DNA of 32,562 nucleotides from Candidatus Heimdallarchaeota archaeon (GTDB lineage Archaea; Asgardarchaeota; Heimdallarchaeia; Hodarchaeales; Hodarchaeaceae). The stretch spans positions 1 to 32,562 of the forward strand of contig DXJL01000172.1 of the NCBI GenBank assembly GCA_019057635.1. The letters are read 5' to 3'. Positions 1 through 32,562 of the stretch are shown one piece after another; positions within the stretch are counted from its first letter, which is position 1, and the number at the start of each line of letters is the position of its first letter. Under the pieces are notes generated by a model that saw only the letters and a list, made by a program, of their open reading frames with translations, had not been told where the DNA came from and ran no database searches. The position numbers were made by a program, and so were the translations under genes.

Positions 1-352
1 ACCTCGGCGCTCGGGGCCGGGTCTGAAATTTGGTCGGATCGGTTTTCCATGCTTTCAGTCCATTGAAAAAGCTCCGCCAGATTTGTTCTACCTGTCGGAG
101 GACTTGTTGCGGTAAATAGCTATCCGAAATGTCCTTTAATGCTAGATACGCTGGTTCGCGTTTGAGGCGATGATACAAGCTCGTATATTGTATCCATTTC
201 CCCGTCTTAAAGAATTCCTGGCGCACCTCATAGGTGGCGCGATTATACAGATTTTTGGCACAGGTGCACAAATCAGTAAAAATGGGCCGTGGTTTCATCT
301 GCATTCGGATAGCTAACTGGGGGTGAGAGTGTTTCTTGGTACGCATTCCCAT
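1..352 (-). CDS. tnpB: TnpB (IS200/IS605/IS607-type RNA-guided nuclease), N-terminal part, runs off the window start
   Basis: Manual translation, not in the ORF track: M(GM)RTKKHSHPQLAIRMQMKPRPIFTDLCTCAKNLYNRATYEVRQEFFKTGKWIQYTSLYHRLKREPAYLALKDISDSYLPQQVLRQVEQIWRSFFNGLKAWKTDPTKFQTRPRAPR. The LC..AKNLYN, QQVLR....W.SFF and F..RP..P segments are typical of the TnpB N-terminus. Locally higher GC. Confidence 0.85.
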   Translation of the reverse strand, partial: MGMRTKKHSHPQLAIRMQMKPRPIFTDLCTCAKNLYNRATYEVRQEFFKTGKWIQYTSLYHRLKREPAYLALKDISDSYLPQQVLRQVEQIWRSFFNGLKAWKTDPTKFQTRPRAPR

Positions 353-486
353 TCCAAGAAGGTTCCCTCGCTCTTATAAGCTCGAGACAGAGAGAGATCA
401 GTGAAAATAACAAATGTGACGAAAATGAACCTTTTTTCTTCCTGGCCTTCACTCATCAATACCCGTTGTCAGACAAATTTGATCAT
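1..486 (-). mobile_element. Left part of a tnpB-only (IS1341-like) element
   Basis: Only about 130 bp separate the tnpB start from the end motif GTTGTCAGACAAATTTGATCAT (465-486), leaving no room for an upstream tnpA. The host lactate permease frame resumes immediately after it. Confidence 0.7.
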
Positions 487-489
487 GTC

Positions 490-846
490 AAAACTAGTAA
501 TGCTTTAGGTTTAGATCCTATGACGATTGCTACTGCAAATGGTGTAGGAGGGGGATTAGCAAGTGTGATAACTCCTGCTAAAGTTCAAAATGTGGCCGCC
601 ACCATTGATCAAATTGGGATTGAAGGTTAAGTGATCAGAAAGGCGTTCTTCATCGCTCTTATGATGATAATGCTATTATCTGGAGTCACACTTCTTTGGG
701 CGTACTCATTCCCTGTTATTAATTTGATACTGGTTTCAATACTAGTACTTATGTATTTGATTGTACTTACTATCCTATTCAGTTTGGGACGTCACTATAA
801 AGTAAGACATTCTGAAAAAAATACTACGGAATTGACAGACCTGTGA
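490..846 (+). pseudogene. lctP: L-lactate permease (LctP/LldP family) C-terminal fragment, IS-interrupted, with an internal stop
   Basis: The frame from 493 reads TSNALGLDPMTIATANGVGGGLASVITPAKVQNVAATIDQIGIEG*VIRKAFFIAL..., matching the lactate permease C-terminal pattern LGL...IA.AN..GG..G..ISP......A..G..G.EG..R. TAA at 628-630 is probably a former GAA. ORF 631..846 is only the tail. Confidence 0.75.
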
Positions 847-2192
847 CTTTACGTGAAAATCGATTTGTTATTGGAATACTTTTTCCATTCATGTATGAAA
901 TCGGATTGATTGAAGCATACCTTTTCTTCATGGCGAATAGAGTCGAACTATTTCTCTTTCTACCTGCACTATTTCTAATTTTTCCCTCCTATATGTTTTA
1001 CGTTTATAGCCCTTACATTATCCTCAAGGTTACTAAAGCAGCAGAAAAGTATCACAAAGAACTATCTGAGGATCTAGACAAAATATTCTATCTCGATTCT
1101 ATTCATCTTGAAGCGAATATTAAAGAAGACTTAAGGCAAAATATTAGATTAATCCTTCTTCCTGAATTAAAAAATGTGTTTAGACGAGGATACATTGATC
1201 CTTATTTTACCAGAAACGATGCAATACCCAATGAACGATTGTGTTCTTTTCGAGAAACCCTATTCCTCTTTTCAATTTCTTTTGGATTAATAAATATTCT
1301 TAACACTACTACAATAGCTTACCTTCATTACTCTTCTATCGATCTTGATTTTCTTTATATTGATCAAATTATAAATCTCCAAAATGTGTTCTTTTTTGGC
1401 TTATTGTTTCTTTCATTCGTATTTGTATCAGGTTTCTTGTTTCTTCATTCCAGGAGGATTGTCACAAGCTTGATAAATCAGTTATCCTATAATCTGATCG
1501 TTACGGCACATAGTGAAACTTTTAAAGATCAATCCCGCCACATAGAGCTTGAATCTCTCAGAAAATTTCCATTAGAAGACCGTTTAGGACGAAAACTAGC
1601 TGGCAACTGGGATCTTGTTTCCAAATTGTATTTCGAATTTATAGAATCACCGCTAAATGAGGAAATTCGTGAGTTCTCCCAGAGAGAAGTTGCCAAAACA
1701 CTAGTTTTGAAACAGTATTCTCTAATGCTTAGTAAGATGGATCTTTCTCAAGAAAAAAGGAAAGAACTTGAATTACAATTTTATCTTGGTCAGGAAATCA
1801 CCGGTGTAATTGAAGAACTTGTATCAACGGAAGAAGAAACTGAATCTATCAAAATTGATATTTTATATACAAGAAAAAAGCTAGAACACTGGGAAGAAAG
1901 CACCAATGACGAACAAATCTCGACTTTTTTGTTCCTTTGGAGATCAGTAGAATCACTATTCCGGCATGCCCTTTGGAAACGCGATGCTTATCCAAAAGAT
2001 GATCAATCATGGTTATCAATTGTAAATAGCTTATTACGGGAACGACTGCTGACAGTCCAAGAAAATAAATCATTGAAATTTATTCGTCAACACAGGAATG
2101 GATTACTCCATCGATCACAAGATCGCTACACCACGAAAGAAGATGTAGAAATGCTTCTAAAAATACTGGAAAGAGTATTGGATCGCGTGTAG
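843..2192 (+). CDS. Multi-pass membrane protein with a C-terminal HEPN-like domain
   Basis: About four hydrophobic segments in the N-terminal 200 aa. The C-terminus has LWRSVESLFR ... IRQHRNGLLH (R-x4-H) ... TKEDVEMLL, the HEPN/DUF4145-like pattern. Confidence 0.65.
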   Translation: MTLRENRFVIGILFPFMYEIGLIEAYLFFMANRVELFLFLPALFLIFPSYMFYVYSPYIILKVTKAAEKYHKELSEDLDKIFYLDSIHLEANIKEDLRQNIRLILLPELKNVFRRGYIDPYFTRNDAIPNERLCSFRETLFLFSISFGLINILNTTTIAYLHYSSIDLDFLYIDQIINLQNVFFFGLLFLSFVFVSGFLFLHSRRIVTSLINQLSYNLIVTAHSETFKDQSRHIELESLRKFPLEDRLGRKLAGNWDLVSKLYFEFIESPLNEEIREFSQREVAKTLVLKQYSLMLSKMDLSQEKRKELELQFYLGQEITGVIEELVSTEEETESIKIDILYTRKKLEHWEESTNDEQISTFLFLWRSVESLFRHALWKRDAYPKDDQSWLSIVNSLLRERLLTVQENKSLKFIRQHRNGLLHRSQDRYTTKEDVEMLLKILERVLDRV

Positions 2193-2204
2193 GAAGGTGT
2201 TTTA

Positions 2205-3017
2205 TTGTCAAATGAGAATAATAGGCAATCGTGGGATAAATTAAGCGAACATTATCAGTCTAGTACGGGTATTTCACTAGATGACGTTCATTATGCCCCA
2301 TATAGCCCAGGGGAGAAGAAACTTGATGTAATAGGAGATGTGAAAGGTCTAGATGTCATTGAACTAGGTTGTGGGGGAGGTCAAATAGCAATTGTGCTAA
2401 CAAAAATGGGAGCTAAGAATGTTACAGCGCTAGACATCTCAGAACAACAACTAAATCACGCTCGAAAATTAGCTTCTAGAGAAAAAGCAAATATAACCTT
2501 TATTCACGGAGACATGGAGAATCTCTCTTCATTGCAGAACGCTTCCTTTGATCTAGTTGTATCAGTTCACGCAATCAGTTATATTAGTAATATAGAGAAA
2601 GTTTTATCCGAAATAAGTCGTATTCTCCGTTTAAACGGGCGAGTAGTCCTTTGTACAATACACCCCCTCCAGTATGTTCTATGGGAAGCACTAGAGGAAG
2701 ATTCGATTAAAAAAGTACTCTCTTACTTTAGTTCGGAACCAACAACTTGGGATTGGATTGATAATACGAAAACTCCAATTGCTACATTTAGTGATAGAGC
2801 TCATCGTTATGAAGAATTTGTAAATGGACTCACAAATAACGGATTCGTTCTTGAGAGAGTGATTGAACCAAGGGGATATACAATTGAGGAACTGAAGAAG
2901 ATAGGTCTTGAAAAGGTTCCCTATCATAACCATAGAATAGATGAACAATTCACAAGGATAAATCAGATTATTCCTTTTTCAATCATTTATGCTGCGAAAA
3001 AAAATGCAGATGATTAA
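2205..3017 (+). CDS. Class I SAM-dependent methyltransferase
   Basis: Motif I VIELGCGGG, motif II ALDISEQQL, then GDME and SFDLVVS, and EISRILRLNG. Confidence 0.9.
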   Translation: MSNENNRQSWDKLSEHYQSSTGISLDDVHYAPYSPGEKKLDVIGDVKGLDVIELGCGGGQIAIVLTKMGAKNVTALDISEQQLNHARKLASREKANITFIHGDMENLSSLQNASFDLVVSVHAISYISNIEKVLSEISRILRLNGRVVLCTIHPLQYVLWEALEEDSIKKVLSYFSSEPTTWDWIDNTKTPIATFSDRAHRYEEFVNGLTNNGFVLERVIEPRGYTIEELKKIGLEKVPYHNHRIDEQFTRINQIIPFSIIYAAKKNADD

Positions 3018-3038
3018 ATTTGAATCTTTGATCATCCC

Positions 3039-3344
3039 TTGGAAATTTTTAGTTCATTTTGCTGTTTAGTAGGATTTGGTTTCTTTTTTTCCGCATGGAG
3101 ATATGCTCAAAAAATTTCTAAATTACTTGAAGAAACACGCATTGTTAAAAGATGGAGAACTGCAACTATGTTAGTAGGTTTTTTTTCAATAGGTTATCTT
3201 GGAAATATAATTTTAGTATTCTTCGTGGATTTATCAATTCTTCTTATAATTGAAGCACTTGTTTTCCTTGGCGGAGCAATTTTCGTACTCTTGGTATTTA
3301 CTCTTGCATATCAAACTTATGAATTAATTTATACCATTCCCTGA
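3039..3344 (+). CDS. Small 3-TM membrane protein, possibly a stand-alone sensor module
   Basis: Three hydrophobic helices; RWR...FF.IGYL and LVFLGGAIFV motifs. Confidence 0.65.
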   Translation: MEIFSSFCCLVGFGFFFSAWRYAQKISKLLEETRIVKRWRTATMLVGFFSIGYLGNIILVFFVDLSILLIIEALVFLGGAIFVLLVFTLAYQTYELIYTIP

Positions 3345-3370
3345 AGTCCATGGTTCATTCTATTGAAAGG

Positions 3371-4240
3371 CTATTTTAGCCGTTTTCTAAGAAGAATGAT
3401 AACCAGAGTAGAAGTTAAAAAAATCCCAATTCCTCCTACGATAGGGAGAATGATTTGAAGCGGATTAAAACGGTCACTGGGTAAAGAAATATTCCCTACT
3501 ACTCCAGAAATTGTACCCATATATTTATAATATGTTACAGAAGTGAAATCTCCGAAAAATCGAACTGAAAACGTGGAAATTATCACCAAATACGCTTGAA
3601 TTCCCGTACTCGTGAGATAGCATAGTGTTTGGTTTATTCTCATACCAGTGATATATAACCGCAAATTACTCGGAATTGTGGGTTTAATAATTATTGATGT
3701 TTTAAAAGTTTGATCTGTTAAACTATAAGAGACCTTTTCGATTTTCATTCCATCGATGGAATCCTTTGTCGATAAAGAGTCCACAACTTGAATCCATGCC
3801 TGCCAGTCGGTTGAGATGAATGGTTCACCTAATAAATTGTTGAGTGTGAGCTGATACTCATCCTTTCCGAGGGAGGAATTTTCACTGACTTGATATGAAA
3901 TATTGATTTTACTAACGCTGGACATCTCTTCTAATTCAATGATTTTCAAAGTAAAATTCGTGTTTTCAGGAGGAAGAGGATTAAAAACTGGTTGAAGAGT
4001 GAAATTTTCCATAGTTAGAATAGATAAGGCTCTGATATCACTAATGTTGATACCTAGAGGAAAAGAGGATCCTAAAGTAAATTCAGGCCTTTCTGGCTTC
4101 TCAATAACAGTGAATTCTATATTCTCGCCTTCATTAACCCCAAAGGAGTTTGAGAGGGCACGGTTATTTACAAAATGAGCGAAATTTACGAATAAAACTG
4201 ATATGATGAAATAACATATCAAGTGACGGATTCGTACCAA
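3371..4240 (-). CDS. Secreted/surface protein with a C-terminal TM anchor
   Basis: N-terminal signal-like segment, a GVNEGE..EFTV start to the mature domain, and a C-terminal TM followed by RKRLK. Confidence 0.75.
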   Translation of the reverse strand: MVRIRHLICYFIISVLFVNFAHFVNNRALSNSFGVNEGENIEFTVIEKPERPEFTLGSSFPLGINISDIRALSILTMENFTLQPVFNPLPPENTNFTLKIIELEEMSSVSKINISYQVSENSSLGKDEYQLTLNNLLGEPFISTDWQAWIQVVDSLSTKDSIDGMKIEKVSYSLTDQTFKTSIIIKPTIPSNLRLYITGMRINQTLCYLTSTGIQAYLVIISTFSVRFFGDFTSVTYYKYMGTISGVVGNISLPSDRFNPLQIILPIVGGIGIFLTSTLVIILLRKRLK

Positions 4241-4455
4241 AGATTAACACGCCTATTCAAAGAAAATTAATTCTACTGTCTTTAAAAGTCAATAAGATTG
4301 AATGGTATTTGAAATATAATAAATCTAGAGTATAGATGTGTTTAGGTTTTTTAATGTTAAATTTATCGAAATAGTAGAAATCAGGTTATTAGCGTATAGT
4401 AAATTCTCACTTTATTAAGATAGAATGTTTAAGAAGAAAAAAGGAGATTAAAAGG

Positions 4456-4914
4456 ATGTTGAAAGTCGGAGATTCTACCCCTGAATTCACAACAAAATCA
4501 CAAGCAGGAACTAAAATTGATTCTGAAAGTCTGAAAGGTACTAAGTATGTCCTCTATTTTTATCCCAAAGATAATACTCCAGGTTGTACGAAAGAAGCCT
4601 GTTCCTTTAGAGACAATTATCAGATGTTTCTAGATAAAGGAATAGTAGTATACGGAGTATCAGGAGGAAATCCTAAGTCACATCAAAAATTCATAGATAA
4701 GTTTAAACTACCTTTCCCACTGTTGATGGATGAAAAATTAGACCTAGCGAAAAAATTTGGTGCCTTTAAACGAGGAAACAGAGTTGCAAGAATTACTTAT
4801 CTAATCAATGAAGAAGGGCTAATTGAGGGTATTTATGGCGCAGAAGGGCATGATAAAGTTAAATCAGCGGAACATGCAAACCAAATTATTGATTTCTGGA
4901 AACTTGGAATTTGA
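4456..4914 (+). CDS. bcp: Peroxiredoxin, BCP/PrxQ family
   Basis: YFYPKDNTPGCTKEAC motif; GGAG ribosome-binding site upstream. Confidence 0.95.
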   Translation: MLKVGDSTPEFTTKSQAGTKIDSESLKGTKYVLYFYPKDNTPGCTKEACSFRDNYQMFLDKGIVVYGVSGGNPKSHQKFIDKFKLPFPLLMDEKLDLAKKFGAFKRGNRVARITYLINEEGLIEGIYGAEGHDKVKSAEHANQIIDFWKLGI

Positions 4915-4993
4915 AGTTTTTCACAAACTCCATCCAAATTTCATAAATCCCCTTTTTTCTCTGGTGAAAAAAATAAAAAAAAAACAGATTGAA

Positions 4994-5374
4994 TTATTTC
5001 AAGCGATCTGGAATACTTTCCCAAATAGCTGAATTTTGTTTTATCAGAAACTCAATAGCATCTGAAAATGTGTACGCAGATGTATTACTTTCAAGTTTGA
5101 GACGACTTAAGATTTTATGAGCATCTGGTCGTAGTAGAATAGTTTTCGAACTTTTAGTTACTTTCCCTTCTCCTGGGATTTTCATTTCAATCCTATGACG
5201 ACCTTCATCAAACTCCTTAAGTTCCTCTTGAAGAGAATGAACTCTGTTCTGAATTGTGCCATCTAATTTGATGAGTACATCGCTATAAGACTTCTCAGTT
5301 AGTTCAAATTTTGCCCAACGAAGCATCTCCCATGCCTTACTCGAAATCTTGACATTTTGAGCTTCTTTCGACAT
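4994..5374 (-). CDS. Tandem ribbon-helix-helix (archaeal VapB-antitoxin-like) DNA-binding protein
   Basis: Two repeats: NVKISSKAWEMLRWAKFELTEKSYSDVLIKL and KTILLRPDAHKILSRLKLESNTSAYTFSDAIEFL. Both fit the T-I-x-(IV)...L...K....S-F-S-D-V-I pattern. Confidence 0.7.
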   Translation of the reverse strand: MSKEAQNVKISSKAWEMLRWAKFELTEKSYSDVLIKLDGTIQNRVHSLQEELKEFDEGRHRIEMKIPGEGKVTKSSKTILLRPDAHKILSRLKLESNTSAYTFSDAIEFLIKQNSAIWESIPDRLK

Positions 5375-5420
5375 TTAACTTGCCTCTTAAAAGAAATATT
5401 GATTATTCCCATATTTATAC

Positions 5421-5500
5421 ATTTCGGGTGTTACGGGTATTTCGTAAGTTTTATAAATGGGTGGGTTACGTAAGTTACATGAGTTCCATGTATCACAAAT
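5421..5500. promoter_or_regulatory. Divergent promoter region with a TATA-like box and 9-bp-period repeats (candidate operator)
   Basis: ATTTCGGGT GTTACGGGT ATTTCGTAA GTTTTATAA (5421-5456) and GTTACGTAA GTTACATGA GTTCCATGT ATCACAAAT (5465-5500). TTTATAAAT lies at about 5450. Confidence 0.55.
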
Positions 5501-5542
5501 AATTGGAACACAATCAATAAATGAAAAAAAAGTGAATAAAAA

Positions 5543-5896
5543 ATGAGTGACTTTGAAGATATAGATTTTGATCTTGAAGAAACATCGTCTGTAAAGGCAA
5601 AAACTCCTGCACAGTCGAAGACACCCGTAACAGGGACTACCTCTGGACCCAAGAAGAATATTTTCTTTAAATCAACCGTTGGCCCTGAGAGAACAGAGAA
5701 ACTCTCCGTCGGTGAAAAAACACCCGTGAGAGATGTCCGAGATACACTAGCGAATATCTTTGGATTAGATCCAGATGATTTTCACTTATCTCATGCTGGA
5801 CGAACTCTTGATGAAAGCTCTCCAATCGGAGATTATGGTATCGAAAATGGTGATGAAATCCTCTTAATTCCTCATTCAACCGCTGGATGGAATTAA
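5543..5896 (+). CDS. Ubiquitin-like modifier 1 (pro-form, ends STAG-WN)
   Basis: Beta-grasp pattern FHLSHAGRTLDESSPIGDYGIENGDEILLIP, compared with ubiquitin [29 protein letters not shown]. It heads the E1/E2/JAMM cluster. Confidence 0.9.
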   Translation: MSDFEDIDFDLEETSSVKAKTPAQSKTPVTGTTSGPKKNIFFKSTVGPERTEKLSVGEKTPVRDVRDTLANIFGLDPDDFHLSHAGRTLDESSPIGDYGIENGDEILLIPHSTAGWN

Positions 5897-5918
5897 TCAG
5901 GGGATTAATTCACTTTTT
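5890..5918 (+). terminator. Hairpin plus T-tract after Ubl1
   Basis: GAATTAATC-AGGG-GATTAATTC is a perfect 9-bp stem overlapping the stop codon, followed by ACTTTTT. Confidence 0.55.
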
Positions 5919-6145
5919 CCCAATTTTTACAAAAATAAAAGGTTGGAAATAATTAAAACTAGATAGAAACTCTTTAATTCCAATTAACTGGCATTTAGTT
6001 GAAAATTCAGATAGATATTTATGGAATGATTACGATGAAACTGATTGTATTCTCTTTACAAATTTTAAGAGCTGGAACACCTCCGAAAGTTAAGGATAAT
6101 ATCTTTCCAGAATTTAGCACCGAGAATACTAGGGAAGACGTAATT

Positions 6146-6499
6146 ATGTCGGAAAATGAAGAGTTTATTGAATTTGAAGAAGAAGAAGGGGAAGAGGGGC
6201 AAAACGATTCATCGATACAATCTAAAGTTTCGCGTTCCAAAGTCCCAAATGGACAACGAATAACATTATTCTTCCGATCAACAATTGGACGCCATGAAAA
6301 ACAAGAAAAACTAACTGTAGATCCAGAATTATCTGTACGGGAATTAGCCGCAACAGTTGGTGAAATATTTGCACTAGATCCACAAGACTTTCACCTTTCA
6401 ATTAGTGGACGAACATTGGATTCGGATGATGTATTGTCAAATTATGATCTGGAAAATGGACTAGAAGTCCTAATTATCCCTGTAAGTACTGCAGGATAA
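6146..6499 (+). CDS. Ubiquitin-like modifier 2 (mature form, ends STAG)
   Basis: Paralogue of Ubl1 (FFRSTIG, IFALDPQDFHLSISGRTLD, YDLENG, IPVSTAG). The start is re-assigned to ATG 6146 (MSENEEF), which gives 117 aa like Ubl1. Confidence 0.9.
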   Translation: MSENEEFIEFEEEEGEEGQNDSSIQSKVSRSKVPNGQRITLFFRSTIGRHEKQEKLTVDPELSVRELAATVGEIFALDPQDFHLSISGRTLDSDDVLSNYDLENGLEVLIIPVSTAG

Positions 6500-6524
6500 T
6501 CCCACTATCAGAGGAGCAAATGGT

Positions 6525-7763
6525 ATGTCAAATTTCACAAGTAAAACACTAACAAATGAGGAAAAACGACGCTTTGATCGTCAATTTCGTCTTCCTGGAT
6601 GGAACCAAGAAATTCTAAAACAAAGCTCAGTCCTCATTGCGGGAATAGGGGGCTTAGGCGTAGAAATAGCTAAAAACTTGGCTATGGTTGGTGTTGGACA
6701 CTTAATACTTGTGGATCTTGATACAATTGAATATTCAAATTTGAATCGTCAGATATTGTTTATTGGTGCACCAGAGGGTGCCTCAAAAGCAAAGATCGCA
6801 GCGAAAAGACTTCGTGAAATGAATCCATTCATCACCATTGATGCTTATGATTGCCCCTTACAAGATGTACCTCCTCATATTTACAGCAAGGTCGATTTTT
6901 ATATAGCTGGTCTTGACTCTATTGAAGCTAGATCTGAATTAAATCGAAGAGCAGTTCATAACAAGAAATATCTCATTGATGCAGGCACTTCAGTGTACAA
7001 TGGCCATGCATATGTAGTTTCTCCGTTCAATAACGCATGCTTGGAGTGTGATCCATTAACTGAACGTAATCAAGATCAGCTTGGAGCATGTACACTCGTG
7101 GGAAAACCTCGTAGACCAGCTCATTGTATTCTTAAAGGACAGTTACACTTCGAACAAAAACACGGAAAACCAGTTAATATTCTAAAGTCAAATGAAGTTA
7201 AAGATGTAGTCTTATACGCAAATAAACTTCTCAAAGAATATTTTCCCCAAGAAGAGCAATTTTCGATAAACCAGATTATTCAGATAATTGATAATCACGA
7301 ACCGACAGTTATCACAATAAATTGCGTAATGGCATCTCTTCAATCACAAGAGGCTGTCAAAATACTACATCATATTCACACACCAGAGCCAGAGAAGAAA
7401 TTGGGGAATATCCAATTAAACTATTTGATTTATAATGGTTTAACGGGTAAATTTTATGAGATTGAAAAACCACGTAATCCCAAATGCGAAATGTGTGGAC
7501 GGGGAAGAACTTCAATATTTCGTATCAAAGTTAAACGAAACTTTCCTTTAACACGGTTAATAGAGAAATTTTCTCATGATAAAAATTACCCGATTGACCC
7601 TGAATTTCCTCCTATGATATTTAGGATTGATTCTTCGGAAATTGGGGAAATATCTATAGAACAAACAATATCTCAAGCTGAAATAAGGGATTGTGAGACA
7701 GTTCTTGTAACTGGTTTTGACGATGGATCACAAGCATATCTTACACTAAAGTTAGAAGGTTAA
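6525..7763 (+). CDS. Ubiquitin-activating enzyme E1 (Uba2/Uba3-like)
   Basis: RFDRQ, GIGGLG, DTIEYSNLNRQ, GLDSIEAR, Zn ligands CLEC and CEMC, catalytic segment ACTLVGKPRRPAHCI (Cys189), and a C-terminal extension where the E2-binding ubiquitin-fold domain is expected. Confidence 0.93.
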   Translation: MSNFTSKTLTNEEKRRFDRQFRLPGWNQEILKQSSVLIAGIGGLGVEIAKNLAMVGVGHLILVDLDTIEYSNLNRQILFIGAPEGASKAKIAAKRLREMNPFITIDAYDCPLQDVPPHIYSKVDFYIAGLDSIEARSELNRRAVHNKKYLIDAGTSVYNGHAYVVSPFNNACLECDPLTERNQDQLGACTLVGKPRRPAHCILKGQLHFEQKHGKPVNILKSNEVKDVVLYANKLLKEYFPQEEQFSINQIIQIIDNHEPTVITINCVMASLQSQEAVKILHHIHTPEPEKKLGNIQLNYLIYNGLTGKFYEIEKPRNPKCEMCGRGRTSIFRIKVKRNFPLTRLIEKFSHDKNYPIDPEFPPMIFRIDSSEIGEISIEQTISQAEIRDCETVLVTGFDDGSQAYLTLKLEG

Positions 7764-7769
7764 TTTATC

Positions 7770-8297
7770 ATGTCTATTCGCATTAAACGTATTGCAGAAG
7801 ATTATAATCAATTAAAAACTCTTTACAAGCAAAAGACGATTAAACAGCTAAAAGCTTTCCCAGGAGAGAAAAAAAGTGTAGAGCACTTAGCTGTTCTTCT
7901 CGAAGGTCCAAAAGGTACTCCCTACCAAGACGGGAAGTTTATGCTCGAAATTAAATTTGGTTCCAATTACCCCTATTCTCCTCCTTTCGTAAGATTACAT
8001 ACCCCGATTTGGCACCCGAATTTTTGGCCCAAACCTGATGAATATAAGGGAAAACGGAATATTTGTCTTGGATTAGTCGACCCCGACTTGGTAGGGAAAC
8101 CACAAGGATGGTCTCCGTCAAAAAATGTTACCACAGTGATATACTCAATTTTAGCAATGTTCAACATTGATGAAGCTTACACTAACCCTCATGATGTTTT
8201 TAACAAGAAAGCTGCGGTGGAATACCTGAAAAATAAGGATAAATTCAAAGAAAAGGCTAAAAAAATCACTAAGAAGTATGCAAAAAAGAAGTGGTGA
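7770..8297 (+). CDS. Ubiquitin-conjugating enzyme E2
   Basis: GPKGTPYQDGKF, YPYSPP, HPN motif, catalytic ICL (Cys99) and WSP motif. Confidence 0.95.
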   Translation: MSIRIKRIAEDYNQLKTLYKQKTIKQLKAFPGEKKSVEHLAVLLEGPKGTPYQDGKFMLEIKFGSNYPYSPPFVRLHTPIWHPNFWPKPDEYKGKRNICLGLVDPDLVGKPQGWSPSKNVTTVIYSILAMFNIDEAYTNPHDVFNKKAAVEYLKNKDKFKEKAKKITKKYAKKKW

Positions 8298-8342
8298 GGG
8301 TTTGAGAAGATTAGTAAAGTACCAGCAAAAGTGGTCTATTTG

Positions 8343-9152
8343 ATGCCAGATAAAAAAAAAGAAAAACCGCGGAATTTATTCGAACTTCTTCTGAGAGATA
8401 CCTCCATGAATTATGATCCAGATAATTTAACTCTTACTTTAAAATTCCCGACTACTGAATCCAAAAAAATTCCTCCTTCAGAGGAGACGTTTTCGCTGAA
8501 AAATGACAGCACTCATGGAGAAGTAGACTTACTCGATATTGATGATTTAGATCCAGAAATCGATCCAGCAAGAGTGAAACTTCAATTAAAAGCCTACATC
8601 CGTCTAAGTCTCCATGCTCTAAAGTATGCAAATTCAACACTTCCTCAAGCAGAATGGGTTGAAGTTATAGGGCTGTTAACAGGACATATTGAGAATAAAG
8701 ATACTCCCCTTGCGTGTTTGGTGATTTCAGACGCATTTCCAGTAGGTCATGGAACAAATGTTAATGCTCAAATCGAGGATCCCCAAAGCATGGTGCGAGT
8801 ATTCAATGAAAGTAGGAAGAAAAATGAACTAATTCTTGGATGGTACCATTCACATCCTTCTTATGGAGCATTTATGAGTACAACCGATTATAGAACACAA
8901 GTTCGCTATCAAAAATTAGGAACTAAAGGATCTCAACTCGCGGCGCCGATTGCACTCGTTATTGATCCAACTAAAATATCCAGAAGAAATTATGGATTTA
9001 AAATCTTCAGGCTAAATAAAGATTTGAAAACATGGGAAGAACCTCGTTATGAAGTTTTAAACTGCCCTTTAGAAAGCCTTCCGGAATTAATCAGCACACT
9101 ACTACCCTTAGCAGAAGGGAAAACAATGTTCTTAGAATATGACTATGATTGA
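8343..9152 (+). CDS. JAMM/MPN+ metalloprotease (Rpn11/CSN5-like deubiquitinase or maturase)
   Basis: EVIGLL, GWYHSHPSYGAFMSTTD (intact E...HxHx7Sx2D) and ALVIDP. The start is either ATG 8343 or GTG 8331. Confidence 0.93.
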   Translation: MPDKKKEKPRNLFELLLRDTSMNYDPDNLTLTLKFPTTESKKIPPSEETFSLKNDSTHGEVDLLDIDDLDPEIDPARVKLQLKAYIRLSLHALKYANSTLPQAEWVEVIGLLTGHIENKDTPLACLVISDAFPVGHGTNVNAQIEDPQSMVRVFNESRKKNELILGWYHSHPSYGAFMSTTDYRTQVRYQKLGTKGSQLAAPIALVIDPTKISRRNYGFKIFRLNKDLKTWEEPRYEVLNCPLESLPELISTLLPLAEGKTMFLEYDYD

Positions 9153-9175
9153 GAAGATGAGGTCGTGAAATCTAT

Positions 9176-10288
9176 TTGGTTGGAAGAAATGTCTATATTT
9201 CCGTATTTCTTACTGGATTGGTCTTTGCGTTCTTAAGCCAAATCGTTAACCCACAGAGCTCTCTCTCGATAACGATAATTTATTTCGCTTTCGTTGCTAT
9301 TTTAATAATCAAACTAGTAGATGAATGGCGTTATTACCGATCATATAATGCTCCACTTGCTTCAGCAATTTTTATTAGTATTCCTGCTCTGATTGCTATC
9401 GGGGGGAGTTTGATTGCATTTACTGCCACATTAGGCGATACGGAAAATTTCCTCCATGCAACATTTATGGAATTAAATTTAAACCTAAATTTATTTCAAT
9501 TAGATTCTTTCTATCTGTTTTTAAATTTATTTAGTCTAATATTTTGTTTGCCCTTCTTTGTAATACTCGGAATTCTAATTAGAAGATACTATTCTGGAAC
9601 CTATCCTAATATTTTCATATTTCGACGACGATTTCCTTCTGAATCAATAATTGTGTTAAATGCAAGTTTTCTTGTAATTTTCACCATTTTTTGGTTAGAT
9701 CAAAAGACAATTGAAATGTCGTCATTATTTTTCTTACTTTTCAGTATTCTAACCTTCATTCAAAATTATATACTCAAATTTGTAATTATTCCCCTTAGAC
9801 GTGTTTCTAGAACTTCCACTAGAGATTTTCAATCACAGAGAAGAGGTGCTAGATCTTCTAGAACACCAGTAGAAACTCGTCGATCAACTTCACAGCCATC
9901 ACGTGTAACCCGAGTACAGGAAAGAACGAGTAGAAGCCCCCATAGATCAAGTGTTCAAGTCGCTCCTCCAATACACATGCCAAAGAGAACAAAGAGGAAA
10001 CTAACTCCTGCACTTATTGCCAGTTTAACCCCAGCAGGTCAGAACATTTCAAAGGACGATTTTCGATGTATTTATTGCTATGAATTTCCCACAGAATCAG
10101 ATAAACAGGTAGTCATTTGCCCTCGTTGTAAACATCCATCTCATGCTGATGAGTTTCAAAAATGGCTTTTGGTGTCTGATATTTGTAGCCGTTGCAATCA
10201 ACCCATTAATAATGTAAAAATGATCCGGATTTCAGGACCCAGTTATCAGAAAATAATTCAAATGTTCCAGAAAAAATACAGAAAATAA
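9176..10288 (+). CDS. Polytopic membrane protein with a C-terminal RING-variant domain (candidate E3 ligase)
   Basis: About six TM segments, an R/S/T-rich linker, then CIYC-x13-CPRCKHPSHADEFQKW-x6-CSRC. Confidence 0.85.
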   Translation: MVGRNVYISVFLTGLVFAFLSQIVNPQSSLSITIIYFAFVAILIIKLVDEWRYYRSYNAPLASAIFISIPALIAIGGSLIAFTATLGDTENFLHATFMELNLNLNLFQLDSFYLFLNLFSLIFCLPFFVILGILIRRYYSGTYPNIFIFRRRFPSESIIVLNASFLVIFTIFWLDQKTIEMSSLFFLLFSILTFIQNYILKFVIIPLRRVSRTSTRDFQSQRRGARSSRTPVETRRSTSQPSRVTRVQERTSRSPHRSSVQVAPPIHMPKRTKRKLTPALIASLTPAGQNISKDDFRCIYCYEFPTESDKQVVICPRCKHPSHADEFQKWLLVSDICSRCNQPINNVKMIRISGPSYQKIIQMFQKKYRK

Positions 10289-10305
10289 GGAGTTATTGAT
10301 TACTT

Positions 10306-10890
10306 ATGGCTATACGACATAATATCGCTTGGTTTATCATGCTCATTGGCGTATCAGCTACTATTTTCTTTTTTATACAAAATCAGGATACATTAGCCCT
10401 TAACATCCTATTCTTATCCGTTTATACTGCGATTACTATTGTATATTTTTTACGGATATTCTACTACGTTGATCATCATGCCACTTTAAACGAAATCTAC
10501 TTTATATCTCTTGCAAATATCATTCCGCTCGCAATTATCCTTGTTAGCCCCCTTTTTCCTATATTTCAAGAAGTTTTATTATCCTTTGAAATAAATATGA
10601 TGCCTTCAAATGAATTCATCGAACTTCATATTGCAGTACCTTCCTTACTTGCTTTTCCGTATTTAGTAGTCTCAACAGCGTTGTTAATACGAAGTTTCAC
10701 TCGCTATCAATTCATTAGAATTACTGCTCAGTCTGAGAGGGGGCCTTCCGCCGAATGGACGGCAATTTTCACTTTTCTTATCTTCGGGATTTTATTTCTA
10801 GCTGCTGGAGCATTTGCATCTGATCTTCTTGGAATATTATATGGTCTCTTTTTCATTTTCTCTGGAATTGGATTTATTCTGGGAAAATAA
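10306..10890 (+). CDS. Polytopic membrane protein, probable paralogue of the E3 membrane domain without RING
   Basis: About six TM segments that align by eye with the N-terminal 200 aa of 9176..10288; 17 bp downstream of it. Confidence 0.75.
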   Translation: MAIRHNIAWFIMLIGVSATIFFFIQNQDTLALNILFLSVYTAITIVYFLRIFYYVDHHATLNEIYFISLANIIPLAIILVSPLFPIFQEVLLSFEINMMPSNEFIELHIAVPSLLAFPYLVVSTALLIRSFTRYQFIRITAQSERGPSAEWTAIFTFLIFGILFLAAGAFASDLLGILYGLFFIFSGIGFILGK

Positions 10891-10938
10891 TCCTTACTTA
10901 ATTTCCAAATTGTTAAAAATCGAGTAAAGTACATTTAA

Positions 10939-11640
10939 TTGAAGAAGTTATTTCTGGAAATAGTGCAGGATAGTATGTTCAAAGTGGCTCGATTCAAAGT
11001 TCGATCAAAAATGCCGAAGGATACAATCAAAGAGAAAACTCCAATGAAAGAAAAAGTTGCTACTATTGATCAAAAAACTCCTAATGATTTGAAAGAGCAA
11101 TTTGAGCTACCTCCTGCGCGAAAAAATGAGCAAGGAGTAATAAAAAAAGAATCTGTTACCCATCCCACTAGTTATGGAACAAAAGAAAAGAGAGAAAAGC
11201 AAATACGTGGCATGAACAAACTTCCTCCTGTTACTCAGACTCAGGGTAGGAAAGAATCGCCAACTCCATCTACTAAAGGGAGTCTCCCAAAATCAAAACG
11301 TAAAAAAGGCCTAGTAAATCGAAAAGTACCAATACGAATAAAAAAAATCCAGGATCATAAAAATATCCCTCCAACTCGGAGAGGTATTGCTGAAAAGAAA
11401 CAAAATCGGATAATAAACAAGACTCCTCCACCTCGCATCACTACAAAAATTCCCAAGAAAACAACTATACCTCCCCCTAGCACACTAGGATCCAAACAAA
11501 AGCACAAAAAAGACATCAGGAGTAAAACACCTCCAAAATCTATTCTAGAAAAAAGACCAATGGAAGAAAAATCAATTCCATCGACTATAATCAAAAAGAA
11601 AATATCTAAAATACAAATAAAAAGGAAAACACCAGAGTAG
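10939..11640 (+). CDS. Lys/Pro-rich, probably disordered basic protein (start uncertain)
   Basis: 233-codon open frame, about 21% Lys by manual count, recurring (T/I/L)PP motifs. Confidence 0.55.
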   Translation: MKKLFLEIVQDSMFKVARFKVRSKMPKDTIKEKTPMKEKVATIDQKTPNDLKEQFELPPARKNEQGVIKKESVTHPTSYGTKEKREKQIRGMNKLPPVTQTQGRKESPTPSTKGSLPKSKRKKGLVNRKVPIRIKKIQDHKNIPPTRRGIAEKKQNRIINKTPPPRITTKIPKKTTIPPPSTLGSKQKHKKDIRSKTPPKSILEKRPMEEKSIPSTIIKKKISKIQIKRKTPE

Positions 11641-11759
11641 GGACTACTTAGTAAGTTGCTTAGGCTAAGTAGGTGAGAATGTATACCTCTATTCAAAATC
11701 ATATAAACACGAGACCAGTACTCTCAAATATAATTCCTACTCCCGAAGAGGTGTACATA

Positions 11760-12293
11760 TTGAAGAAGAATTACAAAGAAGCTCTCATCATATTTGTTGG
11801 TGGAATTGGCGTTTTTCCTATATTATTGTCTATTTTTGCTCAACATATAGACTTTGGTTTGGCAATCGTGATAGCCTTTCCATTCTTTCTAGTAGCAGGA
11901 GTCCTAAACGGATTAATTGTTGTAACCTCAAGCAAACCAGGTCCATTAATCCTTAATAAATCTCAAAAGGGGGCAGTTATAACGCTTATTGGAGGTATAG
12001 GGGCGTTTGCTATTTTAATTGGACTTTTTTGGCCAACTATGTCCTTTGGATACACTCTTGTTACAGCTTATGGATTTTTTCTAATTGCGGGAACCTTAGG
12101 AGCATTAATTGAAGAAAGATCAACTTCAGATTATAAAGAACGTTATTATCCACCTGAGAATGTTGATAAGACTTTGAATAAGCAAACATTATCAGATCCG
12201 ATATCTGGTTCACAATGTCCATCTTGTGGAAGGCAATTAGAGGCAGGTAGTATCTTCTGTACACATTGTGGAAAGAAATCTCTCTCTTCCTAG
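11760..12293 (+). CDS. 4-TM protein with an internal duplication and a C-terminal zinc ribbon
   Basis: GAGGTG precedes TTG 11760. Duplicated GGIG.F.IL...F......FF..AG.L..LI halves; C-terminal CPSCG...FCTHCG. Confidence 0.75.
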   Translation: MKKNYKEALIIFVGGIGVFPILLSIFAQHIDFGLAIVIAFPFFLVAGVLNGLIVVTSSKPGPLILNKSQKGAVITLIGGIGAFAILIGLFWPTMSFGYTLVTAYGFFLIAGTLGALIEERSTSDYKERYYPPENVDKTLNKQTLSDPISGSQCPSCGRQLEAGSIFCTHCGKKSLSS

Positions 12294-12940
12294 ATTGTAG
12301 ACTCTAAATGTGGTATAGGATTATTTATTTCAACGCGCTGGAAATTGAAATCAGTCGATTCTTCCTTTTCCACTTTAAAAACCATGATACCAGTATTAGG
12401 CACTGTATATTCTTTTTTCCAGATGTTTGCTAGATTTTTCTCAAGCATCCACAATGCCAACGCTTTAATAGTAATCATATGTGAAACTATTGCGATACTT
12501 CCACCAAAATCAATATATTTATGCAAGATATGTATAAGAGAAGCTTGGGAGCGGTTGTGAACATCAGTTAAGGATTCCCCCTTCGGAAAACGGAATTTTG
12601 TTGGTGAATGCTTCCAAATATTGTACTCCTTTGGAAAATCCTCTTTCACTCTTGATATCACCATTCCTCCCCATTCACCGACATTAATCGATCTAAATCC
12701 ATCAACTGTGATTATATCAGGACTAGTTGAACAAATCGTCAAAAGTTCTGCTGTTTCCATTGCTCGATTGAGAGGGCTAGAAAATATTTTCCTTAAGTTA
12801 ATTTTTTCCCCGAAAAGATAGTCAGCTAATTTTTTAGCCTGGATTTTTCCCTGTTCACTTAAATGAACGTTACTCCATCCCTGAAAAGCTTTTTCTTTGT
12901 TACCTGTACTTTCTCCGTGTCTCATCAAGTAAATTTGCAT
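12290..12940 (-). CDS. Histidine phosphatase (phosphoglycerate mutase/CobC-like)
   Basis: LMRHGES, SSPLNRAMETA, GEWGG, GES and VSH motifs. Confidence 0.92.
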   Translation of the reverse strand: MQIYLMRHGESTGNKEKAFQGWSNVHLSEQGKIQAKKLADYLFGEKINLRKIFSSPLNRAMETAELLTICSTSPDIITVDGFRSINVGEWGGMVISRVKEDFPKEYNIWKHSPTKFRFPKGESLTDVHNRSQASLIHILHKYIDFGGSIAIVSHMITIKALALWMLEKNLANIWKKEYTVPNTGIMVFKVEKEESTDFNFQRVEINNPIPHLESTI

Positions 12941-13101
12941 ATCTCTTTCTCGATTTTATGTGTTTCAACTATCTTTCGAACTGATCAAACTAATCATTTA
13001 CAAATTTTAATAGCCTTACAAACGAGTAAATTCACTAGGTACTTTTTTATGAAGAGTGTACTATTATTATATAATTTTCAGAAGGAGGATTTCAAAAAAA
13101 A

Positions 13102-14964
13102 ATGAAAAATCACAAAAAATTGCTTTTAATCCTTCTCCTTTTACCGATGTTATTAACAACTATTCCTCAAGCCATGGCTCCTGATGATCTTGTATATTTC
13201 CAAGATTTTGAAGTAGATAATGGAACCTGGACTGTTATGAACGGTACATGGGATTTTCTTGATAATAGTCTTAATGGCATTAGTACAAATGAAATGTGGG
13301 ATGATATAGTATTAGACGATACGATCTTCAATATGAGTGAATATACAGTAATCTTTGATGTAAATTTGTTGTCAGGGTATGGAGAAGAACAGTTTCATTT
13401 CATTTTCAACTATTACTCTGGATATGCAGTAATGGAATTAGGATCAACATCGGGATACTCGCACTATATTGATTCTTATGGAGGTTTATATGATTTTGAC
13501 TATCAATTTCCAACGGACAAATGGGCCATTGTACATATGGTTGTAGCTGGTGGACAACTTGATCTCTGGGTAAATGGAGAACCAGTTATCTCAAGTATGA
13601 TGATGAATGTTCCTAATTTAGAGGATGTCGGTTTTGGGTTATATTATAACTCCTCTGCACGATTTGACAATATTCATGTATATACAGGATATCATGCGCC
13701 TCCAGATCAGCCAACTGATGAGACTATTTACTATGATGACTTTGCCAGCTATAATCTTGATCCTTATGTCTGGTATGGAGGACCAGAAGGAAATTGGGAT
13801 ATTGAGAATGAATGGTTGCGTGGATATTATTTCAATAATGTTTCTTCAGAAAGTGGTTGGTTAACAACATCTGGTTTAGAAATTCATGAAGACTTGTACA
13901 GTTACACCATTGAGGTTGATTATGATATTCACAGTGCAAATGGAGATATATTGTTACTTGGATGGCGATTCAATAGTGGTGCAGATGTTCAGTATGTTCG
14001 CTATAGCTATCAGAGAAATGTTCTTGAGTTTGGAGCTCAAAATGAGGTAGGCGATAAATCTACTTTTTATTCCATGCCAATGGAATCACAACTAACATGG
14101 GGACGTTTAATCGTGGCAGTTGCCGTAGAAAGTGACAAACAGATAACTCAGATATTTCTTCAAGAAGAAGAGCTAGAACCCTATATAATTTTCACAAATG
14201 ATGATTTTGGCGTCTTTAAATGTGGAAATATTGGCTTTGGTTTTGATAACCAAGAAATTAACATGGAAACCTTAGTTTTTTGGGATAATATTTGGATTAG
14301 AAAGGGATTTTATCCACCAAAAATCGATGAAAAACCTGATGAGAGCTTTACTCAAGAGGACTTTTCAATTTCAGTTGGCGACACTTTCATCTATAGTTTA
14401 ACTGAATATAGTGGTGCATCGACTGAAGTTGATTTAACAGGATGGTTTCGTAATAAAAACACAGAAGAAAGCATCCCGCTATCTTTAGCTCAGGGAGATC
14501 AACTCAAACTGATAATGTTTGATTTTGTTGAATGGGGTATAGAAGTTGAAATACACAAAAATACAGATGATTATATAGGAAACGGAATTAATAACTTCCT
14601 TTTTCTCCCAATTTATGGAAATCTGTCCAACTTCAAAATGTTCGATAATACTAATTTAGTTGAAGAAAGTGATTATTATCGACTAACATGGAATTATAAT
14701 GAAACTCAACCTTCTGATGACGGAGTTCTCGAATTTCAGTGGAATAAACAAACTGGTGTACTTGAAAAGCTTGAATTAATATCTGGTTCCATTTCTACTA
14801 ATGGCTCTGAAATATCAATCTTCAAATTTGAGCTTATGGAGTCATTCACTGGAGAAACAACTGATGGTACCACCATTCCAAGTCTCTCACCTGGATGGGA
14901 GTTTATCAGCATCATGGGAGTCATTATCTCAGTTCCTATTCTCTCGAGAAGAAAGAGAGTATAA
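13102..14964 (+). CDS. Surface protein with two concanavalin/LamG-like beta-sandwich domains and a CTERM sorting signal
   Basis: Signal peptide; two repeats running from Y.DDF...G.W to G..GFG.......FDNI; C-terminal SPGWEF-TM-RRKRV. Confidence 0.75.
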   Translation: MKNHKKLLLILLLLPMLLTTIPQAMAPDDLVYFQDFEVDNGTWTVMNGTWDFLDNSLNGISTNEMWDDIVLDDTIFNMSEYTVIFDVNLLSGYGEEQFHFIFNYYSGYAVMELGSTSGYSHYIDSYGGLYDFDYQFPTDKWAIVHMVVAGGQLDLWVNGEPVISSMMMNVPNLEDVGFGLYYNSSARFDNIHVYTGYHAPPDQPTDETIYYDDFASYNLDPYVWYGGPEGNWDIENEWLRGYYFNNVSSESGWLTTSGLEIHEDLYSYTIEVDYDIHSANGDILLLGWRFNSGADVQYVRYSYQRNVLEFGAQNEVGDKSTFYSMPMESQLTWGRLIVAVAVESDKQITQIFLQEEELEPYIIFTNDDFGVFKCGNIGFGFDNQEINMETLVFWDNIWIRKGFYPPKIDEKPDESFTQEDFSISVGDTFIYSLTEYSGASTEVDLTGWFRNKNTEESIPLSLAQGDQLKLIMFDFVEWGIEVEIHKNTDDYIGNGINNFLFLPIYGNLSNFKMFDNTNLVEESDYYRLTWNYNETQPSDDGVLEFQWNKQTGVLEKLELISGSISTNGSEISIFKFELMESFTGETTDGTTIPSLSPGWEFISIMGVIISVPILSRRKRV

Positions 14965-15309
14965 AAACTCTCACTTCCCCCTTTTTTTCTAGATAGCGAG
15001 TTTATATTTTCAGATCTATTTCCCTTGGCTGATAGAAGCATCAGGTAAAATTATTGTCTTTTTCAAATCATTTATGAATAGAGTATCTATCCTCAGTGAA
15101 TACATAATATATTATCTAGTTCAGCTTGAAGATCGTGAAAAAGTATTTTCCATAGCTAGCTAAATCAATCCGAGTGCAAAAAGTAACATCGAGATATCTA
15201 GAACGTGCATTGTTGTAGAATAAAACTTATAAATATATAGAGGATTATTGTAACCACTGAGTCTATTAAATGACTTAGAACAACTTAATATTGAGAAAAG
15301 GTGAAAAAA

Positions 15310-15513
15310 ATGACTGGATTTGCACGAGCACGTGTAGAAAAACTCATTCGAACCGCAGGCGCTTTTAGAGTATCTGCTGGCGCAATTAACCGCTTGAATG
15401 AGATCTTAACTGACTATGGTATGAACTTAGCCAAATATTCAGTTGAAATTGCACGTCACAATGGACGAAAAACCGTAAAAGAGACAGATGTCATTTTAGC
15501 AGCCGAAAAATAA
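15310..15513 (+). CDS. Archaeal histone (HMfA/B type, tail-less)
   Basis: MTGFARARVEKLIRTAGAFRVS...ARHNGRKTVKETDV. A TATA-like TTATAAATATA lies at about 15228. Confidence 0.95.
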   Translation: MTGFARARVEKLIRTAGAFRVSAGAINRLNEILTDYGMNLAKYSVEIARHNGRKTVKETDVILAAEK

Positions 15514-15553
15514 ATTTTTTTTGGCTCTACTTGATATTTTGTCCTCTTAATTC

Positions 15554-15570
15554 TTTTTTTTTTTTTTTTT
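15554..15570 (+). terminator. Oligo-T terminator after the histone gene
   Basis: Long T run about 40 bp after the stop codon. Confidence 0.6.
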
Positions 15571-15594
15571 ATATTATAGTGTTTAATACTGGAA

Positions 15595-15926
15595 TCGTTT
15601 GTCCAACTTCCCTTCCTCTAGTTAGTTGAGATGCTTGAATATAAAACTAAACTTGTGGACATGATAGTAATTCGCGTGAACGAGGCGTATACCTCCCAGA
15701 AGTGTAGTAGGTGTGGCCACATAGATAAAAAGAATCGCAATCACGTGGTTCCTTTTACTGTCTACGGTGTGGAATTCATTTGAATGTTGATAGTAATGTC
15801 GCGTGCAATATTCTTCACCGATTGCGTCCTGATTCCCAAGTAGTCCCCACGGTCAGTAACCCTTCCCTTGTTACTAACCTACCGGATGGTGGATGTGTGA
15901 CTCATCCTGTCCAGAATTCTTTTTAA
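15595..15926 (+). pseudogene. tnpB: tnpB 3' remnant (RuvC-II, Zn finger, RuvC-III)
   Basis: SFVQLPFL*LVEMLEYKTKLVDMIVIRVNEAYTSQKCSRCGHIDKKNRNH, then a frameshift, then RGSFYCLRCGIHLNVDSNVACNIL...PVQNSF*. Confidence 0.88.
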
Positions 15927-15951
15927 AGAGTTGTCTGACAAATTTAGCCAT
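15837..15951 (+). ncRNA. Putative TnpB omegaRNA scaffold plus element right end (copy A)
   Basis: Overlaps the tnpB 3' end, is closely similar to 24564-24679 with compensatory stem changes, and ends in GTTGTCTGACAAATTTAGCCAT. Confidence 0.7.
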
Positions 15952-16188
15952 AATCCCTTACATAAACTGAGTGACCATAAGAAATGATTATTTAAAAGAG
16001 AATTTCTTCAGGTTAAACACGCCAAGTATGCCCGTTGTAACTTTGAAATAGGAAATTATCATAGTAAATCTTAATAAAGGGCCATATAGAGGCTTCTGTT
16101 ACATTAATATCCGAAAAATCTGAAAATTTCCACTATTTAGAGTCATGGATACCAAATTTAAATCTGAATTCTGAAGAAGGAAAATACT

Positions 16189-16911
16189 ATGCGGAAAAAA
16201 AAGACAGATTATAGTCTAAGAAACTTAAGTTCCAAACTAATAGGAGGGAAGCCGAATGAAGAGAAAGGGGGGCAGTATGCCTTCAAGAAAGAAGGATTTA
16301 CACTTCGGTTTCATCGCAATATTTCAAACCAGATTATAAAAGTCATTGATCCATTTTCTTTCATAACTCCAAATCGAATTACGTGGTTTGGTTTTCTTCT
16401 TGCAGTACTCAGCGCTTTGATTTTGGCCTTGTCAGGGGATAATTTTGTCTGGCTGCTACTAGCAAGTATCATTTACTGGGTTTCAGCAATCATGGATTGT
16501 GTAGATGGTCAACTTGCACGGAACAGAGGAATCTGTAGTAAGACAGGTGAATGGTTAGATTTCGTCCTAGAAGGGGGAAAAGGTATTTTCTTATGGATGG
16601 CAATAGGTTTTAACATAACTATAACAAAAACAGAGTTAATGGGTTTTAATGTATGGTTTCTCGTTGCTGTTGCACTAGGATTTCTTGGTTTCCTTAGTGT
16701 TATATCTATTTACTCTAGCTGGTTATTTGAGGAAGCACAACCTGTTTCACATGATCATGTTTACGTGATTATGTTGATGATGATTTTTCATCTAGTAGAA
16801 CCAGCCCTCATACTATTTGACATAGCAATCATTTTAGTTGTTTTCTATACTCTGATTGAGAAAACTTTTCTATTCGCCCACGAAGAATCTGAAACTGAAG
16901 TAACTGAATGA
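16189..16911 (+). CDS. CDP-alcohol phosphatidyltransferase family protein
   Basis: ITPNRIT and DCVDGQLAR-x8-GEWLDFVLE signature. Confidence 0.9.
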   Translation: MRKKKTDYSLRNLSSKLIGGKPNEEKGGQYAFKKEGFTLRFHRNISNQIIKVIDPFSFITPNRITWFGFLLAVLSALILALSGDNFVWLLLASIIYWVSAIMDCVDGQLARNRGICSKTGEWLDFVLEGGKGIFLWMAIGFNITITKTELMGFNVWFLVAVALGFLGFLSVISIYSSWLFEEAQPVSHDHVYVIMLMMIFHLVEPALILFDIAIILVVFYTLIEKTFLFAHEESETEVTE

Positions 16912-16998
16912 GTAAAATCGAAAGTTTTTTATCGCAGGCGAGAGTCCAATGATTCCACAAAGATAATTTCTTTTATCACAAGAAATATTAGGTGAATA

Positions 16999-17688
16999 TT
17001 GATGAATTTTCAAAATTGGAGACGTGGCGCGTTTATACTTGTTTTTCTTGGAGCTGGTATATATATTATCTTAACACTAGCAGCAATGCTTATATATCCG
17101 GGAGGTACATATACGAACCCTGATGCATCAGGTTATTCATTTTTAAATAATTTTTTTAGTGATTTAGGCCGAACAATGGCGCATTCAGGTAAATCGAATA
17201 CCATTGCATGGTTTCTATTTACAGCTTCCATCTTCACAATTGGAATCGTCATGATACTATTTTACGCTGCATGGATCAGTTTGTTTCAAGATGAGGCTTC
17301 AACTTATCGATTATCCCAGGTGGGATCAATTTTTGGCATAATTGCCGCCATAGGATTTATTGGAGTTGGATTAACCCCAGCGGATTTATTACTAGATCTT
17401 CATATTTTTTCTGTACGAATAGGGTTTATTTCTACCTTTATTGCAGCAATTATCTATTCAATTGTTTTGTATAAGCAACCAACTTATCCACGTGTATATT
17501 TGTATACATTACTCACATTTGCAGGCATTTCTTTCCTATATATCATTCTATTGTTTTTCGGACCTTCTGCAGAGACATCTGAAGGATTGTTCATTCAAGT
17601 CGTGGGGCAGAAAATGATTGTCTATATTATGGTAGTTGTATTTTCCATCCAAGGGTATGGCGCTTTGAATATCTCCACTTCCACATGA
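16999..17688 (+). CDS. Six-TM membrane protein (DUF998-like)
   Basis: YPGG...YSF..NFFSDLG and G.IGVGL.P.D.....H motifs. Confidence 0.7.
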   Translation: MMNFQNWRRGAFILVFLGAGIYIILTLAAMLIYPGGTYTNPDASGYSFLNNFFSDLGRTMAHSGKSNTIAWFLFTASIFTIGIVMILFYAAWISLFQDEASTYRLSQVGSIFGIIAAIGFIGVGLTPADLLLDLHIFSVRIGFISTFIAAIIYSIVLYKQPTYPRVYLYTLLTFAGISFLYIILLFFGPSAETSEGLFIQVVGQKMIVYIMVVVFSIQGYGALNISTST

Positions 17689-17702
17689 AATGAGATAGTT
17701 TT

Positions 17703-18339
17703 CTATCTAGTTAGGAGCTTGAAGGCCATTTCTGATCCATAACCTTGTTGATAAGCCATAGAAATCCATAGCATTCCCAATAGTTCTAGGTAGCGTGCTT
17801 GGGTCAAGGGTCCGACATCTACAACATTGAATCCTAAATCGTTTGCAAGCTCACCCACCACTTCCTTTGAGCTTGCATCATCTCCACAAATAAATGCATC
17901 TGCACATATTCCATTGAAGTCTAAGTTTCCCAAAGTACCCATACCAATACTGTTGAATGCTTTGACGACATGAGCTTGTGGGAATAATCGTGTAATTTCC
18001 TCTGCTGCAGAAGTGCTCAAACCTACTGATAATCCCTTCAATTCTGGTAGAACAGGATTTGTACAGTCAATAATAATTTTATCGGAGAGGTCTCCAAGTT
18101 GACGAGCTACTTCATCTATACTGGAATACGGAATTGCTAATACAATTATCTCTGAATAGTCACCTATTTCATTAACAGGTCTTCCGTGAATTTTAAACGG
18201 ATATTTTTTCTTTTAGTTTTAGAAAATTTGGATTCTGTTTATTATGTAAACCATAGCGTATTTCACGGCCTTTTTCTACCTATTGTTGACCTAAGATTTT
18301 GTCAACATTACCTACACCAATAATACTTATTTGTTTCAT
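17703..18339 (-). pseudogene. NADPH-dependent F420 reductase-like oxidoreductase, disrupted
   Basis: From ATG 18339: MKQISIIGVGNVDKILGQQ*VEKG..., with TAG at 18280-18282 and a frameshift near the A6 run at about 18204-18209. It continues IIVLAIPY...IIIDCTNP...SAAEEI...VVKAFN...CGDD...DVGPL..ARYLE. Confidence 0.85.
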
Positions 18340-18669
18340 AGTGACTGCAAGTAGCGAGGAGTACAAATACGTACTTCTGAGGATTTCGGAAAAACGAAAA
18401 AAAGCCATTTATTCCTACATAGGCGATGATATCCTCCTCAGATGCGATGAAAGATTGAATAAATATTTTTAAAGTTACATCTGGATTGAAAAATTGACAC
18501 CAATTCTTTGTTATTCATAACTATTTAGAAATCCAAAGAATTAATCGAAAATTCATTGAATCCTTAAGGTAATTGGACTGTAAATACAAAAGAGGGTTGT
18601 TTGGTTACCTTTAAGTTTACAAATATAAATCACTAAGCAGTTTTCATAAAATAAACTGTAATTTATGAG

Positions 18670-19158
18670 ATGAGTAGTATGGTTGAAATAGATCACGGAT
18701 TTACCACAGATATGAAATATGCGATTGTAGGAACATTTACTGGAGGACTATCCAGCAAAGGATTTCGACTTTTCAAATCAGGGTCGGAAGACTCTTGGTA
18801 TTGTGTTAATAAGGTTTATCCTGTTGTTGAAGATAAAGAATCAGTAGAAGGTGAACCTACTTATCCTACACTAAAATCTCTTCCTGAACCAGTAGATGTA
18901 GTCATCGTAGTCCACAAGAAAGAGTTAACAACTGAGGTTGTGAAAGAAGCGGCCAATTTAAATCCAAAACCAGCAATCTGGTTTATGCCAGGAACGATTT
19001 CAAAAGAGAGTATTGCGATCTGTGATAATAATGGAATGAGCTATGGGTCATCTTGTATGATGGGTCATAGAAAAATACCCGGACTTAAACGATTTGTAAA
19101 TATTCATTTTTTCCATTCTAAAGTCAGTGGGATGAATCGCATTCCTAAACAATGTTAA
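18670..19158 (+). CDS. CoA-binding domain protein (YccU-like)
   Basis: VYPV...VEGEPTYPTLKSLPEPVDVVIV and AIWFMPG. Confidence 0.8.
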   Translation: MSSMVEIDHGFTTDMKYAIVGTFTGGLSSKGFRLFKSGSEDSWYCVNKVYPVVEDKESVEGEPTYPTLKSLPEPVDVVIVVHKKELTTEVVKEAANLNPKPAIWFMPGTISKESIAICDNNGMSYGSSCMMGHRKIPGLKRFVNIHFFHSKVSGMNRIPKQC

Positions 19159-19415
19159 TAAATGATTCTCGTAGGAGAAAATGACTTGACAACCCCTTTT
19201 TTTTGAAACGAAACCGTGACATTCTTCATTTCCTCAACCAAATAAGTATGACACTCATCCAAATAATGTGTCTTATTCCGATAGCTGGGTACGTTATAAA
19301 CTAGGAGCGTAAGGGGGTACTTGAAAGTGACCACCCTCTTTTGTGGAGAAATTATCTCAACATAGGTTGGAGTTGAAAACCCATTCCCCCTTCGAAGTAT
19401 ACCAAGAAACTTCCG

Positions 19416-19814
19416 ATTCGTGACATTTACGTAATCCATGAATCAGGTTTATGTTTGGTATCGAGGCACTATTTTACTGGGGATTCAGAGCCAAATATGA
19501 TCAGTGGATTTCTTATCGCTATGGCGAACTTTGCTGAAAGAATCATGGGAGAAGCAATTCAAGAAATAAAACTCGATCAACATCTAATAATCTATAAAAT
19601 TATTAGACCTATTCTTGTAGCAATTGTTACAAATCCACAACGTGTAACTAAACGAAAATTAAACATGTTAATGAAAGTGATCTTGACCCAGTTTTTTGAA
19701 GAATATGCAGGGTATCTCCAAGAAGGATTAATTGAACCTAGTATATTTTCTGAATTCGAGGGTTCCCTTGATAATATGCTAAAAGTTTGTTTTGCCATGA
19801 AACAAATAAAATAG
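19416..19814 (+). CDS. Stand-alone longin-like domain protein (start uncertain)
   Basis: In-frame upstream IRDIYVIHESGLCL, then MISGFLIAMANFAERI, IQEIKLD and F.EEY, resembling Asgard longin/AP-sigma-like folds. Confidence 0.7.
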   Translation: MRDIYVIHESGLCLVSRHYFTGDSEPNMISGFLIAMANFAERIMGEAIQEIKLDQHLIIYKIIRPILVAIVTNPQRVTKRKLNMLMKVILTQFFEEYAGYLQEGLIEPSIFSEFEGSLDNMLKVCFAMKQIK

Positions 19815-19834
19815 CGAAAAATGCTAATTTTTAT

Positions 19835-20134
19835 CTAAGCTGCTAATGAATCTAACAAACTGATTATAGCAATTAGAATCCCCACAATAAATACTCCAGT
19901 CCAAGCTAATAACTTGACAACGTTATCTCCTAATCCTACTGGAAGATATGGAGTGAAAAAAGGTATATTTTTAACTGCTAGCAATACCATTGCTATAGCT
20001 AATAAGATAATTGCTCCTAATATTGCTAATAAAGAAATTGCATAAAGAGGATTGTCCTTGTTGAGTGTTCCTGGCATTATCATCAATGTAATTGCTACTA
20101 AAACAACGTAAAGGATTGATTCTTTTTCTTCCAT
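19835..20134 (-). CDS. Small 3-TM membrane protein
   Basis: Three hydrophobic segments; AGGTG ribosome-binding site upstream. Confidence 0.65.
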   Translation of the reverse strand: MEEKESILYVVLVAITLMIMPGTLNKDNPLYAISLLAILGAIILLAIAMVLLAVKNIPFFTPYLPVGLGDNVVKLLAWTGVFIVGILIAIISLLDSLAA

Positions 20135-20161
20135 TTTTTCACACCTTATGTAAGTTGAATT

Positions 20162-20452
20162 TCATATGAGATTGATCTGTCTAGAAGATTTACTTAAAAT
20201 AAATTCAATCTTATTTTTTCCATATCGCTTAATACCTTTCTGCCAAAGATCTTGTGAATAAGCTATGACTCTTTTTCTGAAATATATAGCTAACGCAAGA
20301 AGAATCACACTTGGAATTCCAATCATACCTATATACAAATTCGGGATACTTGAGTTTAAAGGAGCTGGATCATCACCACCCGACCAGCCATCATTATCTG
20401 TGTCAGAATCTAGAGGATCAGTTCCAATAGAAAATTCTTCTGAATCATTCAA
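20162..20452 (-). pseudogene. C-terminal fragment of a surface protein with a TSP3-like Ca-binding repeat and TM anchor
   Basis: NGLNDSEEFSIGTDPLDSDTDNDG..DPAPL then a TM helix and RKR. No signal peptide, and the frame begins mid-repeat. Confidence 0.55.
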
Positions 20453-20615
20453 ACCGTTTGTGTTCGGTACTATACACTAATTCCCTTATAAGATCCGATA
20501 AAAATACAAGCGATAAAGTCTAAAAAAAAGGAATCCCTTAGGAATATTTATTCTCAAAATCCTCCATTAAAAGCTTTATAAAGGATGATCTTCCCTAAAA
20601 GAGGTTGATTTTGGA

Positions 20616-23600
20616 ATGCAATCTGAGCGTGAAAGAATGTCTGATAAAAACCCTAATATTTTTAAATCAGCTCTAATCATACTTTTTTTAATATTTACTT
20701 TGATTCTTAATTCCTCATTACCTAGCACCTTTGAGATAAGTCATAATACTGATATAGAGAGTTTACTTTCAAACAATACTTCTCATGCAAAGGTTAAACC
20801 TCCTTCTGAAAGCATTAAGGATGGTCCTTTTGAATTTATGTTCCCTGAAGATCCTACAGCGGAATTTCAAGCAAAAGTCACTTCTCATGGACCTTCAACT
20901 GAAAAACCATCTCAAACCGTTGGTACGATTAATATTGCTGTAATCTTAATCGAATTCAAAGGATTGAAACATTCATCTGGTTATACACCTAATTATTATA
21001 GAAATTTGCTCTTTAATCATAATAATCCTAAAAGTACAGCAAGTTATTACTATGAAAATTCCTATGGAAAACTCAATATATCAGGGGAGATACTAGGCAA
21101 TAAATGGTTTCAATCTGTTTATTCTAAGCAATATTGGGGTGAAGATAATGGTTTAGTATTCCCCAATGTGGATAATAAAAATGACCACATTTATAATCTC
21201 GTAAAAGAAAGTGTTCTACTAGCTGACCCAGCTACTAATTTTAGTAGATATGATGCAGATGGAGATGATAAAGTAGATCATCTTTTAGTCATTCATGCAG
21301 GTGATGCTCAAGAACAAGCGGGAGGTCTCGCAGAGGATATTTGGTCACATAGATGGTGGATTCCAACTGGATGCCTGGTAGACGGTGTAACTGTAAAAGA
21401 ATATACAATGTGTGCCGAAACATCCCCAATAGGAACATTTGTTCACGAATTAGGCCATGATATAGGAAATTTACCCGATCTTTACGATGCAGATTATACC
21501 TCTGACGGAATTGGAAAATGGGGGGTGATGGGTTCAGGAGCTTGGAATTATAATGATACAGTAGGGTCAGGTGAGAAACCTGGTGATACCCCCGCTCAAT
21601 TTTGTGCCTATTCCAAGATTAAAATGGGATGGGTGATTCCTAAAATCGTCACCATCAATACTCCTAGTCTAATACTGCCCGCTATAGAAATTACAAGTAA
21701 AGGAAGTGTTTTGAAAATATTTCTCTCAAATGCTTCAAAAAGTGTAACTTTGAAAGAGTATTTTCTGGTGAGTTATCGGACACAGGTAGGTTTTGATAAA
21801 TTTATACCTGGTACTGGTATCCTTATATGGCATATTGATGAATGTTCCTTGGAAGAAGAAAATAACAATGAATACCGAAAACTTGTGGATTTAGAAGAAG
21901 CTGATGCTATTGTCGATGGATGGGAGCAGTTAGACTATTATAATAGTTCTCCTATCAATGCTACTATTCCAGATGATGAAGGTTCTCCTACGGATATCTG
22001 GTACCCCCTAAGTACTTTTTCTCATAGTTCTTTCCCAAATAGTGACAGCAATGGCGGAGTCTTCACAAATATACAAATTAATATCACGGGGGTGAATACA
22101 ATCGATATCGGAGTAACAGATGATCCTTTTCCGTGGGATTATACCCTTCAACTCATGAGTCAATCCTCCCCTTCTTTCATTGATGATGAACCAGCAATTG
22201 TAGAACATGGATCCCGTACGTTCGGAGTTAGTAGAGAATTTTCCGTCGTCTGGCATACAAATCGCTCTGGAAATCGTAATATTTGGGGTTGTCAAACTCT
22301 AGACGCAGGATTAACTTGGAAAACTCCTGTGGCAATAACCACAAATTCTGCAACTGATTTAAGTCCTTCAATGATTGTCGCTTCCCCACCAGCTTTTTGG
22401 ACTGGAATTTATGAAGCAGATCGGCCAATACAAAGTTGGCAGCTCGGCCCCAATGCTAGACCACCTCCTCATTTTGTAGTCGCATTCGTATCAGATCGTA
22501 CGGGTGATCCAGAAATATTTGTGACACTGAGTGACGATTTCTATACATGGAGCCACCCTGTTCAATTAACCAATAATACAGGGGCCGATGTTGACCCATG
22601 TTTAGTGCAAACGTCTTCTGGTATCGGTTTATTTTGGGCTGCTTATTCAAATGGAGATTTTGAAATATGTTTTATGGAAAATATATGGAATACTTCTAAT
22701 ATTGTCCAAATCACACAAAACTCATTTTTAGATCGTGGCCCCTCCTATTGTCGAACTCGAAATAATACACATTTACTAGCATATGAACACAATTCAGGAG
22801 GAAATTCAACAGTCCACTTACTTAGAACTAATGATATTTTATCATGGCCTACAACTTCTATTACATGTACCAGTCCAACTGTGGTTTCTACAGAAGTATC
22901 TTTACTTGAACGGGACGATCACACATTAGTTCTTACTTTTACGAGAATAAATCCGAACTTTGAAGAAATTCATCAGGTAATATCTTCTAATTGGATTCAT
23001 TGGAGCCCACATTTGGTAATGGGATTTCTTAAGAATGCTAGTAGTCCCAGTGTCATTGAAGCAGAATGTGGTTCTTTATTCATGAGTTATAGCTCGTACA
23101 ATTACTCACAGATTCACCATGTGTATCTAGTGCATACGACTCAATGTTTCAGGTTTGGAATAGGAATAAAATACCCCAGTGATACTGGGTCATCCTTTTT
23201 CGATCCCTATCGAGTTGAACAAAATAATGAATGGGTATATTCTGGAGACATGCAACTAAACGAATCCGATTTCGTTGCGGCCTCTGGGAATATTAACATT
23301 ACTTTTTATGATACACATAATACGGAGACTGAAGATGACGATCAGGGTATGGACTCACGTTCCTTTGATAATTCTGAGCCTTTTATTAATATTGATCCAG
23401 TCGTAGGGGTCGGAATTTTTAATATTTCATCCTTCCTCTTACCAATTCCTGCAGATTTGACGTTAGCTCAAACTTATCGTCTTGAGGTTGAATGGGGATA
23501 TACAGGTTTGGACTTTGAGTTTCACTCTGTGTCAGCATCAATGTATTTTGAAATAATACCACCAGATGATCATATTGTGTTCTCTGCAAATGATCCTGAA

Positions 23601-24461
23601 CCAACAACCTTCGATTCACCTTTTATTACACAATTCTCAATTTTAAAGGGACTGATAAGTTATGGAGTGGAATCAGTGACCTTGATGTACTATGACACTC
23701 AGGAAACAGCGGACATAGATGATGATCGACTTTATTCCCACGAAACATTAGTTTTCACTGAGATAGCAAAAAGATCAGGTGAATGGGCCGCTAAACTTCA
23801 TAATTTACAAGATAATCAAATAACACGAGTTGTCGCTATAGTAAATGGTATTCATCCTAGAATGAAGCACACGTTGTTCATTGAAAAACATCCAGAAGAT
23901 CGGATTCCACCTATACTTGCCCTAATAAGCCCCTTTGAGGGGTATACTACACACTCCTCTATAACATTCTCTGAATCTATCATCGATCCCTATACTATTG
24001 ATCCCTATAATTTCAATTACGGAGTGAATGAATCATCGATAAAATTCTCTTATAAAATAGTGGATCCAGAAAGTTACGAAAACCAAACAGAGTGGATAGA
24101 TGTACATTATGATCCCGCTAATAGTAGTTGGAAAAAGCTAGTTGATGTATATAATTTCACATTGACACTAAATCCTAATATTAAACCAATTATCATTTTA
24201 TTTTATTGGACAGCTTCAGATCTAGCAGAAATTCCTAATGTAGGTACAGATCGAAATCCAGAGAATCCTCATATCATATTTTTCTTATCAGAAACAATTA
24301 CCGTCTTTACTACCTATCTTGAATCATTAATTCCAACGACAACGTTGACTACAACATCTGTAGGCACTAACGGCTTTAGTCTGGGAATTATTCTCGCAAT
24401 GTCAGTCTTTACAATAATCATTTATCACTCGAGAAAGAAAAAAGCTAAAAAATCACAATAA
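20616..24461 (+). CDS. Secreted M6 family (immune inhibitor A-like) metalloprotease with a propeller-like repeat domain and CTERM anchor
   Basis: Signal/TM; YYENSYG, IHAGDAQE, IWSH, HELGHD..LPDLY, WGVMGSG; repeated W..P..(I/L)T.N...D..P units; TNGFS-TM-RKKKAKK. Confidence 0.9.
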   Translation: MQSERERMSDKNPNIFKSALIILFLIFTLILNSSLPSTFEISHNTDIESLLSNNTSHAKVKPPSESIKDGPFEFMFPEDPTAEFQAKVTSHGPSTEKPSQTVGTINIAVILIEFKGLKHSSGYTPNYYRNLLFNHNNPKSTASYYYENSYGKLNISGEILGNKWFQSVYSKQYWGEDNGLVFPNVDNKNDHIYNLVKESVLLADPATNFSRYDADGDDKVDHLLVIHAGDAQEQAGGLAEDIWSHRWWIPTGCLVDGVTVKEYTMCAETSPIGTFVHELGHDIGNLPDLYDADYTSDGIGKWGVMGSGAWNYNDTVGSGEKPGDTPAQFCAYSKIKMGWVIPKIVTINTPSLILPAIEITSKGSVLKIFLSNASKSVTLKEYFLVSYRTQVGFDKFIPGTGILIWHIDECSLEEENNNEYRKLVDLEEADAIVDGWEQLDYYNSSPINATIPDDEGSPTDIWYPLSTFSHSSFPNSDSNGGVFTNIQINITGVNTIDIGVTDDPFPWDYTLQLMSQSSPSFIDDEPAIVEHGSRTFGVSREFSVVWHTNRSGNRNIWGCQTLDAGLTWKTPVAITTNSATDLSPSMIVASPPAFWTGIYEADRPIQSWQLGPNARPPPHFVVAFVSDRTGDPEIFVTLSDDFYTWSHPVQLTNNTGADVDPCLVQTSSGIGLFWAAYSNGDFEICFMENIWNTSNIVQITQNSFLDRGPSYCRTRNNTHLLAYEHNSGGNSTVHLLRTNDILSWPTTSITCTSPTVVSTEVSLLERDDHTLVLTFTRINPNFEEIHQVISSNWIHWSPHLVMGFLKNASSPSVIEAECGSLFMSYSSYNYSQIHHVYLVHTTQCFRFGIGIKYPSDTGSSFFDPYRVEQNNEWVYSGDMQLNESDFVAASGNINITFYDTHNTETEDDDQGMDSRSFDNSEPFINIDPVVGVGIFNISSFLLPIPADLTLAQTYRLEVEWGYTGLDFEFHSVSASMYFEIIPPDDHIVFSANDPEPTTFDSPFITQFSILKGLISYGVESVTLMYYDTQETADIDDDRLYSHETLVFTEIAKRSGEWAAKLHNLQDNQITRVVAIVNGIHPRMKHTLFIEKHPEDRIPPILALISPFEGYTTHSSITFSESIIDPYTIDPYNFNYGVNESSIKFSYKIVDPESYENQTEWIDVHYDPANSSWKKLVDVYNFTLTLNPNIKPIIILFYWTASDLAEIPNVGTDRNPENPHIIFFLSETITVFTTYLESLIPTTTLTTTSVGTNGFSLGIILAMSVFTIIIYHSRKKKAKKSQ

Positions 24462-24563
24462 TGTTTCATGTTCGAATATTTTCGAAATCATGAGTATCTA
24501 TTCATCAGGAGAGCAGGAAAATCAAAATCATCAGTGTTTGGGATATCCCAAGAAGATCCGATT

Positions 24564-24679
24564 CAAGTAGTCCCAATGGAAAGCAACCATTCTCTTGTTG
24601 CTCACCTGCCGGATAGCGAATGTGTGACTCATCCTGTCCAGAACTATTTGCTAAATAGTTGTCTGACAAATTTAGTCAT
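24564..24679 (+). ncRNA. Orphan omegaRNA scaffold plus element right end (copy B)
   Basis: Homologous to 15837-15951 over about 115 nt; no recognisable TnpB RuvC or Zn-finger coding sequence upstream. Confidence 0.65.
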
Positions 24680-25109
24680 GTTTAACTAATATACATACAG
24701 TTTGCGAGGTCGTAGGGGGACTTCGTCATTGTAATCTGTTTTCCTTCTCAATTGGACTATCACCAATAAATGCACATTTATTTGCTCATATTAATCTAGA
24801 TGGATAATATCAATCGAATGGCTCGTTAAGCAAATGTCTATGTTTAGATTGCCAAACGGAGGATACTCTGATGGAAAACCTTAAAAACTCATCTCTCTCT
24901 TACATTACCCGAAGGATTAAAAAGCCCCAGAAGATTCTGTTCTATTTTGAAATCAATTTCATCACTAGTTAGGTAATAAAGCCGTTCAGCTTTTTCTTTT
25001 CTCTAGATAAATCATCAGAGAATAATCCCCTGCGGAGTATTGTTTCATTCTAGTTTATTAAGGTGTATACGTATTGGTCACTTGATAAATATGGAAGTGG
25101 AAATTTTTT

Positions 25110-25316
25110 ATGTTTAATCCAGATTTCTGGGAAAATCTAGATCATCGATTAGCATTTTACGATCAATTGTTTGCAGAATGTAAGAAAGAGGAGAATTCTT
25201 TCTCCGAAAATCAGGATAAATCGGAAAGACTTCAATACGAAGACAAACTTGATCATTTTATTCAATTGAAGTATTTTTATGATGTTATGTACTTCAATAT
25301 TCGATCCTCATTCTGA
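25110..25316 (+). CDS. Hypothetical small protein or gene fragment
   Basis: ATG ORF of 68 aa with protein-like composition; no motif recognised. Confidence 0.35.
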   Translation: MFNPDFWENLDHRLAFYDQLFAECKKEENSFSENQDKSERLQYEDKLDHFIQLKYFYDVMYFNIRSSF

Positions 25317-25384
25317 TAACTCACCGTTCTGAAAGACTTACCCAAAATGGACAGCAAGGAATAATTTGGAAAGATTATTCTTAA

Positions 25385-25790
25385 CTATCTTTGGAGCTGT
25401 TCTTCCTGATTCAGCGACGCGAGCCAGCAGTAATGCCGGTCTTACCGCCTCTCCACAGGCGTTTAAGGTCTCCGCAGAACTCTCGGCGACAGGATATACA
25501 CATGACGTTCCTGATTAATTCGCAGCTTTTCTTCTTATAAACCTACTAAGCCCTGGAATCTACAACAAATTTGCTTGTTTCCCGTTATTCTCATATCAAG
25601 ACGTTACCTAGCGCGTCATTTTAGGTATAATCCCATGAGATCGATTGAACACTCTGTTAATCATGTATTTAATCTCTACCCCCTTCTCCTAAGATATTCT
25701 GCCTTCTATTTCTCTTCTTTCCTTAATGTCTTCTTGTCCTATTTGTCTATAAATGTCCATATCTGTCAATCTATCCGACAACAGTGTTGA
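25385..25790 (-). mobile_element. Internally deleted IS607-like element (second TnpB family)
   Basis: The minus strand encodes ...YPVAESSAETLNACGEAVRP... and GAATCAGGAA, typical of a tnpB 3'/omegaRNA region. The other end has TGTC repeated at 25727, 25735, 25744, 25754 and 25764. Boundaries are approximate. Confidence 0.6.
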
Positions 25791-26059
25791 CCCCTCGCAG
25801 TATGTTATTCAGAGTATTTTTTGTCTCTAAACTCTTCTCTTTATATCATAAGGGGTGGTTTTCTAAAACCAAATTTAATTCCTCTAGGGCAAGTAATAGC
25901 AAGAAATTGGATCTTTCTTATAATATTTCAAGTAGCTATTAGGGTTGATTGAAAGAAACAGCTAGGCAGAGAGCAGGTCATGTCACTAGATCAATTATAA
26001 TATATACACCAAATTTATTAACTCTATCATGAGAGAAACTTTTCGAAATGTGATTTATT

Positions 26060-26557
26060 ATGAGTGATAGTGCAAGTTTGATAAAATTGGGATATAGAGG
26101 GATTGGAGGATTTTTCGTTGGATTAATAATGTTTACACTTGGAGTGACAGGGTTTGCCTTAGCACTTGCGGGTGGGATAATTTTGGCATTATCTTGGATT
26201 CCTCTGGTGTTTCCTGAGGTTGTGAATTCTATGACTATAGAAGGAGTAGGTGCACAAATTTTCATTGACAACCCTGGATTAGTAACCCCATTATTGATCG
26301 TAATTGGGATTATCTTGGTAGCTGTTGGATTTCTATTGTTATTACTCACATATAGTATGGGAAAGGGTGCCATTATCGTTGATAAAGAGATTTCATCTTC
26401 AATTGATAGAAACTTTCGTTCAAAAGATCGTATCAGTCAACTAGAAAGGCTAGGGGCGCTAAAAGAAAAGGGAATATTAACCCAAGAGCAATTTGAAGCT
26501 GAAAGAACAAAAATTCTAAACGATCCATCTAACGAGAAGTTTAAAGTCATTAAATAA
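26060..26557 (+). CDS. Membrane protein with a C-terminal SHOCT domain
   Basis: Two to three TM segments, then QLERLGALKEKGILTQEQFEAERTKIL. Confidence 0.85.
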   Translation: MSDSASLIKLGYRGIGGFFVGLIMFTLGVTGFALALAGGIILALSWIPLVFPEVVNSMTIEGVGAQIFIDNPGLVTPLLIVIGIILVAVGFLLLLLTYSMGKGAIIVDKEISSSIDRNFRSKDRISQLERLGALKEKGILTQEQFEAERTKILNDPSNEKFKVIK

Positions 26558-26697
26558 CATCTAAATTAACCTAGTTAAGTAGATATATTCATAAAGTATG
26601 AATATCTCTGGATTCAGGTTGATTCTTTTTTTCCATGCTTAGCAAAGATCTAGATCCTCAAAATTGACATTTAAAAGAGAAAGAGCAGAGATGTAAG

Positions 26698-27285
26698 TTA
26701 TAGAGGATCATTAATCATATTCATGATTTTCCTTAATTCGCCTTGGATTATTGGATCGTTGTCTCCAACACTACTGATTTTATCCCAAGCGTCGAGAGTC
26801 AATCCAAATTTCTGTAGACGATCAGGAAGAAGTAGACTCCACCGATACATCCCCTCCTGAAAAGTAGAAGCATTTTTTAGAATTATCTGGTACTCGATTG
26901 CTAATTGGAAGAACACTTTCAATGAAGCAGGATCAAGGGTCGCATTTTCAAGGTGAGGAAATAGAAATTCAAGGGGTAGGTTTTGGGACACCAATCTAGA
27001 CTGAACTTTCTCTGCCCCAAGATCCTTTCTTATTAGATTAGAAATTTTTGGAAGAGAAGCGAAATCCCCATACATTTCTTCAAAGCTTAGTGAACTTATT
27101 CTATTTGCTAAATCAGTAAGATCTTCTCCAAAATTATGCATTAAATCATCTGGAATGACAGATTTAATCTCGCGATCTTTTGTAAGCGGTTCTTCATTCC
27201 CGCAATGAGGACAAGGATGAGATTTATCCATCTTCATTACATAATTATGGCACGAGCGACAAACGGGTAATATTTTTACCTCCAA
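26698..27285 (-). CDS. Hypothetical protein with an N-terminal zinc ribbon
   Basis: CRSC-x12-CPHCG at the N-terminus. Confidence 0.7.
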   Translation of the reverse strand: MEVKILPVCRSCHNYVMKMDKSHPCPHCGNEEPLTKDREIKSVIPDDLMHNFGEDLTDLANRISSLSFEEMYGDFASLPKISNLIRKDLGAEKVQSRLVSQNLPLEFLFPHLENATLDPASLKVFFQLAIEYQIILKNASTFQEGMYRWSLLLPDRLQKFGLTLDAWDKISSVGDNDPIIQGELRKIMNMINDPL

Positions 27286-27515
27286 TGAATTAAATTTATC
27301 GAAATGAAAACAGTCATCTCGAGAATTGTTTGATCATATTTGCCTCACCTAGTTGAAAGATCTCCTATTAAATGTTTCGTTCCACTTTAACGATCAATCT
27401 CTACACAAATAATAGACAAGTATCAAGAATGTGATTCTGTAAATCGGGAAGTTACTTATTTAATGACAGGATAAAAGGGTAAACTACGAGTAATCACATA
27501 CTAGAGTGAAGAACG

Positions 27516-27680
27516 ATGACAAATCAGAATCAAACGATAGCAAAATGTGTCTGCTGCGAAACATCTGAAGACGAAATACCATTGATCTCAATTTCTTACA
27601 AACAGAAAAATACTTGGACCTGCTTTAGCTGCCTCCCCCAATTATTACATGGTAAGAAAGATATCAATGATTATATTTGA
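27516..27680 (+). CDS. Small zinc-finger protein, 54 aa (absent from the ORF track)
   Basis: MTNQNQTIAKCVCCETSEDEIPLISISYKQKNTWTCFSCLPQLLHGKKDINDYI*. Two CxxC pairs; the stop abuts the next ATG. Confidence 0.75.
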   Translation: MTNQNQTIAKCVCCETSEDEIPLISISYKQKNTWTCFSCLPQLLHGKKDINDYI

Positions 27681-28385
27681 ATGTCAATGAAGGATCTAAA
27701 TAATTTTTCAGGGTTTCCCAAGGAAACATTGGATTTCTTAACTAAGTTAAAACTAAATAACAACCGAGAATGGTTTAATAACCATAAGCAGGAATATCAA
27801 GAGTATATCATTAACCCTGCAAAATCATTTGTTGTTACGTTGGGTGAAAGTTTACAAGAAAACATATCCACGGAAATCAGATATGATTTACGGCTAAACG
27901 GCTCTGGTTCCATAATGCGAATCCATCGAGATATTCGATTTAAAAAAGATAAAACTCCCTATAACACAAGGCTTCGTACAGTCTTTTGGGAAGGAACAGG
28001 GAAGAAGATAAACCATCCTGGTTTTTTCATAGGATTCGATGCTTCAGGTGGATGGGTTTATGGCGGATTACACCGTTTTGATAAATTATCTCTTGACAAA
28101 TACCGAGAAATAGTAGTTTCAAAACAAGGTGAGGAGATAGAAACAGTTATCGAGTCTCTCAATGGGTTAAACTATAATATTGGAGGAATACATTATAAAC
28201 GAACACCACTAGGATTTGATAATTCTCACCCAAGAGCTAAATATCTCCTTTTTAATGGACTTTATGCTATTTCTCCATCTATTGAGCCTACTATTTTTAC
28301 AAATTCTAAGATTGTTGATGTCTGCTTAAATCATTGCTTAAATATGGCTTCCCTACATAATTTACTCGTGAAAATCCTTGATTAA
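27681..28385 (+). CDS. DUF2461 family protein
   Basis: FL..L..NNNREWF, RIHRDIRFKKDKTPY, KR.P.GF...HP....L. Confidence 0.88.
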   Translation: MSMKDLNNFSGFPKETLDFLTKLKLNNNREWFNNHKQEYQEYIINPAKSFVVTLGESLQENISTEIRYDLRLNGSGSIMRIHRDIRFKKDKTPYNTRLRTVFWEGTGKKINHPGFFIGFDASGGWVYGGLHRFDKLSLDKYREIVVSKQGEEIETVIESLNGLNYNIGGIHYKRTPLGFDNSHPRAKYLLFNGLYAISPSIEPTIFTNSKIVDVCLNHCLNMASLHNLLVKILD

Positions 28386-28456
28386 AATAGTATTGAGATT
28401 TTTACCACGATATATAGTTTTAAAATACAAACAGGGATAGATGAAGATGACGGAAA

Positions 28457-28729
28457 TTGACTTTTAAAAAACCAACAGAACCAATATGTCAAAGCTGCGC
28501 TATTTCCCTTGAAAATCCTGATGATAAAGGTACTCAAGCAGATGGAACGTTATGTAACGATTATTGCTGTGATTGTTTCGAAACTGGGATATTTACTGAA
28601 CCTGAAATTAGTATTAAGGAAATGATTGAGCAAACGGTTGCTTCTACATCAAAATCTCGAAATATGCCTATGGAAGAAGCGAAAAATTATCTCGAATTCC
28701 TCCTCCCGACTCTCAAACGATGGCGTTGA
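28457..28729 (+). CDS. Putative zinc ribbon domain protein
   Basis: CQSC..L....GT.ADG....YC..CF..G.F...LP.LKRW. Confidence 0.85.
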   Translation: MTFKKPTEPICQSCAISLENPDDKGTQADGTLCNDYCCDCFETGIFTEPEISIKEMIEQTVASTSKSRNMPMEEAKNYLEFLLPTLKRWR

Positions 28730-28765
28730 GATCATAATTCAGGGGAGCAACTCTTTTTTTTCATC

Positions 28766-31700
28766 TCAAAATATGATAGGATAGACAATTCTTAGTTTGA
28801 AGCATTTTTCTAACAGCGTGTAGGCTAATGCCAAGGACGCTCCATGACGAGTAATGGAGGAGGTAAATGTCGTTATGTAAAATGAAATTCGACCATCGCT
28901 AAGTGGTGGTATATCAGCAAGATAGTTAATGAATTTTCTTTCATCTTCACTGAAATCCTTCTCATGCTCTTTGAAACGCTGACAATCAATAGTCAAGTTA
29001 CTAAGTAAACCCACCTTCAAGTACTTATAAACTAATCCTTGAATAAGTTCAGGATGATCACCAAACACGGGATCCTCAAGTTGTTCTTGAGTGAAACGAG
29101 ATTCAAGTTCATTGTGAAGTATGGTCATCCTTTCTCTCATGTATGAGCTTAGTTTTCCTTCAGAAACCAAACTAATTGTAGAATATTCACCATGATGAGA
29201 TAGTATACTAAAACCTTCACGTTCTATTAGACCGAATTCTCCTTTTTTCATCGGTCTTTGTGATACTTCAGATACAAGACTAGATACAGCCGAAGCAAGA
29301 CCCGCAGTTAAATCCAAATCTTGACTTTCTTCTAAGAAAGTTGTGGTATAAAAAGGAAGTCCATGGTTATTTCGACAAATTATTGAACGTATACTTAAAA
29401 TATCAGAAAAACGCTTTGCAATTGCCCTTTCTATTTGCTTTTGCTGTTGAATTTTTCGAGATCGTCTTCTTCTCAAGCTAGCAATAGTGAAAGCGATAAC
29501 TAAAGGAATTATTGCTACAGCGATGATTACAGGCAGAAGATCCGCCCAATTCACTGACTCGGTGGGTAGAGACACAAAAAATGGTTGAAGAGATGATTCT
29601 GTCGCAATGAATGAATTTAAATTATCTTTTGCAATGATAGTCCAACTTAACGCCCCCGCCTTCGAGAATGTAAGTGTGGAAATATATAAAGTACCATTGA
29701 ACTCCATTGGTACTGTTTCAACCTGTACACGAGCAGCTTGTCCTCCTTGGAGTATAAACTCATATTCCAGAATAACTTCTCCTACTCCTGACCCCCAATC
29801 TGAGATACTTGCCCAGACCATTATCGTATTATCTGTCTTTTGTACAATGTTAGCATCAATGATTACTGGACCCCAATATGATCTCAAACTTGTATTGCCA
29901 ACCTGAATAATATTTGGTTCACCATCGTAAATTTGGATAGAATAATTGAAAGTGCGATTACAATGTAAATGGATTGAATAAGAATAGTCAGGACCATTAC
30001 CAATCATTCCTCCCGTTGTTGATATCCAAGAAGTGCCATTGAAGTAATTAATAGAGATATCAACTCCAACAATTGGGCCAAAGGGATCTATTGCGTCAAC
30101 CCAGAAATCAAGACGAGTGAAAGAATGGTTAATTAAGGTCTCACTGTAACCAAAATCATTACAGATTGGAGGAGTTTCGTCTGGAATTATTTCCATTGTC
30201 CAGAGAGTGGTTGCAGTATTATTAGTATTATCATAAGCACTTATCCGATAATTAAAAGCATTTCCAGGTATAAAACCTGAAACAGTATAGGTATATATGT
30301 TTTCTGATCCATTCCAAGACAATGTCTCATTAAAAATTGAAATAAAAACATATTCAAGAGTTATAGAGGAATGATCTACAGGAAGGCCACTTCCAGTTGC
30401 ATATTCCACTACTTCCGCCCAAAAAGTTACAGTGCCATTTTGAAATTGATCAATTCCAGTTTTCAGTATCTTGGGAGCAGCAGAATCACCTATGGTGATG
30501 GTACGGTTTTTTGTTCCTAAATTCCCTTCATTGTCTGTTGTCCATATTTCGATAGTAATTTCTTCCCCAAAATTAAACGTTTGATCAAATGTATGGAAAT
30601 AGAATGAATCATAATTCATTTCATATTGAGTAGTAATCCCTTGTCGTGTGAAATTAATGTAGAACGTATTGTTAATGTCACGAGTGTCACCATATAGATC
30701 AGTTGCCCAAGTAGTAATTGAAAGCCTCCCATCAATAACTGTGGAATTTTCTATGACGAAAAAGACATCAGGAGCTATTAGATCGATTAATTCGATTTTT
30801 TGATATTGATCTGGAGTAGGTTCAAATAAATTAAAGGCAGAATCAAGAGCAGTTGTATAATACCAGACATCTTGAAGTCTAAAATCAAAATCATGCACCT
30901 CATAAAGGTAAAAATTCTCATTAATGCTTGTCATTGAAACATTGGACCATGTACCGAAATAATTCTGAGTGTAATAGAGGGTAACCGATGTTGCATTATC
31001 TGGCCAATCAGTTGCTGTTGTGTTAAATTCGACTGTCCCATTTCCAAACTCTACTGCACCGAATGTAACTTGGGGAAAAGCATTATCATTAATCAAAAAT
31101 GGACCATGTTGAAAACCTGGTTCTTGGTTACTGGCTAAATCAACCGCTTTAATCCAATAATACACTGTGTCATTATAGTAAAAAGTATACTCAAAATAGA
31201 ATCGAATGTTTTCTATAGCAACCATCGGTGAGGTATAATTCATCCCATTTATTGAAAGGATAATCTCAACTTCACTAGCATTCAAACCGCTTTGATATTG
31301 ATCATTCCAATCTTCTACATAAGCGAAGATTTCCACATAACCATTTTCATGAGAATTGAAACTGTCACTCACACCCCAAATAAGAGGAGCTACTTCATCT
31401 TTAGGAGAAATTAATCTGTATGGTGGGTTTAATGGAGCAATCTTTGACCCATTTTCGTTTCCTACACTGTCTGATACCGAATATATTGTATAATTCAGCA
31501 CTATATTATAATAGGCCTGTGTACGATAAACCCAATAACCAAAGTCATTTAAATGCATATCAACGAAGCTATCATTAATTTGTAATATTACAGGATCTGC
31601 AACAAAGCTCAGATCATCAGTTATATTTGCATAAAATTCAAGTGTTCCGTTTTTGAAATCAGTGACATTATATTCGTGGATAAGTGGAGCTTGTGCATCA

Positions 31701-32562
31701 CCTAAAGTAAAAGATTGAATAGGAGTAACTTTAATATTGTTAGCCATATCTATCGCTATGATATTGTATAACACTTTAACTTGGTTGTGACTAAGGGGAT
31801 CCAAGGCAGTATCATTAAAATAAGTATGACCTACAAGTGGAACCATTGTAAAATTTTCAGGCGGGATTTCTACTGCTTGATTACTTATGTTGATTGCAGT
31901 TATATTTAGATAAACGCTAGTTATGGTACTATCATCAATTACATCAGCATAGAATGTTCCCCCACTTAAATCTTTATCAAATATGATATTTTCAACAATG
32001 GGAGAAAAATTATCAATATATTCAGCGATCTGAACTGTAAATATCAATTCAGGTTCTATATAGTATGTCCGTTCTCCTGCAATTTCCTGAAACACAAAAG
32101 TATCATTTAAAGTGTCCTCAAATTCCACAGTTATGTTGTAATATCCAAAAGGAATATTCATGAAACTTGTAGACCCAGAAGCAGAAGTATTCTGACTCCA
32201 AAAGAATGAGGCATTTCGTGAACTAATTAAGTTAACTCGTGCATTTGGAACACTCATATTGTCTAAATCGGAAACATTAACTGTAATGGAAGCATTTCCA
32301 AGAATATCATCATAAAGAATCCAGTGAAGAGTTCTATTCCACCTTTCCCATGCATCTTGAGTTAAGAGAGACCCTTCAGAAGGTCCCCAGAATGCACGTC
32401 TCTCTGGTGCTTCGGACAGATCCCATGCTCGCTTATTTTTTTCGAGAGTCAGAAGGGTTTTATCTGAATTTTTACCGGGTCGTTGAGCTAGATCTACAAT
32501 TTCTATTTCCTTTGGGATGGCAGTCCATATAACATAAGATACCTTATCATTCCCACCTTCAT
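28766..32562 (-). CDS. Very large single-pass surface protein (Ig-like repeats, TM, cytoplasmic longin-like domain); 5' end outside the window
   Basis: The frame stays open from 32257 to the window end (checked codon by codon). About 100-aa repeats starting D..AP.I...NGT.EF.A...D; TM LLPVIIAVAIIPLVIAFTIASL-RRRR; then IRSIICRNNHGLPFY...LTAGLASAVSSLVSEV. Confidence 0.85.
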   Translation of the reverse strand, partial: EGGNDKVSYVIWTAIPKEIEIVDLAQRPGKNSDKTLLTLEKNKRAWDLSEAPERRAFWGPSEGSLLTQDAWERWNRTLHWILYDDILGNASITVNVSDLDNMSVPNARVNLISSRNASFFWSQNTSASGSTSFMNIPFGYYNITVEFEDTLNDTFVFQEIAGERTYYIEPELIFTVQIAEYIDNFSPIVENIIFDKDLSGGTFYADVIDDSTITSVYLNITAINISNQAVEIPPENFTMVPLVGHTYFNDTALDPLSHNQVKVLYNIIAIDMANNIKVTPIQSFTLGDAQAPLIHEYNVTDFKNGTLEFYANITDDLSFVADPVILQINDSFVDMHLNDFGYWVYRTQAYYNIVLNYTIYSVSDSVGNENGSKIAPLNPPYRLISPKDEVAPLIWGVSDSFNSHENGYVEIFAYVEDWNDQYQSGLNASEVEIILSINGMNYTSPMVAIENIRFYFEYTFYYNDTVYYWIKAVDLASNQEPGFQHGPFLINDNAFPQVTFGAVEFGNGTVEFNTTATDWPDNATSVTLYYTQNYFGTWSNVSMTSINENFYLYEVHDFDFRLQDVWYYTTALDSAFNLFEPTPDQYQKIELIDLIAPDVFFVIENSTVIDGRLSITTWATDLYGDTRDINNTFYINFTRQGITTQYEMNYDSFYFHTFDQTFNFGEEITIEIWTTDNEGNLGTKNRTITIGDSAAPKILKTGIDQFQNGTVTFWAEVVEYATGSGLPVDHSSITLEYVFISIFNETLSWNGSENIYTYTVSGFIPGNAFNYRISAYDNTNNTATTLWTMEIIPDETPPICNDFGYSETLINHSFTRLDFWVDAIDPFGPIVGVDISINYFNGTSWISTTGGMIGNGPDYSYSIHLHCNRTFNYSIQIYDGEPNIIQVGNTSLRSYWGPVIIDANIVQKTDNTIMVWASISDWGSGVGEVILEYEFILQGGQAARVQVETVPMEFNGTLYISTLTFSKAGALSWTIIAKDNLNSFIATESSLQPFFVSLPTESVNWADLLPVIIAVAIIPLVIAFTIASLRRRRSRKIQQQKQIERAIAKRFSDILSIRSIICRNNHGLPFYTTTFLEESQDLDLTAGLASAVSSLVSEVSQRPMKKGEFGLIEREGFSILSHHGEYSTISLVSEGKLSSYMRERMTILHNELESRFTQEQLEDPVFGDHPELIQGLVYKYLKVGLLSNLTIDCQRFKEHEKDFSEDERKFINYLADIPPLSDGRISFYITTFTSSITRHGASLALAYTLLEKCFKLRIVYPIIF

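Follow-up and report, generated by a model that had tools for sequence, protein, structure and literature searches.

Organization of the ubiquitin-like gene cluster

The question raised by this locus is whether it merely repeats the archaeal ubiquitin operon that is already characterised or encodes a separate tagging pathway with its own ligase in the membrane. The DNA analysed here (the window) comprises positions 1-32,562 of contig DXJL01000172.1 from Candidatus Heimdallarchaeota archaeon (Hodarchaeales, Asgard; GCA_019057635.1). A first-pass annotation had described seven co-oriented genes, encoding two ubiquitin-like modifiers (Ubl), E1, E2, JAMM, a membrane RING-like protein (RING-TM) and a membrane partner, and the positions of the open reading frames confirmed all seven on the forward strand at 5543-10890. 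While these seven genes stood, the extent given for the cluster did not, since the syntenic unit also takes in a ribbon-helix-helix (RHH) gene and a Lys/Pro-rich gene. The features of the locus are as follows:

4994..5374, reverse strand: small protein with two ribbon-helix-helix-like halves; weak Pfam matches to VAPB_antitox (4.1e-05) and MatP_C RHH
5375..5542, no strand: conserved intergenic region, TTTATA box flanked by GTTACG-type repeats
5543..5896, forward strand: Ubl1, ubiquitin-fold modifier precursor; Pfam ubiquitin 1.2e-08, Rad60-SLD 2.6e-05
6146..6499, forward strand: Ubl2, paralogous modifier (ORF 5999-6499); Pfam ubiquitin 1.3e-03
6525..7763, forward strand: E1 activating enzyme, 412 aa; Pfam ThiF 2.5e-52
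7770..8297, forward strand: E2 conjugating enzyme, 175 aa; Pfam UQ_con 2.8e-27
8331..9152, forward strand: JAMM/MPN+ metalloprotease, 273 aa; Pfam JAB 4.7e-15
9176..10288, forward strand: membrane RING-like candidate E3, 370 aa; sub-threshold Pfam RING matches, AF2 model
10306..10890, forward strand: RING-less paralogue of the candidate ligase's membrane domain, 194 aa; no Pfam match
10939..11640, forward strand: Lys/Pro-rich protein, 21% Lys, six K[T/I]P motifs; synteny in 16/19 loci

From Ubl2 onward the genes are separated by only 25, 6, 33, 23 and 17 nt. The spacer between Ubl1 and Ubl2 is 249 nt long and holds oligo-T runs, and Ubl1 may therefore be transcribed separately from the rest of the cluster. 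Ordinary metabolic genes flank the cluster, and ESCRT neighbours are absent around it.

Two modifiers ending in a single glycine

Ubl1 begins with an acidic N-tail that holds two SKTP motifs, continues with a beta-grasp domain and closes with the residues STAG followed by WN. This STAG end was kept in the window and in 13 of 13 orthologues, with tails of WN, WR or none. For Ubl2, we set the start at ATG 6146, which agrees with the orthologues; the protein is 47% identical to Ubl1 and its C-terminus lies exactly at STAG, which is present in 14/14 orthologues, six of them with tails of 1-3 residues. The two STAG-ending modifiers of the first-pass annotation were thus both found, Ubl1 carrying two extra residues. 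In regions from other families, all 14 Ubls adjoining E1 also end in STAG. Variable tails of 1-3 residues after an invariant STAG, which the two Ubls have in common with those of other Asgard families, form the signature of a processed precursor. We know of no E1 of this type shown to activate an Ala-Gly C-terminus. The conserved N-tail, about 40 residues long, contains SK[T/I]P twice along with an acidic aromatic motif. When solved structures were ranked by the Ubl profile, ubiquitin came first, and Pfam Rad60-SLD (SUMO-like) matches were obtained in 17 of 20 Ubls. With clade supports of 99/99 for Ubl1 and 100/99 for Ubl2, the sequences place the duplication of the modifier specifically in Hodarchaeales.

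E1, E2 and JAMM enzymes

The claim that the catalytic motifs of the three enzymes are intact held, as these were read in the sequence and are invariant among orthologues. The E1 comprises a ThiF adenylation domain (GxGGxG at 40), two CxxC pairs (172 and 321), the catalytic Cys189 within G-A-C-T, and a C-terminal extension, and Cys189 and both CxxC pairs occur in 32/32 collected orthologues. Its closest solved relatives are the active adenylation domain of UBA1 (1.7e-34), UBA3 (1.5e-28, residues 30-326) and SAE2 (6.7e-27), to which it is far nearer than to MoeB, ThiF or UBA5 (only 3.7e-12). The E2 is canonical, with HPN at 82-84 and Cys99 both present in 31/31 orthologues; Ubc13 (6.1e-17), UBE2R2 and UBE2T are its closest solved relatives, and its identity to orthologues of other Asgard families is 56-66%. 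The JAMM protein has an N-extension of about 90 residues and the motif HSH-x7-S-x2-D at 173-186, whose H, H, S and D residues are kept in 35/35 orthologues. Among solved structures, the Caldiarchaeum Rpn11-like protein 6fju lies nearest to it (1.5e-12), with CSN5 and Rpn11 next. By analogy with CsRpn11, as far as that report (PMC6043591) covers its activity, JAMM likely matures Ubl precursors and removes conjugates.

These data bear on the idea that the modifiers are orthologues of UFM1 (or SUMO) and the cluster ancestral to that eukaryotic pathway. In UFM1, removal of a two-residue tail exposes a single C-terminal Gly, just as would be the case for Ubl1, and the flexible N-tail together with the Rad60-SLD matches is SUMO-like. 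However, Pfam Ufm1 matched none of the 20 Ubls up to E 10, a genome-wide search with it gave nothing better than E 0.38, and ubiquitin rather than UFM1 leads the structural ranking. The E1 matches UBA1 far better than UBA5 and is encoded by one gene, whereas SUMO has a heterodimeric E1; HPN, absent from UFC1, is retained in the E2. A 2026 paper reported Ufm1 homologues in nine Asgard clades (PMC12962969), but those in the part of its supplement considered here, a Loki protein of ~84 residues and a Ufm1-Ufc1 fusion, look like another family. We therefore regard UFM1 or SUMO orthology as very improbable.

A membrane RING-like protein as candidate E3

The polytopic RING-like protein and its membrane partner both proved to be real. 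In the AF2 model (pLDDT 77.3), the 370-aa protein starts with six predicted transmembrane helices and two beta-hairpins (residues 1-210) and ends in a RING/U-box-like finger (289-369), with a disordered, Arg/Ser/Thr-rich and Lys-bearing linker (211-273) between them. A positive-inside reading of the model would place the finger on the cytoplasmic side. The membrane domain gave no clear match to a known fold, an HRD1-complex chain at Z 7.8 falling within the noise range of helical bundles. The family yielded 262 matches among 1.84 billion representatives; all named ones are archaeal, and it appears confined to Asgard archaea.

The finger was assessed in several ways. Pfam returned sub-threshold matches only (zf-RING_16 0.015, Prok-RING_1 0.051), and no Pfam RING gathering score was reached (best 15.4 bits vs a cut-off of 27.4). 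The top fold matches were U-box and RING domains (3lrq, 75 residues aligned, rmsd 4.2), with weak Foldseek E-values of at least 0.04 and a VIA Z of 8.7 that barely exceeds the stated noise range. C298, C301, C315, C318, H323, E326, W330, C337 and C340 are invariant phylum-wide. The sixth zinc-ligand position is thus an invariant Glu where Cys or His is expected, so that zinc binding there is putative; distant relatives have H, E or D at this position. The small RING of the same genome, which passes Pfam zf-RING_2, is 30% identical to the finger over 46 residues (E 4e-07).

Could the protein instead be a zinc-ribbon membrane receptor or the main substrate, with E2 acting without an E3? Besides the sub-threshold RING scores, this reading can draw on weak zinc-ribbon matches, found in as many as 13 of the 30 members of the family, on a finger with only seven standard ligands, and on the Lys-bearing linker, which could itself be a target. 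Nevertheless, RING/U-box E3 domains dominate the fold matches, the finger is significantly similar to the bona fide small RING, and the invariant Trp lies four residues past ligand position 6, which we take to be the site of the E2-contacting Trp in RING-E2 structures. Moreover, the RING-TM gene directly follows the JAMM gene in 19/19 regions. A non-ligase role is thus quite unlikely in our estimate, and we retained the protein as the candidate E3.

The partner gene lies directly downstream of the RING-TM gene in 18 of 19 related loci, and its family is restricted to the class Heimdallarchaeia. A RING-TM profile built with partner sequences excluded matched three partner-family proteins (library-wide E 5e-09, 3.5e-06 and 6.5e-06; positions 4-195), and hhalign aligned the partner collinearly with the RING-TM membrane domain over 124 columns (E 2.6e-04, probability 42%). 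The models of the two share the same order of secondary structures, at a moderate pLDDT of 70 for the partner. On these sequence and model comparisons, the partner is a paralogue of the candidate ligase's membrane domain. It is a candidate subunit that probably pairs with that domain as a heteromer.

Conservation of the cassette across the Asgard phylum

The full order Ubl1-Ubl2-E1-E2-JAB-RINGTM was found in 13 of 19 related loci; contig ends interrupt the remaining six, except for one that is divergent. Among 19 regions from nine other families, JAB and RING-TM are adjacent in all 19 and the full cassette is collinear in 13. The RING-TM profile matched 239 of 400 Asgard genomes, including 21/21 in the window's own family and 117/135 in another, f20. 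The synteny survey shows that the cassette is not peculiar to this lineage: the core Ubl(…STAG)-E1-E2-JAMM-membrane-RING order spans the phylum, and lineage restriction applies to the second Ubl and the partner alone. By these sequence comparisons the cluster is real and strongly conserved, and encodes a full ubiquitin-like tagging pathway with a likely membrane ligase.

This distribution also speaks to whether the cluster, instead of serving housekeeping modification, is an antiviral defence system of the bacterial Bil, CBASS-Cap2 or 6A-MBL kind. Bacterial Ubl-E1-E2-JAB operons serve in phage defence, according to the portions of PMC10557695 and PMC11601596 consulted. The E1 here weakly matches PADLOC Cap2 'E1-E2' models (best 2.3e-17) and NCBIfam 6A-MBL cap2_3 (1.2e-08), but these matches span the generic ThiF core only and are far weaker than the UBA1 match. 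No PADLOC model was matched by E2, either Ubl, the partner or the Lys/Pro-rich protein, and RING-TM gave one marginal match, PDC-M18B (0.0012, residues 158-223). Defence systems usually show a patchy distribution, whereas nearly all members of whole families have this cassette in synteny, with metabolic flanking genes. A defence function therefore seems extremely unlikely.

Separateness from the other ubiquitin-like systems

Two further Ubl/E1/E2 sets are encoded in this genome. One is an ESCRT-linked cluster (contig C20) with ubiquitin, a 346-aa E1, E2, a 70-aa RING, VPS28 and UEV, in which ubiquitin ends in …GG plus a 3-residue tail; the other consists of Ubl(…KGG), E1, E2 and JAB. A third E1 of the genome, on contig C82, is closest to SAE2. 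Using HMMs built from phylum-wide orthologues with the window sequences left out, we obtained 691 bits for the window E1 vs 313 and 194 for its two paralogues, and 334 bits for the window E2 vs 100 and 56. The STAG-cluster and ESCRT-linked sets are 32% identical in E1 and 31% in E2. Since the genome holds these further sets, including a GG-ubiquitin with a soluble RING, the sequences mark the STAG cluster as a distinct system. The proposed difference from the characterised GG-ubiquitin/small-RING type was therefore upheld.

The strongest objection would be that this is merely the known Asgard/Caldiarchaeum operon, with AG for GG and a membrane-fused RING as trivial variations. The Caldiarchaeum subterraneum operon (Ub, E1-like, E2-like, small RING and Rpn11-like JAMM), reconstituted in vitro (PMC5654768, PMC6043591, PMC3082918), comprises the same five types of component and likewise has a ThiF-core E1 with a catalytic Cys, a UBC E2 and a precursor trimmed by JAMM, as trimming would occur here, and our JAMM is closest to CsRpn11. 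In addition, a catalogue of eukaryotic signature proteins lists Asgard genes for E1, E2, Ub and DUB (PMC9192718), and because that catalogue, in the part considered, is by InterPro domain, the STAG-cluster genes are probably counted in it. On the other hand, the characterised type coexists in this genome, and the three sets differ two- to six-fold in orthologue-HMM bit score. Reconstituted systems, as far as the cited texts describe them, rely on GG modifiers together with a soluble RING (PMC5654768; bioRxiv 10.1101/2023.07.25.550441). Unlike what those texts give for Caldiarchaeum, the modifier here ends in Ala-Gly within an invariant STAG and bears the long motif-containing N-tail, the RING, in which Glu occupies ligand position 6, forms the C-terminal end of a membrane protein with six helices, and a RING-less membrane paralogue (Heimdallarchaeia) and a second modifier (Hodarchaeales) are added. 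The Asgard ESCRT-linked cascade (PMC9192718; bioRxiv 10.1101/2023.07.25.550441) shares the phylum, enzyme classes and a homologous RING finger, but is a paralogous set next to ESCRT genes, with a GG modifier and a soluble RING whose ligand position 6 is His. Our full-text literature search found no paper describing a cassette with a membrane RING or single-Gly Ubl in Asgard archaea, and RING-TM is 'hypothetical' in every named public record. We consider the known-operon explanation unlikely, and the reading as a distinct system is preferred.

Putative regulator and the recurring SK[T/I]P motif

In 11 of 19 related loci, and in one f2 genome (L031), the RHH gene likewise precedes the cluster in the opposite orientation; the product of this divergently transcribed gene is a candidate transcription regulator of the cluster. 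The intergenic block, kept in 9/9 aligned loci of the genus, contains a direct repeat (5440-5450 / 5466-5476) and is a candidate promoter and operator.

The Lys/Pro-rich protein is probably disordered. In nine orthologues the tripeptide KTP occurs 33 times vs 3.8 expected, and only 2 of 2484 frames of at least 150 aa in this genome have at least four K[TI]P, the Lys/Pro-rich gene being one. SK[T/I]P itself is rare (3/5084 frames, background from this one genome). Yet 17/19 related loci and 9/19 loci of other families have a non-Ubl neighbour with the motif, which is repeated in an operon-adjacent protein of several Asgard families and occurs twice per Ubl N-tail; the Loki-type and f4/f6 neighbours gave no match to the HMM of the Lys/Pro-rich protein. 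The recurrence of SK[T/I]P in Ubl tails and the adjacent protein points to a dedicated consensus for substrates or acceptors, and the Lys/Pro-rich protein is a candidate substrate or adaptor of the pathway.

Proposed mechanism and relation to eukaryotic pathways

From the identity and intactness of the parts, their synteny, separateness and membrane-protein paralogy, as read in sequences, conservation and models, we infer the biochemical steps, orientation and substrates of what is probably a working pathway for Ubl conjugation, similar in type to those of eukaryotes and Caldiarchaeum and directed to the cytoplasmic side of the cell membrane. JAMM would trim precursors such as Ubl1-WN and expose the terminal Gly of STAG, the single-chain E1 would adenylate this Gly and load the Ubl onto Cys189, and the Ubl would then be handed to Cys99 of E2. 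E2~Ubl would dock on the RING-like finger, tethered by the disordered linker to the six-helix membrane domain, which in Heimdallarchaeia would probably pair with its RING-less paralogue, the product of the gene directly downstream. Lysines of membrane-located proteins would receive the Ubl, and JAMM would reverse the modification. As candidate substrates we propose the SK[T/I]P protein encoded next to the operon and the SK[T/I]P lysines of the Ubl N-tails; modification of the tails would yield chains. The ERAD-like quality control or trafficking raised in the first-pass annotation is a hypothesis on which the present data are neutral.

This arrangement resembles Hrd1, Doa10/MARCH6, the MARCH family and Pex2/10/12 in placing a cytoplasmic RING on a multi-pass membrane domain. 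The likeness is a functional analogy only, as no sequence or convincing fold kinship of the membrane domain was found. Some eukaryotic membrane RING ligases act as complexes of related membrane subunits, as stated in the sections of PMC9279156 and PMC5811209 consulted. For SK[T/I]P, SUMO offers an analogy, with a flexible modifier N-tail, lysines in a short recurring motif and Rad60-SLD matches; unlike SUMO, the C-terminus here is not GG and the E1 is a single chain, and a Ubc9-like specificity is only hypothetical.

New here are the RING-less partner paralogue confined to Heimdallarchaeia, the Hodarchaeales-specific Ubl duplication, the invariant Glu in the RING and the recurring SK[T/I]P. 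Asgard archaea are relatives of eukaryotes, and the cluster would give them a membrane-ligase pathway distinct from their previously studied ubiquitin system.

Gene content and conserved extent of the cluster

The window, contig C150 of an assembly of 3.19 Mb with 91.6% completeness, carries seven plus-strand open reading frames (ORFs) between 5543 and 10890. Pfam identifies five of them, among which are two ubiquitin-like modifiers (Ubl1 and Ubl2). The sixth, a candidate membrane E3 that we call RING-TM, gave RING matches that were all below threshold, and the seventh, a small membrane protein termed the partner, had no Pfam match.

Table. Features of the cluster and its surroundings.
4994..5374, minus strand: RHH gene, a divergent candidate regulator
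5543..10890, plus strand: Ubl1, Ubl2, E1, E2, JAMM, RING-TM and partner, in this order
Ubl1 and Ubl2: ubiquitin family (Pfam 1.2e-08 and 1.3e-03)
E1: ThiF-type (Pfam 2.5e-52)
E2, 7770..8297: UQ_con (Pfam 2.8e-27)
JAMM: JAB/MPN+ protease (Pfam 4.7e-15)
RING-TM, 9176..10288: 370 residues, sixth ORF
Partner, 10306..10890: 194 residues, seventh ORF
10939..11640, plus strand: Lys/Pro-rich gene

In its listed ORF, Ubl2 begins with a TTG (5999); a start at the ATG of 6146 yields 117 residues that are collinear with Ubl1 and all orthologues. The catalytic motifs that the first-pass annotation had recognized in E1, E2 and JAMM are all present in the sequence. Among the collected orthologues, Cys189 and two CxxC pairs of E1 are invariant (32 of 32), as are HPN and Cys99 of E2 (31 of 31) and the H-x-H…S-x-x-D signature of JAMM (35 of 35).

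Scanning one genome per species yielded 56 pattern matches, 19 of which were confirmed as related loci. The order Ubl1, Ubl2, E1, E2, JAMM, RING-TM was found in 13 of these 19, and the remaining six are cut by contig ends or are divergent with extra Ubl frames (locus L021). The partner gene directly follows RING-TM in 18 of the 19 loci, the Lys/Pro-rich gene comes next in 16, and 11 have, upstream and on the opposite strand, a small gene whose two halves are RHH-like. Since the RHH and Lys/Pro-rich genes share this synteny, the conserved unit spans about 4994 to 11640. The RHH gene and Ubl1 are separated by 168 nt that are conserved in all nine aligned loci; this stretch, which contains a TTTATA box flanked by GTTACG-type repeats, may act as a regulated promoter. 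The cluster observed in the window is thus confirmed and extended.

The flanking genes encode a peroxiredoxin, a histidine phosphatase, methyltransferase and lipid-synthesis proteins and an M6 peptidase. The gene after the Lys/Pro-rich one (11673-12293) encodes a membrane protein that ends in a zinc ribbon (Zn_Ribbon_1, 2.6e-06). Its synteny is limited to the three closest relatives among the 19 loci, so it is probably outside the system. The 1281-residue protein at 20616-24461, with a peptidase domain of the immune-inhibitor-A-type M6 class (1.5e-22), is unrelated to the cluster. RING-TM shares 94% identity with a protein from a MAG that bears the label Heimdallarchaeota B3_Heim, and its other close relatives are labelled Hodarchaeota or Hodarchaeales.

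Two modifiers ending in Ala-Gly

Both modifiers belong to the ubiquitin family of beta-grasp proteins: the Pfam ubiquitin model matches 20 of 20 Ubls (best 1.1e-08), and ubiquitin is the top match of a profile of these Ubls among solved structures in the PDB. Rad60-SLD also matches 17 of the 20, with Ubl1 scoring 24.4 bits against a cut-off of 23.8. The mature modifier lacks a C-terminal Gly-Gly and carries STAG (Ala-Gly) instead in all 27 Hodarchaeales Ubl1/Ubl2 orthologues; Ubls next to E1 in other Asgard families end in STAG plus zero to two extra residues (14 of 14). Ubl1 orthologues end at STAG or add WN or WR, and Ubl2 orthologues end at STAG or add one to three variable residues. Judged from this alignment, an invariant end up to the Gly followed by freely varying short tails looks like a precursor that is processed to end in Gly. 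Among solved structures, the window's JAMM is closest to the Caldiarchaeum Rpn11-like enzyme, which is described as trimming its precursor to the C-terminal Gly (PMC6043591).

Ubl1 and Ubl2 share 47% identity and form separate clades (support 99/99 and 100/99), nested in one group together with the single Ubls from two further Heimdallarchaeial families, with much shorter branches for Ubl1 than for Ubl2. From this topology, the Ubl duplication is therefore a Hodarchaeales event.

All STAG Ubls start with a conserved acidic Phe motif (Met-Ser, Asp/Glu, Phe, Asp/Glu, Asp/Glu, Leu/Phe/Ile), seen at window positions 5543-5600 and 6146-6210 and in the Ubls of the fetched loci L023-L041; it resembles a short binding motif. 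P0187, a partner-family protein from a metagenome, has a comparable acidic Phe/Asp tail at its end. Genomes of the Loki type have extra, larger ORFs with a Ubl domain near the cassette. Some of these (frames of 263-585 residues) have a long N-terminal region and a final STAG or SRAG, and others have a Ubl-like domain without a terminal Gly.

Table. Extra larger ORFs with a Ubl domain, by locus.
L023: 14207-15809
L024: 3592-4895
L026: 14675-16429
L033: 11752-12657
L021: 1437-2644

The enzymes are separate from the other Ubl sets of the genome

Compared with solved structures, the E1 is closest to the active adenylation domains of UBA1 (1.7e-34), UBA3 (1.5e-28, aligned over residues 30-326) and SAE2 (6.7e-27), followed by MoeB (1.1e-23), ThiF (2e-19) and UBA5 (3.7e-12). 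The best solved relatives of the E2 are Ubc13, UBE2R2 and UBE2T. The E2 has 14 residues between HPN (82-84) and Cys99, a spacing that is several residues shorter in standard E2s.

In the same genome, UQ_con gave four matches and ThiF five, with further matches to the ubiquitin family; two other Ubl sets are among them.

Table. Other Ubl sets in the genome of the window.
Contig C20, about 18154-30312 (locus L042): ubiquitin cluster
Contig C82, about 9965-13914 (locus L043:1965-5914): third Ubl set

The C20 set contains a ubiquitin ending in GG plus IVR, a 346-aa E1, an E2 and a 70-aa RING that passes Pfam zf-RING_2, and its neighbours are a UEV/UQ_con protein, VPS28 and small GTPases. It is the ESCRT-linked set that others have characterised (PMC9192718; bioRxiv 10.1101/2023.07.25.550441), and it serves here as the comparison for that type within the genome. 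The C82 set consists of a 109-aa Ubl ending in KGG (Rad60-SLD 1.6e-05), a 412-aa E1 whose best solved relative is SAE2, the SUMO E1 subunit (3.8e-32), a 183-aa E2, a 190-aa JAB protein and a 262-aa protein with an N-terminal CxxC…CxxC and no Pfam match. Its E2 shares a similar insertion between HPN and Cys with the E2 of the window.

The E1 of the window shares 36% identity with its C82 counterpart and 32% with that of C20. Using HMMs of orthologues that were built across the phylum without the window and its nearest relative, the E1 of the window scored 691 bits against 313 and 194 for the two other sets, and its E2 scored 334 bits against 100 and 56. These HMMs separate the window's enzymes, so that the grouping within the characterised operons that would have refuted the first-pass annotation is not seen, and its proposal that the cluster is a different system is supported, with E1 and E2 apart from the characterised-type set of the genome. 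The operons of the Caldiarchaeum/Asgard type do share with this cluster a ThiF E1 with its Cys, an HPN E2 with its Cys and the JAMM motif. However, their mature modifier ends in Gly-Gly, whereas those of the window end in the Ala-Gly of STAG; and their E3 is a small soluble RING, whereas the finger of the window is formed by the last ~80 residues of a 370-aa protein with six predicted transmembrane (TM) segments. The soluble 70-aa RING of this genome belongs to the other cluster, C20.

Other known systems were compared as well. For a SUMO system, which has a SUMO-like modifier with a GG end, a heterodimeric E1 and a Ubc9-type E2, the features point both ways: the Rad60-SLD matches of the Ubls fit, but there is no GG, the E1 is a single gene and the E2 is closest to Ubc13, UBE2R2 and UBE2T. 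Membership of the UFM1 family was rejected: Pfam Ufm1 matched 0 of 20 Ubls, no match in the genome was better than E 0.38, the E1 is far closer to UBA1 than to UBA5, the E2 is a UQ_con protein with HPN, and neither enzyme resembles the UBA5/UFC1 pair. Asgard Ufm1 homologues have been reported (PMC12962969), and, going by their descriptions in the supplement of that paper, its Ufm1-like proteins look like another family. A defence function of the Bil, CBASS Cap2/Cap3 or 6A-MBL kind would draw on PADLOC matches to the ThiF core of E1 (2.3e-17) and, weakly, to JAB (4.8e-05), the only components matched for these systems; RING-TM had one marginal match (PDC-M18B, 0.0012), and no PADLOC model matched the E2, the Ubls, the partner, the Lys/Pro-rich protein or the RHH protein. 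Since the PADLOC matches are generic, the flanking genes ordinary and the cassette nearly universal in whole families, a defence island is unlikely.

A candidate membrane RING ligase and its partner

The AlphaFold model of RING-TM (pLDDT 77.3) has helices at 2-24, 30-57, 65-80, 118-140, 156-176 and 181-210 together with two beta-hairpins, a disordered Arg/Ser/Thr-rich stretch at 211-273 and a compact C-terminal domain at 289-369 (pLDDT 83-90). By the positive-inside rule applied to this model, the finger would be placed in the cytoplasm, because the positive loops lie on the same side as both termini.

The finger falls below the Pfam gathering cut-off for RING domains (best 15.4 bits against 27.4; zf-RING_2, zf-RING_16 and Prok-RING_1 were tested), and sub-threshold RING matches were obtained for 20-23 of 30 family members. 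In the predicted structure, U-box and RING E3 domains are the first fold matches: Foldseek gave probabilities of 0.99-1.0, with a target-normalised TM of 0.5-0.7 and E of 0.04 or more, and VIA aligned 75 residues with 3lrq at Z 8.7 and rmsd 4.2. The modelled finger thus has a RING/U-box fold.

Nine positions are invariant in 27 sequences from across the phylum (C298, C301, C315, C318, H323, E326, W330, C337 and C340), which gives the spacing C-x2-C-x13-16-C-x2-C-x4-H-x2-E-x3-W-x6-C-x2-C. As read from the sequence, the putative ligand set consists of seven invariant Cys/His and an invariant Glu at position 6. Compared with the genome's own small RING, the finger shows 30% identity over 46 residues (E 4e-07). 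Because the small RING has His where the finger has Glu, and distant RING-only relatives have H, E or D at this position, E326 is read as a candidate sixth metal ligand. The Trp four residues after it, W330, would occupy the usual E2-contact position.

The membrane domain evolves fast, with 12-28% identity to Loki-type sequences, and no known fold matched it convincingly: Foldseek returned nothing and the ESM Atlas no usable match. The HRD1-SEL1L-XTP3B chain was rejected as a fold relative, as unrelated helical proteins equal its VIA Z of 7.8 (115 aligned, rmsd 3.8).

The modelled partner (pLDDT 70) consists of three helices, a beta-hairpin and three helices, the same order as in the membrane domain of RING-TM. 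Profile-profile comparison aligned the two collinearly over 124 columns (E 2.6e-04, probability 42%), and a RING-TM profile made without partner sequences matched three plain partner-family proteins over profile positions 4-195, with library-wide E values of 5e-09, 3.5e-06 and 6.5e-06. The relationship is visible only with profiles, and BLASTP of RING-TM against the partner was not significant (E 0.14). Because structural order, profile-profile comparison and library hits agree, we conclude that the partner is a RING-less paralogue of the membrane domain. Scores for the partner in the ESM Atlas were only 0.81-0.82, leads at most.

The partner occurs in 51 of 400 Asgard genomes, only in four families of the window's class (18/21, 2/2, 24/31 and 6/12), and is absent from all other families searched among these genomes, for example 0 of 135 in the family coded f20. 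Beyond the genus of the window, the partner had 32 matches. Going by their coordinates, 25 follow RING-TM on the same strand at a distance of up to about 500 nt, three map elsewhere and four could not be assigned to a RING-TM gene. It is a reasonable inference from these gene data that RING-TM and the partner would form a heteromer. A membrane ligase with a paralogous partner is familiar from eukaryotic organelle ligase complexes; here, one class encodes RING-TM together with a RING-less paralogue.

Distribution across the Asgard phylum

The first-pass annotation had tied the system to one lineage close to eukaryotes, and this uniqueness did not hold; the ERAD-like role that it suggested likewise found no support in the analysis. 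The cassette is pan-Asgard: the RING-TM profile matches 239 of 400 Asgard genomes at E ≤ 0.001, and 13 of 19 regions fetched from nine other Asgard families are collinear for Ubl-E1-E2-JAMM-RING-TM. The weakest matches are RING-only; full-length matches, with open frames of about 370-400 residues, are present in many families, for example in all 21 genomes of the window's family and in 117 of 135 in f20. JAMM and RING-TM are adjacent in all 19 regions of the other families; in two regions Ubl and/or E1 lie a few kb away, and contig ends truncate four others. Across the nine families, E2 is 56-66% and E1 43-53% identical.

Among 1.84 billion representative proteins, the RING-TM profile had 262 hits at E ≤ 0.001 and 99 at E ≤ 1e-30. 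Ten hits were looked up and four of them were named, three from Asgard MAGs and one from a 'Euryarchaeota archaeon', all four annotated 'hypothetical protein'. The metagenome protein P0132 is a full-length orthologue of RING-TM (E 2.2e-54) whose MAG carries the label Euryarchaeota/Methanobacteriota; either this bin is Asgard and wrongly labelled, or the protein is a rare occurrence beyond the phylum.

A repeated SK[T/I]P motif in the modifiers and the neighbouring protein

The Lys/Pro-rich protein has 21% Lys and six K[T/I]P motifs, and nine of its orthologues contain 33 KTP against 3.8 expected from shuffles. In the N-tails of the Ubls, the motif stands twice at fixed positions (S-K-T/V/I-P) after the acidic Phe motif, and this twofold arrangement holds in Hodarchaeales and in other families. 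The motif is rare in the window's own genome: among the 2484 frames that reach 150 aa, only 2 contain K[TI]P at least four times, and among the 5084 frames that reach 80 aa, only 3 contain the stricter five-residue form at least twice. A non-Ubl ORF with two or more motif copies lies beside the cassette in 17 of the 19 related loci and in 9 of the 19 regions of other families; these 19 regions amount to about 277 kb, for which about 0.3 such ORFs would be expected at a rate taken from one genome, the window's own. The Loki-type neighbour has 280-400 residues, is Lys/Glu/Arg-rich and probably coiled-coil, with the motif at both termini, and in two Heimdallarchaeial families the neighbour is Lys/Pro-rich with KxKIP repeats. 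K[TI]P is not a general feature of the cluster's proteins because it is nearly absent from the enzymes (1 of 32 E1s, 0 of 31 E2s) and from the partner (0 of 18); in JAMM it is sporadic (14 of 35), at places that do not align.

The motif may mark acceptor lysines or a docking site, with the neighbour as putative dedicated substrate or adaptor. A wider proposal, which we hold to be improbable as it stands, is a pan-Asgard membrane-anchored conjugation directed by this short motif: SK[T/I]P lysines would be the acceptors, Ubl chains would grow via the N-tail, much as those of SUMO-2/3 do, and the operon-adjacent SK[T/I]P protein, coiled-coil in Loki-type genomes and Lys/Pro-rich and disordered in Heimdallarchaeia, would be the dedicated target, cross-linked or tethered at the membrane beside the RING/RING-less heterodimer. 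If true, this would be a second ubiquitin-type pathway, ESCRT-independent and with a built-in substrate, in the archaeal ancestors of eukaryotes, and a membrane-associated scaffold would perhaps be the target of the STAG pathway.

Implications for the early ubiquitin world

The papers reached by full-text search cover the Caldiarchaeum and ESCRT-linked systems and Asgard Ufm1 homologues; for Asgard archaea, none of them describes a membrane RING, a STAG modifier with its single Gly or the SK[T/I]P motif. The domain-based ESP tables of Spang 2015, Zaremba-Niedzwiedzka 2017 and Liu 2021 probably count these genes. The window's cassette is supported as a distinct system, and the STAG system is compact: its enzymes are small and soluble, its candidate substrate is defined and its motif is clear.

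Asgard archaea, Hodarchaeales in particular, are the closest known relatives of eukaryotes, and the wider question is by which route the ubiquitin world came to comprise numerous modifiers and hundreds of ligases. One genome holds three complete Ubl/E1/E2 sets, and the phylum-wide one already has a putative membrane-embedded RING ligase. Modifier diversification and a membrane-embedded, possibly heteromeric RING ligase may thus be found in archaeal relatives of eukaryotes. Should the proposed pathway operate, the diversification of modifiers and ligation at the membrane would predate eukaryotes.

What the first reader, a model, noticed from the sequence alone, without database searches (positions are those of the whole stretch)
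9176..10288. Polytopic membrane RING E3 with an atypical Zn ligand set
Seen: about six TMs, a long Arg/Ser/Thr-rich linker and a C-terminal RING (10067-10195). The sixth RING-H2 ligand position (HxxC) is Glu (HADE), an extra Cys occurs in CPRC, and the E2-contacting Trp is retained. Established: a multi-TM domain followed by a cytosolic RING-H2 is the architecture of Hrd1/gp78/TRC8-type ligases. Inference: analogous or homologous membrane ligase; homology of the TM domain cannot be shown by eye.
Basis: partly seen in the sequence, partly recalled or inferred. Interest (0 to 1): 0.75.

Follow-up and report, generated by a model that had tools for sequence, protein, structure and literature searches.

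The report
Membrane-embedded RING ligase of Asgard ubiquitin operon
This gene encodes a six-helix membrane protein with a cytoplasmic RING-type zinc finger that is probably the ubiquitin ligase of an archaeal ubiquitin gene cluster, which suggests that these relatives of eukaryotes tag proteins with ubiquitin at the membrane.

Summary
ORF 9176-10288 (+, 370 aa, TTG start) has six TM helices (N-in/C-in), a disordered Arg/Ser/Thr-rich, Lys-poor linker and a C-terminal RING-like domain. It is the sixth gene of a tight cluster Ubl-Ubl-E1-E2-JAMM-(this)-TM194.

The ligand register needs correcting. C315 of CPRC is invariant. The conserved set is therefore C298 C301 / C315 C318 / H323 E326 / C337 C340. 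E326 is present in 153 of 157 family members; paralogous soluble RINGs have His or Cys there.

A profile of the domain hits solved RING-H2 ligases (RNF24 E 3e-8, RNF4, Arkadia, gp78, Hrd1). The AF2 model matches RING/U-box folds.

Full-length members lie after Ub-E1-E2-JAMM in several Asgard classes. The downstream gene TM194 is a RING-less paralog of the 6-TM domain and is found only in the window's own class.

Verdict: a real membrane-anchored RING-type E3 and a new variant of a known kind. Catalysis, zinc stoichiometry and partners remain untested.

The parts
9176..10288 (+). TM-RING gene: 370 aa, TTG start, six TM helices + linker + RING-like domain
   Evidence: ORF. 60 homolog clusters. 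TTG (or GTG) start shared by most orthologs, 14 TTG and 2 GTG of 17.
9176..9796 (+). 6-TM membrane domain (residues 1-207), N-in/C-in. Conserved cytoplasmic loops EEWRYYRSYNAPLASAIF (49-66) and RRYYSG.YP.IFIFR.RFP (136-154); beta-hairpin in outside loop 3-4.
   Evidence: Hydropathy, AF2, charge bias over 45 sequences, conservation. No known fold or family found.
9797..10024 (+). Disordered linker (residues 208-283): Arg/Ser/Thr/Pro-rich, nearly Lys-free
   Evidence: pLDDT below 50 for residues 211-273. Family-wide R 16.6% against K 2.6%; longest K-free run has median 72, minimum 54.
10025..10285 (+). RING-like domain and C-terminal helix (residues 284-370). Proposed ligands C298, C301, C315, C318, H323, E326, C337, C340. 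E2-contact candidates I299, P316, W330.
   Evidence: Alignments A1 and A4. Motif census. PDB profile hits to RING-H2 E3s. Fold matches to RING/U-box.
10306..10890 (+). TM194: 194-aa six-TM protein, RING-less paralog of the TM domain, 17 nt downstream
   Evidence: hhalign E 7.3e-5, 132 colinear columns. Score 34.4 against controls of mean 14.7, sd 2.4, max 18.1. Same helix/hairpin layout in AF2. Adjacent in 18 of 19 loci. Found only in the window's own class, 51 of 400 genomes.
5543..5896 (+). Ubiquitin-like protein 1 (ends ...STAGWN)
   Evidence: PF00240 E 1.2e-8; C-termini
5999..6499 (+). Ubiquitin-like protein 2 (ends ...STAG), long N-terminal extension
   Evidence: PF00240 E 1.3e-3, below cut-off; conserved in synteny
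6525..7763 (+). E1-like activating enzyme (ThiF)
   Evidence: PF00899 E 2.5e-52
7770..8297 (+). E2 conjugating enzyme: HPN at 82, Cys99, YPYSPP at 67, SPS at 115
   Evidence: PF00179 E 2.8e-27; motifs
8331..9152 (+). JAMM/MPN+ metalloprotease (HSHPSYGAFMSTTD at 173), 23 nt upstream of TM-RING
   Evidence: PF01398 E 4.7e-15; motif
10939..11640 (+). 233-aa Lys/Pro-rich, probably disordered protein, conserved downstream of TM194 in close relatives; role unknown
   Evidence: No Pfam or NCBIfam hit; tblastn 28-86% identity in 16 of 19 loci

Best explanation
The gene encodes the membrane-embedded RING-type E3 ligase of an Asgard-archaeal ubiquitin operon.

Shown:
- Six TM helices place the N- and C-termini in the cytoplasm.
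- A linker of about 75 residues, disordered, Arg-rich and almost Lys-free, tethers a RING-like domain to the membrane.
- The gene follows Ubl, Ubl, E1, E2 and JAMM with gaps of 6-33 nt.

Inferred:
- The RING binds the operon's E2~Ubl through I299, P316 and W330, and stimulates transfer of the Ubl (C-terminus ...STAG, exposed by the JAMM protease where a short extension exists) to lysines of proteins in or at the membrane.
- The conserved cytoplasmic loops of the 6-TM domain act as the substrate or partner platform.
- The Lys-poor tether limits self-modification.
- Zinc site 2 is C315/C318/C337/C340. Site 1 is C298/C301/H323 plus the carboxylate of E326. Alternatively, site 1 is zinc-free.
- In the window's class, the ligase probably pairs with its RING-less paralog TM194.
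- The fate of tagged proteins (extraction and degradation, or ESCRT-type sorting) is open.
For: Operon context: Pfam calls for Ub, ThiF-E1, UQ_con-E2 and JAB; gaps of 25, 6, 33, 23 and 17 nt. JAMM lies directly upstream of TM-RING in 17 of 19 loci; the other 2 start inside the gene. It also does in 10 of 10 loci from other anonymised families.

RING identity: profile A4 (17 TM-RING domains plus 3 paralog RINGs) hits RNF24 3e-8, RNF4 1.7e-7, Arkadia 3.2e-7, RNF165 1e-6, AMFR 1e-4, synoviolin 2.7e-4 and yeast Hrd1 1.6e-3. The full-length family profile A1 alone hits RNF24 at 8.1e-4. Pfam on the 20 A4 domains: Prok-RING_1 11 of 20, zf-RING_2 9 of 20.

Ligand register: C298, C301, C315, C318, H323, W330, C337 and C340 are invariant. 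Position 326 is E in 153 of 157. It is His in two paralogs of the same genome and Cys in a small RING next to Ub in L041.

E2-contact residues: the C. subterraneum srfp needs I30 and W58 (PMC5654768, passages). Here C1+1 is I in 143 and M in 9 of 157.

Topology. Lys-poor linker. Distribution and vertical descent.
Against: - The window's own protein is below every Pfam RING cut-off (zf-RING_16 19.9 bits against 27.4; Prok-RING_1 18.0 against 29.1).
- Glu is not a ligand in the standard RING consensus as I recall it. The site may lack zinc, and a one-zinc or degenerate RING could be inactive.
- The residue after the last Cys, which aligns with Arg in RNF4, is Asn (N 91, D 33 of 157). K342 of the family is Q in this protein.
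- No biochemical, expression or interaction data exist. The TM-RING/TM194 pairing rests on adjacency and paralogy only.
Confidence: 0.75

Rival explanations
1. It is a true homolog of the Hrd1/gp78 ERAD ligases. Its TM domain would descend from the same ancestor and form a retrotranslocation channel.
Against: - The match puts model residues 1-142 on chain residues 143-266. Two more TM helices then lie between the matched part and the RING, so it is not colinear.
- No Hrd1 chain appears in the 50 rows listed for the paralog TM194.
- Six TM helices, against the eight I recall for Hrd1.
- No Pfam or NCBIfam hit on the TM part.
- Other RING-H2 proteins score better than Hrd1 or gp78 for the RING.
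Confidence: 0.07
2. The zinc finger is not catalytic. It would be a degenerate RING that only docks ubiquitin, the E2 or the JAMM protease at the membrane (a receptor or scaffold), and the real E3 would be one of the small soluble RINGs encoded elsewhere.
For: Glu replaces a Cys/His ligand. The position aligned with Arg after the last Cys of RNF4 is Asn. There are weak sub-threshold zf_UBZ hits in 7 of 20 domains. The genome has two other RING proteins with a full Cys/His set.
Against: Glu is almost invariant rather than drifting, as expected for a functional residue. The hydrophobic and Trp E2-contact positions and P316 are conserved. In the loci from other classes, this protein is the only RING in the core operon in most cases.
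Confidence: 0.13
3. The cluster is an anti-virus conjugation system (like bacterial Ubl-E1-E2-JAB defence operons), with the membrane protein as sensor or effector.
For: The E1 matches Cap2-type 'E1-E2' defence models (best 2.3e-17) and the JAMM weakly matches a JAB model.
Against: - These hits cover only the shared adenylation and JAB folds. The E2, both Ubls, TM-RING and TM194 match no PADLOC model.
- The gene is near-universal in its genus (19 of 21 genomes) and in another family (116 of 135).
- It sits in the same gene order and tracks the anonymised taxonomy in a tree. This is the pattern of a housekeeping gene, not a defence island.
- The flanking genes are ordinary.
Confidence: 0.05

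Closest known systems
Small RING finger protein (srfp) of the Caldiarchaeum subterraneum ubiquitin operon (Hennell James et al. 2017, PMC5654768; passages read)
   Same: An archaeal RING encoded with Ub, E1, E2 and an Rpn11/JAMM protease. It has an additional Cys ('C3B') ahead of ligand 3 that may bind the second zinc. It has a hydrophobic residue after C1 and a Trp that are needed for activity.
   Different: The srfp is small and soluble and is described as C3H2C3. This protein is fused behind a 6-TM domain and a long Lys-poor linker, has Glu at ligand 6, and lacks a conserved His at ligand 4.
Pfam Prok-RING_1 (PF14446) and zf-RING_2 (PF13639)
   Same: These are the best-matching Pfam models: 11 and 9 of the 20 aligned domains at E up to 0.01.
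   Different: The window's own domain scores 18.0 bits against a cut-off of 29.1, so it is not a member by Pfam's rule. From memory only, Pfam's text says bacterial Prok-RING_1 proteins carry TM helices; I could not check this because Burroughs et al. 2011 is not held.
Hrd1 / gp78 (AMFR) polytopic ERAD RING-H2 ligases
   Same: Polytopic membrane domain followed by a cytosolic RING-H2-type finger. The RING profile similarity is significant. The likely job, ubiquitylation at a membrane, is the same.
   Different: Six TM helices, not eight (the Hrd1 number is recalled). No demonstrable sequence or colinear structural similarity of the TM domains. Long disordered tether. Glu ligand.
RNF24 and other single-pass or PA-TM RING-H2 ligases; MARCH RING-CH ligases
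   Same: RNF24 is the best solved-structure match. The spacing C-x2-C...C-x2-C-x4-H-x2-X resembles the C4HC3 spacing of RING-CH/PHD fingers (consensus recalled).
   Different: Unrelated membrane parts. In MARCH proteins the finger precedes the TM helices (recalled). All of them have Cys at ligand 6.

Membership tests
RING finger E3 (RING-H2 type) | Eight Cys/His zinc ligands in the C3H2C3 pattern | tested here: not met
   Seven conserved Cys/His. Position 6 is Glu in 153 of 157. The canonical ligand-4 His is variable, and an upstream Cys (C315) is invariant instead.
RING finger E3 (RING-H2 type) | Significant sequence-profile similarity to known RING E3 domains | tested here: met
   A4 profile: RNF24 3e-8, RNF4 1.7e-7, Arkadia 3.2e-7. 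A1 profile: RNF24 8.1e-4.
RING finger E3 (RING-H2 type) | Reaches a Pfam RING model's gathering score | tested here: not met
   Best hits are zf-RING_16 at 19.9 bits against 27.4 and Prok-RING_1 at 18.0 against 29.1 for the window's domain.
RING finger E3 (RING-H2 type) | Cross-brace RING/U-box fold | tested here: met
RING finger E3 (RING-H2 type) | E2-contact residues (hydrophobic after C1, Pro before ligand 3 region, Trp after ligand 6) | tested here: met
   I299 is I in 143 and M in 9 of 157; P316 in 150 of 157. W330 is invariant in A1 and A4.
RING finger E3 (RING-H2 type) | Binds two zinc ions and stimulates E2~Ub discharge | not testable with these tools
   Needs metal analysis and an in vitro assay.
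Archaeal ubiquitin-operon RING (srfp type) | Encoded with Ub, E1, E2 and JAMM/Rpn11 | tested here: met
Archaeal ubiquitin-operon RING (srfp type) | Small soluble protein | tested here: not met
   370 aa with six TM helices.
Hrd1/gp78-type ERAD ligase | Polytopic domain N-terminal to a cytosolic RING-H2-type finger | tested here: met
   (architecture only).
Hrd1/gp78-type ERAD ligase | TM domain homologous to the Hrd1 TM domain | tested here: inconclusive
MARCH / RING-CH | C4HC3 finger N-terminal to the TM helices | tested here: not met
   The finger is C-terminal to the TM helices and has Glu at position 6. The family definition is recalled.

The most novel reading that the evidence does not exclude
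The resident E3 of the core Asgard ubiquitin operon is an integral membrane machine of a previously undescribed 6-TM fold. In the Heimdall/Hodarchaeales-type class it would work as a heteromer of a RING-bearing subunit and a RING-less paralogous subunit, and it would use a Cys2-His-Glu zinc site. If so, ubiquitylation in the archaeal relatives of eukaryotes was centred on the membrane. It would be a functional forerunner, though not necessarily an ancestor, of ERAD-type extraction or of ubiquitin-dependent ESCRT sorting of membrane proteins.
Probability: 0.4. Interest if true: 0.8.

Novelty: new variant of a known kind. Interest (0 to 1): 0.6.

Why it matters
RING E3s in archaeal ubiquitin operons are known. 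In the passages I read they are small soluble proteins (PMC5654768; bioRxiv 10.1101/2023.07.25.550441).

Here the E3 that travels with Ub-E1-E2-JAMM across several Asgard classes is a polytopic membrane protein. This points to membrane or membrane-proximal proteins as the original clients of the system. That bears directly on how ERAD and ubiquitin-ESCRT sorting arose.

It also offers a natural RING in which a conserved Glu sits at a zinc-ligand position, and a 6-TM domain (with a RING-less paralog) that has no recognisable relative.

All of this is testable with recombinant proteins. By a search listing only (bioRxiv 10.1101/2025.02.26.640444), it may also be testable in recently reported isolates of the order proposed as the closest relatives of eukaryotes.

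Tried and rejected
- Complex prediction (TM domain A3 + TM194 A2) never ran.
- Derlin, rhomboid, Asi and MARCH chains do not appear in the rows listed. This is an absence from top lists only, not an exclusion.
- The HRD1 hit was weighed and set aside as evidence of homology: non-colinear, tied with unrelated helical proteins, and not seen with the paralog.
- ESM Atlas: no usable hit for the TM domain; scores of 0.82 or less for TM194.
- NCBIfam: only a spurious TPR_hemY hit at 18.5 bits against a cut-off of 142.
- PADLOC: nothing for TM-RING or TM194.
- The look-up of sequencing runs: no RNA holder listed.
- The sigma-70 promoter and terminator scan is not applicable to archaea. It found fewer promoter-like sites than shuffles, and no plus-strand terminator-like site inside the cluster.
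- Earlier findings of this scan: nothing at this place or for this sequence.
- Literature: seven full-text searches and passages of eight papers gave no description of a polytopic RING in an Asgard ubiquitin operon.
- Hatano et al. 2022 used IPR018611 as their E3 marker.
- Burroughs et al. 2011 is not held. Supplementary ESP or asCOG tables of Asgard genome papers were not seen and may list the family.

Full report
**What is there.** The window (about 35% G+C) carries a plus-strand cluster of tightly spaced genes:
- two ubiquitin-like proteins (5543-5896, PF00240 E 1.2e-8; 5999-6499, weaker);
- a ThiF-type E1 (6525-7763, E 2.5e-52);
- a UQ_con E2 (7770-8297, E 2.8e-27; HPN at 82, Cys99);
- a JAMM/MPN+ protease (8331-9152, E 4.7e-15; intact H-x-H...S-x-x-D motif);
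- the finding's ORF (9176-10288, 370 aa, TTG start);
- a 194-aa membrane protein, here called TM194 (10306-10890);
- a 233-aa Lys/Pro-rich protein (10939-11640).

The gaps from Ubl2 to TM194 are 25, 6, 33, 23 and 17 nt. The rest of the window holds ordinary genes: a methyltransferase, a peroxiredoxin, a histidine phosphatase, an M6 peptidase and others.

**Checking the observation.**
- Six hydrophobic segments are found by hydropathy. They appear as six long helices in an AlphaFold2 model built on 45 homologs (mean pLDDT 75.1, TM part 80-95).
- Averaged over the 45 sequences, K+R per segment is 1.32, 1.58, 5.58 and 6.73 on the N-terminus, loop 2-3, loop 4-5 and after TM6. It is 0.16, 0.49 and 0.49 in the other three loops, which are acidic. 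This gives N-in/C-in, with the finger in the cytoplasm.
- Residues 211-273 are predicted disordered.
- Across the family the linker is 16.6% Arg and 2.6% Lys, and the longest Lys-free run has a median of 72 residues (minimum 54). ORFs of the same window have 5.1% K and 3.8% R.

**Ligand register.** In 45 full-length homologs, C298, C301, C315, P316, C318, P321, H323, E326, W330, C337, S338, R339, C340 and N341 are invariant. In a census of the 165 proteins returned by the two searches, 157 carry the motif; the 8 misses are fragments. Position 326 is E in 153, H in 2, A in 1 and D in 1.

Paralogous RINGs fix the register:
- two other RING proteins of the same genome read C-P-x-C-x4-H-x2-H;
- a small RING next to ubiquitin in a locus from another class reads C-x2-C-x4-H-x2-C.

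In a joint alignment of 20 domains, the eight invariant columns are the seven Cys/His plus W330. The 'spare' Cys of CPRC is therefore a ligand, H320 is not, and Glu occupies ligand position 6.

Hennell James et al. (PMC5654768; passages read) noted the same upstream Cys ('C3B') in the C. subterraneum srfp. They showed that its I30 and W58 are needed for activity. The equivalents here are I299 (I 143, M 9 of 157) and the invariant W330.

**Is it a RING?**
- The window's protein alone is below all Pfam cut-offs.
- Profiles are clear. The full-length family profile hits RNF24 at E 8.1e-4, with E326 on Cys 6. The domain profile, which includes the three paralogs, hits RNF24 3e-8, RNF4 1.7e-7, Arkadia 3.2e-7, RNF165 1e-6, listerin, EL5, RNF38, AMFR 1e-4, synoviolin 2.7e-4 and yeast Hrd1 1.6e-3.
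- Of the 20 domains, 11 match Prok-RING_1 and 9 match zf-RING_2 at E up to 0.01.
- I take the fold and the homology as established at the level of prediction. Zinc content and catalysis are untested.

**Distribution and context.**
- The nearest named record is a Heimdallarchaeota MAG (94% identity). The other named hits are Hodarchaeales-type and other Asgard MAGs, all annotated 'hypothetical protein'.
- In 19 public loci, JAMM lies directly upstream in 17 (two loci start inside the gene) and TM194 lies directly downstream in 18.
- In a sample of 400 genomes of the phylum, 235 match at E up to 1e-5. This count includes RING-only matches to paralogs. Strong matches that reach into the TM domain occur in the window's family (19 of 21), order and class. 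They also occur in families of other classes, one with 116 of 135 genomes.
- In ten loci fetched from those families, JAMM-TM-RING adjacency holds in 10 of 10. The Ub-E1-E2-JAMM-TM-RING order holds in the six loci from other classes whose contig reaches far enough; in the two same-class loci that reach, E1 and the Ubl lie elsewhere in the locus. In two loci examined, TM-RING ends the operon.
- A tree of 19 members splits the window's class from the others (support 100/99 on both sides) and follows the anonymised families (midpoint root only).

**The membrane domain and its paralog.**
- TM194 aligns colinearly with the first 140 residues of TM-RING: BLASTP E 0.14; hhalign E 7.3e-5 over 132 columns.
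- In my own control, the real score of 34.4 compares with 15.1 and 15.2 for reversed alignments, and with a mean of 14.7 (sd 2.4, max 18.1) for 30 block-shuffles.
- Its AF2 model (pLDDT 74.1) has the same order of elements as TM-RING. TM194: helices 2-24, 28-56 and 61-83, a beta-hairpin at 90-110, then helices 111-140, 148-170 and 174-193. TM-RING: helices 2-24, 28-57 and 64-80, a hairpin at 96-117, then helices 118-139, 156-176 and 181-209.
- TM194 occurs in 51 of 400 genomes, all in the window's class (families 18/21, 2/2, 24/31 and 6/12), and in none elsewhere, for example 0 of 135. It is a RING-less duplicate that arose within that class.
- No relative of the 6-TM domain outside Asgard archaea was found.

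**How it most likely works.**
- Shown: the architecture, the topology, the operon and the conservation pattern.
- Inferred:
  - The finger recruits the operon's E2~Ubl at the cytoplasmic face.
  - The conserved cytoplasmic loops of the 6-TM domain (and of TM194) form the client or partner surface.
  - The Arg-for-Lys bias of the tether protects the ligase from modifying itself.
  - Site 1 uses Glu as fourth ligand, or has lost its zinc.
- Which proteins are tagged and what happens to them is open.

**Novelty.** I found no description of this family in seven full-text searches or in the passages read (as listed under Tried and rejected). Burroughs et al. 2011 and the supplementary ESP tables were not available. 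From memory, TM-linked prokaryotic RINGs have been noted in bacteria. I therefore rate it a new variant of a known kind rather than categorically new.

Noticed in passing
window 5543-5896 and 5999-6499; L001-L041: Nearly all of the operon's ubiquitin-like proteins end in ...STAG (Ala-Gly rather than Gly-Gly) in the Asgard loci examined; three listed tails differ (SIAG, SRAG and one unrelated ending). They carry 0-4 extra residues (WN on Ubl1 of the window, none on Ubl2). Both window Ubls have long acidic N-terminal extensions.
   Followed up: partly
window 9176; L001-L016: The TM-RING gene starts with TTG in 14 and GTG in 2 of 17 orthologs examined (LV.RN...). A GAGGT lies about 12 nt upstream in the window. 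This may be a conserved weak start for a low-abundance ligase.
   Followed up: partly
window 10939-11640: A 233-aa Lys/Pro-rich, probably disordered protein with no family hit is conserved (28-86% identity) downstream of TM194 in 16 of 19 loci. It is strikingly Lys-rich next to a Lys-poor ligase, so it could be a client or adaptor.
   Followed up: partly
L021 1435-1647 (+) and L022 1483-2784 (-), same genome, other contigs: Two further RING proteins with His at ligand position 6: a 70-aa small RING, and a 433-aa protein with one N-terminal TM helix, a long helical region and a C-terminal RING.
   Followed up: partly
L041 11471-11677 (-): In a locus from another Asgard class, a small soluble RING with Cys at ligand 6 lies just upstream of the ubiquitin gene of the same operon. 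That operon therefore has both a soluble RING and a membrane RING.
   Followed up: no
window 11673-12293: A 206-aa protein with four predicted TM segments and a C-terminal zinc ribbon (PF13240 E 2.6e-6). It is conserved after the cluster only in the three closest loci.
   Followed up: no
window 20616-24461: A 1281-aa protein with an M6 (immune inhibitor A) peptidase domain (E 1.5e-22).
   Followed up: no
L038 and L039 (same class, other families): The gene order differs. E2-JAMM-TM-RING-TM194 stay together, but E1 and the Ubl lie some kilobases away on the same strand.
   Followed up: no
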